Assembly (NCBI GenBank): GCA_017309115.1
Contig: JAFLEF010000037.1
Location: 4,350-68,349, forward strand
Reading direction: 5' to 3'
Length of the DNA: 64,000 nucleotides
Source of the DNA: Verrucomicrobiota bacterium
Lineage (GTDB): Bacteria > Verrucomicrobiota > Verrucomicrobiia > Limisphaerales > UBA9464
The position numbers and the translations under genes are program-made. The notes under the pieces were generated by a model. It did not search any database. It saw nothing but the letters and a program-made list of their open reading frames with translations, and had not been told where the DNA came from. Shown piece after piece: positions 1 through 64,000 of this stretch (position 1 is its first letter; each line of letters begins with the position of its first letter).

Positions 1-311
1 TTGACACGCACCGCCAAAGGCACGGTGTATTCGAGGTTGTTGACGAAATTGTAGGGATCGGCTTGGGCTTGGGCAGAGCTGCTGGTGAACAGGCGGAGCC
101 GAACGCAGTTCAACCCCCGGGCGCGCAGAAGAGTCGGTGCGTCACCAGCTTGACCCGCTTCGCGATAGACGATTCCGCGATCCTCGAAGAAGCGGAGGTG
201 CGAGAGATCAGCACCGGCGAGGAATTCCCCGGCGTTCAACCTCAAACCAGAAAAAGCCGTGACCGTTAACACGGCCACGGCCAACCACCGGATGACGAGC
301 AACCCGTTCAC
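1..311 (-). CDS. Glycoside hydrolase family 53 (arabinogalactan endo-beta-1,4-galactanase), N-terminal part; gene runs off the left edge
   Basis: My own minus-strand translation; it is absent from the ORF track because it is truncated. GTG at 311 gives MNGLLVIRWLAVAVLTVTAFSG (signal peptide), then EFLAGADLSHLRFFEDRGIVYREAGQAGDAPTLLRARGLNCVRLRLF...DPYNFVNNLEYTVPLAVRVK. This resembles the GADxSxL...GxNxVRLRxW N-terminus I recall for GH53. GTGA overlap with the stop of the upstream gene at 308. Confidence 0.55.
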   Translation of the reverse strand, partial: MNGLLVIRWLAVAVLTVTAFSGLRLNAGEFLAGADLSHLRFFEDRGIVYREAGQAGDAPTLLRARGLNCVRLRLFTSSSAQAQADPYNFVNNLEYTVPLAVRV

Positions 312-1603
312 AGGCTAAACAACCGGAACAACGCTGAACTCGCCCCGACTTCAAGCGTGACCGAGCCCTGCCCTTGAGTGTTGGGGACATCCTGCCAAAC
401 CGCACCATTGAGGCTTCCGGCCGTCTGCAACCGGATCTGGGGGCTGGCCGTCCAAGTGATGGTGATCTGCCCGTTCGTGGGCTGGCTGATCGTGATCGGG
501 CCCAATTGATTCACGTTGTTGAAGTATACCAACGGCAGGGTTTGCGGATCGGTGCTGGCCAGCGAGAAGACTCGGTTGTCGGCTCCGTTGGGTCCCACAT
601 TGACTTCCCACGTCGAACCATTGAGGACGAACTTGTAGTAGAGAACCGCGCCCGCAGTGGTGGTGAGGTCGAAGGTGCCAGTCCAGACGTTGGGATTCGA
701 CTCGCTCCGGTTCAGGATCGAGGCGGTGGGGTTCCAATTGTTCAGCAGATCCCCCGCGACCGAGGCCGTTCCCAGTTCCGGGTCGAAGGTGCCCTGCGCG
801 ATGGGAATTGAGAGATCAACTTGGAAGGTGAGCGGGACAATCGACGGAACGACGGGGAGGTTGTTGAAGTACACCGGCGGCAACGTCTGCGGACCGCTGA
901 CCAGGGTCAGTTGACGGTTTTGGGCTCCGTTCGCTCCGACGTTACCCTCCCACGTGCTGCCGTTCATAACGAACTTGAAAGCAACTCCGCTGTTAACGGC
1001 ACCCGAGAGTGTTTGAGTACCTACCCAAAGGTTGGGATCCGATCCGCTGCGGGATAAGGGGGACGCGGTGGGATTCCAGCCATTGAACTCACCCGCCACC
1101 GTGACCGTGTCGGATTCCGGGTTGAAGTTCCCCATCTCCGTTTGAACCGACATGTTGACTTGGAAGGTGACGTCCGAGGTCACGGCCGTGCCGCCGCTGA
1201 CGTTGTTGAAGTAGACCACGGGCAGCGTTTGATCCGTGTCGGAGATTGTCAGGGTACGGTTTCCGGTGCCCCCACCAGTGCCAACGTTCCCCTCCCAGAC
1301 CTGGCCCGTGCCCGTCGCCAGGAGGAACTTGTACTGCCCGGTTTCGCCGGCCGTGCCCGAGACGTCATAAGTGCCGACGAAAATGGAAGGATTACCGGGG
1401 CTGGGAGTGAGCGGCGACTCGGTGGGACTCCAGCCATTGAGAGGATCCCCAGCGACGAAGACGCCGTCGGTGGCTGGATTAAAGGCGCCGAGCGCGGTCT
1501 GCACCGACAGATCCACCTGGAAGGTGACCGGAGCGGCGACGGTGGCGGTGACGACGGTCGCCAGCAAACATCCGGCGGCGATCAAACGGGTTAAGTGATT
1601 CAT
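308..1603 (-). CDS. Secreted protein with four tandem ~100-aa CBM20/E-set-like carbohydrate-binding repeats and a C-terminal FRL-type module
   Basis: ORF 308..1627 (GTG). The ATG at 1603 gives MNHLTRLIAAGCLLATVV, a signal peptide. Four repeats follow the pattern (V/L)TFQV(D/N)(L/M)S(V/I)...G.F(N/D)P..(D/G).(V/A).VAG..NGW(S/N)PT.S.L......NP..(W/F)(V/T)GT...(Y/F)KF......WEGNVG...NR. The protein ends SSALFRLFSL. Confidence 0.6.
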   Translation of the reverse strand: MNHLTRLIAAGCLLATVVTATVAAPVTFQVDLSVQTALGAFNPATDGVFVAGDPLNGWSPTESPLTPSPGNPSIFVGTYDVSGTAGETGQYKFLLATGTGQVWEGNVGTGGGTGNRTLTISDTDQTLPVVYFNNVSGGTAVTSDVTFQVNMSVQTEMGNFNPESDTVTVAGEFNGWNPTASPLSRSGSDPNLWVGTQTLSGAVNSGVAFKFVMNGSTWEGNVGANGAQNRQLTLVSGPQTLPPVYFNNLPVVPSIVPLTFQVDLSIPIAQGTFDPELGTASVAGDLLNNWNPTASILNRSESNPNVWTGTFDLTTTAGAVLYYKFVLNGSTWEVNVGPNGADNRVFSLASTDPQTLPLVYFNNVNQLGPITISQPTNGQITITWTASPQIRLQTAGSLNGAVWQDVPNTQGQGSVTLEVGASSALFRLFSL

Positions 1604-1804
1604 AGAAGGAATTTCTTCTCTGTACACGAGACCCGTCGGAAGTCACTGGTGGGAATTTTGGGAACGTTTTCTTTTGCGTTCTGTCCGGAGTTGTTTCGGT
1701 GCGCTAGCGATTGGCCAGCCGCGAGGACGGTGCAAGTTCGCGGGTCGCTGGCAGGTAAACTTTTGTTCACTTGCTGACGGCGACCTCTTCCGCAGGATTT
1801 CGCG

Positions 1805-2590
1805 GTGCAATTAAATCGGCGTGAACTGACCGTTCTCTCCGCCATCGTCCTCGGATGGGCGTGTCTACCCCTGGGCATTCACTTCCTGGCTCCCCAATAT
1901 TCCGACCAAACCGGTCCGGTCATGCTGGGTGGCGGAGTGGTGGCAGCCCTGGCAGCCTTCCAATTCCTTTGGGTCCACAGTCAGCGACTGGTCGGAGAAA
2001 CCACTCGTCGTCTGGCGGCATTCGGGTTCGTCGAGGTCTCCCTGCCCTTCCAACCAGACCTCTCCTGGTTTCCCGCAGAGCATCGGGCCAAGAATCCCCG
2101 AATCGACGGGTTCGCCGTGGCCGGTAACGACTCCCTGCGATCGGTATACCAGCGGAATCAAAAAGATGTACGGACCACGCTGTTTGGCTATCGCTATTCC
2201 ACCGGCGGACCACGAAGCCTGGCCGGATTCCAAGCCGTCCGTTTCGAATGCCCCAACTGGAATTGGCCAAGCTTCTCCGCGGCGCGAGCTGATGCCTCGT
2301 CCCAAGGATTTCCCGTGGAAGGTTGGACCCGCGTTCAATTCCCGGAGGATCCTCGCTTCTCCCGTGACTGGTGGATTCAGGCGCCGCACGTCGAGCCAGT
2401 CCGGATACTGTTTTCTGCGCCGGTTCGGGACGCACTTGAGAACCATGCGGATTTCCGAGTCTCAGCCGAGGGACAACTCGTCACGGTCTATTGTGCCCAC
2501 TTGAGGCTGGTCCCGGGCGAGGCGGAACAACTGCTTGAACACGCCGGGCAGTTGGTGACCTCCTTGACCCAAATGCATCAGCAACCGTGA
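1805..2590 (+). CDS. Hypothetical membrane protein
   Basis: 261-aa ORF with a GTG start. Two N-terminal hydrophobic segments (LTVLSAIVLGWACLPLGIHFL and VMLGGGVVAALAAFQFLWV) are followed by a ~180-aa soluble region. No family recognised. Confidence 0.5.
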   Translation: MQLNRRELTVLSAIVLGWACLPLGIHFLAPQYSDQTGPVMLGGGVVAALAAFQFLWVHSQRLVGETTRRLAAFGFVEVSLPFQPDLSWFPAEHRAKNPRIDGFAVAGNDSLRSVYQRNQKDVRTTLFGYRYSTGGPRSLAGFQAVRFECPNWNWPSFSAARADASSQGFPVEGWTRVQFPEDPRFSRDWWIQAPHVEPVRILFSAPVRDALENHADFRVSAEGQLVTVYCAHLRLVPGEAEQLLEHAGQLVTSLTQMHQQP

Positions 2591-2609
2591 GGCGACGGAT
2601 GCTTGAGGC

Positions 2610-3881
2610 CTACTGCGGCAGCGGGCCGGTCCAGCGCTCCGGCCTTACCAACAAGGAAGTGATCACGAATCGACGGTGGTCGTCGAAAGCTGCACCAAAT
2701 AAGCACAGCCAGGATTCCTTGAAGCCCGGGAGTCGCTCCAACCGAAGAGTGGTCTCGCCCTCGGCCGACGGAACCATTTGGAGGGACAACGGCAGATCCA
2801 ACTCGGGCACGCTCGCCTTCAATTCCTTCCATTCTTGAGCCGACAGTGCGGCAGGTTCCCAGCCCGGCCGCAGCCGAACGCTCTGGGCGAGCAACTCCCG
2901 CAGGCGCGGCGGGAGCTGGGACACCGGCACCGCCACCACTTCGACGTCGGCTTCAAACCGGGTCTCGGGGAACGAGAGCGGCTCCCCCTCCGGCCAGAAA
3001 ACTTCGAGTTGTACGCCAGGCAGAACCTCCGCGAGCGGCCGCGGATGGGCCACCGGCACCTCCCGGGCGGACGGAAATGGATCGTACTCGTGCTCGCGCC
3101 AAACGGTGGACGCGGACACGTGTCGCACCACGATGGACCGACCTCCCGGCCACGCTTGGGGAGTGGTCTGACGCCAGCCATCCCAGTGGTGCTTCTGTTG
3201 AGCCTCAAACAGGCGAATGATCGGCACCTCCACCCGGACGAACTCCAGATCCACCCGTCGCAGCGTCGACCACAAGGGAGCTGAGCCACGCAACGGTTGG
3301 GCTCCCAGTCCACTGGGCCGCAGCACGCCGCGCATCGACTCCGCGGCGCACTGCAATCCGAAGCCAGAGTCCAGCTTGGGCGCTGCGGACGTCCAGCGCT
3401 CGAACTCGAAGGTTCCCGTCCGGCGGGCAATCACCCGCACCGTCTCCAATTGGTAAGCATGATAGTCCCCATCGGGATCACGCAGTGACGCCGTAAAGGT
3501 CAAGTTCGATCCGGTCGCTGTAAGCCGCTGCCGAAACGAGTGAAACTCTTCCCGGTTCACCTGAATCAGTTCCTTCGAACGTCCGCCAATCCAGCCGCCG
3601 AGGAAACCAAGGTGCCAGGTCTTCTTTACGTCACGCTCCCGATACGGACGATAAACGCACTCCACGGCGTACGACTCACCGGGCACGGCCGCGCCCCGAA
3701 GCGTGAACTGAATCTCGCCCGCATCAATGGGCTGCCCCAAAGGATGGACGCTGGGATCAACGGCGGTCACAGGGATAACGAAGGAAAGTACGGCCATCCA
3801 GCAACCGAAGGCAAAACCAGGAAACCACCGCGTTCGCCATCCGCGACTCCGTGCCACTTCCCACAGCTTGGAGGGATTCAT
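2610..3881 (-). CDS. Hypothetical membrane-anchored or secreted protein
   Basis: 423-aa ORF with an ATG start. N-terminal hydrophobic anchor WFPGFAFGCWMAVLSFVIPVTA. No recognisable domain. It is the last gene of a co-directional run, 6055 to 2610. Confidence 0.55.
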   Translation of the reverse strand: MNPSKLWEVARSRGWRTRWFPGFAFGCWMAVLSFVIPVTAVDPSVHPLGQPIDAGEIQFTLRGAAVPGESYAVECVYRPYRERDVKKTWHLGFLGGWIGGRSKELIQVNREEFHSFRQRLTATGSNLTFTASLRDPDGDYHAYQLETVRVIARRTGTFEFERWTSAAPKLDSGFGLQCAAESMRGVLRPSGLGAQPLRGSAPLWSTLRRVDLEFVRVEVPIIRLFEAQQKHHWDGWRQTTPQAWPGGRSIVVRHVSASTVWREHEYDPFPSAREVPVAHPRPLAEVLPGVQLEVFWPEGEPLSFPETRFEADVEVVAVPVSQLPPRLRELLAQSVRLRPGWEPAALSAQEWKELKASVPELDLPLSLQMVPSAEGETTLRLERLPGFKESWLCLFGAAFDDHRRFVITSLLVRPERWTGPLPQ

Positions 3882-3887
3882 CCGGAT

Positions 3888-4043
3888 TCAATCCACTCCT
3901 TCGTCTCCGGCTTCAAACGCGTCAGGGTCCCGGAGCGTTTGGAGGAGCTTCTGCAGTTCATACACGTCGGCCCGCCATCGTTTCAGCCCGAACGTCCCGT
4001 TGGCCCAGATACCCACCAGTCCGACAAGCCACGTTGCGTTCAT
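3888..4043 (-). CDS. Possible unannotated 51-aa small membrane protein
   Basis: My own translation; it falls below the ORF-track size cutoff. Sequence: MNATWLVGLVGIWANGTFGLKRWRADVYELQKLLQTLRDPDAFEAGDEGVD. Hydrophobic N-terminus and charged tail. It exactly fills the gap between the 660-aa and 423-aa genes. Its TGA lies two codons before, and in frame with, the next ATG. No clear Shine-Dalgarno sequence. Confidence 0.25.
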   Translation of the reverse strand: MNATWLVGLVGIWANGTFGLKRWRADVYELQKLLQTLRDPDAFEAGDEGVD

Positions 4044-4084
4044 GATCGACAAAGTCGGTTACGTCGGCCGCGCCCGGCTCAGCC

Positions 4085-6055
4085 CTACTTCCGCCACAGG
4101 GAAACGCTGTTCGTACTCCCGGTGGCGACGTTCACCAGGACCAGAATGGGCTCGGGGACTTTGTTCGGAATTGGCGGGCGCTCACCAATCAAGGCGATGA
4201 CCTCCGTACCGGGTAGCACTTGTTCCAATCGTCCGATGCCGGTGGTCGCTTTCCAGATCGCCTCGCCCGTGGGTGAAAGTCGCGTCAGGGTGTACGGAGC
4301 GAAGAGTTCTGTTCCCAGGCGAGACAGCAAAAAGACGCTGTCAGGATTCTGCACCCGCAGAATTTTTCCTCGGGGTTGAGACCGCAGGAAGTTCGCCTGC
4401 CGATACTCGGTCGCGGAGAGCCGTTGACGTGTCAGGATTGGAGGGCGCGCTTCCCTGGCATCCGCTGTGCCGCCATACAGAGTTCGTAGCCGATCCTTTT
4501 CGCCCGCATTGAACTCCCGGGGCATTGAATATCTGGGCCTCCAGTCACTTTCGGCCTCCTCGGCGGTAGCCACCGCAATCCACGCGTTGGTGGCGATCCA
4601 TCCGCCGGAACAGAGGCTGATTTCGATTCGGCCGTTACCCTGTTCGTCCACCCAAGAACCCCGCGGCGGGGGCGGACAGGCGTTCGCCTTGAAGGTATCC
4701 ACCGGGAACGCATAGGCCTTGCTCCAGTCCGGCGACACCGCCACCAACTGCTCATTGAACTCCGTTCGCGCCGAATTCAGGAACAACTCCAACTCAGGGT
4801 TCAACCGCTTCAGATCCGCGCTTCGCAGGATCCTCCCGGTCTGAAAATTGACAGCAAACAGATCGAGAGCTTGGACCCAAACCACCTCTCCCTCCACACC
4901 CAAGATTCTGGTCATGGGGGTCAGCGCATTCGCCTGCTGCTGACGAATCAGGGTGAACACCTTCAGTTGCTCCGGATTCGCCGTCGGCACCACCAACAGA
5001 TCAATGCGAAAGCGGTCTTTGCCCGGCGCCCGATGCAAACTCGGCAGATACCGCTCGACCGTGCTGATCAATTGAAACACATGGGTGGGAGTCCGCATGG
5101 CCGGTCCCAGTGGAACCCCAGTGGATTTGATCGACACAAATTGCCAGGCCGCCAAGGCAACCCCGATGGCCACCAGCACCCCGACCAACAAAATCTTGGC
5201 CAAGGGCGACGAATAGAGCGGAGCCATCGCTCCCACACCCAGCACCGGCGGCACCAACGCTGCGCTTGCCAACTGGCTACCGCCCCCGCGCCGCTTCTCG
5301 GTCGCAGGCGACGCCTGATTCATCCGCCGGAGAATCAGTTTCCACGCGTCCAATTCGGACAATCCCTCCGGGCCGGCGTGCTGGACGACGTCGAATCGGC
5401 AGAACTCCCACAACATCTTGAGGAATGCCGCCTCGTCCGGAAATTCGCTCTGACCCGGGTAATCCCCGTAATCGGACCGAACGAACTTCCCCTGACGCCA
5501 GCCGATGTGGGTTCCGCCCTCCTTGTGGGACTTGCTATAGGTGCCACCCCGCTTCAAGCCCTCCACAATCATCTGTTGCACCGCCGCGACGGACGCCAGA
5601 TGCCTCTGTGCCTGCAGCGCCTCTTCACCCTGCTGACGGTAAAGCTCGATGAGGTTTTCGGCGGGCGCGGGTGGCTTCGCTGACACCAGGTCCCGGGTCC
5701 ACAGCGAATACCAACTCTCTGACGCCTTCCGGTGATACTCGTGATGTGCGGTCTGGGTGTCGGCCCATGACGCCTCGGTCCGCAGCGAATAACAGAGATC
5801 GTATTTCTGCGCCGCGAGAAAGAGCAATTCGAACTGATAACGCGCCCCATTAACGTGGGCCGCAGCCTCCCATTTCCACTGGGAACCTTCCCTCGACGGG
5901 CGGAACAGAACCATCAATTCCCGCTCCAACGCGCCTACGATCAAAACGGGGGGCCGCGGGTCGCGGAAGTACAAAACTCGCGTCCAGCCGGTGGCGGTCT
6001 CCGTCTTTCCCGATTCCGGGTGTCCGTCAGCGTTACGACTCATTGGGGTGGGCAT
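4085..6055 (-). CDS. Hypothetical bitopic membrane protein
   Basis: ORF 4085..6067 (TTG), with ATG options at 6055 and 6043. A central TM helix, LAKILLVGVLVAIGVALAAWQFV, separates an N-terminal region of ~290 aa from a C-terminal region of ~330 aa. No family recognised. Confidence 0.6.
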   Translation of the reverse strand: MPTPMSRNADGHPESGKTETATGWTRVLYFRDPRPPVLIVGALERELMVLFRPSREGSQWKWEAAAHVNGARYQFELLFLAAQKYDLCYSLRTEASWADTQTAHHEYHRKASESWYSLWTRDLVSAKPPAPAENLIELYRQQGEEALQAQRHLASVAAVQQMIVEGLKRGGTYSKSHKEGGTHIGWRQGKFVRSDYGDYPGQSEFPDEAAFLKMLWEFCRFDVVQHAGPEGLSELDAWKLILRRMNQASPATEKRRGGGSQLASAALVPPVLGVGAMAPLYSSPLAKILLVGVLVAIGVALAAWQFVSIKSTGVPLGPAMRTPTHVFQLISTVERYLPSLHRAPGKDRFRIDLLVVPTANPEQLKVFTLIRQQQANALTPMTRILGVEGEVVWVQALDLFAVNFQTGRILRSADLKRLNPELELFLNSARTEFNEQLVAVSPDWSKAYAFPVDTFKANACPPPPRGSWVDEQGNGRIEISLCSGGWIATNAWIAVATAEEAESDWRPRYSMPREFNAGEKDRLRTLYGGTADAREARPPILTRQRLSATEYRQANFLRSQPRGKILRVQNPDSVFLLSRLGTELFAPYTLTRLSPTGEAIWKATTGIGRLEQVLPGTEVIALIGERPPIPNKVPEPILVLVNVATGSTNSVSLWRK

Positions 6056-6250
6056 GGGCTGACCCAAACCACAAATCCCACCACCAGGATATTAGGGGCT
6101 CAGTTCAGCGAGAGAGCCGTTCTACACGCTGCGGGACGCCTGGAAATAGGACTTTGGGCGGTGGTCCAAATGGACCAGACCCATCCGAGCCCCTGGACCC
6201 GCTGAAAGCTTCCCTTGGGAATCCGCAAGCGACTGGACCGCGAGCTAGGC

Positions 6251-8416
6251 TCACTGCGGTGACACTCGGAAAAACTCAGGATTCCCACCAATGGCACCTG
6301 GTTCTGGCAAAGGCAAGTCAGTGGTCCCGATCGGAAGATCCTCCGTCGCGACGGGCGCCCAAGTCTTCAGATCCAATGACCGCTCCAAAACGACACGCTG
6401 CGGACGGGTAGCTTGAATGCGCAGCTTCTGCGGTCCCGCCCCCGGATCGGGCAACGCCGTTTGCAAAGGAGGCGACATCTGGGCGTTCAGGGTGATCCAG
6501 AAATCAGAGCTCTGATTGGAATCCACCACGAGATAGTAGGTGGTTCCTGCGGTCGCCAGGAAACGCCGCGGTGAGATGCTTTCGGAGGTCAACCAGTCTG
6601 GAAGGGCATTCGGTGCCGCCACTAAGGATTCCGTCGAATCCCCGTGAAGCACGCGCAGTCGGGGTGGCGTGAAGGTGGTCGTCCAAGGAACCAGCGCGGC
6701 ATGCACCGGCCCCGTCACCGGTGATGTCCAGCGCCACCAGACCTCCGCGCGCTCCGAAGTCAACTCGCCCGTGGCTCCCACCAAGGTCCCGGGCACCGAC
6801 ACAAATAGGCCTTCGATAACAGTCGCCTGGGCAAAGGCGTCATTGGCTGGTGGTCGTGTAAACAGATCCTCTACCGGAAACCGGAGCTGAATCTTGAAGT
6901 CGCCCTCGGTCGGAGCATTGGCCCCAACCTGGATGTAGTAGAGCACCCCCGCCTGCACCCGGAAGGGAACCCGGCTGCTGGTATCCGTCTCGGAACGGTC
7001 GTCGTTCTGACCTCGCACCACGCGGGGGTTGTTGGTGAACACCGAGAGCACGGTGTCCCCCGTCACTTCGGAGGTGCTCACTTCCGCCAGACCATCGGCG
7101 GGAGCGGTCCACTGGTACCAAACGGAGTTGGTGCCGCCAAAAGTTACTTCTCGCGCCGGCTGGTCACCGGTGGCGCCCCGGGTCGTTCCAGCCACCGCCG
7201 GGGCATTCGCCTCTAATACCTGCGCATTGGCAAAGGCGTCATTGGCCGGGGCGGGAGCACTGGGTCCCGGAGTCCACGGAGTCGTCCGGAAATTGAACAT
7301 CAAATTCCCAACATCCCGATTCGTGAGCGCAAACGCGTAGATCTGAAACGTCTGTCCCAACCGGGCCTCAAACTTCAGCCGACTCCAGGGCGTTCTCAAC
7401 GGATCATCCTCGCTACGCACCACCGGCGTTTGGGGTTTTCCAGCGTCTACCCGATTGACCTGCAGGGAGGTGTCGAAGGTGCTGCCAAAAGTATCTACAC
7501 TAACCAACCGGTCGGCCGGAGCCGTCCACAGGAATGAGTAACACGAAGCAATGGAAACCGACGGAAGCCGACCCAACTGAAACTCCGCCAGATCCGACGA
7601 AGCCCGCCGCAAGTCCACCACCAGCCCCTCCACGTCGCCCGTCAACCGGATCGGATTGAGCGGATCGTCACCGGGTGCCGGCCGAAGCTGCGTCAACCGG
7701 ATCGTCTGACGCGTCAACCCGTCGTCGGAATCCCGGGCGGACACCCGCAAATCGCTGGGTGGCCCAAAGAAGTCGTTCACCTGAAAGTCATAGGGAGGTG
7801 CCGTCTTGACCGCCAACGTCCGGTAGCGATTGAGCCCCGCCGGTGACGTCTCCAAAACAACTTCCACAATCGTTCCGTCGGGATCCACCACGGTAACCGG
7901 CAGGAGGAAGTTGACCGGCGCCGTCCAGTTTCCGGCCTGGGGTTCCCCAACGACCATCTCCGGGTACGCATTGAGTCGGATGACCACCTCGGAACTGGCA
8001 TTCGTGGCTCCCAAATTATCCACGGCCACCGCGGTCAGCCGATAGGTTCCGGGAACCACCGGGGCGAATGAGAACGGGAACAAGTCCGGACGGCTCCCCG
8101 GAACCGGCGGCGGGAAGAGCGGCGGCGGAAAGACCGTCGCAAAATTGGTCCCGTTGGCCCAGTACTCCACCCGGGCCACTTTGCCGTCGGCATCGGAAGT
8201 GACCGAAAAGAGCTGTACGCTCCCAAACCGCAGCAGCACCTGATTGGTCACCCCGGACCAAGTCACGGAAGGAGCCTGGTTCTCCACATTAGCCGGCACC
8301 CGAACACGGGTTCGGACCGAGGGTTCGGCGGCTCGAAGGGGATGACTTCCAGCTCCGAACCCAATGAGCCCAACCAAAACCAGAAACACCGCGGACCAAG
8401 AAAATCGAGTTTTCAT
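6251..8416 (-). CDS. Secreted protein with Ig-like domains, three pre-peptidase-C-terminal-like (PPC-like) repeats and a C-terminal FRV module
   Basis: ORF 6251..8497. The likely ATG at 8416 gives MKTRFSWSAVFLVLVGLIGFGAG, a signal peptide. Three PPC-like segments occur; two begin with an NDAFA.A motif (PANDAFANAQVL...SVWYQWTAPADG and PANDAFAQATVI...WWRWTSPVTG) and a third shows only the (W/F)LWTAPADR-type core. The protein ends NPEFFRVSPQ. Confidence 0.7.
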   Translation of the reverse strand: MKTRFSWSAVFLVLVGLIGFGAGSHPLRAAEPSVRTRVRVPANVENQAPSVTWSGVTNQVLLRFGSVQLFSVTSDADGKVARVEYWANGTNFATVFPPPLFPPPVPGSRPDLFPFSFAPVVPGTYRLTAVAVDNLGATNASSEVVIRLNAYPEMVVGEPQAGNWTAPVNFLLPVTVVDPDGTIVEVVLETSPAGLNRYRTLAVKTAPPYDFQVNDFFGPPSDLRVSARDSDDGLTRQTIRLTQLRPAPGDDPLNPIRLTGDVEGLVVDLRRASSDLAEFQLGRLPSVSIASCYSFLWTAPADRLVSVDTFGSTFDTSLQVNRVDAGKPQTPVVRSEDDPLRTPWSRLKFEARLGQTFQIYAFALTNRDVGNLMFNFRTTPWTPGPSAPAPANDAFANAQVLEANAPAVAGTTRGATGDQPAREVTFGGTNSVWYQWTAPADGLAEVSTSEVTGDTVLSVFTNNPRVVRGQNDDRSETDTSSRVPFRVQAGVLYYIQVGANAPTEGDFKIQLRFPVEDLFTRPPANDAFAQATVIEGLFVSVPGTLVGATGELTSERAEVWWRWTSPVTGPVHAALVPWTTTFTPPRLRVLHGDSTESLVAAPNALPDWLTSESISPRRFLATAGTTYYLVVDSNQSSDFWITLNAQMSPPLQTALPDPGAGPQKLRIQATRPQRVVLERSLDLKTWAPVATEDLPIGTTDLPLPEPGAIGGNPEFFRVSPQ

Positions 8417-8775
8417 CTGAGACCATCCAACGGTCCGCGAAGTCGCGTTGAAAGCAACTGTAAACCTGACGAAACCGAAGTTCCACCCCGACCCCAAGGC
8501 CGGCCCACTTCACGGAATTCCCCGCTGCCTTTCCGCGTGGTGGGACCCGGCGGGATCTTGATTGCCCGCCAGACCGCCCTGCTCAATTGAGCGGTCGTCA
8601 CCGCAGAGTTCCCCCGAAACTGGGGAATTGAGTTCCAGATCTGGGTAGCGATCTCCTGAAACAGGTCGTCCTGATCAGTGGGCGTGAACGCGTAGGCGCG
8701 AACCACCTTAAAGATCAACCCCCGATGTTGGGCCAACCAGTCGTCAAACGTCCGCTTTTGCTTTTCCTCGTCCAT
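8413..8775 (-). pseudogene. Truncated ECF sigma-70 family gene (region 2 only)
   Basis: MDEEKQKRTFDDWLAQHRGLIFKVVRAYAFTPTDQDDLFQEIATQIWNSIPQFRGNSAVTT looks like ECF sigma region 2.1-2.3. After about residue 75 the frame becomes low-complexity R/G/P-rich text and overlaps the start of the next gene. No region 4 or HTH is found in any frame. Confidence 0.4.
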
Positions 8776-8965
8776 GCCTTCAATTCACTCATCCCCATTG
8801 GTATCGCCCGGCGGTGAATTTCTTACAACTTGCAGCGCCCGACGAGAACGCCGCCTCGAAGTGGGCATGGCAAACCGACCTCTGGGATGGCATTTACCGA
8901 GTCCCAATTCGTAGGCGGGGCACCCCAATTTCCCTCGCCGGGACAACAGCCTCAGACGATCCAGA

Positions 8966-10546
8966 TCACCGCTCCAACCGGACCTCATGGATCGTTTCCG
9001 GCTGCGGGTCAGCCTGTTCGAAGTACTTCCTGAACTCTTTCGCGGCCGGCCCCGAACCCCGTAGCAACCGTTCCACGGACTCCGGCGGAACACTTTGATA
9101 CCACAAGGTCACCACCGCCTCGACCTTTCCAGACGCAGCGCCCAGATCCATTCGATACGTCACCGTATCGCTGCCACTGCCGGCTGCGTTGAAATTTGCG
9201 TCCCGTGCTGCAGCTCCGTGGATGGCGATGTTCGCCTCGTCCGGTCCACCCTTCCGAAACCCGAGGGGCGGCAGACGGTTGTCCTTGAGGTACCGCGTTG
9301 CGCGCAGCAATGAACGGGTCGGTTGTCCCGCCATGTCGCCCATGACCGCCTCGTAGATCTGCACCTGCTCCGGCCGGGTGATCAGATCCAGGTGCTCAGA
9401 ATGTCCGTCCCCTGCTCCGCGAATCCGGCCTCGCTCGTCGGTCGCCCCGGATTCGAACACCGTCTTCCCATTCGCGTCCTGAACGCGGACGTGGAGCCAG
9501 GCCCTCCGATACGGAAAGCCAGTGGGAAACTTGTGTCCGGCGAGGTTCTCTACCAGCACGGTCAGTTCGAGCTGCTGTCCTACGCGCTGACCTTGAACCG
9601 TAAGCGTCGCCGCCTTCTGCAACTGACGCCGGGTGTGGGCGATCGATTGATCGAAGTCCGCCGGACTGGCGTTGGCCTGAAGGGCCTCGGCGTTTTCCTT
9701 CAGCATCGTGAGCAGGAACGCATTTCCACCCACGAACTGGTGTCGCCAAAAAGGCGCCCGCGGCTCCAGCCAAGGAGGTCGCGTGCTCACCTGGGTCGGC
9801 TCATCGATGCGCGGCATGTGGCAGTCCTGACAGTGCTTGCCGCGTTCGGCGTACACGCTGTTGCGCCACTCCAGATAAGGAACCTGTTCGGGGAACTGAC
9901 CTGTGATCTCCCCCTTGGCATCGATAATGGGGGTGAACAGGGTGTGGCAGGTCGCGCACAACGCCGAGTCTTGCGTGTGCGCCCCAAACTTCGGCGTGTA
10001 GTTGACGTGATTCTGCATCGGCCGCGTGAAGACGTCGTCATACGGACCGAATATCTCCCGTGCCCGGCCGATCTCGAAGTTGCCCGTGAAGCTGGCGGCC
10101 TGACCCAGATTCTTTGGTTGGATCTGATGACACACCGTGCAACTGACCCCATCGCCCGCCAGCGGCAGGGTTTTCGCCTGAGCCAGGGAAAGTTCCTTGA
10201 GTCCGTCTTCGCGCGACTGAGTCCGAGCCATGGGCGCGTGACAGGTCAGACACTTGTTCTCGATGTATCCCTTGAGTTCTGGATGTTCTTCGACCTCCAC
10301 TTCGACCACCGCCCGCCACAGCGGATCCTTGAAAGAGTGGGACATCATGGTGGCCCGCCATTCCCCCACGAGGGATACCTTGGACCGCTCGGACGAATCG
10401 GCCGAGGGGTCGTGGCAAAAGGCACAGTTGGCCGAACCGCTGAAGAGCGTCGACGTGGCCTCGGTCAGTTCGGCTGCTGACGCCATCCCCCACCCGAATG
10501 CGATCAACCCGAGAAACCACCGACTTCCCAAGGCCCAGAGTTTCAT
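8966..10546 (-). CDS. Secreted pentaheme c-type cytochrome with a large non-heme C-terminal domain
   Basis: Signal peptide MKLWALGSRWFLGLIAFGWGMASA. Five CXXCH motifs: CAFCH, CLTCH, CTVCH, CATCH, CQDCH. The last ~250 aa carry no heme motif. Confidence 0.85.
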   Translation of the reverse strand: MKLWALGSRWFLGLIAFGWGMASAAELTEATSTLFSGSANCAFCHDPSADSSERSKVSLVGEWRATMMSHSFKDPLWRAVVEVEVEEHPELKGYIENKCLTCHAPMARTQSREDGLKELSLAQAKTLPLAGDGVSCTVCHQIQPKNLGQAASFTGNFEIGRAREIFGPYDDVFTRPMQNHVNYTPKFGAHTQDSALCATCHTLFTPIIDAKGEITGQFPEQVPYLEWRNSVYAERGKHCQDCHMPRIDEPTQVSTRPPWLEPRAPFWRHQFVGGNAFLLTMLKENAEALQANASPADFDQSIAHTRRQLQKAATLTVQGQRVGQQLELTVLVENLAGHKFPTGFPYRRAWLHVRVQDANGKTVFESGATDERGRIRGAGDGHSEHLDLITRPEQVQIYEAVMGDMAGQPTRSLLRATRYLKDNRLPPLGFRKGGPDEANIAIHGAAARDANFNAAGSGSDTVTYRMDLGAASGKVEAVVTLWYQSVPPESVERLLRGSGPAAKEFRKYFEQADPQPETIHEVRLER

Positions 10547-10714
10547 ACGCGTATCCCCGCAGTTCCGGGAGATCCCGCTCAGTGTTCACGTTTATTCAGG
10601 GAACCCCGGTCCTTGCTTGCACAGTTCGCCAAGTAGCAAAGATTGGCTCGCCCGTTCTTGCCGAGAACTCCTCGGGAATTGCGCCTGCCGGTCCGCGCGC
10701 ATCGCGGTGACATC

Positions 10715-10807
10715 GGTAGGGCGAGGTTCCACCGAGCCGTGCGCGTCTCGGCGAATTGGCGCGAGTGGACTTCCCACGGGAACGGCTCCGCAGAACTTCG
10801 CCCTACC
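10715..10807 (+). repeat. REP-like palindromic element (family GGTAGGGCGAGGTTCCACCGAGCCG...CGCCCTACC)
   Basis: The termini GGTAGGGCGA and TCGCCCTACC are inverted repeats. Internally, ggttccaccgagccgt pairs imperfectly with acggctccgcagaac. Related copies lie at 14489, 24737 (inverted), 42430, 52812 and 52983. Confidence 0.8.
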
Positions 10808-10851
10808 GAGGGAAGAACTGCCTTCAAACGGCACCCGCCCGTTCTGGTCTA

Positions 10852-11006
10852 CCCACAAACCAGTTGAGAGTTGAAAGTCGAGAGTTGAGAGAAAAGATCT
10901 GAATTCCAGCACGTTAGAAATGCCGATGGGTTTGTGGACACAATGCAGATCCGGTTCACCGGTTTTCGCTCCTCTCAACTCTCAGCTCTCAACTCAACTT
11001 TCAACT
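10852..11006 (+). repeat. MITE-like element with heptamer-array inverted arms (copy 1)
   Basis: The left arm cccacaaacc + (AGTTGAG/A)n and the right arm (CTCAACT)n flank a conserved ~85-bp core, ...gaattccagcacgttagaaatgccgatgggtttgtggacacaatgcagatccggttcaccggttttcgctcc. It is near-identical to the copies at 14611 and 24484 (inverted). Confidence 0.8.
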
Positions 11007-11011
11007 GCCGA

Positions 11012-11794
11012 CTATCCCCGCCGGCAGCGCAGACGGTGCCCACCCAAGAAGACCCCCATCACTCCCAATCCGAACAACGCCCAAACCGACGGTTCCGGCA
11101 CCGCTGTAACGCCCGCGAACTGGAAGTTTCCGACATCCTTCCCTTGGTCAGCCGGCGTTCCCAGTAGGAAATTCGCCACTTCGAAACTGACCACCATGTC
11201 TCCGGAAATGGTGAGCGTGTTCCCCGCAGTGCCGGTCGTCACATTCACCAAGTCAAACAACGTTCCGGCCGGGGCAATGTTGCCCACCAAATGCCAACCG
11301 CTGCCACCGACCAACAGCCGAGTAGCATCATACGCCAGCGTAAAGTCACCGAAGACCAGTTTCCCTCCGCCCAACAGCGGATTGACCGTCCACCGGGAAA
11401 TCCCGCCGAGTCCAATGACTCCCGTGTGGCTAGTAAGGTTGTCCGGCGAAAACTGGAAGGTCGTGGGCTTCGCCGTCCGACCTGCCAAGTTGGAGACCTG
11501 CGCGCCGTTTAGCGCATAGGTCAATCCTGTGTAGGAAGGCGAAGCTTGGACCTCGTCCGCGAGAATCTGCGCGCCGGTTCGCGATGCGGCCCCCGCCTGG
11601 TCGAAGGTCTCGTCGAGGGTAAGCGCTTCGAAGCCCGGCACACTCGCCCCGCCGGCGAGGCTATCCCAAGCCGCCTGATGAAAATCTATCGTGGCCTGAC
11701 CGGTCACCAAAACGTCCGCCCGGGCAGACGTAACGGCGATGGCGACCCACCAAGCGGTGGCCGCGACGGTTCGAAAACGGGGCAAAGACTTCAT
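11012..11794 (-). CDS. PEP-CTERM-anchored secreted protein (paralog A)
   Basis: Signal peptide MKSLPRFRTVAATAWWVAIAVTSARA. The C-terminus VPEPSVWALFGLGVMGVFLGGHRLRCRRG shows PEP motif + TM + basic tail. The body is paralogous to 11946..12845. Confidence 0.8.
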   Translation of the reverse strand: MKSLPRFRTVAATAWWVAIAVTSARADVLVTGQATIDFHQAAWDSLAGGASVPGFEALTLDETFDQAGAASRTGAQILADEVQASPSYTGLTYALNGAQVSNLAGRTAKPTTFQFSPDNLTSHTGVIGLGGISRWTVNPLLGGGKLVFGDFTLAYDATRLLVGGSGWHLVGNIAPAGTLFDLVNVTTGTAGNTLTISGDMVVSFEVANFLLGTPADQGKDVGNFQFAGVTAVPEPSVWALFGLGVMGVFLGGHRLRCRRG

Positions 11795-11945
11795 ACCAAT
11801 TAGGGCAGATCCGCGAGGACGGGCTCGTGTCGGAAGACTCAGTCTTTACGGATGAGGGTTTCTTCCATCAAGGACTCAGATCGATTCCCGGTGTGGCATT
11901 TTGCCGCAACGTGAATTCGGGCGGGGATCGGCATGTTCCCGAACC

Positions 11946-12845
11946 GTGAAGTCCCTTGCGCCGCTGCTGGCGTTCCTGTTTTCAGCCGGATCCCGGATCC
12001 ATGCCGCCTCGTTGTCCACGGGCACCGCGTTGATGGACTTCGATCGCACCGCCTGGGACGCCCTTGCGGCCGAGATTGGTTTGCCCACACCAGTGTTGAC
12101 TCTGGACTCATTCTTCGACGCCGACGGAGCGACTGCGAGAAACTACAATCAAATCCTGCGCGACCCCTCCACCAACGCCATTTACACGGGTCAGGTCTAT
12201 CGGATGAATGGCAGTACCGTGACCAATCTGGAAGGCCGCACCTCCCAGCCCACCACCTTCTTCTTCACTCCGGGAAATCCCAGTCAGCACACCGGGGCTA
12301 TTGGTCTGGCGGGAATCGCGCGGTTCGCGGTCAGCGGCGGAGGCTCCCTGCTGTATGGCGATTACACACTGCAGTACGATGCCGCCCGAATCGCCCGCGG
12401 CGGGACTGGCTGGTATCTGAAAGGCAACATTCCTCCGGTCGCCCCCGCCTTTGATCTCCTCCAAGTCGCGCTCGAGGAAACCGCGTCAACCCTCCGACTG
12501 ACCGGAGATCTGGCCGTCACCTTTGAACTGGCCCATTTTCTCTACAGCACTCCAGCCGATGCCCTCCGGGTGGTGGGCACCTTCGAATTCACTGCCGGGA
12601 TCGCCGGAGTCGCCACACCACCCGCGCTGCGCGAATTCCGGGTCGTCGACGGCTCGCTGATCTTGCTCGGGACCGGATCCCCGGGAGGATCCTACACTCT
12701 CGAGACGGCGACGAACCTGGAGTTGCCCGCCCTCTCCTGGAGCCCGGCGGTGACCGGCACCTTTGATGCGTTGGGGAATTCGTCGAACTCGCTACCGGTT
12801 CTGCCGGCCGACTCGGTTCGCTGGTTCCGACTGCAGCAGCCATGA
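11946..12845 (+). CDS. Secreted protein, paralog B of the PEP-CTERM protein, carrying a C-terminal FRL-type module instead
   Basis: ORF 11901..12845 (TTG). The GTG at 11946 gives VKSLAPLLAFLFSAGSRIHA, a signal peptide that parallels paralog A. Shared blocks include GRTSQPTTFFFTPGNPSQHTGAIGLAGI and GDYTLQYDAARIARGGTGWYLKGNI. The protein ends SVRWFRLQQP. Confidence 0.75.
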   Translation: MKSLAPLLAFLFSAGSRIHAASLSTGTALMDFDRTAWDALAAEIGLPTPVLTLDSFFDADGATARNYNQILRDPSTNAIYTGQVYRMNGSTVTNLEGRTSQPTTFFFTPGNPSQHTGAIGLAGIARFAVSGGGSLLYGDYTLQYDAARIARGGTGWYLKGNIPPVAPAFDLLQVALEETASTLRLTGDLAVTFELAHFLYSTPADALRVVGTFEFTAGIAGVATPPALREFRVVDGSLILLGTGSPGGSYTLETATNLELPALSWSPAVTGTFDALGNSSNSLPVLPADSVRWFRLQQP

Positions 12846-13600
12846 GGTGGAGTCGTTCCAATGCCAACCGACTGGCCTTCACGCTCGTCGAACTGTTGGT
12901 GGCCCTCGCCATCATCGCTGTGCTGGCTGCCTTGCTGCTGCCCGGGTTGGCGAGGGCGCGTCAGAACGCCCGCCGAATCGTGTGTTTGAACAATCTTCGT
13001 CAATTCGTGGTGGCCGATACGGTGTATGCCCACGACCACGGCGAACTGCCGGCGCCCAATGCCTTCGTTCCCAGCACGCTGAGCGTCCCTCGTCTGACAA
13101 CACTCGCGACCGAACTGCGAATGCCGATTCCCCCGGGTCCTGCCGGCACCTGGCCGAAACGTGCCGCCCAACCCAAGTGGATCAATTGCCCGCTCGCCGC
13201 AGAATCGGGTCTGGCCGAAGGTGTCGTGCTGGGGGGCGGACTCTACACGGGCTACGCCTACTACGGCGGTCTCGAGGAATCCTCAATGGTGACGAATGGT
13301 TTCGCCCGAGTGGTGAATCCGGGGCAGGCTGCCAATCGCTTGAACACGCGACGCGGTGTGCTCTGGACCGATGTTCTCGACGAATTCGCCACCAGTGATC
13401 CCCGCCGCTTCGAATTCTTCCACGTCCGACGTCGAGTCCAGTATCCCGATTTCCGCTTCCACGCCGAAGAACTCGAAGGAATTCATCGAGCCTGGTCCGA
13501 TGGATCCGTGGAATGGGTTCCCGGACGGCGGATCATGTTGACCGGGCCCACCAGTCCGGACTGCCGTCTTCAGCATCTGCTCGGAAATTACTACTTCTAA
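12842..13600 (+). CDS. Prepilin-type N-terminal cleavage/methylation domain protein (DUF1559-like pseudopilin)
   Basis: The N-terminus LAFTLVELLVALAIIAVLAALLLPGLARARQNARRIVCLNNLRQ is a class III signal/pseudopilin motif. ATGA overlap with the upstream gene. Confidence 0.85.
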   Translation: MRWSRSNANRLAFTLVELLVALAIIAVLAALLLPGLARARQNARRIVCLNNLRQFVVADTVYAHDHGELPAPNAFVPSTLSVPRLTTLATELRMPIPPGPAGTWPKRAAQPKWINCPLAAESGLAEGVVLGGGLYTGYAYYGGLEESSMVTNGFARVVNPGQAANRLNTRRGVLWTDVLDEFATSDPRRFEFFHVRRRVQYPDFRFHAEELEGIHRAWSDGSVEWVPGRRIMLTGPTSPDCRLQHLLGNYYF

Positions 13601-13620
13601 ATACCCGCTCATTCTCCCCC

Positions 13621-14484
13621 ATGAATCCTCCCGTCTCCACCCTCTCGCGCCGCGAACTCCTCCTTCAATTGTCCCTTCTTTCGGCTGCGAGCGGTCTGAG
13701 CGCCGCTTCCAGTCGGGCTGCCGAGACTGCCTCGAAGGACCATCTGCACGGTCCCCAGCCCCAACTCCGCATGGGATCAGAGAAGATCGCCATCCTAGTG
13801 TATCCGGAGTTCACGGCCCTGGATGCCATGGGGCCGCACTACCCACTCGCCGGCATGATGGGCGCCTCAGTGCAGTTTGTGGCCAAAACCCTCGACGTCG
13901 TCCCCGCCGAGGGAGCCAGTCGGGGTGGCTTCTGTGTTAAGCCGCAGCTGACCTTCGAAAGCTGTCCGGCGGATCTGGATCTGCTGCTCGTTCCGGGCGG
14001 GATCAAGGGAACGCTGGCCGCCATGCAGGACAAGGCAACCCTCGACTTTCTGGCAGACCGCGGAGCCAAAGCCAAGCGGGTGGGAAGTGTTTGCACCGGC
14101 TCCCTGGTGCTAGGCGCGGCCGGACTGTTGAAGGGCCGTCGCGCCACCAGCCACTGGCAGACGTTGTCACTCTTGCGCGACGTCGGAGCCACTCCGGTGG
14201 CCGAACGCTTCGTGTTCGACGGCGACACCTTGGTGACCGCCGCCGGAGTCAGCGCCGGACTGGATCTCGGGTTCGAACTGGTTCGCCGGTATCGGGGCGA
14301 CTTCTATGCGAAGGGGGTCCAACTGCTGGGCGAATACGATCCCCAGCCGCCCTTCCCGGGCGGGGGAAATCCGCGGACGGCCGATCCGTTGACCGTCAAG
14401 ATGCTGGACGAGATGCACGTCCCCCTTGTGGACATGTTTCGTCAGGCCTTGGAAGTGGCGAAGGCGGTAAGCGGTAAGCGGTAA
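13621..14484 (+). CDS. DJ-1/PfpI family protein with a Tat-like signal
   Basis: The ATG at 13621 gives MNPPVSTLSRRELLLQLSLLSAASGLSAASSRA (twin-arginine motif). The nucleophile-elbow region GSVCTGSLVLGAAGLLKGRRATSHW is typical of DJ-1/PfpI. Confidence 0.85.
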   Translation: MNPPVSTLSRRELLLQLSLLSAASGLSAASSRAAETASKDHLHGPQPQLRMGSEKIAILVYPEFTALDAMGPHYPLAGMMGASVQFVAKTLDVVPAEGASRGGFCVKPQLTFESCPADLDLLLVPGGIKGTLAAMQDKATLDFLADRGAKAKRVGSVCTGSLVLGAAGLLKGRRATSHWQTLSLLRDVGATPVAERFVFDGDTLVTAAGVSAGLDLGFELVRRYRGDFYAKGVQLLGEYDPQPPFPGGGNPRTADPLTVKMLDEMHVPLVDMFRQALEVAKAVSGKR

Positions 14485-14486
14485 GA
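14466..14486 (+). repeat. Heptamer microsatellite (GGTAAGC)x3 forming the last codons and the stop of the DJ-1 gene
   Basis: ggtaagc ggtaagc ggtaaga. The TAA stop at 14482..14484 lies inside the third unit, and the array abuts the REP-like element at 14489. The inverse array (CCTTACC/GCTTACC)x4 is at 35304..35331. Confidence 0.8.
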
Positions 14487-14488
14487 TT

Positions 14489-14568
14489 GGTAGGGCGAGC
14501 GGTGCGCCGCAGCGAATTGACGCCAGTGGACGCCACACGGGAACGGCTCCGCAGAGCGTCGCCCTACC
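14489..14568 (+). repeat. REP-like palindromic element (copy 2)
   Basis: GGTAGGGCGAGcggtgcgccgcagcgaattgacgcc...cacgggaacggctccgcagagcgTCGCCCTACC. Same termini and internal blocks as 10715..10807. Confidence 0.8.
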
Positions 14569-14610
14569 AGTGCGTCGCCTCACCGGTGCATCGCCCGGGT
14601 GGGTATTTTT

Positions 14611-14776
14611 CTCTCAACTACCCACAAACCAGTTGAGAGTTGAAAGTTGAGAGTTGAGAGAAAAGACCTGAATTCCCGCACGTTCGAAATGCCGATGGGT
14701 TTGTGGACACAATGCAGATCCGGTTCACCGGTTTTCGCTCCTCTCAACTCTCAACTCTCAACTTTCAACTCTCAAC
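14611..14776 (+). repeat. MITE-like element with heptamer-array inverted arms (copy 2, best preserved)
   Basis: A small hairpin, ctctcaact-acccacaaacc-agttgagag, comes first. Then follow (AGTTGAG/A)x4, the conserved core, and (CTCAACT/TTCAACT)x5. As at copy 1, it sits directly after a REP-like element. Confidence 0.85.
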
Positions 14777-14830
14777 GAGCTCGCCCCCTCCCGCCCCCGC
14801 GTCATAGGGTCCACGCCGCAGAACAATCGC

Positions 14831-15406
14831 ATGGCCCTCAAAGCAACCATCTACAAGGCGCAGATCCAGCTCTCGGATATCGACCGCAACGTTTACTCCG
14901 ACTACTCTGTCACCATTGCCCGACATCCTTCCGAGACGGATGAACGTCTGCTGGTACGCTTGCTGGCCTACACCCTCAACACACCCGCCAACGCCGATCA
15001 CGGCGAACTGGAATTCGCGAAGGATCTTTGGGAAGCCGATGAACCCAGCCTCTGGCAAAAGGACCACACCGGCCGGATTGCCCACTGGATTGAAGTCGGC
15101 CAACCCGACGAAAAGCGACTGCTGCGTGTGTCCTCCCGCGTGGATCGAGTCAGCGTCTACTGCTACAGCGCGAGCTCGCCGACTTGGTGGAAGAGCCTGG
15201 AAACCCGACTGACCCGCACCCGCAACCTGGCGATCTGGCAAATTCCTGCCCACCAAAGCCAGGCCCTCGCCGCCTTGGCCGGACTTTCGATGCAACTTCA
15301 GGTCACCGTGCAGGACGGAACCATCTGGATGGGCGACGGGACCCGCTCGGTGGAAGTGGATCTCCGCAGTCTCTGGAGTCCACCGGAGACCGAGGACCGC
15401 CGATAA
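14831..15406 (+). CDS. yaeQ: YaeQ family protein
   Basis: MALKATIYKAQIQLSDIDRNVYSDYSVTIARHPSETDERLLVRLLAYTLN closely matches the conserved YaeQ N-terminus (MALKATIYK...ARHPSET.ER). Confidence 0.9.
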   Translation: MALKATIYKAQIQLSDIDRNVYSDYSVTIARHPSETDERLLVRLLAYTLNTPANADHGELEFAKDLWEADEPSLWQKDHTGRIAHWIEVGQPDEKRLLRVSSRVDRVSVYCYSASSPTWWKSLETRLTRTRNLAIWQIPAHQSQALAALAGLSMQLQVTVQDGTIWMGDGTRSVEVDLRSLWSPPETEDRR

Positions 15407-15538
15407 TGCGCCCGAGTCCACCATCTTTGGAGGACCCGAAATCGAGCAGACGCCATTGAACACTTGAATGTGCGCCTCGGGCCAGCGTGTGATTCGCAAG
15501 GCCCGGACCCTCTCGCGTCCGCCCGCCAGTCCCGCTCC

Positions 15539-16666
15539 ATGCCGACCCCATCTTCACCCGCGCCGCCGTCCTCTCCCTCCTCATCCCGACTCATGTCCCT
15601 AGATGCCCTCCGCGGGTTTACCATGTTCTGGATTGTCGGTGCCGAGGAACTGGTTCGTGGACTTCAAAAGATTTCCAGTGGCGGGTTCATTGGACTGATC
15701 GCCGAACAGCTCCATCACAAGGCTTGGGAGGGATTCCACTTCGAGGATCTGATCTTCCCGATGTTCGTGTTTATCGCGGGGGTCTCGATCGTGTTCTCGC
15801 TGGGAAGAGTTCTGGAAAAGGCCGACCGACGGGCCGCCACGTGGCGCATCCTGCGACGAGCGGCGCTCCTTTATTTCCTGGGCATTCTCTACTACGGCGG
15901 CTTCTCCACTCCCTTCCAAGAAATCCGGTTGCTGGGTGTCCTCCAACGCATCGCCCTCAGTTACCTCTTCGCGGCCCTGCTCTTTCTCTATCTGAAACCC
16001 AAAGCCCTGCTGGGCGTGCTGGTGGGATTGCTCCTAGGTTACTGGGCCCTGTTGGCGCTCGTTCCGGTGCCCGGTCACGGCGCCGGCAACTACGCTGAAG
16101 GCGCCAATCTCGCGAACTACGTCGATCAACAATACCTGCCGCTGCGGAAACACGACGGCGACCACGATCCCGAGGGCTTGCTCAGCACGCTGCCCGCCAT
16201 TGCCAGCTGTCTGCTCGGGGTCTTCGCCGGCTTGGCGTTGAGGAATCCGTTGAGCAATGACCGCCAACGAGTGGGGCAACTGGTGGTGGCCGGCTTGGTC
16301 TGTCTGGCGCTCGGCTGGGCTTGGAATCCGTTCTTCCCGGTCATCAAGAAAATCTGGACCTCGTCCTTCGTCCTGGTGGCCGGAGGCTACAGCTGCCTGT
16401 TCCTGGCGGCGTTCTACCAGGTGATTGATGTCTGGAAGATCCAGCGGTGGGCCATGCCGTTCGTGTGGATTGGTGTCAATCCGATCCTGATCTACTTCGG
16501 CGGCAAATTCATCGACTTCGAGGCCATGGCCAAGCTGTTCGTGGGCGGCCCGGTATTCGTGGCGTTGGGTCGTTACGGGGAACTCGTGTTGGCCCTGACC
16601 ACGCTGGCATTCGGCTTCTGGTTCATGCGCTTCCTCTATCAGCGCAAAATCTTCCTCCGAGTTTGA
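15539..16666 (+). CDS. Polytopic membrane acyltransferase-like protein (DUF5009 / heparan-alpha-glucosaminide N-acetyltransferase-like)
   Basis: ATG at 15539. The motif RLMSLDALRGFTMFWIVGAEE is followed by ~10 hydrophobic segments. The family assignment is from memory of the R..SLD.(F/L)RG motif. Confidence 0.6.
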   Translation: MPTPSSPAPPSSPSSSRLMSLDALRGFTMFWIVGAEELVRGLQKISSGGFIGLIAEQLHHKAWEGFHFEDLIFPMFVFIAGVSIVFSLGRVLEKADRRAATWRILRRAALLYFLGILYYGGFSTPFQEIRLLGVLQRIALSYLFAALLFLYLKPKALLGVLVGLLLGYWALLALVPVPGHGAGNYAEGANLANYVDQQYLPLRKHDGDHDPEGLLSTLPAIASCLLGVFAGLALRNPLSNDRQRVGQLVVAGLVCLALGWAWNPFFPVIKKIWTSSFVLVAGGYSCLFLAAFYQVIDVWKIQRWAMPFVWIGVNPILIYFGGKFIDFEAMAKLFVGGPVFVALGRYGELVLALTTLAFGFWFMRFLYQRKIFLRV

Positions 16667-16945
16667 AACAGTACCGAATCAGCGATTTTGCCAAGCCGAC
16701 CAACTTGGACGAAGTCGCCAACTGGGTCCCCAGTTCAATCAGTTCAACCCGAGACTAAATCGCGCGCTAGCCGGGCGACGCCGGCCAAGGTGCCGATTTC
16801 GGACCGTCACCTGATCCGGACTTGGACCAATCGGTACGAATCGGGACCGTAAACACGTGGCGGCACCCCTCCGAGGAAGTCGCCCGAGACGGCCAGCGGA
16901 CGAGCGTGAATTTCCGTTCAGGGTCCGTCCCACCTCTGACGCACG

Positions 16946-16982
16946 AAAAAGCCGGTGCCCGGGCGAACCTCAGGCACCGGCT
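16946..16982 (-). terminator. Rho-independent terminator of the CHRD/PEP-CTERM gene
   Basis: Stem gccggtgcc (16951..16959) pairs with ggcaccggc (16973..16981). The A-run 16946..16950 on the plus strand becomes a U-tail on the minus strand. The hairpin lies 15 nt after the stop at 16997. Confidence 0.7.
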
Positions 16983-16996
16983 CGAAGCGAAGCGCC

Positions 16997-17710
16997 TTAG
17001 CGGCGTCGGGCGCGCACCACCAAGCCGGCCAGGCTCAGGAGCACGAGCGGAGCGGCGCCAGCCTCTGGAACCGCCGTGATCTGACCCCGAATCTCGCTGG
17101 TGGGAGTCAAGTTGGTATGAATGTCGAAATAGAGGGGAACTTCGTCGCCGGTTTTCGCGGCTGCCAGGATGGGGCCCCAATACTCCAAATTGCCCTGCTG
17201 AGTCTGGGGAACCGTTCCGCCCACCAGACCGTCGGACAAGTCCCACGTCCCATAAATGCGCACATGGGTAGGACTAAGAATATCGATCTCGATGTTGGGT
17301 TCGATACCGTTCTCGCGATCGGGAGCTCGCACCGAGTACGCCACCGGCCCGGTGGCTCCGGACGCTCCCGTGTGGATGTGGAAATTGCGGACATCATCGA
17401 AGAGACTAACCGTGGTCGCCGTGGCCGAAACGGCACCATCCAGCGGACTGGTCCCAGTGGTGACATGCGGGACCATGTAGGCCCCGAAGTCGTAGTTGTG
17501 GAAGTCGCCCACGTACGAGAACACCCATGTGCCTGGGCCTCCCGTTAAGGTGGCCTTGACAAATCCGGTGCCAGTAGCCGTCGGGGTAACGCCAACGATT
17601 TGGTCAGGAGTTAGGGTGGCGGTGAAGTGCGTCGCCGCATCAACGCAAGGGATGGTCGTCAGGAGCGCGGAAAGCGCGAGTAACGTGAGTGTAGGTGTTT
17701 TGTTCTGCAT
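16997..17710 (-). CDS. CHRD domain protein with PEP-CTERM anchor
   Basis: Signal peptide MQNKTPTLTLLALSALLTTIPCVDA. CHRD hallmarks NFHIHTGASGATGPV and YFDIHTNLTPTSEIRGQI. The C-terminus VPEAGAAPLVLLSLAGLVVRARRR is a PEP-CTERM variant. Confidence 0.8.
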   Translation of the reverse strand: MQNKTPTLTLLALSALLTTIPCVDAATHFTATLTPDQIVGVTPTATGTGFVKATLTGGPGTWVFSYVGDFHNYDFGAYMVPHVTTGTSPLDGAVSATATTVSLFDDVRNFHIHTGASGATGPVAYSVRAPDRENGIEPNIEIDILSPTHVRIYGTWDLSDGLVGGTVPQTQQGNLEYWGPILAAAKTGDEVPLYFDIHTNLTPTSEIRGQITAVPEAGAAPLVLLSLAGLVVRARRR

Positions 17711-17893
17711 GGAGACTAGGGGTGAGTGTGGGACTGTGTCGGGCAGCTCAGGACTACACCGACCGGACCGTTCCGCAACTATCGAGCCAGAGGCGAATCG
17801 AGTTCCTCCCCCGAACCAAAACGCCTCTCACTCCCGATCTTTGGACTCCCCATCGATGACTCGCTCACTAATGTGCGCCTTCCCTCCGGACGA

Positions 17894-19009
17894 TCACGGC
17901 CTCATCCAGTCGGCACGGCGCCGGAACTCTTCCTGAACTTCGGGTCGCCAGCGCCAGACAGTGCGGCCACCCGCCGGGTCATCAAACCAATGGTTCTTCG
18001 ACGAATCCGGTCGGACAAATCTCCCGCCCCAGCCGGGTTGATCCGGCTTCTCGGGATCATTCAAACCGCGTCGTGCGCTGATCAAATGCAGGAACGACGG
18101 AGTGTCCCCCTCGATCACACCAGGGGTCGCCGGATTGGCACCACTTTCGGGGTAGACCGCGCCCAAGGGACCGTGGCCGGTTCGAATGTTCGTGTTGATC
18201 CAGGCCAGATTCGCCAAGGACTGATCGGAGCCAGGAGAGTTCCAAAACATGCCCAAATAGTTCCGCTCGCTGAGAATCACAAAGAGCTGTGGAAACTCGT
18301 CCAGCAACCACTGCGCAGTCCCATCCTGACGGATGATCAGATAAATCCGAAGCTTCGCGAGGAACCGATCCAAGTCCGCGGCGTTGCGCGTGGCGCGAAC
18401 TTTCCAGATCGCCTGTGCCAAATCCGCGGGGCCACCCCAGACACAGAACCAAATCGGGCGCGAATCCGGTTCGTCGACCAGCCGGATGATCGCCTCCGAC
18501 GCCTCGCTATCCCGACCCTCTCCCAAGATCTCGGCCGCAGGCTTGCCCCAGGTGTGGTCCCGGCCTTGCCACGTTATTGAGCGAAGCTGCGACGCTGGCG
18601 GATATCGGAGATCCTGCCGGTGCAAAGCTTCATCGACTTGGTCATAAACGTTCAGCAGGTCGAGCAGGTTCTGCTTGCGGGCGACATTGGCCACGGTCGC
18701 CGCGGAAGCCACCAAGCCCTCGACTTCGAATTCATTGGCGTACAGAAGAAACCGCACCATCGACTGCAGGTCATCCGGGTCGCTGCGCTTGTCCGGGGGA
18801 CCAAATCCGGCACCTACCGGGACGACATCGAGCGGAGGGAAATCCGACAGAATCACCACCCGGATCGGAGGCAGGTTGGTCCTGACTTCCGCACTGGGTG
18901 ACAATGGAGGGGTCCCGGCGAGCACCCAGACACCTAAAGACATCCACCCAATGGCCCAACCCACCCAACGGGAGACCCCAACCCGACGGCTCGATTGATT
19001 CGTGCTCAC
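17894..19009 (-). CDS. DUF1593 (nucleoside-hydrolase-like, Sde182 N-terminal type) secreted protein
   Basis: IRVVILSDFPPLDVVP...SDPDDLQSMVRFLLYANEFEVEGLVASAAT is a DUF1593-like motif. GTGA overlap with the upstream paralog. Confidence 0.7.
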   Translation of the reverse strand: MSTNQSSRRVGVSRWVGWAIGWMSLGVWVLAGTPPLSPSAEVRTNLPPIRVVILSDFPPLDVVPVGAGFGPPDKRSDPDDLQSMVRFLLYANEFEVEGLVASAATVANVARKQNLLDLLNVYDQVDEALHRQDLRYPPASQLRSITWQGRDHTWGKPAAEILGEGRDSEASEAIIRLVDEPDSRPIWFCVWGGPADLAQAIWKVRATRNAADLDRFLAKLRIYLIIRQDGTAQWLLDEFPQLFVILSERNYLGMFWNSPGSDQSLANLAWINTNIRTGHGPLGAVYPESGANPATPGVIEGDTPSFLHLISARRGLNDPEKPDQPGWGGRFVRPDSSKNHWFDDPAGGRTVWRWRPEVQEEFRRRADWMRP

Positions 19010-20502
19010 GGCTTTGTCCCGCGATGGATCGCCTCCGGAGCGGCCTCAGGGTTTATTGGCTTCACAAGAATCCGCCGATATGACGTCAGATTCGGGGTCC
19101 CGTTGTCCGTGACCTCGCAAATGACGTGGAATTGTTGGCCGCCGGAATCAGCCGGCACCAGCAACGTGAGTCGACTGGTATTGGTGTTCGCTAGAGCGAT
19201 TTCCCGGGGGTACGTCCCGGCCTCTGGGAGAATCCACCAAGAATACCGCAGCGAGTCACCTTCGAGATCCCGGGAGCCGGACGCGTCGAGAGTGAGGGTG
19301 GTGCCGGGCCCGGGCGTGAGTCGAAGGACGTCCAGGCTAAGATCTTCTCCCACGGCCACAATCGGCTCGCGGTTCCCGACCCCATCCCGAGCCCAGTTCA
19401 TGCGGGCGACAAACTGTTGGAATGTTGCCGGATAAAAATGGGTGAAAAGCCGGTGGGAAATCTCATGGCCTCGAAGCCCCTTCTGATTGCAGTAAGCGGA
19501 CGTTTGACCATCCGGACCAACGGCCCACTCGTAGAACCCGCCCCAACCTCCCTGTCCGGGTTGCTGCGGATCGTTCAAACCAATCGGCAAGACGTACCAA
19601 AAAGACGGCGTGTCCCCCTCCACTCCATACCGATACTTGGGATACATCCGGCCCAGATGGCCCCGATTCTGAATAAGCTTCTCGTACTCCGCCCAGTTCC
19701 GCTTGCCGGTTCCGTTCTGGAACATCCAGGTCCCCTCATCCCAAATGAACAACAGATCCTGACTGAACTCCCGGCGCATCCACTGGTGCGAACTGCTGTC
19801 GAAGGGCGTTCCCGCTTGGTAGCCCCGATCCTGATCCGTGATTGCGTAGAAGCGCACCCGTTTGAGAAAGGACTTGAGTTGGTCCGGGCTCCGATCCTTC
19901 CGCACGCGCCAGATGGCCTGCGCCAAAGTGTTTCCGCCGCCCCAACCCAGAACCCAAACGGGACGGGCATCAGCTTCATCGGCACAACGAATGATCAAGT
20001 CGCTGCCCGGAGAATCATTGTTCGCACCTACGAACCGCTGCCCCCGGGTCCGACTGCCCAGCACGGTACGCGACCGCAGATATTCGGCGCTCGGCCAGTA
20101 GCCCACGGACTGTTGCGACTCATCGGTCTGATGACCGGCCTGCCGTGATCGTTGGCGCAGATTCGGCAAATCCTTCGCGTAAGCGTCTATCAAAGCGTGA
20201 AGCAAATCCGGCCGCTCCTGCCCCCCGTCATTACTCCATCCGGTCGTGGCCACGAGACCTTCGATCTCCACGAGATCCACCAGGACAAGTAGCCGAATCA
20301 TCGATTCGGTATCGTCGGGTTCGATGTGATTCGGGGAGATATCCGTCAGGACAATGACCCTCGGCTTAAGGGGACCATCCGCTCCGACGGGAGGCGGCAT
20401 GCTGAGCAACAGCATGACCAACCCGAGCAGGCTAATAACCCGGCCTCTGGGGACTCCGGCCTGGCGAGTTCGCTCTGCCGGATGGCTCAGCGTGTGGTTC
20501 AC
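19006..20502 (-). CDS. DUF1593 (nucleoside-hydrolase-like) protein with a C-terminal Ig-like Sde182-C-type domain
   Basis: PRVIVLTDISPNHIEPDDTESMIRLLVLVDLVEIEGLVATTGW. The C-terminal segment LTLDASGSRDLEGDSLRYSWWILPEAG...VICEVTDNGTPNLTSYRRILV is PKD/Ig-like. Confidence 0.75.
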   Translation of the reverse strand: MNHTLSHPAERTRQAGVPRGRVISLLGLVMLLLSMPPPVGADGPLKPRVIVLTDISPNHIEPDDTESMIRLLVLVDLVEIEGLVATTGWSNDGGQERPDLLHALIDAYAKDLPNLRQRSRQAGHQTDESQQSVGYWPSAEYLRSRTVLGSRTRGQRFVGANNDSPGSDLIIRCADEADARPVWVLGWGGGNTLAQAIWRVRKDRSPDQLKSFLKRVRFYAITDQDRGYQAGTPFDSSSHQWMRREFSQDLLFIWDEGTWMFQNGTGKRNWAEYEKLIQNRGHLGRMYPKYRYGVEGDTPSFWYVLPIGLNDPQQPGQGGWGGFYEWAVGPDGQTSAYCNQKGLRGHEISHRLFTHFYPATFQQFVARMNWARDGVGNREPIVAVGEDLSLDVLRLTPGPGTTLTLDASGSRDLEGDSLRYSWWILPEAGTYPREIALANTNTSRLTLLVPADSGGQQFHVICEVTDNGTPNLTSYRRILVKPINPEAAPEAIHRGTKP

Positions 20503-20576
20503 CGGCCCAATCTGCCGATCAAGCCCTCCCGATTCATCCTTGTTGCTCCACGTCCTTCTCCTGAATCCTAAGGTGT

Positions 20577-21437
20577 ATGCGTCTCCACACGTTCAATCAT
20601 GCTCGCCCGGATCTGACCCCATATGGGTTCACCTGCGAACTGTGGAAGGGCGCCCTGATGCGTCGTCCCGATCGGCATAATGAAATCGAACTTAATCTGA
20701 TGTTGCGCGGCTCGCTGACCTATCTCATCGGCGGGCAGCGGGTGACCCTACAGGAAACCGGCCTGGGGGCCTTCTGGGCAGCGCTGCCCCACCAAATCAT
20801 CGGGGCCAGGGACGAGCCCCAATACTACGTCGTAACGCTGCCACTCGCCTGGTTTCTTCAATGCCAGCTTCCGGCGAAGCTGGTGGATCGCTTGCTGGCC
20901 GGAGAGTTTCTCACCGAAACCACCCGCTCTTCGGAGGGATTCGACAACGCCCTTTTCGATCAGTGGGAAAGAGATCTCTCCGTCGGTGCGGAAAACCCAC
21001 CCACGGCTGTCTTGCTGGAACTCCAAGCTCGAATGCTTCGGTTCGCCTCGACCTTGCCGGAAATGCCGGTGCGAGGTGCCTGGCCAAGGATCCGTACCGG
21101 CAGTTCGAACGCCACCAAGGCCGAACTCATGGCAAGCTACATCGCCCGACATTTTCAGGAACCACTGTCCGTCCAAGACGTCGCCAGTCACGTCGGTCTC
21201 CATCCCAACTACGCCATGACTCTCTTCAAGAAAACCTTTCGAACCACCCTGAACGACTATGTGACGCATTACCGACTGGCTCAGGCCCAGCGCCTCCTCG
21301 CCACCACCCAAGACAAAATTCTGGAGATTGCCTATGCCTCGGGATTCCGAACTTCCAGCCGGTTCTACGACGCTTTTCAGCGGGCGTGTGGCTGTTCCCC
21401 CAACCACTACCGACGTCAACATGGAGCGACGACCTAA
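20577..21437 (+). CDS. AraC family transcriptional regulator (cupin-type sensor + HTH)
   Basis: The C-terminal segment SVQDVASHVGLHPNYAMTLFKKTFRTTLNDYVTHYRLAQAQRLLATTQDKILEIAYASGFRTSSRFYDAFQRACGCSPNHYRRQH is a canonical AraC double HTH. It is divergent from the DUF1593 pair, with a 74-bp spacer. Confidence 0.9.
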   Translation: MRLHTFNHARPDLTPYGFTCELWKGALMRRPDRHNEIELNLMLRGSLTYLIGGQRVTLQETGLGAFWAALPHQIIGARDEPQYYVVTLPLAWFLQCQLPAKLVDRLLAGEFLTETTRSSEGFDNALFDQWERDLSVGAENPPTAVLLELQARMLRFASTLPEMPVRGAWPRIRTGSSNATKAELMASYIARHFQEPLSVQDVASHVGLHPNYAMTLFKKTFRTTLNDYVTHYRLAQAQRLLATTQDKILEIAYASGFRTSSRFYDAFQRACGCSPNHYRRQHGATT

Positions 21438-21453
21438 TCACTTCAGTTCCTTC

Positions 21454-21488
21454 AAAAAAAGGCGGGACGGCCTTGAGCTCGTCCCGCC
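21454..21488 (-). terminator. Rho-independent terminator between convergent genes
   Basis: Stem ggcgggacg (21461..21469) pairs with cgtcccgcc (21480..21488). The A7 run 21454..21460 gives a U-tail on the minus strand, so it serves the 955-aa gene. It may also stop the araC transcript. Confidence 0.7.
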
Positions 21489-21510
21489 CGAATTCGTCTC
21501 GTTCTTCAGA

Positions 21511-24378
21511 TCAGGGTTGGGTCAGTCGGAAGTAGGCGGGACCGGCACCCACCGGCAGGGTCACTGTCTTCTGCCCGCCTTGTTCCACTGGGGTTCCGCC
21601 GGCTGCACTCCAGGTGCCACCCAAGGAACCCGCCGTCTCCAACGTCGCCGCTGCGGCCGAGGCCGGCCAGGACAGGGAAACGTTGGATCCACTCAGCGAA
21701 ATGGCCAGGGGCGGCGGAGCGACGGGTGCCAGGTGGGACGAGGTGATCTGCAGGGCTGCCAGAGACGTCGCCGAACCATTGTTAAAGGCCACCAGGAACT
21801 GGCCCGCCGCCGGCGAGTAGTGGATGACATGATCGTTCGGACCGGTCCCGATCGGCGTGCCCGTGTCCGTCAGGAACAAGGCCGTTCCCAGCTGACTCGG
21901 CAGCGGTCGTCCGTCTGGCCCCAGCAGCGTGACCACATAAGCATTGGGCAGGCCCACGGCACTGCCGAAGGCCTGATGTCCCAGGGCAATCACGCCGCTG
22001 ACCGGATCAGCGGCGAATTGCGGATGCTGATGGTTGAACGGGTTGCCGGAGGTACCGGCCAAGTACGGAATCTCCGGACGAATGGACGTGAACGAGTACG
22101 CGGGAGCCGGACCGATATTGAAGTAGGAAAGATCGCCGATGGCCGTCCCGTTGCCGCCATCGTACGCCGTCAGCAACTCGCCGTTGAAGGGATTCAGGAA
22201 CGACGCCGGATGACCTTCCGGAACCGGCGTCCCGTCGCTCAATACCTGCTCGACCGTGGACCGCAGTTTACCATCCGCTCCCGGAGTGGTCTGGACTACA
22301 GCCCCCACAATCCGATTGCTCAGAACCCCGTCCGATCCGTTCGAGTTATCGGTGTTCGTGACGTAGAAGAACACATCCCGACCCGGCAGATAAATGACGT
22401 CCGGATCATCCTCGTCCCCGACGCTCTGCAATCGGTCGAGCCGGGTGAATTCCGGTGTCAGGAGAGTCCCGCTCTTGTCGAAAAGCACACCCACCGCGCC
22501 TTCGCCTTCGCCGGTGAAGCTGTACTCCGCCGCCAGCAGGATGTTGCCGTTGACCGTACTGACCGCTACCGCGAGGTCATCAAAGTTCGAAGTTGTCTCC
22601 GGCATGAACGCCGCTGTCCGCGCCACCGGCGAACCGGTGCCCGCCGTCGCCAGCGGATTCACCAACGCGATTCGCGGGACGTGATTTCCCGTCGGGCTCG
22701 ACGCCCGGGCATTGGCCACCACCACGTATTGCCGGGTCACCGGGTTGAACTCGACATCCACCTTCGAGAAGGCGCCGGCGGAGTTCCCGAAAATGCTGAA
22801 GGGCTCACTGGTGGGAGTCAGCGTCCTCGGGTCATAGAACCGACCCACGACGGCGGCCGTGGCCGGTTGCGAAGTGAGTTCGTCTGTCGCGGCAATTACA
22901 TTGGCCGTGTCGATGGTCACCACCAGCACCTCGGGCTCCGTGGAGTGAACGCCTAACCCGGCATCACGGGACAATACGCCTTCGCCATTGACCACGACGG
23001 GCGCCACGTCGCGCAACCGCGGCCCGGCCGGGGGTGCGAGCGGATTCGTAAAATCCACCCAGGCCACGTAGAAATTGGCGTCCGTCAGATCCGCGGTGGT
23101 GTCTCCAGTCGTCTTGCGCGACTGGATCACGAACTTCCCGTTCACGAACTCGTACGAGAGGAACGCCCGGGAGGCCAGTGGCACTGACGTTCCCGCCTCC
23201 AGATCGGCCACTTGAAGCAGCAGCATTCCATCGGCGCCCGTCTTGCCCGGCAGCGTCAGTTCATAAACCCCCGTGCCGGTTCGGACCACGGCGAAGTCGC
23301 CCACGGCCTTTCGCTTGGCACCCGAACTTCCCACAATGTGGCCACCCACGAGGCGCTGGGAATCAAAGGGCACATAGACAAATTGGAACTCCGATTGTCC
23401 TTCCGGAACGAGTGTCTCGGCGTCCGTGGCCGCGTCTTCGCGAATAGTAACCAGCCAACCGGAACCATCTTCTTTCGGCGCGACCCCCACCACATTCACA
23501 TCGCTTCCGCCATCAGAAGAAGAGGCGAAGATCATTCCGTCCTCCAGGGCATTGACTCCGGGCAGCGTCAATTCAGCCCGACCTCCGAAGGTTCCCGAAC
23601 CCTCCGGAAATCCCGGCCAACGGACCAGTCCGGCGGTGAGTCCGCTGGCATGCGCCTCCGGCGACGACCACCGACTGGTGCCGTCGGGGATCACGCCGTT
23701 GGGATCTCCCACGATCGGTGCTCCCACATCGCCCCCCAGCCAGCCCTGATCAAACGGAAACCAAGCCGTGGAGAAGGCAAAGTTGGCCTCCGGACTGGAC
23801 GCATGTGTCCCGGCCCGACCGGTGTTGATGTCCAGATCGCCATTGGCGAAGGAGCCGTCGTTCATGCTGTAGGACGGCCCGGAAGACGCCCAGGAGACCG
23901 CCACCGTGGGAAAGAGCGGTCCTTCGCCATCGCCCCAATCCACCGGTCCGTTTTGGCGTGCCGTGGGAATCACCACGCCGAAATTGCGGCTCGGCCGCCA
24001 AGCCTGACTGGCCGGAAGTGACACCGCACCGTCGCCAAACTCGATAAACCCCTGATTCAAGTTCCCCAACGCCGCCACTGGGTCTCCCGGCGAGAGTCGC
24101 AAGGCAAAGTCCCCGCGATTGTATCGATTCACAGTCCAACGAATCGGACCCTGACCGTCCAGGCCCGTGACCTCGACACTGCTGTTGAACGTGGTGCTCC
24201 CCTTCGCCAACACATTAACCCCGGTCACCGAGGTGTTGGGGAACGCTCCCGGCAAACCGCCGCCCTCGGGAACTGTGGGAGTCGGGCCGGCCGGCGCGCC
24301 CTGAAGCACTCCGGCCGCCAAAGCCACGCTGGTGGAGAGGGGAACTCTGAGAAGGCTGTGAATGGATTTACTCTTCAT
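21511..24378 (-). CDS. Large secreted hypothetical protein (955 aa) with a C-terminal FRL-type module
   Basis: Signal peptide MKSKSIHSLLRVPLSTSVALAAGVLQG. The composition is G/T/S/V-rich and beta-like. No family recognised. The protein ends GAGPAYFRLTQP. Confidence 0.7.
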   Translation of the reverse strand: MKSKSIHSLLRVPLSTSVALAAGVLQGAPAGPTPTVPEGGGLPGAFPNTSVTGVNVLAKGSTTFNSSVEVTGLDGQGPIRWTVNRYNRGDFALRLSPGDPVAALGNLNQGFIEFGDGAVSLPASQAWRPSRNFGVVIPTARQNGPVDWGDGEGPLFPTVAVSWASSGPSYSMNDGSFANGDLDINTGRAGTHASSPEANFAFSTAWFPFDQGWLGGDVGAPIVGDPNGVIPDGTSRWSSPEAHASGLTAGLVRWPGFPEGSGTFGGRAELTLPGVNALEDGMIFASSSDGGSDVNVVGVAPKEDGSGWLVTIREDAATDAETLVPEGQSEFQFVYVPFDSQRLVGGHIVGSSGAKRKAVGDFAVVRTGTGVYELTLPGKTGADGMLLLQVADLEAGTSVPLASRAFLSYEFVNGKFVIQSRKTTGDTTADLTDANFYVAWVDFTNPLAPPAGPRLRDVAPVVVNGEGVLSRDAGLGVHSTEPEVLVVTIDTANVIAATDELTSQPATAAVVGRFYDPRTLTPTSEPFSIFGNSAGAFSKVDVEFNPVTRQYVVVANARASSPTGNHVPRIALVNPLATAGTGSPVARTAAFMPETTSNFDDLAVAVSTVNGNILLAAEYSFTGEGEGAVGVLFDKSGTLLTPEFTRLDRLQSVGDEDDPDVIYLPGRDVFFYVTNTDNSNGSDGVLSNRIVGAVVQTTPGADGKLRSTVEQVLSDGTPVPEGHPASFLNPFNGELLTAYDGGNGTAIGDLSYFNIGPAPAYSFTSIRPEIPYLAGTSGNPFNHQHPQFAADPVSGVIALGHQAFGSAVGLPNAYVVTLLGPDGRPLPSQLGTALFLTDTGTPIGTGPNDHVIHYSPAAGQFLVAFNNGSATSLAALQITSSHLAPVAPPPLAISLSGSNVSLSWPASAAAATLETAGSLGGTWSAAGGTPVEQGGQKTVTLPVGAGPAYFRLTQP

Positions 24379-24483
24379 AGGTTAGGAAATTGGACACGTC
24401 TCCAATCAGTCGGCCAATCCCCCGCCACTGGCGAGTCTTCTTCCATGAACTCGCGGTTACGGTCCGCTGACGATTTCGCTCAG

Positions 24484-24632
24484 CCCACAAACCAGTTGAG
24501 AGTTGAAAGTTAAGAGGAGCGAAAACCGGTGAACCGGATCTGCCTTGTGTCCACAAACCCATCGGCATTTCTAACGTGCTGGAATTCAGGTTTTCTCTCT
24601 CAACTCTCAACTGGTTTGTGGGTAGTTGAGAG
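24484..24632 (-). repeat. MITE-like heptamer-armed element (copy 3, inverted, with both terminal inverted repeats)
   Basis: The core is the reverse complement of copies 1 and 2. The ends cccacaaaccagttgagag (24484..) and ctctcaactggtttgtggg (..24622) form a perfect 19-bp terminal inverted repeat. Confidence 0.8.
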
Positions 24633-24651
24633 ATACGCAATGGAATCGAGG

Positions 24652-24725
24652 ACGTTAGAGGTGCCGAAGAGTTTGTGGACGCAATGCGCACCGGTTCCCT
24701 GGTTTTGGTTGCTTTCAACCTCACC
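24652..24725 (+). repeat. Degenerate core of the MITE-like element (copy 4)
   Basis: acgttagaggtgccgaagagtttgtggacgcaatgcgcaccggttccctggttttggttgctttcaacc aligns with the conserved core, with many substitutions. It is head-to-head with copy 3. Confidence 0.6.
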
Positions 24726-24736
24726 TCTCCTCCCCG

Positions 24737-24816
24737 GTGGGGCGACGCTCCGCGGAGCCGTGCGTTGGTGGACTCCCACACGTCACCGCCGAGACGCGAA
24801 CGGCTCGGTGGAACCA
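24737..24816 (-). repeat. REP-like palindromic element (inverted, degenerate ends)
   Basis: ggtggggcgacgctccgcggagccgtgcg...gagacgcgaacggctcggtggaacc matches the reverse complement of 10715..10807. Confidence 0.7.
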
Positions 24817-24971
24817 ATTCCCGCTTCCGACCTCTCTACCACTGGTTCCTGGAGAGACATCTCCGCGAAACCAGTCCGGCACCGAAACTTCACCGTGGCG
24901 CGTTTGTCATCAGGTCGAACTCAGGATACCGAAGCTGCGCACTTTCGAACCGTCGTCTGCCAACTCTCCTC

Positions 24972-27900
24972 ATGCGCTCTGTCTTGACCTGTTTGCTGGC
25001 TCTAGGAGCCGGATACCCTCTCCATTCCGCGACGCAATTCCTCCATGGAATTGCCTCCGGCGATCCCGCTCCGGATTCGGTCGTCCTGTGGACGCGAGCG
25101 ACGCCCGACGCCGCCGGTCCAGTGACGCTAACCTGGCAGATCTCCACGACTCCTGAATTCACCACCACCCTGCAATCGGGAACCTTTCAGACTGATGCGA
25201 ACCGGGATTACACGGTCAAGGTCATCCCCACCGGACTCCAGGCCGGGACAACATATTATTACCGCTTCCTCGCAGACAACGGAGCGGCCGCCTCGGAAAC
25301 GGGCCGCACCAAGACGCTTCCGACGGGTGAGGTCGGCCAGGTGCGGCTCGCGGTGTTCAGTTGCGCCAATATCACCGCCGATCCGTTTGATGCGTATGCG
25401 AAGGCAGCCCGAATCGGGGACTACGATGCCCTCGTTCACACCGGCGACTACATTTACGAATACGGCTTGGGTGGCTATCCGGAGGCGGAAGGACTGGCCG
25501 AAGCCGTCGGCTTCGAACCCGACCGCGAGTGTATCACCCTCGAGGACTATCGCCTGCGCTACGCCCAATATCATCGGGCGCCGAAACTCCAGGCCGCCCG
25601 CGCTTCCGCGCCATTCATTGTGATCTGGGACGATCACGAAACCGCCAATGACGCCTACGCCGGCGGAGCGCAGAACCATTCGCCCGCCATCGAAGGTTCC
25701 TGGACCAACCGGGTGAGCGCAGCACTCCAAGCCTACTACGAATGGCAGCCTATTCGGGAACCCGCGAGCGGCGACCGACGGCAGGCTTACCGCTCTTTTG
25801 ACTTCGGCAATCTGGTTTCGCTGCACATGCTCGAAACGCGGTTGAACGCCCGGGATCTTCAGCTCGATCTCGCCCCGACCCAGACCCAGGCCGTCACACG
25901 CATCGGAGCCATTCTCGCCGATCCCACCCTGGTGGCGCAGTACGCCACCACCTACGGACTGTCGCCGCCCACAGGCCCCGGCGACACGGCTGGTATCACC
26001 GCGTTCAGCACCGCACTCGGTCCAATCGTGACGGCGGAGTTTGTCACCCAGAATGTGACCCAGATGTACACTGGTGATCGCAAGCTGCTGGGTGCGGAGC
26101 AACTCCAGTGGCTGCAGGGGCAACTGGCTGGATCCGGCGCCACCTGGCAGGTCCTGGGGCAACAAGTGCTCATGGGCAACATGACCATGCCCGCTGAACT
26201 CCTGATCGAACTGGCCAGCGGATCGGTCTCCCCGGCTACCATCGTCAAGTATCTCACGCCCGTGACGAAGCGCGCCAACGGGCTCCCTCTAACCCCGGCT
26301 GAGCAGGCCGTCCTCGCGAACGCGAATCCCCTGCCCTACAACTCCGACGCGTGGGATGGGTACGGTCGGGAACGCGAAACCGTCCTCCAGACCGCTGCCA
26401 GCCTGGGCAAGAAGCTGGTGGTCTTCGCGGGCGATACCCACAACGCCTGGTCCAGCACCCTGCGAACCTTCAGTGCCGGACCGGGAGTTCCCGCCGGTAC
26501 GGTGGCTGGCATCGAGTTCGCCGCCCCGGGCGTGTCCTCTCCGGGCATCGAACGTTACTTCCCGGGTCAGCAAGGAATTCTCCGCGACTTGTTTCTTGGC
26601 TACAGCCCGAATCTGAAGTTCGCCAACCTGGCCAACCGCGGCTTTCTGGATGTGACCTTCAAGCCTGACGGCGTGACCGCGAAGTTCTACCTGCGGGAAC
26701 GTTCTGCTGACCGCCGCCAGTGGCTGGTTGAAACCCTTTCTGGTCCTACGCCTTCGTCGATTTCCCAGAGCGCACCCACCTCCGAGAACGACAACTATCG
26801 GCTTCAGATCCTTCACGCCTCGGACATGGAAGCCGACGTTGTCACGCTCGAGACCGCACCTCGCTTTGCCGCCCTGGTAGATCGACTCGAAGACAATTCC
26901 GCCGTCGACGCCTCCATCACCCTGGCTGCCGGAGACATCGTCATTCCGGGCGCGTTCCTCTCCGCTGGCAATGATCCCTCCACCGTCGCCCCGCTGAAGA
27001 CCGTGCTCGGACTGGTGTTTAACTTTGACGCTTCCGGCGCCGCCACGGATCTGCGCGAAAGCGCCGGACGTCCCGACATCGCGATCCTGAACGCCATCGG
27101 CTTCGACGCCGCTTCAATCGGCAATCACGAGTTCGACCTCGGGCCGACCGAATTCGCCTCCATGATTCTCCCGGATGTCCGGTCCGGTGGATTGCCCCGC
27201 TTGCGCAACTACGGCGCCGCCTTCCCGCTCCTGAGCGCGAACCTCGACTTCAGCGGTGTTCCAACGGGCGAATCCGCGCTGGCTGCCCGCTCCACGCAAC
27301 AGATTCTTCCGGCCAGTCGCTTTGGAGCCAATCCCTCCACCGACGCCAGCTACGTCAGCACGGCGGCGGCGGACATCGCCCAGCATCCCAAACTCGCCAC
27401 CGCCACGATCATCGAACGTGGCACTGAGAAGATCGGAGTCCTCGGCGTGACGCCGCCAGACCTCGCCAACATTTCTTCACCCGGGTCCGTGCGGGTGACC
27501 GGTCCGCAGGGATCCACTGCCACCAGTCCGCGTACTTACGACATCGCCGCCCTGGCCGCCCATCTGCAACCCGTGATCGACGCGCTGCGCACCAACGGCT
27601 GCACCAAGATCGTGCTGTCGTCGCAACTGCAGCAGATCGACAATGAGAAGGCGCTCGCCCAAAGCTTGGACGGCGTGGATGTCATCGTCGCCGGCGGATC
27701 CGGAACCATCTACGTCAATGATCCCGCCAATCTTCTCCCCGGCGACACCGCCGCTGGCCGTTATCCATTCCTCACCACCGACAAGCTGGGCCGGACCGTG
27801 GCCGTGGTCAGCACCGAAGGCCAATATCAGTACCTCGGTCAACTGGTCGTAGACTTCGACAACGAAGGAAACGTACTGGGAGTTTCTGGCGATACGCTAC

Positions 27901-29342
27901 CAACGACCGCCGCCAAAGTGACTTCCCTTTGGGGAGCCTCCGATCCCTTTGCTCCGGGAACCCGCGGCGCAGCTGTCAAAGTTATTACGGACGCCATCGG
28001 TTCGGTCATCAATTCCAAGGACGGCCTGATCCTCGGCCGCGCTTCGGTGTATCTCGAAGGTCGCCGAACCACCGTGCGCCAGCAGGAATCCAACTTCGGC
28101 AATCTCTCCGCCGACGCCAATCTCTGGTACGCCCAGCAGTATGATCCCGCCGTCCAAGTCTCACTCAAGAACGGCGGTGGCATTCGGAATTCCATTGGCT
28201 CCACTGGACCCGCCGGCGAACTCCTGCCCACCCGCGCCAATCCCTCGGCCGGCAAGATCGGCGGGGACATCAGCCGGCTGGACATTGAGGATTCCCTCAA
28301 GTTCAACAACGCCCTGACCGTTCTCAGTGTAAATGCCGGCCAGCTCAAGCTGCTCCTGGAACACGGGGTCGCGGCCAGCACTGGAACCGGAGCCGACCGC
28401 GCCACGCCTGGTCAGTTCTGTCAGTTGGGAGGCATCGTCGTGGTCGCCGATCTGACCCAACCCGCCCAGCGCTACACCAGCGCCGCCAACGTGATCTCCG
28501 CAGTCACGGAAGGTCAGCGCATCCGCTTCGCAGCCTTGCTCGATGAGAATGGGCAACCGGGCGACGTGTTGGTTGCTGACGGCGAAGTTCTGAATCCCGG
28601 ACGCACGATTCGGTTGGTGACCCTCAACTTCCTCGCCAATCCCGGCGCCGCAGGCTCGGACTTCGGCGGTGACAGCTATCCATTCCCGTACATCAACCGT
28701 CTCAACGGCAATCTGGCTTACGATCGTCGCGACTTGAACTCGGCCACGCTGACTCCTCCCCTGCCGGCAACCTTCCCGGCCCTTGCTTCGTTCGCCCTGC
28801 CCGGCACCGAGCAGGACGCCTTTGCCGAGTATCTTCAGGCTTTCCACAAAACCACCCCGTTTGCCCAGGCCGACACCTCCGGCGATCGCGACCGCCGCCT
28901 GGTTCAGGGAACGGCGGACACGGATGGCGACGGATTCTCCAACGCCGAGGAAACGTCGCTGTTCTCCCTGGGGATGAGCCCGGATCGGAGCGCCACGGCG
29001 TCCCAGACCAACGCTCTCCTTCGTCTCCGGCGTCAGGGACAGTCTGACGTCGTCGGAACTCCGTCCGCCTTCAACCTGTTTACTTCCCTCCAGGTGGATG
29101 AAGCGCGATTGGCAGGTCGAACCGACGTGGTTTCGGATCCCGCGCCCTACGGACTCTACACGGCACCCCGAGCGGACATTCGTTTGGATGGCCTGATCCT
29201 GCCCTTTACCAACAACGCGGTGGTCACCTTCAAGCTCCAATCCTCGGATGACTTCACCACGTGGACCGATGCCGCCGTCGTCCCCAACGTCTCGGTGGAT
29301 CTGACCACTCCGGCGAAGTACTTCCGCTTCCGAGCGGAGTAA
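24972..29342 (+). CDS. Secreted fusion protein: PhoD-like phosphatase + UshA-type 5'-nucleotidase/metallophosphoesterase + acidic Ca-binding-like repeat + C-terminal FRF module
   Basis: The ATG at 24972 gives MRSVLTCLLALGAGYPLHS, a signal peptide. The PhoD N-terminus is FLHGIASGDPAPDSVVLWTRA, with VIWDDHETAND. The second half has ILHASDMEAD, GNHEFDLG and the 5'-nucleotidase C-domain motif (ESNFGNLSADA). It also carries DTDGDGFSNAEE. The protein ends AKYFRFRAE. Confidence 0.85.
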   Translation: MRSVLTCLLALGAGYPLHSATQFLHGIASGDPAPDSVVLWTRATPDAAGPVTLTWQISTTPEFTTTLQSGTFQTDANRDYTVKVIPTGLQAGTTYYYRFLADNGAAASETGRTKTLPTGEVGQVRLAVFSCANITADPFDAYAKAARIGDYDALVHTGDYIYEYGLGGYPEAEGLAEAVGFEPDRECITLEDYRLRYAQYHRAPKLQAARASAPFIVIWDDHETANDAYAGGAQNHSPAIEGSWTNRVSAALQAYYEWQPIREPASGDRRQAYRSFDFGNLVSLHMLETRLNARDLQLDLAPTQTQAVTRIGAILADPTLVAQYATTYGLSPPTGPGDTAGITAFSTALGPIVTAEFVTQNVTQMYTGDRKLLGAEQLQWLQGQLAGSGATWQVLGQQVLMGNMTMPAELLIELASGSVSPATIVKYLTPVTKRANGLPLTPAEQAVLANANPLPYNSDAWDGYGRERETVLQTAASLGKKLVVFAGDTHNAWSSTLRTFSAGPGVPAGTVAGIEFAAPGVSSPGIERYFPGQQGILRDLFLGYSPNLKFANLANRGFLDVTFKPDGVTAKFYLRERSADRRQWLVETLSGPTPSSISQSAPTSENDNYRLQILHASDMEADVVTLETAPRFAALVDRLEDNSAVDASITLAAGDIVIPGAFLSAGNDPSTVAPLKTVLGLVFNFDASGAATDLRESAGRPDIAILNAIGFDAASIGNHEFDLGPTEFASMILPDVRSGGLPRLRNYGAAFPLLSANLDFSGVPTGESALAARSTQQILPASRFGANPSTDASYVSTAAADIAQHPKLATATIIERGTEKIGVLGVTPPDLANISSPGSVRVTGPQGSTATSPRTYDIAALAAHLQPVIDALRTNGCTKIVLSSQLQQIDNEKALAQSLDGVDVIVAGGSGTIYVNDPANLLPGDTAAGRYPFLTTDKLGRTVAVVSTEGQYQYLGQLVVDFDNEGNVLGVSGDTLPTTAAKVTSLWGASDPFAPGTRGAAVKVITDAIGSVINSKDGLILGRASVYLEGRRTTVRQQESNFGNLSADANLWYAQQYDPAVQVSLKNGGGIRNSIGSTGPAGELLPTRANPSAGKIGGDISRLDIEDSLKFNNALTVLSVNAGQLKLLLEHGVAASTGTGADRATPGQFCQLGGIVVVADLTQPAQRYTSAANVISAVTEGQRIRFAALLDENGQPGDVLVADGEVLNPGRTIRLVTLNFLANPGAAGSDFGGDSYPFPYINRLNGNLAYDRRDLNSATLTPPLPATFPALASFALPGTEQDAFAEYLQAFHKTTPFAQADTSGDRDRRLVQGTADTDGDGFSNAEETSLFSLGMSPDRSATASQTNALLRLRRQGQSDVVGTPSAFNLFTSLQVDEARLAGRTDVVSDPAPYGLYTAPRADIRLDGLILPFTNNAVVTFKLQSSDDFTTWTDAAVVPNVSVDLTTPAKYFRFRAE

Positions 29343-29453
29343 GATCGACACCCGACGGGAACAACCCGGGCGGACCGGTGGTCCGACCGTCCGAGGGCTT
29401 GCCAACATCTCAACATCGACATCGGTGCGGCCTTGCCGTAATTCCTGCGCCGG

Positions 29454-30248
29454 ATGACGACGCCAAACCACCATCTCCTCGAGAAACTCTGTCGCTTGGC
29501 CGAACAGGCCGGGTTGGAAACCCTGCGGTTCTACCGCACGGGAACCGCAGCCACGCTTAAGGAAGACAAATCCCCACTCACCGATGCCGATCGCGCCTCG
29601 CACACGCTGATCGTCAATGCCCTCCCTCAGTTGCTCCCGGGCGTGCGGGTGATTTCCGAGGAATCCGACGACTTGGCGGACGCCGTGATCGACACCACCC
29701 AGCCGTTCTGGCTCGTCGATCCTTTGGACGGCACCAAGGAATTCCTCAAGGGCACGGGGGAGTTCACGGTGAACATCGCCTTGCTCGAGAACGGCCGCCC
29801 CGTCTTGGGCGTGGTGCATGCCCCGGCCATTAGGCTCACCTACTTCGCCACCCTCGAAGGCGGCGCCTTTCGTCAGAGTGGCGATGCCCCAGCCACCGCC
29901 ATTCGCACCCAACCCGCACCGGCGAACGCCATGCGCGTCGTAGCCAGCAAGGATCACGCTGGTCCGCTGGTGCAAAAACTCCTCTCGAGCCTGACCAACC
30001 CGGAACTCAAGTCGATGGGCAGTTCGCTCAAGTTCTGCATGGTGGCGGCAGGTGAGGCAGACGTTTACCTGCGAGATGTTCCGACCATGGAATGGGACAC
30101 CGCAGCCGCTCAATGCGTGGTCGAAGCGGCCGGCGGCTCGCTCTGCACACTGGACGGCGAGCCCCTTCGCTACGGCAAACCCGGATTGAAGAATGGTGGC
30201 ATCATCACCGTGGGCGATCCGAAGCTGAACTGGAAAGCGCTCCTGTAG
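29454..30248 (+). CDS. cysQ: 3'(2'),5'-bisphosphate nucleotidase CysQ (inositol monophosphatase family)
   Basis: EESDD, WLVDPLDGTKEFL and WDTAAAQCVVEAAGG motifs. The length is typical at 264 aa. Confidence 0.85.
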   Translation: MTTPNHHLLEKLCRLAEQAGLETLRFYRTGTAATLKEDKSPLTDADRASHTLIVNALPQLLPGVRVISEESDDLADAVIDTTQPFWLVDPLDGTKEFLKGTGEFTVNIALLENGRPVLGVVHAPAIRLTYFATLEGGAFRQSGDAPATAIRTQPAPANAMRVVASKDHAGPLVQKLLSSLTNPELKSMGSSLKFCMVAAGEADVYLRDVPTMEWDTAAAQCVVEAAGGSLCTLDGEPLRYGKPGLKNGGIITVGDPKLNWKALL

Positions 30249-30258
30249 ATACCGGAAG

Positions 30259-30288
30259 AATCTGTGAAAATCTGCGTTAAATCTGCGG
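30259..30288 (+). repeat. 30-bp element made of three phased AATCTG(T/C)G decamer units (copy 1)
   Basis: aatctgtgaaaatctgcgttaaatctgcgg, preceded by ccggaag. It differs at one base from 55053..55082. Confidence 0.75.
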
Positions 30289-30345
30289 ATAAACCCGCCT
30301 TTCACCACGGAGGCTGATCCGCGGTTCCAACTGAATCGCGCCCGG

Positions 30346-31341
30346 TCAGAACACCGCGATCGGATTGACCGGCGAACCCGTTCCGCCCGGGACCGTCAAC
30401 GGCGCTACTGTGAGCATAAACACCCACCGCTGCCGCTGCCCGGCCGCTTGGCTCAATGCCTCCAGGTCGCAGTTGTCGAGAATCCAGGTTCCCATAGCGA
30501 CCAGACACAGTTGGTGAAGAGGCATGGCGACTCCCTCGACGCCCGAAGGCAACACATCGGCGGCCGCGTCGCTCCCCAGAACGGCCACGTCGCGTTCCCG
30601 CAGCCAACGGGCGCAGCTCCCGTGCAAACCCGCGAAGGACCCACTCCACGGTCCCAGCTTCAGTCGCCGAGCCCAGCGACCGGTGCGGATCAGCACCACA
30701 TCACCCGCCCCAACCTTCAACCCGGTCTTTTGTTCCCAAGCGATGAGGTCGGCCGGATAAATCGCCGTCCCGGGTTCAAGGAATTCGACGCCCTTGAGCA
30801 GGGGTAAATCGATCAGGATTCCCCGGCTCACAATTCCGTTCTTGAGGTTCGCAATCCCAAGCCGCTGGGCGCCCTCCGAAGTGATCCCGCTCTGCGGATA
30901 CCCGTTGTACAGGCGGCCCTGATGAAACATGTGGCACAGGCTGTCGATGTGGGTGTGGGCCAGTCCGTGATAGGACATCCGAAAGGTGTCGGCGCTGGAA
31001 TACCCGGGGTTGTTGGTTCCCGCCCGATCCATCAAATGCTGAAACGGCGCCCCATTGTCGGCCGCCTTCTCCTTCTCGACCAAGCGCGCGCAGGAAACCG
31101 ACACGCCCTCTCTGACCAACGCCGCAGCCGCCTGGCGCTTGGCTGGCGTCACCAGATTGAGCGCGCCCAGCTCGTCCTCCGGACCCCATCGACCCCAGTT
31201 GGACAACTCCTTCATCCAGACCTCGAAGTCCGCCCGATTCCGCAACACCGAGGTCGATGCAACCTCCTCCGCCGCCCGGGCGCCGATCGGGTCAAGACCG
31301 AGAACAACGTGCACCAGAATCAGGACCAGTCGGAGTTTCAT
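30346..31341 (-). CDS. Secreted cyclase-family protein (kynurenine formamidase-like fold)
   Basis: ORF 30346..31362 (TTG). The ATG at 31341 gives MKLRLVLILVHVVLGLDPIGARA, a signal peptide. YHGLAHTHIDSLCHMF resembles the HxGTHxDxxxH cyclase motif. The assignment is moderate. Confidence 0.65.
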   Translation of the reverse strand: MKLRLVLILVHVVLGLDPIGARAAEEVASTSVLRNRADFEVWMKELSNWGRWGPEDELGALNLVTPAKRQAAAALVREGVSVSCARLVEKEKAADNGAPFQHLMDRAGTNNPGYSSADTFRMSYHGLAHTHIDSLCHMFHQGRLYNGYPQSGITSEGAQRLGIANLKNGIVSRGILIDLPLLKGVEFLEPGTAIYPADLIAWEQKTGLKVGAGDVVLIRTGRWARRLKLGPWSGSFAGLHGSCARWLRERDVAVLGSDAAADVLPSGVEGVAMPLHQLCLVAMGTWILDNCDLEALSQAAGQRQRWVFMLTVAPLTVPGGTGSPVNPIAVF

Positions 31342-31377
31342 CACAGGGAGAAATTGGAACAACCCACCACCACGAAC

Positions 31378-32775
31378 TCAGGGCACATAGTCAAAACGCA
31401 CCAATTGGGCGTCGCGATTGTTGGCCCAGGCGGAACCCCACTCCAGCAGGTACAGCGCACCATCCGGCCCAAAGGACATCGAGATGGGACGCTTCACACT
31501 CAAGTGCGGTGCGAACGGTTCGAGGGAGTTCAGCCGACCTTCGGAATCAAGGCGCACCGTGCAGATCCAACTGCGCTCCCATTCGAAAATGAAGAGCGCC
31601 CCGTCGTAGTCCCGCGGAAACTTCCGGGGTGACTCGAGGGCGCCGTTGAAATGATACCTTGGCCCAGCCATGGCGGACCGCGCCCCGGAACCCACCTGCG
31701 GAAAGCGGGTCGAGAATCCCGGCGGATACCAAATCAGCGCCGGTTGGGCGGGGGGCAGATCGACGATGCCCGTGTTGTTGGCCGACCGGTTGACCGGCGC
31801 GAGCGGATCAAACGGCGAACCGGATTCGCGGTTCGCAAAGTCAAAGGCCCGGTACGGCTTGTTGTCGGCAAGGAAATAGGGCCAGCCAAAGTTGCCCGCC
31901 CGAGTGGCCACATTGAATTCGTCAAAACCCGCTGGGCCCTGCTGCGCACTGGGCTCCATGGCGTCCGGCCCCACATCCCCCCAGAACAGCCAACCGGTCT
32001 CCTCATCGACGCTGAATCGAAACGGATTCCGGCATCCCATGATGTAGATCTCCGGAAGTGTCTTCGGGGTCCCGGGCGGAAAGAGATTCCCCGCCGGGAT
32101 CTGATACGTGCCATCCGGCAGCGGATGAATCCGCAGGATCTTTCCGCGCAGATCCAGGGTGTTGGCCGCTGTCCGTTGGGAATCGTGGATCTCCCGGCCC
32201 GGCCGATCGTCCAGCGGGCTGTAGCCTTCGGAGTCGTTGATGGAGGTGTAGTCGCCGGTGGACACATACAGATTGCCCGCTCCGTCAAAGCCCAGCCCAC
32301 CTCCGGAATGATTGGGCTTGGGGATCAGCGTGGGAATGCGGAGCAACACCCGGGCTGAAGTCAGGTCCAGAGAATCCCCGGTGACGGTGAATCGGGACAC
32401 CCGATTCTCCAGGACTCCAGGAACCGAATGAAACAGGTAGAGCCAATGGTTCGTGAGGAAGCCCGGATCCAACGCCAACCCGAGGAGTCCGTCCTCCGGT
32501 CCCGTGAAGACCTCCAGTTTGCCCAGGGTCTGCGCTCCCGAGCGGTCAGGCCGCCAGACCTTAACGCCCCCGTGGCGTTCACCGAAAAACACCCGGCCAT
32601 CCCGCGCCACCGAAAGTTGAATGGGTTCATCCAGTCCGGTTGCCAAAACCACCTTCTGGAACGGGAGCGAATTGACGCGCGGAGTTCCCTGGCCGCCTGG
32701 GATCGGATGCGCTCCGACGGCTTCCACGATCAGAAGGCAGATCCAAACCACACACCTCGCCCAAGTGGGGAACAC
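31378..32775 (-). CDS. PQQ-dependent sugar (glucose/sorbosone) dehydrogenase, beta-propeller
   Basis: GLLGLALDPGFLTNHWLYLFHS, HSGGGLGFDGAGNLYVSTGD, GKILRIHPLPDGTYQIPAGNLF, GCRNPFRFSVD and GFDEFN motifs. Confidence 0.8.
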   Translation of the reverse strand: MFPTWARCVVWICLLIVEAVGAHPIPGGQGTPRVNSLPFQKVVLATGLDEPIQLSVARDGRVFFGERHGGVKVWRPDRSGAQTLGKLEVFTGPEDGLLGLALDPGFLTNHWLYLFHSVPGVLENRVSRFTVTGDSLDLTSARVLLRIPTLIPKPNHSGGGLGFDGAGNLYVSTGDYTSINDSEGYSPLDDRPGREIHDSQRTAANTLDLRGKILRIHPLPDGTYQIPAGNLFPPGTPKTLPEIYIMGCRNPFRFSVDEETGWLFWGDVGPDAMEPSAQQGPAGFDEFNVATRAGNFGWPYFLADNKPYRAFDFANRESGSPFDPLAPVNRSANNTGIVDLPPAQPALIWYPPGFSTRFPQVGSGARSAMAGPRYHFNGALESPRKFPRDYDGALFIFEWERSWICTVRLDSEGRLNSLEPFAPHLSVKRPISMSFGPDGALYLLEWGSAWANNRDAQLVRFDYVP

Positions 32776-32865
32776 CCGGAAATCCTATCCGGACACCTGG
32801 GAAAGTCCGCCACAAATCCGGTCCGAACACCCAACCTCAAAATCCAGCATCACGAGGAGACGGGA

Positions 32866-34512
32866 TTAAGGGACAGCACCGGATTCGGCCTGCGGACGGC
32901 CCTCCCGATAAAGCTCGCTCATTTCCTCGGGATTGAGCGCCCGGCTGAACAGGTAGAACTCATCCATTGCCCCGCTGAAATTGCGAATCAGAAAGGGATC
33001 CTTCCCGGGAAATCCGCTCGCGTTCCAGTTGCCCAACTCCGCCACGCCAATCTGGAACGGAGGGTCGATTCGCAGGGCCTTGGTCCCCACCGGCCGGCCG
33101 TTGACGTAATGCGTCACAGTCCCGCCTTCGCCATCCAACACCACCGCCAAATGCAGCCAGCTTCCCAACTGATCCAAGGTCAGCACCGGCGAACTGGCCA
33201 CAATCTGGAACTCACCTTCGCCCGGACCAATCACCGTGAACCCGAGCACACCGTCGTCGCGAATCGACCAGTGCACGGTTCCGGGCGCGAATCCGTCCGA
33301 CATGAACAAGGAATTGATCTGTCGATCCAGTCCTTGCACCCGCACCCACGCCGCCAGGGTCAGGGACTCAAACTCACCGGGCAGATTCATCCGCACGCGA
33401 TCCCCAACGCGTTGAAACTCCAGCGCCGGTTTCGCCGGCCATCGTCCTTCGACCCACTGACCGCCGACGATGGTGGCGTCGGGCATCTCAGCACCTCCCT
33501 GCCCCACATTCTGCAGCTGCCAATCCGACCGCGCCGAATGCTCGAAGTCAAAGTGCACCCGCAGCGAGGGATCGGCCTGACGCCGGCGGGCAGTCAACCG
33601 CCATTGATCGTACCGCTTGGCTTCGGCGACGGCGGACTTTGCCTGCAACGCGAACAACGAACCAAATGCCGCCGCGTCGGCAACCGTCCGTTGCGGCCGC
33701 CCCGCTCGTTCGACCGCGACTCCGGCGCCCTGGGGCAGGACCTGCGGGACGGCGCTCGACATCGACTGAACCTGCACGCTTCCCTGGAACACGTGGAGTT
33801 CCGCCCCGGTCGCCTGCACGGCCAAGCCGAAAGACGTGCCCAGGTCGGTCACGGCCAGGTCGGGCGTTCGCACGCGGAAGCCGCGGGCTTCGGGAGGAAC
33901 TTCCGCCACCAAACGACCAACCGGACAAAAGGCCTCTCCCGGCGAAATGATCTGAAGTTCAGCCGGTCCTTCCAACACCACCCGGGCCCCGCTGTAAAAC
34001 ACCACCTGCACCAGCCCGCTCCGGACGCGAATCCAACCCGGTTCCAGGGGAGCACCCAGTTTAGGAATGGGACCGCCAGCCTCCCACTGCGCGTCGACGA
34101 CGCGGTTCAAGAGGGCTACGGCCTTGCTGGTGGCGCCTCGCTTGCCCCCATTCAAATCCGGACGCAGGACCCAGAATCCCACGGCCAGGAACACCAGGGC
34201 CGCCGCCATCGCCAAGGTCCAGACCGACCCCAACCGTTTCCCTCGCCTGCCCCGAATCGATCCACGCCGAACCTCCGACGGAGGTGCCTCCCCTGCGAAC
34301 GCGCCGGTCAATTCCCGCGGGCCGCTCAAGTGCAGTTCCGATTCCGACGCGAGCCACGAATGCAGTTCCACCCGCAGGAGGTATTCGTCCCGCGCCGCCG
34401 CCTCAGTCCGCAACAGCCCATGAAGCGCCTGGAGTTGATCCTCGGACGCCGTGCCGTGACACACCGCCGCCACGGCGTCATCGAAGTCCCGGGAGGGGAA
34501 CGTCAGCTTCAT
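32866..34512 (-). CDS. Anti-sigma factor (FecR-like) with a C-terminal LamG/concanavalin-like domain
   Basis: The ATG at 34512 (MKLTFPSRDFDDAVAAVCHGTASEDQLQALHGLL) forms an ATGA overlap with the sigma gene stop. A single TM helix, LAMAAALVFLAVGFWVL, is followed by a FecR-like region and then a LamG tail (LTLAAWVRVQG...MDEFYLFSRALNPEEMSELY). Confidence 0.8.
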   Translation of the reverse strand: MKLTFPSRDFDDAVAAVCHGTASEDQLQALHGLLRTEAAARDEYLLRVELHSWLASESELHLSGPRELTGAFAGEAPPSEVRRGSIRGRRGKRLGSVWTLAMAAALVFLAVGFWVLRPDLNGGKRGATSKAVALLNRVVDAQWEAGGPIPKLGAPLEPGWIRVRSGLVQVVFYSGARVVLEGPAELQIISPGEAFCPVGRLVAEVPPEARGFRVRTPDLAVTDLGTSFGLAVQATGAELHVFQGSVQVQSMSSAVPQVLPQGAGVAVERAGRPQRTVADAAAFGSLFALQAKSAVAEAKRYDQWRLTARRRQADPSLRVHFDFEHSARSDWQLQNVGQGGAEMPDATIVGGQWVEGRWPAKPALEFQRVGDRVRMNLPGEFESLTLAAWVRVQGLDRQINSLFMSDGFAPGTVHWSIRDDGVLGFTVIGPGEGEFQIVASSPVLTLDQLGSWLHLAVVLDGEGGTVTHYVNGRPVGTKALRIDPPFQIGVAELGNWNASGFPGKDPFLIRNFSGAMDEFYLFSRALNPEEMSELYREGRPQAESGAVP

Positions 34513-35066
34513 GACACCGCCCCTCCCGCCTTCGCGGCGTTCTCGATACAAGCCTGAAGCGCTTGTCGGACCCGTTGCAGGGTTTTGTAGGTGGCGCCCA
34601 CGGTTCGACCCGAATGTTCGGCCAGTGTCTCGATACCGTCCCGGCGGTAGTAGTAGCCTTCCACCAAATCGCGTTGCTCCCGCGGCAACTGGGTCAGACA
34701 CCCTTCCAGGTGCTTCAAGCGAAGTTCCAAGTCCGGCCGCAGCTCCTCGCGCCGGCGGGCCAGTTCCTCCGCCAAACCTCCCTGCAGCAGCGCCTGCCAC
34801 CGCTGGCGGCGTTCGATCCACTGACGGGTCTTGTTAAGCGCGAATCGACAAGCCCAGGGGGTGAACGGTTGCTGCGGATCGTAAGCGTCAAACTTCTCCC
34901 AGAGCGTCAACGCCGTTTGCTGAACAATATCCTCGGCGTCCGCCACGTTGGGAACGAGCGCGGCCACGTACCGGAAAATCTCCCGTTCGCTGCGCAGGAA
35001 CAGCGACAGGAACCGCTGTTGGGCGGCATTCTGATCCCCAAAAGGGCGCGTTGGTTCGGAAGACAT
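34509..35066 (-). CDS. ECF-type RNA polymerase sigma factor
   Basis: The ATG at 35066 gives MSSEPTRPFGDQNAAQQRFLSLFLRSEREIFRYVAALVPNVADAEDIVQQTALTLWEKFDAYDP (region 2). Region 4 follows: REQRDLVEGYYYRRDGIETLAEHSGRTVGATYKTLQRVRQAL. Confidence 0.85.
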   Translation of the reverse strand: MSSEPTRPFGDQNAAQQRFLSLFLRSEREIFRYVAALVPNVADAEDIVQQTALTLWEKFDAYDPQQPFTPWACRFALNKTRQWIERRQRWQALLQGGLAEELARRREELRPDLELRLKHLEGCLTQLPREQRDLVEGYYYRRDGIETLAEHSGRTVGATYKTLQRVRQALQACIENAAKAGGAVS

Positions 35067-35303
35067 TCTAGAGGTTCTCGTCGTACTTCCGTTAAACCCA
35101 CCGTTTTGGACAAAGAATGGCCACCGAATTCCTCCCAGCCTTCCCGGCGGACAGTGGGGCGCCGCTCCTACCCTTCGACTCCGCCGCAAGTAGCCGACGA
35201 GGGGACGAGGCGCTGACTCACGAGGCAAACCTCCACGCCCGGGTCCAGCCACGACGGGCAGGGAGAAGAATGGCGCCTCCTGCCGTCGGCGACTACCGCA
35301 GCT

Positions 35304-35331
35304 TTCCTTACCCCTTACCGCTTACCCCTTA
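35304..35331. repeat. Heptamer microsatellite (CCTTACC/GCTTACC)x4
   Basis: ccttacc ccttacc gcttacc ccttacc. This is the reverse complement of the unit at 14466..14486. It is intergenic. Confidence 0.8.
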
Positions 35332-35358
35332 CCCGTTCCGACCTCTCAGCTTGAATGC

Positions 35359-35388
35359 AAAAAGCCGGAAGGATTCCTCCTTCCGGCT
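35359..35388 (-). terminator. Rho-independent terminator of the giant LamG/PA14 gene
   Basis: Stem agccggaagga (35363..35373) pairs with tccttccggct (35378..35388) around the loop ttcc. The A-run 35359..35363 gives a U-tail on the minus strand. The hairpin lies 34 nt after the stop at 35422. Confidence 0.75.
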
Positions 35389-35421
35389 GTGCACCGTTAT
35401 CCAAACTACCTCATCAAATTC

Positions 35422-38400
35422 CTACGGTACCGCCCGGTAGAACGTCGTTCCGACCGCCGTTGTGGTGAAGGGACTCGTCGCGCCCACCACCGAAGTGAAT
35501 GGTCCGGCCAACGAAGGCGCTGATTGCAGCGTTCCGGTGTAGATGATTGTGATCGAATCGCCGGTCGCGGAGATGGCCACCGTCGGAGTCGTTGTTGCCG
35601 TCACTACGTTGACCACTTCGGAAGTTACAAACCGACCCGGAACACCCACTACCACTCGGTAGTCCGACTCAAAGTCCGCCGGTTGGATCGCGAAGAAGCT
35701 CAGGTCCGAGCCAATCTCATTGGGCAGGTCCACAAAACCCGACCCGGAGTCCCGTTGCCACTGGTAGGTGAACGTGGTCGGAGTGCCTTGACGGGTGACC
35801 ACGGCTTCAGAATCGAAGGTGACCCGCGTCGGCGGATCGATTGTGGAGAGGGTGAAACTCTTGATGGCCCAACTGGGCAAACTGGCTCGGGAGCAGTCAT
35901 CCCAGGCCCCCAGGAACTGCACCGCGACCCGATCGCCCGCAGCGAACACCCCCAGGACCGCTGTCGTGGTGATGAACTCACCCGCCGCGTACCCCGCCGA
36001 GTCTCCGTTAAAGGCATACTGCCCATTGATCACCCCGCCCCCCTGAATGGTCCGACCAGTGGCGTAGCCGTTGGAGACAAAGTTCTCCTTCGGAACCAGC
36101 ACAAACGGTCCGCCGTTCGTACTCACCAGGATTTGTCCGCCGTCCCAGTAGTCGCTTTCGAACGAATACCGATGGGTCAGGCTGATCATGACCGCCTGGG
36201 ACGCTGGCACCACAAACTCCGGACTGATCAGCCGCGAATTGTAAGGACCATCGCACCCTTCCGAGGAACCATCCGCCGTCCAGGTCCCCGACCCGCTATC
36301 GTAAAGGAACGGTCCCGGTGGCTCAGGGGTGGTGTTGGTCACAGTGAACCCACCCCCGGAGGTGGCAAAACTCACATTGGTGAAGGCCACCGGCACGGAA
36401 AGCGGGGCCGCCAACTCATCCGTCGGCTGAAGCGAGAAAGCGATCTCGGCGTTGGGATCCACATAGGAGGCGAAGAATTCACCCGGAATCGGAGGCAACG
36501 CGGTCGCGGCCGTCGAGTCCGTGGACTTGCGCCACGCCACCCGCAGATAATCCCCGCCGCCACCCTCCTTGAGCAGGGCCAGAATCGCATACTTGCGGCC
36601 CGCCACCAAACTGATGGGAGTGGCGGTCGTGGCAGCGTCCCCGGCATCCGGTTCGGCGTAGCCCGCACAGCAGTCCAACTCGAAGATGATCGGTGCATCT
36701 ACCGCCGGATTGGGCGGAGTTTCATTCGAACTCAGGTACACCCGCGAAGCATCGTCCGAGGAAACGAAGAAGTAGTAGTCTCCCGATTCCGTCGGCGTGA
36801 TGAAGCCGGACATCTGGGCGAAGTAGTTTTCGTGACTGTCGTCGGCGAAGAATGTCCGGGTGTCGAATCGGCCGACCAAGTTCCCCAAGGTCGTCGGCTT
36901 TCCTGCCACCACGCGCGAATCGCTCAGTGCGGCCGTAATCGCCGCATCGTTGGCGGCGGGCAGATTGTCGTAGTGCTCGAAGCGGAGAATGCCCTGGGCC
37001 AGAACCCAGGAGCCAAAGCTGATCGAAGCTCCCGCGGCAATGGTCGAGGCCGGAAGCATCTGATCCTTAATGCCCGTCACCGTCACGGTGTAGGTCTGAC
37101 CCGGGGTCTGAGGCGAAGTCGTCAACACCACGATGTTGTCGCCCTCGAGTCCCGGACTGGCGGCAAGAGCGGCGGCAGTGACGGTGAGACCGGGGATTTG
37201 ATAGCTCGACGGATTCTGGGCCGTGACTGGATCCAGCGGCTTCGAGAACCAGATTCGAGCCTGGGTGAAACTGGGGAGTCCAGCGGCGTATTGAATCACC
37301 GGGGCGATTCCATCCGCCGGGAGAACCGAGACGCTGACCGGTGCGCTCGTCGCTGATCCATAGGGATTCGACACCACGACGTCGTACAATCCGGCCAGAG
37401 CCTCGGTCATCGAGGGAATCTCCAGAGACGCATTCGTCTGGGTGTTCAGATCAACCCCGGCCCGCCGCCATTGGAAGCTCACCGGATCGGAACCGCGGGC
37501 CGCCACCGACAGCGCCAGAGTATAACCGGCGTACAACGGTCGGCTCGGAAGCGCTGGCTGGCGGGTGATCACGGGCGCCACTTCGGACGTGAAGTAGAGT
37601 TGTTGCACCTGCTCGGCCGTCAGGGCGGTCGGGAAAACCGCAACTTCATCAATGTCTCCGAGAAAGAAGTCTCCTGCCGTGTTGAAGATCCCACCGCCGC
37701 CAATGTTGAAGGTGTAGGCGCTGGAACCATACGACTCGACCGGACCGGTCATGCGTCCGATCTCGAGACCATTCGCGTAGAGAACGGTGTTGGTCGGGCT
37801 CGCGACCACGGTAAACAGCCCCCATTCGTCGTCCCGGAAGGGATAATTCGCAATGATGTTGCCAGCACGGGCGTTCACGTAGAGCTCTACGCTGGCACCG
37901 CTGTTGGCATCGCCGAATTCCAGCAGATCATTCTGGCCAAAATAGCCGCCCCGACCGCTGTGGATCGCCCCGCGCCGGACCCATCCCGACAGAGTGAACT
38001 CCGTCAGATCATTCAAAGTAAACTGGGTTCCGACGTAGCCTGCGGCGCCATTGAAGCGACCCGCGAGGTTCGACGGGTCGAATCCGGAAAAGGCCGGCGG
38101 ACGCGGTCCTTCGACGGCCACGGTCATTCCCGGATTGAAGGAACCGTCTGCTGCCGCGCCGATGCTTCCCTGATTCTTAGCCACGGGCAGCGAGGAGGGC
38201 GGCGTGTAGGCGGACTCACCCAGGCGGTAGTACGCAAGGGGAGCCGACGCCAGTACCAGCGAGTTGTACGGAGTGGTCGGAGTAGCACTCGTGCCATTCG
38301 CAAAGTGCGCGGAAATCTGAGCCGCGCTCAGTGCGGTCGGGTACAAGGCCACTTCATCCGCCGAACCATTCCAGTAGAACGAAGCATCGGCGCGTCCGGC

Positions 38401-39063
38401 AATGGCCAGGCCACCTGAAGCGCCCGGGACATAGCCCGTGGGAGTTCCTTCGGCCGCCATCTGGCCATTCACATACAGTTTGGCCACGGTTCCGTCGTAG
38501 ACCGCCACCACATGATACCAGAGTCCTGGCGTCGGCGCTCCCCCGCCCGTGATGCTCAACGATGTGGCCGTGCCTTTGTTGTCGTACATCCGCAGGTTCC
38601 ACCCGGTCTCGGACTGATAGATCAGCCATCCCGTGCGCGGAGAGGCAAATTGCCCCGCCGAAAGAGCGCAGGTCAGCGTGCCCGATCCCGCGTCGAATGA
38701 GGTGCCAGGATTGAGCCAAGCTTCCACCGTAAACGGTGCGGCGGGATGCAAAGCCGGCAGATAGGGAACCAGCGCATAACTCCCCGCAGTGCCGTCAAAA
38801 TACGCCGCCGAATCGGTACTGCCGGCGAGGGCACCGGTGACCGGATGGCTGGCAAGGCCCAAATAGAACGCGTTGGCAGGGGAGCCCACCGAGCCCAGAT
38901 TGGACGCCACATCCGCCGGAGGTAGAGGCGTCGATTCATCGAGCTGCCAATACGCCAGGGGATTAAGGCCGGTTACCGTCGAGACGAAATCCGCCTTCGA
39001 CGTGGAGAGGGCGCTACTGACGAGCGCCACCATGCTGACAAGTTTCAGGAGTCGACTTTTCAT
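35422..39063 (-). CDS. Giant secreted LamG-repeat / Ig-like / PA14-like protein (1213 aa) with a C-terminal FYRA module
   Basis: The ATG at 39063 gives MKSRLLKLVSMVALVSSALSTSKA, a signal peptide. Repeated LamG_3-type blocks occur (LAYWQLDES..., DEVALYPTALSAAQI, DEVAVFPTALTAEQV). There is an I-set Ig-like block (PVITRQP...FQWRRAG...YDVVVSNPYGSATS) and a PA14-like block (FEHYDN...GFITPTESGDYYFFVSSDDASRVYLS). Confidence 0.8.
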   Translation of the reverse strand: MKSRLLKLVSMVALVSSALSTSKADFVSTVTGLNPLAYWQLDESTPLPPADVASNLGSVGSPANAFYLGLASHPVTGALAGSTDSAAYFDGTAGSYALVPYLPALHPAAPFTVEAWLNPGTSFDAGSGTLTCALSAGQFASPRTGWLIYQSETGWNLRMYDNKGTATSLSITGGGAPTPGLWYHVVAVYDGTVAKLYVNGQMAAEGTPTGYVPGASGGLAIAGRADASFYWNGSADEVALYPTALSAAQISAHFANGTSATPTTPYNSLVLASAPLAYYRLGESAYTPPSSLPVAKNQGSIGAAADGSFNPGMTVAVEGPRPPAFSGFDPSNLAGRFNGAAGYVGTQFTLNDLTEFTLSGWVRRGAIHSGRGGYFGQNDLLEFGDANSGASVELYVNARAGNIIANYPFRDDEWGLFTVVASPTNTVLYANGLEIGRMTGPVESYGSSAYTFNIGGGGIFNTAGDFFLGDIDEVAVFPTALTAEQVQQLYFTSEVAPVITRQPALPSRPLYAGYTLALSVAARGSDPVSFQWRRAGVDLNTQTNASLEIPSMTEALAGLYDVVVSNPYGSATSAPVSVSVLPADGIAPVIQYAAGLPSFTQARIWFSKPLDPVTAQNPSSYQIPGLTVTAAALAASPGLEGDNIVVLTTSPQTPGQTYTVTVTGIKDQMLPASTIAAGASISFGSWVLAQGILRFEHYDNLPAANDAAITAALSDSRVVAGKPTTLGNLVGRFDTRTFFADDSHENYFAQMSGFITPTESGDYYFFVSSDDASRVYLSSNETPPNPAVDAPIIFELDCCAGYAEPDAGDAATTATPISLVAGRKYAILALLKEGGGGDYLRVAWRKSTDSTAATALPPIPGEFFASYVDPNAEIAFSLQPTDELAAPLSVPVAFTNVSFATSGGGFTVTNTTPEPPGPFLYDSGSGTWTADGSSEGCDGPYNSRLISPEFVVPASQAVMISLTHRYSFESDYWDGGQILVSTNGGPFVLVPKENFVSNGYATGRTIQGGGVINGQYAFNGDSAGYAAGEFITTTAVLGVFAAGDRVAVQFLGAWDDCSRASLPSWAIKSFTLSTIDPPTRVTFDSEAVVTRQGTPTTFTYQWQRDSGSGFVDLPNEIGSDLSFFAIQPADFESDYRVVVGVPGRFVTSEVVNVVTATTTPTVAISATGDSITIIYTGTLQSAPSLAGPFTSVVGATSPFTTTAVGTTFYRAVP

Positions 39064-39326
39064 GCGTCGGGAACTGGCGACGGAAGACGATTCCCGGATG
39101 ACATCCATCACCGGGTCTTCTCGTAGCGGACTACGGCATCGCGGTGTCCGACCGGGGCCATCGGACAACAACACCGCGTCAAATTGCGCTTGGAGATTTA
39201 GTCTTCCCTCACCGCTGATTCGGCCGGTTGCACCTTTTGGACCAAGCGGGCACGGCCACCGGAATTTGTATGAGATTACGCGGCCAGGGCTCCTTTCGAT
39301 CCTCACCATCCCGCCGCTTCATCCTG

Positions 39327-39361
39327 AAAAAACCCAAGAAACGGCCTAATTCAGGCCGTTT
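39327..39361. terminator. Orphan terminator-like hairpin inside a divergent intergenic region
   Basis: Stem aaacggcct (39339..39347) pairs with aggccgttt (39353..39361) around the loop aattc. An A6 run lies upstream (39327..39332) and TTTT follows downstream, so it could terminate either strand. Confidence 0.45.
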
Positions 39362-39707
39362 TCAACCACTACTGCCCGACCCGAGAAGAACTTTCCTTCA
39401 GATTCTGCCCAGCCTGAAGAGAATGAGGCATCGTGTCGCACCGAACTGTACAAAATTCAACCCCGCCCATTGACGTCGTGTCAGCGGAATCGCCAGGACT
39501 CTCCCTGATCCAGCCGGGTGCAACCAAAGCCAGCCGACGGGCGCACGGCATCCAAGAACAAGACAGCGGCCAATCGGCAGAGTGATCGCATCAGTCGCCT
39601 CCGGAACCGAATCGGCCTTCGCGTTCTCTAGACGACCCACCCCAATTGAAATCTTTTCGCGATGGACGGTTGCGGGATTCTCGACGGGGTGTTTAATACG
39701 TCTACGT

Positions 39708-40991
39708 ATGAATTCCGTGGAGACGTTCGATTGCATCGTGATTGGGGGCGGTCCGGCCGGTTGCGCGGCCGCCACAATCCTGGCGGAGTACGGGCATCGG
39801 GTGGTGGTGCTCGAGCGGGAAAAGTTCCCTCGCTATCACATCGGGGAATCCATGATTCCGTTCACCTACCCGTCTTTGGAGCGCTTGGGACTGGTGCCAG
39901 TCATGAAACAGTCCGGGTTCGTCAAAAAGTACTCGGTTCAGTTCGTCTCCCCCTCCGGCCACGCCTCGCAGCCCTTCTACTTTTTCAATCGCTACGACCG
40001 CGAAACGATCGCCCAGACGTGGCAGGTGCTCCGCAGCGAGTTCGACGAGATCCTCATGGGCCAGGCCCGCAGCAAAGGCGCCGATGTCCGCGAGCAGCAC
40101 ACCGTGGAGGAGTTCCTTCGCGAAGAAGGTCGCTACGTAGGCGTTCGCGCCCGGAATGCCGACGGTGAGCAATTCGAGTTTCGTGCTCCCGTTACCATTG
40201 ATGCCAGCGGCCGGGATGCTGTAGCCGCCACCCGCAACGCCTGGCGACGAGGCGATCCGATGCTCAACAAGGTGGCGGTTTGGACCTACTACGAAGGTTC
40301 CAAACGCGATGCCGGTCTGGACGAGGGACAAACCACCGTGGCCTTCATCCCCCACAAAGGCTGGTTTTGGCACATTCCGCAGCACAACAACCGGGTCAGC
40401 GTCGGCGTGGTGGCGGATGGCAAGTATCTGACTCGGGACGGTCTCAAGGATCCCCAAGCCATCTTCGAACGGGAAATTCCCAGCAACAAATGGATTCAGG
40501 ATCGTCTGTCCACCGGGACTTGCACCGGCGAGTACTGGCTGACCGCCGAATACACTTTCCGCTCCGAATACTGCTCCGCTGACGGATTGATCCTCGTGGG
40601 CGATGCCTACGGGTTTCTGGATCCCGTGTTTTCCAGCGGCCTGATGCTCGCGTTGAAGAGCGGCGTGGCGGGAGCTGATGCCGTGCACGAAGCCCTGGTC
40701 GCAGGCGATACCTCTGCCGAACGCTTCCGCGCGTACGGTGAGATGATGCAGCGCAGCATGGAGAACATGCGGAAGCTCGTTTACGCCTTCTACGATCCGA
40801 ACGTCAGTTTCCGCACGGTGACCGAACGCTTCCCCGAAATGAACGGAGCCCTGACGGACTGCCTTTCGGGCGACATGGAAAAGGATTATTCGGCGCTGCA
40901 TCAGGCTTTGGGCGAGTGGACCAAAGTCCCGGACGATTTGCCCTACGGACGTCCGCAACCCCGCCGCACGCCGGAGCTTGTCGCCGCGTGA
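39708..40991 (+). CDS. FAD-dependent oxidoreductase of the flavin-dependent halogenase-like family
   Basis: The ATG at 39708 is followed by FDCIVIGGGPAGCAAATILAEYGHRVVVLEREKFPRYHIGESMIP (GxGxxG). GWFWHIP fits the WxWxIP halogenase motif. Confidence 0.7.
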   Translation: MNSVETFDCIVIGGGPAGCAAATILAEYGHRVVVLEREKFPRYHIGESMIPFTYPSLERLGLVPVMKQSGFVKKYSVQFVSPSGHASQPFYFFNRYDRETIAQTWQVLRSEFDEILMGQARSKGADVREQHTVEEFLREEGRYVGVRARNADGEQFEFRAPVTIDASGRDAVAATRNAWRRGDPMLNKVAVWTYYEGSKRDAGLDEGQTTVAFIPHKGWFWHIPQHNNRVSVGVVADGKYLTRDGLKDPQAIFEREIPSNKWIQDRLSTGTCTGEYWLTAEYTFRSEYCSADGLILVGDAYGFLDPVFSSGLMLALKSGVAGADAVHEALVAGDTSAERFRAYGEMMQRSMENMRKLVYAFYDPNVSFRTVTERFPEMNGALTDCLSGDMEKDYSALHQALGEWTKVPDDLPYGRPQPRRTPELVAA

Positions 40992-41014
40992 AACGAGTCT
41001 AGCCTGAGCCCGTC

Positions 41015-42370
41015 GTGAACATCGTCCAGATCACTCCGGGAGCCGGTGGCATGTACTGCGGAAATTGCTTCCGCGACAACGCGCTGGTGGCGGCGCTCCG
41101 GCGCCAGGGACATCAGGCGCTGATGGTGCCGCTGTACCTCCCAATGACTCTGGACGAAGAGTCGACCCGAGCCGACACGCCGACCTTCTTCGGTGGGTTA
41201 AACGTTTTCTTCGATCAGAAATTCGCCTGGTACCGGCGAGCTCCCCATTGGTTTCGAAAACTGTTTGATGCCCAGTTCCTGCTCAAACTCGCCGCCGGCA
41301 AAGCCGCCAAAACCCGGGCCACCGACGTCGGCGAACTGACGGTCTCGATGCTCGAAGGCGAGCGAGGCAATCAGGCCCGGGACCTGGATGAACTCGTCGC
41401 GTGGCTGAAGGAACACGTCAAACCCGATGCGGTGTTCCTGTCCAATGCCCTCCTGATCGGCTTCAGCCGGCGCCTGAAGGAAGAACTGGGAACCCGGGTG
41501 GTGTGCTTTCTGCAAAGCGAGGAATCCTTCCTCGACTCGATCCCGGAGCCCTGGAAAACCCGGTCGTGGGACACGCTGATTGAGCGGGCGCCGGATGTAG
41601 ATTCCTGGATCGCCCCGAGTCGCTACTTTGCCGGTCGGATGAGCGAGCGTCTGGGCCTTCCTTCGGAGAAAATGTCGGTGGTGCCCAATGGCATCCAACT
41701 GGCCGGCTATTCGGAGCTACCCCACCGGATCACCAAGAAACCTGGAGAAACCCTGTACCTCGGTTACTTCGCGCGCATGTGCGCCGACAAGGGTTTGGAC
41801 ACCGTGGTGGACGCCTTCATTGAACTGCGCCGACGCAACCGCATTCCCCACCTGAAACTGCGCATCGGCGGCGGCTGTGGTCCGGGCGACGAAGCATTTG
41901 TGGCGGAACAGAAGGACAAGCTCCAGGCCGCCGGGATTCTCGAGGACGTCTCTTTCCATCCGAACGTCTCGCGGGCCGAGAAGGTTGCGTTCTACGCCAG
42001 CTGCGATGTGTTGTCGGTTCCGGCCAAGATGAGCGAATCTTTTGGCTTGTACGTCATCGAATCCCTGGCCGCCGGGACGCCTCTGGTCCAACCCGAAGCC
42101 GCGACGTATCCGGAACTACTCTCCGACACCCAGGGTGGAGTCCTCTGCGGACCCAACAACGTGGGTGCCCTGGTGGCCACGCTGGAGCCCCTGCTGCTGG
42201 ATCCGGCCAAGCTGCGAACCTTGGGCGAAGCCGGTCGAAAAGCAGTGTTCGAGCGTTACACCGACGATCTCATGGCCGAACGTATCATCGGCGCCCTGAG
42301 TCACCCGCGGACCGAGGCGACCCGCCCGCTCCGAGTTCCCTCCCCGGGAAACAACCGCACGACTTCGTAA
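41015..42370 (+). CDS. Glycosyltransferase family 4 (GT-B, RfaB-like)
   Basis: GTG start. The C-terminal GT1/GT4 signature is SFGLYVIESLAAGTPLVQPEAATYPELL, and the length is typical. Confidence 0.8.
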   Translation: MNIVQITPGAGGMYCGNCFRDNALVAALRRQGHQALMVPLYLPMTLDEESTRADTPTFFGGLNVFFDQKFAWYRRAPHWFRKLFDAQFLLKLAAGKAAKTRATDVGELTVSMLEGERGNQARDLDELVAWLKEHVKPDAVFLSNALLIGFSRRLKEELGTRVVCFLQSEESFLDSIPEPWKTRSWDTLIERAPDVDSWIAPSRYFAGRMSERLGLPSEKMSVVPNGIQLAGYSELPHRITKKPGETLYLGYFARMCADKGLDTVVDAFIELRRRNRIPHLKLRIGGGCGPGDEAFVAEQKDKLQAAGILEDVSFHPNVSRAEKVAFYASCDVLSVPAKMSESFGLYVIESLAAGTPLVQPEAATYPELLSDTQGGVLCGPNNVGALVATLEPLLLDPAKLRTLGEAGRKAVFERYTDDLMAERIIGALSHPRTEATRPLRVPSPGNNRTTS

Positions 42371-42429
42371 CGCGTTGCGGGAAGACTTTCCCGCTTACCC
42401 CTCAGCTCCCCGCTCTCCGCTCCCTCAAT

Positions 42430-42495
42430 GGTAGGGCGAGGTTCCACCGAGCCGTTCCCGCGTGGAGTAGCGCCGCTCCATTTCGCCCGGACGCG
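42430..42495 (+). repeat. REP-like element, partial copy
   Basis: GGTAGGGCGAGGTTCCACCGAGCCGTTCCCGCGTGG... shares its first ~40 bp with the family. It lacks the closing GCCCTACC. Confidence 0.65.
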
Positions 42496-42510
42496 CCGAA
42501 CAAAGACTGC

Positions 42511-42577
42511 CAAGTCCCACCCTCCCACTTTCTCCCCCTCCCCCATTCCTGTTTTCCTGTGTTCCAGATTCACCTCC
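42511..42577 (+). repeat. C/T-rich repeat (V-type) just downstream of ureG
   Basis: caagtcccaccctcccactttctccccctcccccattcctgttttcctgtgttccagattcacctcc aligns with 53258..53328 and partly with 54290..54340. Confidence 0.7.
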
Positions 42578-42584
42578 CTACCCG

Positions 42585-43370
42585 TCAGTGGGAATGCTCC
42601 ACGCCGTGAGCGTGGGCTCGGGCGTGCAGGATGTGGGCAATGATCTCATCCAGTCCCACGCCGTTCTTTACCTGCGCCATCACAAACGGTCCGTAGCCCC
42701 GCATCTTTTTCGCGTCGCGGGCCATCACCTCCAGATTGGCCCCCACCGCGGGTGCGAGATCGGTCTTGTTGATCACCAACAGATCCGACTGCGTCAGGCC
42801 CGGTCCCCCCTTGCGCGGGATCTTATCTCCGCCGGCCACGTCGATCACCTGGATCGTGAAGTCGGCCAATTCCCGACTGAAACACGCGGCCAAATTGTCG
42901 CCCCCCGATTCCAGCAACAGCAGTTCGGGAGCCACCGCCCGATGCAGATCCTCCAAGGCGAGCAGGTTGGCGGAGATGTCTTCGCGAATGGCCGCGTGGG
43001 GACAGCCACCGGTCTCGACCGCCCGGATCCGTTCCGCCGGGAGCGCCTCGTGTCGCAACAGGAATTCCCCGTCTTCCCGGGTGAAAATGTCGTTGGTCAC
43101 CGCGGCCAGGCTCAGACGATCCCGCAATCGCAAGCAAAGCTGAAGCATGAGCGCGGTCTTGCCACTGCCCACTGGTCCTCCGACCCCGACGGTAAAGGCA
43201 CGCTTCCGATAATCCCGCGCCAACGGCTGATCCCGATCCTGGAAGTGTCCCGGATGCTCCAGATGCTCGTGAGTATGTCCATGCGGCCCGTGGTCGTGGG
43301 AATGGCTGTGGCTGTGGCTGTGCGAATGCGAGTGTCCGTGGGAATGCTCGTGCGAATGTGGGGCGCCCAT
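42585..43370 (-). CDS. ureG: Urease accessory GTPase UreG with a His-rich N-terminal extension
   Basis: ATG at 43370 (the ORF extends to a TTG at 43406). [41 protein letters not shown] is followed by the P-loop [12 protein letters not shown] and the conserved [18 protein letters not shown] and ESGGDNL motifs. Confidence 0.95.
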
Positions 43371-43446
43371 CGCGGGAATAGTGAGCACAGTCCGTTCGAG
43401 TGGCAAATAGGCAGAGACCGCGAATGGCGAACATGAGTCCGGGCCG

Positions 43447-43878
43447 TCAGCTTCGGGAAGCTAAGTATCCCCGCCATCCGCCAAAGACCGTGATTTCGTG
43501 CTGACCTTCGCACAGCCACGGTTCGCCCAGAACGCCCAACACATCGGTTCCATCGCGCAGTCGAACCTTGCCGATGCTCAATCCCGGCGGTTCGGCCAGA
43601 AGCACTGACGCCAAGCCCGCGGGTGGAACGGCCCAGATCTCCAAGGCGACCGAGGAACCACCTTGGCGAAACCGCATCATCGCCGGATGCCGGTCCCCAA
43701 TGGTCCAGACCCGGTACTCGGGTGCCGTCGCATCCTCGCGCACAAACGTGGCTCCCACCCGCAACAGATTCGGATTGAGTTCCAAACCTCGCATCAGAGT
43801 CCCATTAACGGCCAACCACACAGGAGATGAATCCATAGAAATTCCAGAAGTGGGCCCGCCGATCTGCTCCCCCGACAC
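43447..43878 (-). CDS. Stand-alone homolog of the allophanate hydrolase C-terminal domain (gamma-glutamylcyclotransferase-like fold)
   Basis: [40 protein letters not shown]...[16 protein letters not shown]...[18 protein letters not shown]...[11 protein letters not shown] parallels the AH C-domain pattern as I remember it (VAVVGAH.SG.PLN..L...GA......T.P.YRLY.L...IE.EVW..P...FG.F...IG.V.L.DG....GF..E......DIT.FGGWRAYL). The start is GTG at 43878 or ATG at 43836. Confidence 0.6.
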
Positions 43879-43881
43879 GCC

Positions 43882-44298
43882 CTATTCTTCGAGAAACACC
43901 ACCGGCTTCTCGTAAATCGCCAAAACAATGCAACCCGCTTCGCTGATCACCCGGTGGGACGTTCCCGGCGGATTGATCATCAGGGTCCCCGCCGTGGCGA
44001 CGCTGTTCTGATCCCGCTGCGATCCCGCCAAGATCAGGATGTGCTCATAGCCGGCATGGGAGTGCAGCGGGATCCGTCCCGCCTTTTGGAAACGCAGCAG
44101 CGCCGCCGTCGGCCCGGTCCGACCATCGCCGTACAGCCGGTGAATCTGCACGCCCTCGCGAAAGGGTTGCCAGGGGATCTGATCCGCCCGCGCGGCCAGT
44201 TGGAACAACTCCGTCAGTTCGATCCGGGGATAAGTGGGGAGCGAGAGTGAGGTGTCAGACACGTTGGGACGAAAGCCTACCGGGCGGGTGCGCGACAT
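43882..44298 (-). CDS. Cupin domain protein (ChrR-like cupin)
   Basis: IPWQPFREGVQIHRLYGDGRTGPTAALLRFQKAGRIPLHSHAGYEHILILAGSQRD...PPGTSHRV is a two-motif cupin. I prefer the ATG at 44298, because the upstream part of ORF 43882..44508 is R/P/W-rich and overlaps the next gene. Confidence 0.6.
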   Translation of the reverse strand: MSRTRPVGFRPNVSDTSLSLPTYPRIELTELFQLAARADQIPWQPFREGVQIHRLYGDGRTGPTAALLRFQKAGRIPLHSHAGYEHILILAGSQRDQNSVATAGTLMINPPGTSHRVISEAGCIVLAIYEKPVVFLEE

Positions 44299-44449
44299 CA
44301 AAGCCCCGGTTGTCGGGGAAATATCCCTCCGCCAAGCCGGCCACCGGCCCCGGTGGAAGCAACGGGCTTCGCCTGGAGGAACCAAGGCAAACCAGGGCCG
44401 GCGCCGGAAGGTCGAACTACTTTGGTCTGTCGGGAGACACGGCATCTGC

Positions 44450-45133
44450 TTACTTCGAAATCGCCTGAATGAAGGCCGCGGAATCCGCGACCGCCCCGAA
44501 AACGCCACCCTGCATTTTGATCATTTTCAAGGCGGCGCGGTAATTGCCCACGTCCGTCGCCCCCGTGCAATCCGAGAGCATCAAGCACTCGTAGCCGCGG
44601 TCATTGGCCTCGCGCATGGTGGTATGGACACACACATCCGTGGTGATACCCGCTAAGGCAATGTTCTGGATCTGACGCCGTCGAAGCAGCATGTCCAGGT
44701 CAGTGGCGTAGAACGACCCCTTGCCCGGCTTGTCGATGACCGCTTCCCCGGGCAGGGGCGCCAGCTCAGGAATGATGTCCCAGCCGGGTTCGCCCCGAAT
44801 CAGAATCCGTCCGCACGGGCCGGCATCGCCAATTCCCGCCCCAATCCGCTGGCTGCGCCACCGCTTGTTCTCGGGCAGATCCGCCAAGTCCGGCCGATGT
44901 CCCTCCCGGGTGTGCATGATGTGAAATCCGGCCGCCCGGGCCGCCGCCAACACCTTCTTGATCGGCTCAATCGGAGCCCGGGTCAGGGACAGGTCGTAAC
45001 CCATCTTGTCCACGTACCCGCCGACCCCGCAAAAGTCGGTCTGCATGTCGATGACCAGCACGACGGTATTCTCGGGCCGCAAATCACCATTGTACGGCCA
45101 GGGATACGGATCAGCTGCCACGGTGCGCTTCAT
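44450..45133 (-). CDS. Isochorismatase-like (IHL) cysteine amidohydrolase, paralog A
   Basis: The Asp-Lys-Cys triad motifs are present: [31 protein letters not shown]. The insert [14 protein letters not shown] is shared with paralog B. ATGA overlap with the permease stop. Confidence 0.85.
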
Positions 45134-46743
45134 GCGGTCGCTCCTTGGGGTTCATGGTGGGACTCTTCGGCATGGACCACCGGCGCCGGCACGGTGGCAA
45201 ACTTGGCGCAGGCTGCGAACAGCACCGCCACCAACCCATAGCTTGCCGCCACCACCGGTGATTGCCCGATGCCAATGCGTTCTCCGTGCATGAATCCGAA
45301 ATAGGTCATCAGCGCTCCCGCCAGGGCAAAGCCCGCCGCCTTGTAGAATCTCCGGTCAATGATGCACACGGCGATCGCCCCGAGGATCAAGCCGCCCAAA
45401 ATTGATCCACCGCCGAGTACCTGCAGACCATGATACAGCACGCCTTCGTTGCGCATTTTGCCCTCGAGATCCGCCAGTTGTTGCGGACTCAAAGCCGGCA
45501 TGACCGTTCCCGCCGCCGCCAATGCGCCGTTGATCAACGTCACGGCCCAGTTGGCCAGATGCGGAACCAGCGAGAGGATGATCGCCGGCGCGTGGGACTT
45601 CGGAGTCTCCTGGAAGGCCTGCGAACCAATCAGCATCGCGATGTAGAGCAGGATCGGGAGAATCGCCACCGCCGGAATGACCGCCAACATCAGCGAGATC
45701 GTTCCAAACCAGCACAGCAGGATCACCAGGATTCCCGTCGCCGCCGAGTATCCGATTCGCCCGCCCATCGCCTTCCAACCCGGATGCCCAATGTACACGG
45801 CGTTGATGAACGGATTACCCATCATACATCCGATCAGGCTGACCACGCCGTCCGCGGTCAGCACCCGAACCGTCGGGAAGCTGTCCCCAGCTACCGCGGC
45901 GCTCTCCACGTTGTCGATGGCTTCCACCAGGTCATAGATGCCGAACGGGATGGCAGTCACGAGCAGGATTCCCAGGAACTCAAACCCGGAGAACACATGC
46001 CCGAACGCCGGCAACGGCACCCGGAACCCGAAGCTGGTGAAAGCATCCGTCACTCCCTTCAACGACATCCCGCCGAAGTTCAATCCCACGGCCGTCGAAC
46101 CCCAGGCAATCGCCGTGCCCACCGCAATGGCGATCAGACCCGCAGGCACTCCCCGATACCGCACGCCGCCAAACCAGCTCAGCAAGATGATCGCAAAGCA
46201 CACCAACCCGATCACCGGATTGAGGAACATCTCCAGCGCCGGTCGCATCGAGATGAAGGTAATGGAAACACCGGCCAGTGTGCCCAGCAGGGCGGCTCGC
46301 GGCGTGATCTTGCGAATCCACGGCGCCACAAACCCGCCAATCATCAACACAAAGCTTTGAATGAACACCCAAGTCAGTCCCGCCTCCCAACCCTTGATTG
46401 GATCACCCGTCTTGAGGGTGATGGGCAGCATGATCACGAAGGTGACCACGAACATGTGGGGCACGCTGATCCCAGAGGGCAGTGCGCAAATGTCCGAGCG
46501 GCCGGTCTTCAACGCCAATTTGTAGGCCAGCCAGGCGTAGTACATCGTGGACAGAAACAGCATCAGTCCAGTCGCGGGCAGGATTCGCCCAAAGACGAGG
46601 TCGTCCGGCATTTTCAGCACAAACCGGAGCAGCGCCGTCAGCGTGAGCAAATTGACCAGGATGTTTGTGCCGAAGCCGAAGAAGGCATTCCAGTCTCCGG
46701 GCACCCAAATCTTGGGTTTAGTGAGCGTGGCAGTGGTGTTCAT
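45130..46743 (-). CDS. Polytopic permease, NCS2/AzgA-like (xanthine/uracil permease superfamily)
   Basis: 537 aa with ~12-14 hydrophobic segments. The N-terminus [18 protein letters not shown] and the overall layout are reminiscent of AzgA-type purine-like permeases. The family call is from memory only. Confidence 0.55.
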
Positions 46744-46782
46744 GGAACTCAGATATCTGCAAGGGGTGGGGTTGGGGAAAAC

Positions 46783-47460
46783 TTACGAGAGGACAGAGAC
46801 CAGGCGGTCGGAATGGGTGACCCAGCCGAAGATGCCGCCCTGGGCTTTGATCATGTTCAGACCCATTTCCTGGAAATGGGGGAAGTAGGAACCCACACAA
46901 TCCTCAGGCACGAGGCAGTCATAGCCCCGGTCATTGGCCTCGCGGACGGTGGTGTTGACGCAGACCTCGGTCGTCACTCCGGTGACCACCAACTGGGTGA
47001 GTCCCTGATGCTGCAGAATCGACTGCAGATCCGTGGCGTAGAAAGCGCCCTTGCCCGGCTTGTCGATGATCGGTTCCGAAGGCAGCGGGTAAAGTTCGGG
47101 AATGATGTCATGCCCGACTTCTCCCCGAACGAGGATTCGACCCATCGGGCCGACATCCCCGATGCAGGTCGTACCCCGCCCGCGAATCTTCTTCGCCGGC
47201 GGTAGATCGGTGAGATCGGGCCGATGCCCTTCGCGGGTGTGAATCACCGTCAGGCCCGCCTTTCGCCAGGCGGCCAGAAGGCGGCGGTTGGGTTCAATGG
47301 TCCGACGCAACTGAGAGACGTCGTTCCCCAACATTTCCCCGAAACCGCCGGGCTCGAGAAAGTCCCGCTGCATATCTATAATCAGCAGCGCGCACTTCGC
47401 CGGAGTCCACTCGAAGGGATAAGGCTCCGCTTCGATCGGTATCGTGGGTGGGAGTTGCAT
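46783..47460 (-). CDS. Isochorismatase-like (IHL) cysteine amidohydrolase, paralog B
   Basis: Triad motifs [49 protein letters not shown] is also present. By eye, about half the positions are identical to paralog A. Confidence 0.85.
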   Translation of the reverse strand: MQLPPTIPIEAEPYPFEWTPAKCALLIIDMQRDFLEPGGFGEMLGNDVSQLRRTIEPNRRLLAAWRKAGLTVIHTREGHRPDLTDLPPAKKIRGRGTTCIGDVGPMGRILVRGEVGHDIIPELYPLPSEPIIDKPGKGAFYATDLQSILQHQGLTQLVVTGVTTEVCVNTTVREANDRGYDCLVPEDCVGSYFPHFQEMGLNMIKAQGGIFGWVTHSDRLVSVLS

Positions 47461-47474
47461 GGGTTGGCAGAGAA

Positions 47475-48482
47475 TCAGAAGAAGATACCAATACCTCCGT
47501 ACACCTGGGTGATGTCGGAGACCGCTTTGCCCGGGGCATTGAACTGCTGCATGCCCTGGAGATTTTCGTCGATGAAGTCCTGGAAGCGGAAGCCAACGTG
47601 GAAGTTCCAGTTGCCGTAGCCCGGCGCGATGAACTTCAACGGCACACTGCCCTTCACCCCCAGTTCGTAGAGGCCCACGGTCGAGCTCGGTCCGTAGTAC
47701 TCGCCGTAGAAGTTCGAGTCCGGCAGCAATACCCGCAGCGGCGCCTCCAGCCGAATCTGATACTTACTGAACGTGTATCCCGGGGTCACCCCGAGCTCAA
47801 AATAGAATCCTTCGCCCGGTCCCGGTTCGCCCAGAAACACATTGTACGGAACCCTCGCCGCCGTGGCCTTTTCGGAGAGTTCAGCCCAGAACATGAAATA
47901 GGGGCGCAGCGAGAACTGCTTCAGCCAGGGAGAATCATCCAACGTCAACTTCACCTCCAGATTCTGCGACGTCGGGATGTCCAGGATCTGCATGTTGAAG
48001 ACGCTGTAGGTCATGTCCAACTTCAGCTGCTTCATCAGCGTCAGCGAAACTCCGGCGATGGCATCAATTTCCACCCAATGGGTCTTGGGCTCGCTGCCGA
48101 AGGGCGCCTGCCGGGAGACGGGTTCCGTGGCGAAGTCGTTCCAGACTCCGCCCACCAACGTCACGTCATTCACGAAGGAGTCGGACTTGTAGACGTTCAC
48201 GAATCCCAAGAGCAATGGCTGAAAGGTCAAACCGTCGTCTTGGACGATCATGCCGCGGGGCGTCAGATACGCGTCGGCGAATTCAAAGTTCAACAGCATG
48301 TTGACCCGCGACGGTGACGGCGGCGGACTGGGATCCTGCCCTTCGTTGATTTGCGCGACGGCCGAGAGCCCGGGAGCGCTCAACAACGCCGCCGTTGCCA
48401 GCGAACGCCAGGGACGAGAAACACCGGAATAGCCAGACCGGTGGGAAACCGCAGATGTCTTCGAGGAAGCCAACATGTTCAC
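47475..48482 (-). CDS. Putative outer-membrane beta-barrel (porin-like) protein
   Basis: Signal peptide ...LATAALLSAPGLSAVAQ. Amphipathic beta-strand pattern rich in Y/F/G. The C-terminal GGIGIFF has an OMP-type terminal Phe. It is the first gene of the hydrolase/permease run. Confidence 0.55.
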   Translation of the reverse strand: MNMLASSKTSAVSHRSGYSGVSRPWRSLATAALLSAPGLSAVAQINEGQDPSPPPSPSRVNMLLNFEFADAYLTPRGMIVQDDGLTFQPLLLGFVNVYKSDSFVNDVTLVGGVWNDFATEPVSRQAPFGSEPKTHWVEIDAIAGVSLTLMKQLKLDMTYSVFNMQILDIPTSQNLEVKLTLDDSPWLKQFSLRPYFMFWAELSEKATAARVPYNVFLGEPGPGEGFYFELGVTPGYTFSKYQIRLEAPLRVLLPDSNFYGEYYGPSSTVGLYELGVKGSVPLKFIAPGYGNWNFHVGFRFQDFIDENLQGMQQFNAPGKAVSDITQVYGGIGIFF

Positions 48483-48532
48483 AGGAGGTTCGAGGGTGGG
48501 ACCGCGAGTTCATCGACTCGCTGCCCTCCTTA

Positions 48533-48549
48533 AAGCTCCCGCCATGCCA
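48533..48549 (-). promoter_or_regulatory. Candidate sigma-54 (-24/-12) promoter upstream of the beta-barrel gene
   Basis: The minus strand reads TGGCATGGCGGGAGCTT. The GG and GC dinucleotides have the canonical spacing of TGGCAC-N5-TTGC. It lies ~50-65 nt upstream of the start at 48482, next to a gene for a GAFTGA-containing activator. The -12 box is imperfect (GAGCT). Confidence 0.35.
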
Positions 48550-48674
48550 GCGGCACCACTGTCCAAAAACCTCGTGTTTACAGGGCTTTCTCCTTCCGCC
48601 CTCCCCGGGCCGCCAAACCTCGCCTGTTTCAAGTGTCGCCTGTGAAACACCTGCGACAGAGGGTCGGGATGGTC

Positions 48675-50189
48675 TCATGCGCTTCCTTCGCGTCCGGCCG
48701 CCGCCGGTTGCTCCTCCAACGCAAGTTTGCGGTAGATGCGCGTGCGATGAACCCCGAGCAGTCGGGCCGCATCCGCAATGTTGCCACCGGTCTCCTGCAA
48801 GGCGCGCTGAATTAAAAGATCCTCCGCGGCCGCCAGATTCAATGGCAGTTCCTCCACCGCCAGCGGACGGCTGCGAACCGGGGAGTCACTGACCCGTCGC
48901 CCTCCCGGCAAGCCCAGATGCGCCGCCTCAATCGATCCGCCGCCGCTCTCAATCAGCGCGCGCTCCATCACGTTCTTGAGCTCCCGTACATTCCCCGGAA
49001 AGGCATGCTGCGACAGCGCCCTCTCGGCTCCCGGCGTCAGCAGCGGCGGACGCAGCCCCATCTCCCGAGCGAACACTCCCAGGAAGTGTCGCGCGAGCAA
49101 CGGCACATCCTCCGACCGCTCCCGCAGGGCTGGCGTGTGCACCCGATATCGGGCCAGGCGGAAGAACAGATCCTGACGAAACGTTCCCGCCGCTACCCGG
49201 GCATCAAGATCGGCATTGGTCGCGGCGACAATGCGAACATCCACCTGCCGCGCGTGCGTGGCACCCACCGGAGTGATGCGTCCATCTTCCAACACACGGA
49301 GCAGCTTGACCTGAAGGCTCACCGGCATGTCGCCGATTTCGTCGAGAAACAGCGTCCCGCCATCCGCCAGTTCGAAATAACCTTTCCGATCCGTCAGCGC
49401 TCCGGTGAATGCCCCGCGGACATGCCCAAACAGTAGCGACTCCGCCAGTTCCCCAGGGATCGCTACGCAGTTCACCGGGATGAACGGACCCTGGGCGCGT
49501 TGACTGTCAAAGTGGATGGCCCGTGCGACGAGCTCCTTGCCCGTACCGCTTTCTCCGGTGATCAGGACGGAGGTTCGGGCAAACGCATGCAACCGCCGAA
49601 TCTCCTCCACGACCTTGCGAATATGCGGACTGGCTCCCACCAGTCCGGCGACGTTCCAGCGCTCGGCTTCCCGACCCGACATCACCGCGAGCTGTTCGTC
49701 CGCCCGTTCCAGCGCCAGTTCGGCCTGCTTCCGTCGCTGCATCTCCGCAGTGAGCTCGGCGGTGCGCGTTTCCAAGGCCTGATTCTTCTCCCGTAATTCC
49801 CGAGTCAACCGATTCAGCCGCAGATGGGTCGCCACCCGGCTCAGCACTTCGTCGGTCTGGAAGGGCTTCACCACGTAGTCCACACCCCCGGCGCGAAACC
49901 CATCCACCACGCTGGTCAGTTCGGTTCGCGCCGACAGAAAAATCACCGGAATCTCCCGCGTGGCTGGATCCGCCTTCAGCCGCCGACAGGTCTCCAAGCC
50001 GTCCACTTCTGGCATGAGGATGTCCAGCAGGATGAGCTCCGGGGCCGCCCGGTTCGCCACCTTGATTGCCGCCAAACCGCTGGACGCCGCCAGAATCTCG
50101 TACCCTTCAGGTTCCAGCGCCGCAGTCAGCAACGCCAGGTTCTGCGGCACATCATCCACCACCAGGATTTTTCCGGACGTAGGCGACAT
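48675..50189 (-). CDS. Sigma-54-dependent response regulator (NtrC family: REC + coiled-coil linker + AAA+ + Fis HTH)
   Basis: REC domain (KILVVDDVPQNL...DILMPEVDG). Walker A GESGTGKELVARAIH. GAFTGA loop (VRGAFTGAL). The C-terminal HTH is GNIADAARLLGVHRTRIYRKL. Confidence 0.9.
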   Translation of the reverse strand: MSPTSGKILVVDDVPQNLALLTAALEPEGYEILAASSGLAAIKVANRAAPELILLDILMPEVDGLETCRRLKADPATREIPVIFLSARTELTSVVDGFRAGGVDYVVKPFQTDEVLSRVATHLRLNRLTRELREKNQALETRTAELTAEMQRRKQAELALERADEQLAVMSGREAERWNVAGLVGASPHIRKVVEEIRRLHAFARTSVLITGESGTGKELVARAIHFDSQRAQGPFIPVNCVAIPGELAESLLFGHVRGAFTGALTDRKGYFELADGGTLFLDEIGDMPVSLQVKLLRVLEDGRITPVGATHARQVDVRIVAATNADLDARVAAGTFRQDLFFRLARYRVHTPALRERSEDVPLLARHFLGVFAREMGLRPPLLTPGAERALSQHAFPGNVRELKNVMERALIESGGGSIEAAHLGLPGGRRVSDSPVRSRPLAVEELPLNLAAAEDLLIQRALQETGGNIADAARLLGVHRTRIYRKLALEEQPAAAGREGSA

Positions 50190-50210
50190 GAAGGTCGAAG
50201 GAGACGAGTT

Positions 50211-52664
50211 CTAGGTTCCGGAGGGAGTTTCGACCGGCCGGGGTGTGACCGCTTCGGACAGCAAGCGAAGAATGGCGTCCATGTCGTAGCTGCGCATCCG
50301 ATGGCGGATCAACTCCGCCAACACCCGCGCCTCGGGCCCGTGATCACGGAGCTCCACCAAGGCAGCCTTAAGCGCCGTAGTGCTGTGCAATTCAGCGGCC
50401 ACCGTTAATCGTCCGAGCAGATCTTCGGGCAGGGTGATCCGGGGCAGCGGGGCCGACATTGCCGTCAGATGTTCCACCCCCGATTCGGCCAACTCAAACT
50501 CCACTCCCAACTGCCGCGACAAGCAGTCATAGAGCCGCTCGGCGCGAAACGGCTTCGCCAAAAAGTCGACGCAACCCGCGGCGCGGGCCTCCGCCTCGAA
50601 GGCGGGGAGTGCGGACGCGGTATGCGCCACGATCGCTAGCCGAGGGTGAGTCGCCCGCAGCTTCCGCGCGACTTCCAGACCACTGATCCCAGGCAACAGC
50701 AGATCCAAAAACACAATGTCCGGGACCTTCCGCCCGATTGCTTCCAGCGCCGATTCGCCATCGGCGGCCAATTCAACGTCGCAGCCAATCACGGTCAGCA
50801 GCCCGCCCAACACATCGCGATTTTCCCGGGCATCATCCACCACCAAGGCGCTCACCTTCGTTCCTGGTTTGAGCTGCTTCACATCCTGCCCCACCGCTGG
50901 AAAATCCGCCTGGCTGACCGGAAGAGGTACTTCAAAGTGGAATCGCGAGCCAATGCCCTCGGCGGACTGCAACTCGAGCTGACCTCCCAAGAGTTCCACC
51001 TGGCGGCGCGCAATGGCGAGTCCCAATCCCGTCCCTGCCTGATCCCGGGCTCCCCGGCCCTGATGGAACGGCTCAAAGATATCCCGCTGCTCCTCAGGGG
51101 GAATTCCCAGTCCGGTGTCGATCACCTCAAACCGCCAGCGATTCTCCCCCACGCGTCGCGCCTGGACGTACACCTCGCCGCGTCGAGTGAACTTCACGGC
51201 ATTGCCCAACAAATTGATCAGGACCTGACGCAGTTTCCCCTCGTCCCCGCGCACCGCCAAGGTCCCCTCCGGATGCACCTCCATCCGGAATCCGATGCGC
51301 TTCTGGGCGCACAACGGATGGAACGTCGCCGCCAGACTGCGCACTAAGGCGGTCAGATCGAAGTCGACCGGATTCAATTCCATCCGTCCGGCCTCAATCT
51401 TCGACAGATCCAAGATCTCATTGATCAACCCCAACAAGTGCTGGCCGCTGGAACTGATTCCGGCCAGGGCATCGTGTTGTTCCGGCGGCAACGATGGATC
51501 CCGACGCATCAACTGGGCGTACCCCAGGATCGCGTTCAACGGAGTGCGAATCTCGTGGCTCATGTTGGCCAGGAAGTCGGACTTCGCCTGATTGGCCGCC
51601 GCCGCTGCCGCCTCGGCCTCCTGCCGCACCCGGACTTCCTCCTGCAACGCCGCATTGGCCGCCGCGATGTCTTCGGTCCGACGCCAGTTGCCAATCAGGT
51701 AGGCCGTCAGCAGTCCGGAAAACGCCAGTCCCCCCAGCAGCACCCAGCGCGACTGCGTGCGAGTCTGCTTCGACGCAAAGGTGGGCGTCGGCGTGAACAC
51801 CAGCGTCCAGGGACGCCCGGCAAATTCCAGGGTCGTGCGCTGAACTCCATCGGCCGGGGTCAGGGCCAGAGTCGTGTCCCCGAACATCCATTCCCCGCTC
51901 GGTGACTCGTCGAACAACGCCGCCCGAATACCGCCCAAATGCAATTCCCGGAAAGCCGACTCCACCAGTGCGGCCACGCGGAAAACGGCGACGGCGAACC
52001 CGGCCAGTTCCCGTTCCCGATGAAACACCGGACGCAACACCAGCAACCCGGCCTCGCCCTCAGGACCTTGGGCCAACCGGACCGGAGCCGTCGCCACCGG
52101 CTGTCCGGAAGTCCGCGCCGCCTCGATGGATCCCCGACGCCGCGCATCCGATTCCAGATCGAACCCCAGAGCCAGCGCGTTTCGTTCCGGAGGTTCGATC
52201 AGATAGACGGGGACATACTCCGGACGGATTCCGGCGGGCACCAGTGCTCCTTCGGGTGAGTGTTCCCGGAACTCAAAGGACTCCACTCCTTCCGCCCGGG
52301 CAGCGACTTCAAAGGCAGCCCGCTGGGAGGCGGGGACCCAGGGATTCCATGAGAGCGCCTGGAGTTCCGGCTGACGTTCCAAGGCGGGCCGGACAAACGC
52401 GCGAAACTGGCGGCGACTGATTCCGCCTTCGACGTCGTGCAACGCGGCAATGGAATGCAGGACTTCGATCGACTGCAGCATGCTGACCTGCAGTTTCTCC
52501 ACCTGTTCCCGGGTGAAGTCGGCCGCACGCAGATTGAGTTCGCGTTGTTCCCACGACCGCAGGTTCTCGTAGAGCACTCCCGACAACGCGAGAGCCAACC
52601 CCACCACGCTGAAAATCCAGAATGGGGGCCACCGGCGGCGCTGCTGAAAGGTCCTGCGTGGCAA
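50211..52664 (-). CDS. Hybrid sensor histidine kinase with a periplasmic CHASE domain (CHASE-TM-HisKA-HATPase-REC + C-terminal helical tail)
   Basis: TTG start. An N-terminal TM helix is followed by CHASE-like blocks ([55 protein letters not shown]). The H-box is [17 protein letters not shown]. HATPase G-boxes are present ([14 protein letters not shown]). REC domain ([12 protein letters not shown]...DLLLPGISG). Confidence 0.9.
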
Positions 52665-52811
52665 CTCTAACCGGTGGAAGCACTTTGTTTGCCGAGGGGC
52701 CTTTGGCTCAGCAGAAGCCCCGCAATTACCGTCAGCGCAACGCCCCCATTCTCAACGACTCCCGACGCCCCCGCCTAAATCCCCACAGCCTGAGCAATTC
52801 TCGTCCACCTG

Positions 52812-53027
52812 CCTCTCGCCCGCCCGGCAGAGCGAGGTTCCACCGAGCCGTACGTGCAGCAGACACAGGACGTACGTTTCCCCATCCGCATGGCCCACGC
52901 GAAGCGTCTTGGACTGCGGGAGCCCTCTACCGCTTTTCGTCCCGGCTGCTGACGCGTCGATTACTGCCGAACCCCCAACCGACCTCTCGCCCGCCCGGTA
53001 GGGCGAGGTTCCACCGAGCCGTACGTG
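52812..53027 (+). repeat. Two direct copies (171 bp apart) of the REP-like head cctctcgcccgcccgg(c/t)ag(a/g)gcgaggttccaccgagccgtacgtgc
   Basis: 52812..52856 and 52983..53027 are near-identical. Between them lies an inverted copy (52898..52930) of the W-type repeat found at 53205 and 54237. Confidence 0.8.
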
Positions 53028-53204
53028 CTAGCCCGGATATTTCACAGGCTTTCGTCGCGAGGCGCCGCGAAAGCCCGTCTGGCAAGGCGGCCGAAGCGAT
53101 TCCGAACCGGGCTGTATGGGGACATACTTTCCGGCGAGGAATGCGAGGCCAACGCCGCCAGTCTGGCTTGCAGCCAGCCGCAGCAGCAAGAGTGAGAAAT
53201 ATCC

Positions 53205-53328
53205 GGGCTAGAGGGCTGCCGCACTCCAAACGCTTCGCGCCTCCTTCACCGTTTCTCCAAGTCTCCCCCTCCCACTTTCTCCCCTCTCCAGTTCCCTTTC
53301 CTGTTTTCATGTTTTCCAGATTCACTCC
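53205..53328 (+). repeat. Composite W+V repeat, left flank of the ATP-grasp gene
   Basis: gggctagagggctgccgcactccaaacgcttcgcgcctccttcacc (W) is followed by caagtctccccctcccactttctcc...ttccagattcactcc (V). A direct repeat of it lies at 54237..54340, and the V part also occurs at 42511..42577. Confidence 0.8.
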
Positions 53329-53355
53329 TTTTTGCGACTGATCGGAGATCAAATC

Positions 53356-54141
53356 ATGCAAATCCTTTTTCCGAGCGATCCATTCCGAACGCGTCTTCCC
53401 GACGAAGCCTATGCCGAGGAGCACCAGGAATGGAGTGAGCGCGGACTTTCGACGGCGGTGTTTTCGTTTGAATCATTCCTAAATGGTTCCTTCCAGCCCC
53501 GGCCCGCCCTGGAGGCGGAAGTTCCGGTTCTTTACCGCGGCTGGATGCTCACGCCTGACCAGTACGCCCAATTGCACCAAGCCGTCGCCGCCGAAGGTGC
53601 CAGACTCAGAACCTCCCCGGAGGCATACGAACGATGCCATTACCTTCCCCGCTGGTATCCTCTCCTGGCCGAATTCACACCCGAAACCCGCTTCTTTGCG
53701 GAGACCGATCCGATCGTCAGCTCCTTGCGCGAGTCGGGCTGGGACTCCTGCTTTCTCAAGGATTACGTCAAATCGCTCGGCGCCACCGGCAGCATGGTCC
53801 GTGACTTGAATCAGATCCCGGAGGTCCTGACCCGGATGCGAAAGTATCGCGGAACCATTGAGGGGGGAGTCTGCGCGCGTCGATTGGAGTCATTTCTACC
53901 TGATTCGGAAGACCGCTACCTGGTGAGCGATGGAAGGGTCTACGGACGGAGTGGCCCCATTCCGGAAGTCGTCAGATTCGCCGCCGAGCGAATCGCGAGT
54001 CCCTTTTTCACGGTCGATACGACCCAGCGCGATGATGGAACCATTCGGATCATTGAACTCGGTGACGGCCAAGTCTCTGACCGCAAGCAATGGAGTGCGG
54101 GCGACTGGGTGTCGGCGCTTGCTGGCAAAGTTGCTCCATAG
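53356..54141 (+). CDS. ATP-grasp domain protein (DUF4343 / R2K-clade-like)
   Basis: The ATG at 53356 gives MQILFPSDPF...PDEAYAEE. The motifs LYRGWML...Y, CFLKDYVKSL and IIELGDGQVSD match my memory of the DUF4343 ATP-grasp family. It is the only plus-strand gene within the 42.6-64 kb block. Confidence 0.6.
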   Translation: MQILFPSDPFRTRLPDEAYAEEHQEWSERGLSTAVFSFESFLNGSFQPRPALEAEVPVLYRGWMLTPDQYAQLHQAVAAEGARLRTSPEAYERCHYLPRWYPLLAEFTPETRFFAETDPIVSSLRESGWDSCFLKDYVKSLGATGSMVRDLNQIPEVLTRMRKYRGTIEGGVCARRLESFLPDSEDRYLVSDGRVYGRSGPIPEVVRFAAERIASPFFTVDTTQRDDGTIRIIELGDGQVSDRKQWSAGDWVSALAGKVAP

Positions 54142-54154
54142 TCCCAGGATTCCA

Positions 54155-54340
54155 CTCTACGGCTTTTCGGCCCGGCGAGCGACGCATCGAGTGTTGCTAC
54201 TAACCGCACCGACTCCACGCGCCCCAAAGCGGCAGAGGGCTAGAGGGGTGCCGCACTCCAAACGCTTCGCGACTCCTTCACCTTCTCTCCAAGTCTCCCC
54301 CTCTCGTTCTCCCCCTCCCTCGTTCTCCCCCTCTCCCGCC
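54155..54340 (+). repeat. Composite U+W+V repeat, right flank of the ATP-grasp gene
   Basis: ctctacggcttttcggcccggcgagcgacgcatcga parallels 52925..52960. ggctagaggggtgccgcactccaaacgcttcgcgactccttcacc plus the C/T-rich tail parallels 53205..53328. Confidence 0.8.
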
Positions 54341-54350
54341 CACCCTCGCC

Positions 54351-55028
54351 TTAGCTTTGGAAGAGGCGCATCGGCAGGCGGTCGTGCAGACCTTGCCAGA
54401 GATCCTGCAACGGGACCGTCTGCGCCACGTCGTCCAAGCCCAACTGACCGCAGCGAACCCGCACCGATTCTCCCAGCGGCGCCATCCGCCGCTGCCAGCC
54501 CTGCGCTTCGAGCGGACCAAGCCGATTCAACCGAACCGCCGCCGCCACCAGACCCCGCAGATGCCAGAACAGGAACAACCGTTGAACCGTCTCCAGAGGA
54601 AGACCGAGTTGGGCTGTCACCGCGCCGAAGACCGGTGCCAGGTGCCCCCGGAACTGCGGTTCGGAACTCAGGGGCGGGAGTTCGAAGATGCGCTCCGCCG
54701 CCAACAGGAGCGCCCGTCCCTGAAGTCGACTCGCTCGGTTAGCCACGTGATTGGAGGTAAACGCCTCGCAGAACTCGTCCCACTCCAGGATTCGCTCCGG
54801 GGCTTCATAAGCGACCCGAACTAAAGGCAACACCGCCCGACCCACCTGCTCCAGGCTGGTCCGAAAAAACCGTTCCAATCCTGCTCGATCCGACACTTCC
54901 CCGATTTGAACTGCCGCCTCGAGCCCCGCCGAATGCGCGAAGCCGCCCGATGGGAAGGCCGAGTCCACCCACTGCCATACCAACCACTCCAGTTCGGGGG
55001 CCATGCCGGTCATCAGGGCGTCAGCCAA
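54351..55028 (-). CDS. ureF: Urease accessory protein UreF
   Basis: LVWQWVDSAFPSGGFAHSAGLEAAVQ is the UreF signature. The ORF starts at a TTG at 55028, with an alternative ATG at 55013. Confidence 0.9.
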   Translation of the reverse strand: MADALMTGMAPELEWLVWQWVDSAFPSGGFAHSAGLEAAVQIGEVSDRAGLERFFRTSLEQVGRAVLPLVRVAYEAPERILEWDEFCEAFTSNHVANRASRLQGRALLLAAERIFELPPLSSEPQFRGHLAPVFGAVTAQLGLPLETVQRLFLFWHLRGLVAAAVRLNRLGPLEAQGWQRRMAPLGESVRVRCGQLGLDDVAQTVPLQDLWQGLHDRLPMRLFQS

Positions 55029-55052
55029 CGGAGAAGTTCATTCCCATCCGGA

Positions 55053-55082
55053 AATCTGTGAAAATCTGCGTTTAATCTGCGG
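55053..55082 (+). repeat. 30-bp three-decamer element (copy 2) in the ureC-ureF spacer
   Basis: aatctgtgaaaatctgcgtttaatctgcgg differs at one base from 30259..30288. Confidence 0.75.
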
Positions 55083-55107
55083 TTCCACCTTCCCCTACGC
55101 GGCGAGG

Positions 55108-56823
55108 TCAAAAGAGGAAGTATCGCTGGGCCAGCGGCAGTCTGGACGCCGGGTCGCAGACGAGGAGTTCGCCATCGGCACGAACCTCATACGTCTCCGG
55201 ATCCACCGTGATCTTCGGCGTCGCATCGTTCCACTTCAGATCCTTCTTCGAAACCGTTCGGCAGCCCCTCACGGCTTCCAACCGCTTGTTCAGTCCGTAC
55301 TGGGTCACGACCCCTTGTTCCAAGCTGAGCCCGCTGACGAACGCCACCGAACTGGCTCCCGTGGCCCGTCCAAAGCTGCCGAACATCGGTCGCATGAACA
55401 CCGGCTGCGGCGTCGGAATGCTGGCGTTGGGGTCACCCATCTGGGACCACGCAATGAACCCGCCCTTGATCACCATCTCCGGCTTGGCCCCAAAAAAGGC
55501 CGGCTTCCACAAGACGAGATCGGCCAGCTTTCCTTTTTCCACTGAACCCACCAGATGTCCCATGCCATGAGCCAGGGCCGGGTTGATGGTGTACTTGGAG
55601 ATGTATCGCTTGATCCGCAGATTATCGTTGGCACCGGATTCCCCCGGCAGACGTCCCCGCTGCTGCCGCATCTTATCGGCGGTCTGCCAGGTGCGGGTGA
55701 TCACTTCCCCAATGCGCCCCATCGCCTGACTGTCGCTGCTCATCATGCTGATCGCGCCCAAATCGTGCAGGATATCTTCCGCCGCAATGGTCTCGCCGCG
55801 AATCCGACTTTCGGCAAAGGCCACGTCCTCCGGCAACGTGGCATCCAAATGATGACACACCATCAGCATGTCCAGATGCTCATCCAGGGTGTTAACCGTG
55901 TACGGCCGCGTCGGATTGGTAGAACTGGGCAGGACATTCCGCTCCCCGCAGATCCGAATGATGTCCGGCGCGTGCCCACCGCCAGCACCTTCCGAGTGGT
56001 AGGTGTGAATGGTGCGACCTTTGAAGGCAGCGATGGTTCCCTCGACGAAGGTGGATTCGTTCAGCGTGTCGGTGTGGATGGTCACCTGAACGTCATGCTG
56101 ATCCGCCAGGGTCAGACAGCAATCAATGGCGGCCGGCGTCGTTCCCCAGTCCTCGTGCAACTTCAGTCCAGTGGCTCCAGCGCGAACCTGTTCGATCAAT
56201 CCAGCCGGCAACGCGGTGTTCCCCTTGCCGGTCAGACCAAAGTTCAGGGGCAGCGTATCCAACGCTTGAAGCATCAGGCGGAGGTTGTGGGAACCCGGCG
56301 TACAGGTGGTGGCACAGGTTCCGACGGCCGGACCGGTTCCGCCTCCCACCATGGTGGTCAAGCCGGAGGCAATTGCTTCATGGGCCTGCTGCGGACAAAT
56401 GAAATGAATGTGGGTGTCGAGTCCGCCGGCGGTGAGAATCAGTCCCTCGCCCGCGATGACCTCGGTGGTCACGCCCACAATTAGCCCCGGGGTGACCCCG
56501 GCCATGACATCCGGGTTGCCCGCTTTGCCAAGCCCCACAATCAAGCCGCCTTTGATCCCGACGTCGGCTTTGAAGATTCCCGTGTAATCCACCACCAAAG
56601 CGTTGGTGATCACCACATCCAAAGCATCGGCATCCCCAATGCCAGCGGCCTGGCCCATGCCTTCACGAATCACCTTTCCGCCGCCGAACTTGCATTCATC
56701 GCCATAGACGGTGTGGTCCTTCTCCACCTCCAGGATGAGGCTGGTGTCTCCCAACCGAAGTCGGTCCCCGGTGGTGGGACCAAACATCTCGGCGTAGTGC
56801 TGACGGTTCATTCGATGCGGCAT
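55108..56823 (-). CDS. ureC: Urease alpha subunit UreC
   Basis: The ATG at 56823 gives [29 protein letters not shown]. The motifs [32 protein letters not shown] and the C-terminal YFLF are all canonical. Confidence 0.97.
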
Positions 56824-56857
56824 GGCGGAATCTCCGGAAATGGTCAGGGTTGGGAAA

Positions 56858-57625
56858 TCAGGCGGACACGGATTCCTGGTGGGCAAACCCGCGTTGCTTC
56901 ACGGCCGCCAGGGCCTTTTGGCGACCTTCTTCGCTCACCGGGCCACTGGCCAAGGCGTTACCTCCCTGGATTACCCGGTTTCCGGCGATATCCACCAGGA
57001 CTACGGTTTTGGTTTCGCCGGGTTCAAAGCGGACTGCAGTGCCAGCCGGGATATTGAGGCGCTTGCCATAGGCGAGCGAGCGGTCGAAGCGCAGCGCCCC
57101 ATTGGTCTCGACAAAGTGATAGTGACTGCCCACCTGGATGGGTCGGTCTCCGAGGTTAGTGACCGCCAGTGACACTACCGACCGGCCTTCATTAAGAACG
57201 ATTTCGCCGTCCAAAATTTCCGCCGACCCAGGCTCGGGTTCATTCACAGGCGCCGGGAACAAATCAAGTGAAGGCACCGGGAGAAAACTGCCGTACAACG
57301 CCAGAGTCAGATCTCCGTGTTCGGCGGCGATCGGGTGATGCACTGTGACCAGTTTGGAGCCGTCGGGAAACGTCCCTTCCACTTGAACTTCGATGATCAT
57401 CTCCGGAACCCCGGGCAGCACCTGATTTCGCCCCAGAAACTTTCGACCCAGGCTCATCAACTCCGCCACCCGGCGTCCGTCGCGAATGAACTCAAGCAAT
57501 TGCGTGGAGATCAGGGCAACCGCTTCCGGATAGTTCAGCCGAACTCCACGGGCCAGGCGTTTCTGCGCCAGAAACCCGGCGTTGTGCAGAGCCAGTTTCT
57601 CAAGTTCGCGGGGAGTGAGATGCAT
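56858..57625 (-). CDS. ureAB: Fused urease gamma-beta subunit (UreA-UreB)
   Basis: The N-terminal half [39 protein letters not shown]... is UreA (gamma). A ~35-aa linker follows. The C-terminal half [36 protein letters not shown]...[16 protein letters not shown] is UreB (beta). Confidence 0.95.
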
Positions 57626-57667
57626 GGAAGAAAGGATCAGGGAGAACTTCGCAGGAAGGCAACTCTG

Positions 57668-58507
57668 TCACCACTTTCGAGCCAGCGGATCGTCGCCCAA
57701 AAACGCCGGCAAAAACGCGAGACACTCGGCAGTCTGACGGCGAACCGCCTCCACCGTGGTACCCGCCACTCGGATCAATAAGCCTCCGGCGAGTGGACTG
57801 GCACTCAGTCGGGTGGCTGCTCCACGGCCGGCGGGCCGAGTCTGAATCGTCTCACTTAGCGCCTGCACCGCCGTCGCCAGAGGAGGCCCCCACAGAACGA
57901 TCAACGTCATCGCCTGACAGGATCCCATGCGAACCCCGATAGGAATCTCCGGACCGTCTTGGAGGACCACGGAGTCCAGCCAGCGGCGGGATCCTTCGAC
58001 CCACAATTCCGTGCGCGTCCGGTATTCCTCGAACTGCCAGTGTTCGCCCCGTTCGGAGCGACCGGCGGTAAAACCATCCACCCACACCAATCCGGCGGAA
58101 GCGGCCATCCGGATCTCCTGCTGCTGCCGATACCGCGCACCAGCGAAGGCCTGTACCGGATCGGGAATCCAGGCGAGAAAAGAATCCTCCTTCAGAATGG
58201 CCCGGGTCCGTTGCAAGCAGGGAAGTCCGACGGGTGACCGGTAAACTTTGGTGGAAGACTGCGTGCCGAAGAAGGCCGAGGCGCCAGCGCCAATCGTGAG
58301 GTCGAGGTGATGTTCATCGCCGGACACCATGCCTCCGCCATAACTGCTCACATACGCCCAGACACTCCGACCCCGGGGACGCGGCGTGAGCAGTTTGAGC
58401 GGGCTCGTCGCGGACGCCTGAACGACTGCCGACGAACCGGAAACTTGCTGCACGTCCAGTTCCAATCGCCCGGCGGGATTCCGGGTTTCCCAAAGCATTC
58501 GGCTCAA
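57668..58507 (-). CDS. ureD: Urease accessory protein UreD/UreH
   Basis: The position between urtE and ureAB, the length of 279 aa, and blocks such as GGGMVSGDEHHLDLTIGAGA and TQSSTKVYR are typical of UreD. The start is a TTG at 58507 (overlaps the urtE stop) or an ATG at 58498. Confidence 0.85.
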   Translation of the reverse strand: MSRMLWETRNPAGRLELDVQQVSGSSAVVQASATSPLKLLTPRPRGRSVWAYVSSYGGGMVSGDEHHLDLTIGAGASAFFGTQSSTKVYRSPVGLPCLQRTRAILKEDSFLAWIPDPVQAFAGARYRQQQEIRMAASAGLVWVDGFTAGRSERGEHWQFEEYRTRTELWVEGSRRWLDSVVLQDGPEIPIGVRMGSCQAMTLIVLWGPPLATAVQALSETIQTRPAGRGAATRLSASPLAGGLLIRVAGTTVEAVRRQTAECLAFLPAFLGDDPLARKW

Positions 58508-59199
58508 ACCGTCAGATGTTGTTTGACGATGTCGTCGTTGAGGTGGCGGATCGGACCCTCGGCCACAATCGCGCCGCGATCCATGATGTAGAAAACATCC
58601 CCCACCTCGAGACAGAAGTCGAGGTACTGCTCCACCAGCAGGATTCCCATTGTGCCGATGCCCCGCAGGGTTTTGATGGTCTCACCAATCTGGTCGATGA
58701 TGTTCGGCTGGATCCCTTCGGTGGGCTCATCCAGGAGCAACACCTTGGGCCCGGTTAAGAGCGCGCGACCGATCGCCAATTGCTGCTGTTGTCCGCCGGA
58801 AAGCACCCCGCCCTTGCGTTGCAGCATCTCCTTCAGCACCGGAAACAGTTCAAACACCCGTTCCAACTCCCCGTTGAGCCGCTTGCCCTGCGCAATGGCA
58901 CCGATTCGCAGATTCTCCCAAACGGTGAGACTCGGAAAAATGTCCCGTCCCTGGGGCACGTAGCCGACCCCAGAGCGTGCTCGTCCATCCGGGGGAAGGC
59001 CGACCAACTCCTGACCATTCAGTTTCACCGAACCCGAGACCGGCTTCACCAGTCCCACAATGGATTTGAGGGTCGTGGTTTTGCCAACGCCATTGCGGCC
59101 CATCAGACAGACCACCTGCCCGGGCGCGACAGTCAGGCTGACGTCCCGCAGAATGCGCGAGCCGTCGTAGTTCACGAGAATGTTGGAGAGAGCCAGCAT
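58504..59199 (-). CDS. urtE: Urea ABC transporter ATP-binding protein UrtE
   Basis: Walker A GRNGVGKTT, GVGYVPQGRDIFPSLTVWENL, the signature LSGGQQQQLAIGRAL, and LLLDEPTEGIQP. Confidence 0.9.
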   Translation of the reverse strand: MLALSNILVNYDGSRILRDVSLTVAPGQVVCLMGRNGVGKTTTLKSIVGLVKPVSGSVKLNGQELVGLPPDGRARSGVGYVPQGRDIFPSLTVWENLRIGAIAQGKRLNGELERVFELFPVLKEMLQRKGGVLSGGQQQQLAIGRALLTGPKVLLLDEPTEGIQPNIIDQIGETIKTLRGIGTMGILLVEQYLDFCLEVGDVFYIMDRGAIVAEGPIRHLNDDIVKQHLTV

Positions 59200-59216
59200 G
59201 GAAAGTTGGGGGGAAT

Positions 59217-60005
59217 TCAGTGGGCCGCGAGGGCAGGAGTCGGACCAGGCTTCTCCTTTTTCTTGCGCCCGAGATAGACCTCGATGACCCGCTCATCATT
59301 CTGCACCTGATCCACGGTGCCTTCGCAAAGCACATGGCCCTGATGCAACACGGTCACTTTGCGGGCAATCTGCCGGACGAAGACCATGTCATGCTCGATC
59401 ACCACGATCGTGTGCTTGCCGGCCAATCCAATCAGAAGCTCCCCCGTCTTGGCAGTTTCCTCGTCGGTCATGCCCGCGGCGGGTTCGTCCACCAGAAGCA
59501 CCTTGGGATTCTGGGCGAGCAGCATGCCGATCTCGAGCCACTGCTTTTGACCATGCGACAGTGAACCCGCCTTCACGTCGGCCCGGGCGGCCAAGCCCAC
59601 GGTCTGGAGCACCTCATGAATCCGGTCCCGCTGCGATGTGGTCAGTCGAGACACCAACGCCTGCCATAGTCCGCGGCTACCTTCGAGCGACAGCCAAATG
59701 TTCTCGAACACCGTATGATCGGTGTACACTGACGGCGTCTGGAACTTGCGTCCGATGCCCAGTCGATTGATCTGATACTCGTTCAGCCGGGTCAGATCCG
59801 TGTCCTTGCCGAACTCAACCTTGCCGGTGTCGGGTCGGGTCCGGCCGGTGATGATGTCCAGCATGGTACTTTTCCCGGCCCCATTGGGTCCAATGACCAC
59901 CCGGAGCTCGCCCTTATCGAGATACAGGTTGAGGTCATTAATGGCCTTGAAGCCGTCGAAGGTTTTATTGACCCCTTCGAGCATGAGGATGAATTCGGGA
60001 GTCAT
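59217..60005 (-). CDS. urtD: Urea ABC transporter ATP-binding protein UrtD
   Basis: The ATG at 60005 forms an ATGA overlap with the urtC stop. Motifs: [77 protein letters not shown]. Confidence 0.9.
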
Positions 60006-61171
60006 TCGGCGGCGGGTTTGGCGGCTGTGGACGGAGTCGAAGTAGGAGCGTCCTCCGGTTTCGTTTTCTTGCCCCGGCGGAAGGTCCGCCATTGCTCGGG
60101 CAAGCCGACGATTCCCTTTGGCATAAACAGAGTCACAAAAACGAACAAGGCGCCCAGGATGTAGGGCCATTGTTCAGCGAAAGCGTGGGTGGCGTAACTC
60201 TTAAGCGAATTGACACCAATGGCGCCGAGTACCGGGCCTACCAGAGCGCCGCGGCCTCCCACCGCACACCAGACCACTGCTTCGAGTGATTTGTCCGGCG
60301 CCATTTCGCTGGGGTTGATGATCCCGACCAACGGGACAAACAAAGCACCGCCGAGCGCGCATATCACTGCCGCCAGGACGAACACGAAGAGCTTGAACTG
60401 GGCAGTGGCATAGCCGGAGAACAGCACCCGATTCTCAGAATCCCTGATGGCCCGTTGGATCAGACCAAACTTGGTGGAGGTCAGCCAGCGGCAGAACATG
60501 TAGACGCCCAGAAGGAGCGCCACGGCACAAATGAACAAGGCGCGCTTGGTGGAGGGCGAATTGAGGTCGTAGCCGAGGATGAACTTGAAGTCGGTCAGTC
60601 CGTTGTTCCCACCGAAGGTGAAGTCGTTACGGAAAAACATCAGCGAAGCGGCGTACGTCAGCGCCTGGCTCAGAATCGAAAAATACACGCCTTTGATTCG
60701 CGAGCGGAAAGCCAGGTACCCGAACGAAAGCGCCACTAAAGCCGGCACCCAAATCACCGCTGCCGCGGCAAACCAGAAGTTGCGGAACGGGATCCAATGA
60801 GGCGGTAGTCCGCCCGTCTCCGGAAATCGTTTGGGGAACTCGAGAAAGACCATGAAGTCCGGAATGTCGGCCTTGTACTGACCCAAATTCCCAATCATCA
60901 GCATCAGGTACATGCCGAGGCAGTAACCGCCGAGCGAGAAGAACAAGCACTGGCCCAGGCTGAGAAGCCCTGTGTAGCCCCACAGCAGGTTCACTCCCAA
61001 CGCCAGCACGGCGTAGCACAGGTATTTGCCCCAGATGCTGAGACTGAAGGTGCTAACGTGGAAAAAGCTGTCGGGCGACACGAAGGTATTGAGGGCCGGC
61101 AACACGCCGAACCCGACCACCGCCGCCAACAGCAGCAGCCAAGCTTCAGTTCGGGAAAATGAGCGCAACAT
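60002..61171 (-). CDS. urtC: Urea ABC transporter permease UrtC
   Basis: Branched-chain-type permease. [24 protein letters not shown] is typical of UrtC. The position is between urtB and urtD. Confidence 0.9.
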
Positions 61172-61206
61172 GGGGATCTCGTTTCAGGGGGAACCGTCCG
61201 CGTTTC

Positions 61207-62892
61207 TCAACCTTCCAAACTCCGTCCCCGGGTCGGAAAAATTCCAGCCGGACGCCACTGCAGGAACAGAATGACGGCGGCCAGAACGGTGATCTTGCCC
61301 AGCACCGCGCCCAACCACGGCTGCAGGATCTGGTCGGTGATGCCGACTCCAAGCGAAGCGAAGACGGTTCCAAAAAGGCTGCCCACCCCGCCCAACACGA
61401 CGATCATGAAGCAATCCACAATGTAGTTCTGACCGAGACTGGGACCCACATTGCCGATCTGGGAGAGGCACGCGCCTGCCATACCAGCCAGCCCCGATCC
61501 GAACGCGAAGGTGAACATGTTGATTCGATCGGTGCGCACCCCTACGCAGGACGCCATGGCCCGGTTCTGCATGACAGCCCGGACCTGGAGACCCAGAGAG
61601 GTCCGGGTCAGTAACAACCAGGTCGCGACCACGATGAAACAGGCGAAGGCGATGACAAAAACGCGGTTGTAAGCGAACAGCACATCATTGAACACGAAGC
61701 TGCCACTCAGCCAACCCGGGGAAGTTACTTGGACATTGGCGGCGCCGAAGATGTGCCGGAAGAGTTGCTGCAACAGCAGGCTGACACCCCAGGTGGCGAG
61801 GAGCGACTCCAGCGGTCGCTTGTAGAGGAAACGAATGACGCCCCGCTCCAAGGCGAGACCCACACCCCCGGCCACCACGAAGGAAACCGCCAGCGCGAAG
61901 AGAAAATACAGGTCGAAACCACCACCGGATCCGCCAAACCAGGACTTGAACACGTTCTGCACCACATAGGCCGTGTAAGCCCCCACCATCATGATCTCGC
62001 CATGGGCCATGTTGATGACCCCCATCAGCCCGAAGGTGATCGCCAAGCCCAGCGCGGCGACTAACAGGACCGCCGCCAGACTCAGGCCGCGAAAGGCGGT
62101 TCCCAACAGATTGCCCCACGCCTGATACGACTGGATCTGCACCACCGCCGTATGCGCCGCATTGAGGGTCTCCGCGCCGTACTTGGAGGGTTCCGCCTTC
62201 GCCTTCGCCTCCAGTTCCTGAAGGTACCCAACTCCATTGATCGATCGCATTTCCCCGAGCTGCTGAATCGCCGGGATTCGCACCGTTGGATCGGCGTCCG
62301 CCGCCCGAGTTAACGCGATCGCCTCGGTCAACGCGTCCTTCACCTCCAAAGAAACCTCCTCCTTCAAACGATCCGCAAACACGGTCAAGTAGTCCGGGTT
62401 CTGCTCCTGACCCAACTTGATCGCGGCGTCGCGCCGAATCTTCTCGTTGGGATCGGAGAGCGCGTACAAATCCATCGTGGCCTTGATCGCGCGGCGCAGC
62501 TTGGAGGTATTCTCCGCACCCGTCAGTTCGGCCGCCGCGAACCGCAATTCGGCGCCCGAACCATCCTTAAGAAATTCACCATTGAGCAATTGGATCGCCC
62601 GGGCTTTTCCGTCGGCATCCAACTGAACATCGAGCACTACCGGAACGCGGCCGCCGTCCCGCTCCAACAGAAACACCTCACTCTGGCGCCAGGCCGCCAA
62701 GCCCCGCTCCACCAGCGGATCCCGCAAGCGCACCAACTGTTGAATCAACTGAATCTGCTCGTCTTGATCCTCACTCAGCAACGCCTTCACCAACACTGCC
62801 CGGCCGCCTTCCGCCTGCTGAGCATGCAGCTTACCGGCCAGCGCCAGAAACATCAGCAGCCAAACCAGGAGAGGTGCGGGGAGTCGAATCAT
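61207..62892 (-). CDS. urtB: Urea ABC transporter permease UrtB (long form with an N-terminal periplasmic HEAT-like extension)
   Basis: The ATG at 62892 gives MIRLPAPLLVWLLMFLALAGKLHA. A ~270-aa helical-repeat region follows, then the LivH-type core (GLAITFGLMGVINMAHGEIMMVGAYTAY). Confidence 0.9.
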   Translation of the reverse strand: MIRLPAPLLVWLLMFLALAGKLHAQQAEGGRAVLVKALLSEDQDEQIQLIQQLVRLRDPLVERGLAAWRQSEVFLLERDGGRVPVVLDVQLDADGKARAIQLLNGEFLKDGSGAELRFAAAELTGAENTSKLRRAIKATMDLYALSDPNEKIRRDAAIKLGQEQNPDYLTVFADRLKEEVSLEVKDALTEAIALTRAADADPTVRIPAIQQLGEMRSINGVGYLQELEAKAKAEPSKYGAETLNAAHTAVVQIQSYQAWGNLLGTAFRGLSLAAVLLVAALGLAITFGLMGVINMAHGEIMMVGAYTAYVVQNVFKSWFGGSGGGFDLYFLFALAVSFVVAGGVGLALERGVIRFLYKRPLESLLATWGVSLLLQQLFRHIFGAANVQVTSPGWLSGSFVFNDVLFAYNRVFVIAFACFIVVATWLLLTRTSLGLQVRAVMQNRAMASCVGVRTDRINMFTFAFGSGLAGMAGACLSQIGNVGPSLGQNYIVDCFMIVVLGGVGSLFGTVFASLGVGITDQILQPWLGAVLGKITVLAAVILFLQWRPAGIFPTRGRSLEG

Positions 62893-62965
62893 GCGAAAGT
62901 GAACTGGGATTATTGAAAAGGGGACGGGTCGCCTCCGACCCGTCCCGTGTGGCAACAGGAGGAGA

Positions 62966-64000
<1,035 letters not shown>

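Follow-up and report, generated by a model that had tools for sequence, protein, structure and literature searches.

In the window, as the whole 64,000-nucleotide stretch of DNA analysed here is called, two paralogous hydrolases (A and B) bracket a single permease, and the question raised by this locus is which substrate these three genes would serve. The reading preferred here, to which we assign a probability of roughly 70%, is that the operon, carried by a Verrucomicrobiota genome that probably belongs to the order Limisphaerales, scavenges nitrogen from triuret and biuret by means of TrtA, BiuH, a linked importer, a beta-barrel and a urea/urease ending. According to the published enzymology of the two hydrolase families, TrtA would release one ammonia from triuret, the product being carboxybiuret, which would lose CO2 to become biuret, and BiuH would remove a second ammonia to give allophanate. 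As suggested by gene linkage, the permease would import the TrtA substrate over the inner membrane, and the beta-barrel encoded upstream would provide an outer-membrane entry route. Less firmly, allophanate might then pass to urea, either spontaneously or aided by AH_C and/or the cupin, and the urease encoded around the module might finish the breakdown of urea. The TrtA/BiuH pairing and the triuret to biuret to allophanate pathway have already been published (Tassoulas et al. 2020; PMC7948467). What is new here is therefore limited to the permease and the accessory genes, and a known pathway is extended, not overturned. Triuret is an impurity of urea fertiliser that is estimated to reach farmland at 300 million pounds a year, and it is also a product of urate oxidation (PMC7948467). 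Biuret, a compound closely related to triuret, likewise comes from urea condensation. The enzymes that degrade these compounds are known; no description of the cellular uptake of triuret or biuret was found in the literature searched.

Operon layout and the two hydrolases

The trtA-type gene, the permease gene and biuH are all intact on the minus strand in an ORF check (Table 1). The biuH gene lies 1.65 kb downstream of the hydrolase B gene in the same operon, and the ATGA overlap of the permease with hydrolase A is present as gcATGAag. The triuret/biuret module as a whole sits between ureF and ureG. UreG, which has a His-rich N-terminus, starts 40 nt after AH_C, and ureG likewise follows AH_C in related loci L012, L027, L029 and L033. 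Of the urease genes on the other side of the module, the alpha and gamma/beta subunits score 1011 and 333 bits in NCBIfam and ureF and ureD are identified by Pfam; urtABCDE (UrtB to UrtE by NCBIfam, UrtA found as well) lie further upstream.

Table 1. Features of the triuret/biuret module and its surroundings (positions in the window)
Feature	Position	Strand	Length	Match or basis
UreG urease accessory GTPase, last gene of the run	42585..43406	-		TIGR00101 ureG 271.7 bits, cut-off 204
Stand-alone AH_C (allophanate hydrolase C-terminal domain), no amidase domain	43447..43878	-		Pfam AH_C 1.4e-37
Small ChrR-type cupin (Cupin_7), after biuH	43882..44298	-		Pfam Cupin_7 2.5e-19
Hydrolase A, biuret hydrolase BiuH (assigned by sequence)	44450..45133	-	227 aa	
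Permease, unclassified family, predicted 7+7 UraA/SLC26/AzgA fold	45130..46743	-	537 aa	
Hydrolase B, predicted TrtA-type triuret hydrolase (isochorismatase-like Cys hydrolase)	46783..47460	-	225 aa	
Outer-membrane beta-barrel (predicted), no known family, first operon gene	47475..48482	-		
Sigma-54-type promoter candidate TGGCATGGCGGGAGCT	48534..48549	-		sequence reading
NtrC-type sigma-54-dependent response regulator	48675..50189	-		NCBIfam NtrC/AtoC families, about 1e-112
Hybrid sensor kinase, periplasmic CHASE domain	50211..52664	-		Pfam CHASE 9e-45, HisKA, HATPase_c, Response_reg
Urease genes ureD, fused ureAB, ureC, ureF	54351..58507	-		upstream of module

The operon is probably driven by sigma-54. 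A promoter candidate is located 52 nt ahead of the start of the barrel gene, and the spacing of its GG and GC elements is compatible with TGGCAC-N5-TTGC. Among 71 related loci, 10 have a similar motif ahead of their first gene, as against 1.3% of background windows, and the NtrC-type regulator gene is kept upstream in L001, L012, L027, L029 and L033. When the operon was scanned for terminators and sigma-70 promoters, no signal rose above shuffled expectation.

Hydrolases A and B share 51% identity (222 residues aligned, E = 4e-79), and each is recognised by the Pfam model Isochorismatase with an E-value of about 1e-44 (4e-44 for B), a likeness that is therefore far beyond chance. The motifs quoted for them in the original prediction are all found in the translations: IDMQTDF in hydrolase A, and IDMQRDF, IDKPGKGAFY and VTTEVCVNTT in hydrolase B. 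The additional stretch that was taken there for an unusual insert shared by the pair has a counterpart in the crystallised Rhizobium BiuH and in Herbaspirillum TrtA (HTRESHLPDLSDCP). It is a motif common to the whole BiuH/TrtA clade and not an unusual insert, and the region includes the substrate-binding Glu72 of TrtA (PMC7948467).

Judged by its sequence, hydrolase A is the biuret hydrolase BiuH (EC 3.5.1.84). It scores 419.4 bits on the NCBIfam BiuH equivalog NF050097 (cut-off 370) over positions 1-221 of 221, and its best solved relative is Rhizobium BiuH (PDB ID: 6AZO; 411 bits, 76.5% identity). The Asp-Lys-Cys triad and the substrate-binding residues (BiuH D36, F41, K142, K145 and Q215) are all present. 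Hydrolase B reaches 273.9 bits on the same model and, being under the cut-off, is not classed as BiuH. Its best solved match is Herbaspirillum TrtA, and the TrtA structures 6XIX, 6XJ4 and 6XJE come first among its PDB matches, with 272.6 bits for 6XIX, as against 253.6 bits for 6XJM and 239 bits for 6AZO among the BiuH structures (54% identity to BiuH). The triad (D24/K129/C162) and the ligand residues E72, K132 and Q202 are in place, and all 13 compared positions are identical to 6XIX. Overall identity to this assayed TrtA is just 58%, and 6XIX forms a long branch in the tree.

The two enzymes are further separated by six positions that discriminate TrtA from BiuH (F35Y, N41Y, A134S, E160D, Y187T and I205, from PMC7948467). 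Hydrolase B carries the TrtA-type residues F35, N41, A134, E160, Y187 and I205, and hydrolase A the BiuH-type residues Y35, Y41, S134, D160, T187 and V205. Across related loci, the six positions are TrtA-type in 66 of 67 B-like genes and BiuH-type in all A-like genes (43/43). In the tree, the TrtA and BiuH clades stand apart at 100/100 support, with hydrolase B inside the TrtA clade. On these grounds hydrolase B is predicted to be a TrtA-type triuret hydrolase; for TrtA, a preference of about 10^4-fold for triuret over biuret has been reported (Tassoulas et al. 2020). With A as BiuH by cut-off and residues and B as TrtA-type by residues and clade, the idea of two consecutive deamidations, from triuret to biuret to allophanate, is supported. 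The identical pockets that a simple recent duplication would have left are not seen, and such a duplication is also rejected by the 51% identity, by the separate characterised orthologues and by the presence of each clade in several phyla.

The permease and its proposed substrate

The permease, a single-copy gene in this genome, gave no match in Pfam (E <= 10), in NCBIfam or in the PDB by phmmer (E <= 10), and the NCS2 model Xan_ur_permease (PF00860) did not match it even at E <= 10. Only 3 of 49 permease relatives match this model, and weakly (best 5e-7). The predicted structure (AF2; pLDDT 92.5, pTM 0.88) contains 14 helices in a 7+7 inverted repeat, with strands at residues 90-92 before TM3 and 314-316 before TM10. 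The top 50 Foldseek matches all have the 7+7 fold at a probability of 1.00 and include SLC26Dg, UraA, SVCT1, prestin, BicA and AZG1; AZG1 ranks 14th (TMq 0.46), after SLC26Dg, UraA and SVCT1. The model therefore points to a 7+7 UraA/SLC26/AzgA fold, and on these rankings AzgA does not come out ahead of UraA or SLC26 as its nearest family. The description of this protein as NCS2/AzgA-like thus holds at the level of the fold and fails at the level of sequence. An acidic TM8 motif, NVESA..AGD, is conserved. The family comprises about 3000 clusters at 50% identity, is without a Pfam model, and has members that are mislabelled 'regulator' in RefSeq. Cultured bacteria with an orthologue include Brevifollis gellanilyticus NBRC 108608 (L046), Viridibacterium curvum JCM 18715 (L050), Verrucomicrobium sp. 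BvORR034 and BvORR106, Terrarubrum flagellatum 7MK25 and Microvirga ossetica V5/3m.

The gene neighbourhood is more specific. Of 80 related loci, 63 have a TrtA-type gene immediately upstream of the permease and another 4 have one immediately downstream, and these permease loci are spread over at least five phyla (Verrucomicrobiota, Acidobacteriota, Planctomycetota, Myxococcota and Pseudomonadota). The genes trtA and biuH are clustered in 46 of the 80, and the TrtA-permease-BiuH bracket is found again at just 47% permease identity. All permeases of at least 50% identity adjoin trtA (12/12, in a sample picked by TrtA), and 8 of 20 genomes with the same TrtA type have no such permease beside trtA. 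Downstream partners vary (biuH plus cupin, atzF or atzEGH); the trtA-permease pair is constant. Because of this linkage, the permease is a strong candidate for the inner-membrane importer of the TrtA substrate, that is, triuret and possibly also biuret. Searches of the literature for a triuret/biuret permease and for biuret together with AzgA returned no paper on such a transporter, and the family offers a directly testable candidate carrier for the uptake of these compounds.

It could be argued that this permease is just a common carrier of nucleobases or urate, which would bring in a purine or urate; triuret would then arise through intracellular oxidation, and the two hydrolases would serve only to clear a by-product. 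The fold is common to UraA, UapA and AZG1, relatives at 33-37% identity adjoin adenine deaminase or xanthine dehydrogenase genes, and triuret is, as mentioned, derived from urate; JGI also calls relatives 'AGZA family xanthine/uracil permease', a label that is automatic annotation only. We consider this explanation highly improbable, because uricase, xanthine dehydrogenase and deaminase are all missing from the recurring neighbours in the 80 loci, where the constant neighbour of the permease is trtA. TM3 also sets the IHL-linked branch apart from the purine-linked one by His96 (SVPHMF), and sigma-54 together with an NtrC-type activator indicates uptake of an external nitrogen source. A nucleobase-type fold that carries a non-purine ureide, an idea of the original prediction, has support from the predicted fold, from the trtA linkage and from the distant relatives beside adenine deaminase.

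A second alternative concerns the substrate. The ATGA overlap couples the permease translationally to biuH here, and the permease might import biuret, biuret and triuret together, or another acyl-ureide; the hydrolase B clade might also act on formylurea, an oxalurate-like compound or carboxybiuret. Loci of the L004 type hold a Bmp-type ABC transporter around biuH in addition to the permease, so that the substrates might be divided between these carriers in either arrangement, and a related IHL subtype (E160H, Y187F) occurs with AllFGH genes beside permease relatives of 40-44% identity. This alternative is judged quite unlikely, given that the permease stands behind trtA without biuH nearby in 19 loci, that it does so also where the route is AtzEGH/AtzF without BiuH, and that none of the TrtA specificity residues is lost in hydrolase B.

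For the preferred reading, in which the permease serves the TrtA substrate, a possible channel across the outer membrane is suggested by gene linkage. The product of the first operon gene has no Pfam or NCBIfam match and is predicted to be an all-beta barrel from residue 60 on (AF2 pLDDT 77.7), with Foldseek matches to OmpG, a KdgM-type porin and PcoB at TM-scores of at most 0.45. About 23 related loci have a homologue of this gene upstream of trtA.

Allophanate and the end of the pathway

Full-length AtzF, the allophanate hydrolase that normally closes the pathway, and AtzD were not found in this 95%-complete genome, AtzE is likewise absent, and AtzH/TrtB (NTF2-like, PF11533) gave no match in the genome in a search that detected it in a control genome. 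The AH_C protein (143 aa) aligns to positions 436-563 only of the AtzF model TIGR02713, at about 91-93 bits against a cut-off of 511, and has no amidase-signature domain; it is therefore not AtzF. Its best PDB match is 5C5Z (160 bits), a stand-alone 137-aa chain; an identification of this chain as E. coli protein c4763 found no confirmation in a literature search and is not used here. The literature searched yielded nothing useful on what the AH_C domain does. The role of the C-domain in full-length AtzF is reportedly debated between Fan et al. in 2013 and Lin and St Maurice in 2013, and TrtB is said to have been defined by Aukema et al. in 2020. A role for AH_C as TrtB, the carboxybiuret decarboxylase, is rejected, since TrtB groups with AtzH and HpxZ in the NTF2-like family PF11533 (PMC12625717 supplement), of which this genome has no gene.

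The distribution of the two proteins suggests a possible second ending of the pathway through urea and urease. AtzF is present in none of 16 genomes with a stand-alone AH_C and in 23 of 24 related genomes without one (Fisher p = 2.7e-10 over 40 genomes, in a test that ignores shared ancestry), and ureC is found in 14 of 15 relatives with the stand-alone AH_C. From the lack of AtzF, TrtB and AtzE/AtzH in the genome, together with the gene neighbourhood, it may be proposed, more weakly, that allophanate is decarboxylated to urea. If so, the way in which metagenomes are scored for triuret/biuret potential would change, as atzF is required at present.

The cupin would be the other accessory candidate. 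The protein probably begins at the ATG at 44298, because in the long ORF conservation sets in only around residues 70-93; its PDB matches are ChrR cupin domains, and its gene adjoins biuH in about 40 related loci. No paper that ties a cupin to biuret hydrolase was found in the literature searched for that pairing.

These accessory genes also bear on a contrary view, in which the pathway does not run via urea. Allophanate would instead be cleaved by an unrecognised hydrolase, either the cupin with AH_C or a generic amidase, and the position in the urease locus would reflect only a shared nitrogen regulon. In AtzF-less clusters, the cupin and AH_C are indeed downstream of the permease, in the place occupied by atzF in L023, L037 and L061; a 536-aa amidase-signature protein is encoded on another contig of the genome, and ureC lies within about 11 kb in only 6 of the 16 genomes with a stand-alone AH_C. 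Against this view, AH_C is without an amidase fold and urease accompanies it in nearly all genomes, as given above. Many genomes (L018, L022, L032, L044 and L046), moreover, have the cupin alongside a full-length AtzF, for which reason the cupin is rejected as an AtzF substitute. On balance, we hold the contrary view to be rather unlikely. One point that does count against the urea route is that allophanate might be hydrolysed by a generic amidase (L082).

A broader version of the preferred reading can be put forward tentatively, at less than even odds. The permease would found a family of dedicated importers of linear acyl-ureides (triuret), branched from purine-type 7+7 carriers and marked by the branch-specific TM3 histidine, and in this lineage AtzF would be replaced by AH_C, perhaps with the cupin, which would decarboxylate allophanate to urea. 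If this is true, the breakdown of triuret and biuret would be a built-in part of the urease operon, and this form of the pathway would depend on urease.

Comparison with known systems

Compared with the AH_C domain of AtzF and DUR1,2 (PDB IDs: 4GYR, 4ISS), the AH_C protein matches the final ~130 AtzF residues and is without the amidase-signature domain. Against the C-terminal portion of the AtzF model, split AtzF C-domain ORFs from other genomes reach 172-183 bits, whereas AH_C here scores about 91, and its nearest solved relative is the stand-alone 5C5Z rather than a full-length AtzF. The permease shares the predicted 14-helix 7+7 fold, the strands and the acidic TM8 motif with UraA (3QE7/5XLS), UapA (5I6C), AZG1 (8IRL) and SLC26Dg (5DA0). 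Its identity to NCS2/AzgA and SLC26/SulP carriers is, however, 11-17%, with TM-scores of only 0.45-0.54, and unlike NCS2/AzgA carriers, its gene is surrounded by ureide amidohydrolases and not by nucleobase salvage.

Co-location of trtA and biuH, in some cases with a urease cassette close by, is a feature that the operon shares with the clusters found in ammonia oxidisers and comammox Nitrospira (PMC12625717). Those clusters differ in carrying atzF and a bmpA-nupABC ABC transporter, and a 7+7 permease, a cupin or a stand-alone AH_C has not been reported for them (PMC12625717). The Herbaspirillum sp. clusters likewise have co-located TrtA-type and BiuH-type hydrolases that are about 50% identical to each other, with the same triad, substrate-binding residues and six discriminating positions. 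In contrast to them, the operon described here is without trtB, atzF and a GntR regulator, and has a single permease with the 7+7 fold where characterised triuret clusters have an ABC cassette. It adds the barrel, the cupin, the stand-alone AH_C and the CHASE kinase with its sigma-54 regulator, and it interrupts the urease genes between ureF and ureG.

The trtA-permease-biuH core and its two hydrolases

Hydrolase B, the permease and hydrolase A are arranged head-to-tail on the minus strand. In agreement with the original prediction, two amidohydrolases bracket a single permease, all of the motifs quoted there are found in the translations, and the stop codon of the permease overlaps the start codon of hydrolase A in an ATGA sequence.

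Features of the triuret module and its surroundings
Feature	Position	Strand	Description
Hybrid sensor kinase	50211-52664	-	periplasmic CHASE domain; upstream of operon
ATP-grasp gene (Pfam R2K_3)	53332-54141	+	sole plus-strand gene between ureF and kinase; breaks all-minus block
Beta-barrel	47475-48482	-	first operon gene; no Pfam/NCBIfam family
Hydrolase B (TrtA-type)	46783-47460	-	225 aa, intact ORF
Permease	45130-46743	-	537 aa, intact ORF, membrane protein
Hydrolase A (BiuH-type)	44450-45133	-	227 aa, intact ORF
Cupin (small, ChrR-type, Cupin_7)	43882-44298	-	downstream of biuH
AH_C protein	43447-43878	-	143 aa, stand-alone; sole AH_C domain in genome
UreG	42585-43406	-	long His-rich N-terminus

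Both hydrolases match the Pfam isochorismatase-like hydrolase (IHL) family (~1e-44) and are 51% identical to each other (E = 4e-79, pairwise comparison). Hydrolase A, which scores 419 bits on the NCBI BiuH equivalog model (cut-off 370) and shares 76.5% identity with BiuH from Rhizobium leguminosarum (PDB 6AZO), is assigned as BiuH. Hydrolase B reaches 274 bits on this model, under the cut-off, and is assigned as TrtA-type, its closest solved relative being TrtA from Herbaspirillum sp. BH-1 (6XIX, 6XJ4, 6XJE; 273 bits, 58% identity). Tassoulas, Elias and Wackett described the first-shell residues common to TrtA and BiuH as well as the consensus differences between them (F35/Y, N41/Y, A134/S, E160/D, Y187/T and I205; PMC7948467). 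When mapped, these six discriminating positions are TrtA-type in hydrolase B (6/6) and BiuH-type in hydrolase A (6/6), while the Asp-Lys-Cys triad and E72, K132 and Q202 are kept in both. Genes at related loci divide just as cleanly (66 of 67 that are B-like, 43 of 43 that are A-like), and in a maximum-likelihood tree the TrtA and BiuH clades stand apart at 100/100, with the assayed TrtA on a long branch. Judged by sequence, hydrolases A and B are ancient paralogues whose pockets differ, which rules out a recent duplication. The 13-residue segment formerly taken for an unusual insert is instead a clade-wide motif that is present in crystallised BiuH and, slightly altered, in TrtA; it includes a substrate-binding glutamate (PMC7948467).

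TrtA converts triuret to carboxybiuret and NH3, carboxybiuret yields biuret and CO2 either spontaneously (half-life about 20 min) or via TrtB, and BiuH converts biuret to allophanate and NH3; clustering of trtA with biuH has also been published (PMC7948467). The proposal of two consecutive deamidations, from triuret through biuret to allophanate, is borne out insofar as the pair corresponds in sequence to the TrtA/BiuH system. The hydrolase pair and its pathway are already known biology.

Fold and gene linkage of the permease

The permease has no match in Pfam, NCBIfam or PDB sequences, even at E <= 10. Its relatives are named 'AGZA family xanthine/uracil permease-like' by JGI and 'regulator', a mis-annotation, by NCBI (RefSeq/PGAP); an exhaustive HMMER search returned 3003 cluster representatives at E <= 1e-3. 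A confident AlphaFold model built from a 49-sequence alignment (pLDDT 92.5, pTM 0.88) has short strands preceding TM3 and TM10. The top Foldseek matches are all 7+7 inverted-repeat carriers (SLC26Dg, UraA, SVCT1, prestin, BicA, AZG1 and UapA), with TM values of 0.45-0.54 and 11-17% identity. The earlier description as NCS2/AzgA-like holds for the fold: the modelled permease is of the 7+7 fold and outside any defined family, with AzgA no nearer than UraA or SLC26. The TM8 motif NVESA..AGD and the TM10 motif YIGHPGWK are common to the whole family, and His96 of TM3 (SVPHMF) is found only in the IHL-linked branch.

Gene linkage was assessed in 80 loci from Verrucomicrobiota, Acidobacteriota, Planctomycetota, Myxococcota and Alpha-, Beta- and Gammaproteobacteria, the permeases of which are 71-90% identical to that of the window. 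In 63 of these loci the gene immediately upstream, on the same strand, is of TrtA type, and in 4 such a gene is immediately downstream; the upstream space is absent in 3, and an adjacent trtA is absent in 10. The exact trtA-permease-biuH order is observed at 21 loci, with 2 more truncated. In addition, a permease of only 47% identity is flanked in the same manner, by TrtA type upstream and BiuH type downstream. In a second sample, drawn by TrtA rather than by permease, the permease is adjacent in 12 of 20 genomes with this TrtA type (at least 62% identity) and in 0 of 13 genomes with a best IHL match only 54-58% identical, a group taken to be the Herbaspirillum/Rhizobium type; permeases at least 50% identical adjoin trtA in 12 of 12 cases. 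Downstream of the pair, the genes vary among biuH plus cupin, atzF, and atzF-atzG-atzE-hpxZ (Terrarubrum flagellatum). The constant unit is the trtA-permease pair. This linkage suggests that the permease would import the TrtA substrate. No triuret or biuret transporter was found in the searched literature; the carrier in characterised triuret/biuret clusters is an ABC cassette.

On the T. flagellatum plasmid NZ_CP091852.1 (locus L096), the permease (6001-7602) is named 'regulator' by RefSeq/PGAP, and the order is IHL hydrolase, 'regulator', atzF, DUF4089 (AtzG), AtzE and hpxZ. This order would route the TrtA product into AtzEGH without BiuH.

Among more distant permease relatives, the neighbours form a gradient. 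Those at 40-44% identity adjoin a third, TrtA-like IHL subtype (L086, 6568-7242; L092, 6186-6857) that keeps F35, N41, A134 and I205 but carries E160H and Y187F, and that may act on a different acyl-ureide substrate; the 44% case has AllH/AllF/AllG genes, and L086 holds these together with a PucR regulator. Relatives at 38% lie on E. coli IncF plasmids in a DUF2877(AllH)-FdrA(AllF)-DUF1116(AllG)-permease-carbamate kinase cassette (L097, NZ_CP031107.1, 4980-6530); this permease relative is found on some 65 plasmids of E. coli and 6 of Klebsiella. At 33-37%, the neighbours are adenine deaminase and xanthine dehydrogenase genes. This gradient points to a family with purine-related roots and one branch recruited to ureide amidohydrolases.

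The end of the pathway

The cupin almost always follows biuH in the window and in about 40 related loci. Since genomes that have AtzF and genomes that lack it both show this arrangement, the cupin is ruled out as an AtzF substitute. No link between a cupin and biuret hydrolase was found in the searched literature. In the host genome (7.5 Mb, 95% complete), neither AtzF above cut-off nor AtzH/TrtB was found, and the amidase-signature proteins are only GatA and one generic amidase; cyanuric acid hydrolase was not found in a search run without a positive control. AtzF above cut-off is likewise absent from all 15 other genomes with a cupin-adjacent AH_C (0/16 including the host), 14 of which have ureC. 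These AH_C-bearing loci (L001-L005, L009-L012, L020, L025, L027, L029, L030 and L033) were compared with L013-L075: among trtA-permease genomes lacking this AH_C, 23 of 24 carry an above-cut-off AtzF, in some cases divided into N- and C-domain ORFs. The mutual exclusion of stand-alone AH_C and AtzF has a Fisher's exact p of 2.7e-10, uncorrected for shared ancestry or MAG incompleteness.

In our working model, allophanate would be decarboxylated to urea, spontaneously or aided by AH_C, and the flanking urease would finish this urea. The AH_C homologue inside AtzF was reportedly proposed by Fan et al. in 2013 to act on N-carboxycarbamate. Completion by an unrecognised allophanate hydrolase, not via urea, is a live rival to this ending.

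In G316-G320 and G329 (genomes of L013, L014, L016, L024, L028 and L017), AtzF appears to be divided into two ORFs, one for the amidase (567-583 bits, model positions 2-420) and one for AH_C (172-183 bits), which lie side by side or are separated by a few kb. The solved structure nearest to the AH_C protein is PDB 5C5Z (160 bits). It is a 137-aa chain that stands alone, and its deposited name is 'Glutamyl-tRNA amidotransferase'. Solved allophanate hydrolases are much more distant, their C-domains scoring 38-60 bits. This orphan AH_C subfamily therefore has a solved structure.

Genomic setting and comparison with known clusters

The minus-strand order is urtABCDE, ureD, a fused ureAB, ureC and ureF, then, beyond the ATP-grasp gene, the CHASE hybrid kinase, an NtrC-type sigma-54 activator, the unclassified beta-barrel, trtA, permease, biuH, the Cupin_7 protein, the AH_C domain and ureG. 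The stretch of about 11 kb between ureF and ureG holds the triuret module. A sigma-54-type motif, TGGCATGGCGGGAGCT, is located 52 nt upstream of the barrel gene, and similar motifs precede the first gene at 10 of 71 related loci, versus 1.3% of background windows. Cytokinins, a class of adenine derivatives, are the best-known ligands of the CHASE domain. The closest relatives keep the kinase beside the triuret module, and it could be a sensor of the substrate. The AF2 model of the barrel is an outer-membrane beta-barrel (pLDDT 77.7) with a loose likeness only to OmpG-/KdgM-type porins, and in about 23 loci a homologue (29-73% identical) precedes trtA.

Where known triuret/biuret clusters carry an ABC cassette, the window has a 7+7 permease; AtzF and TrtB give way to a stand-alone AH_C, and GntR to the combination of a CHASE kinase and a sigma-54 activator. 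Finally, the outer-membrane barrel, the conserved cupin and the setting of the triuret module within a urease operon also distinguish the window from those clusters.
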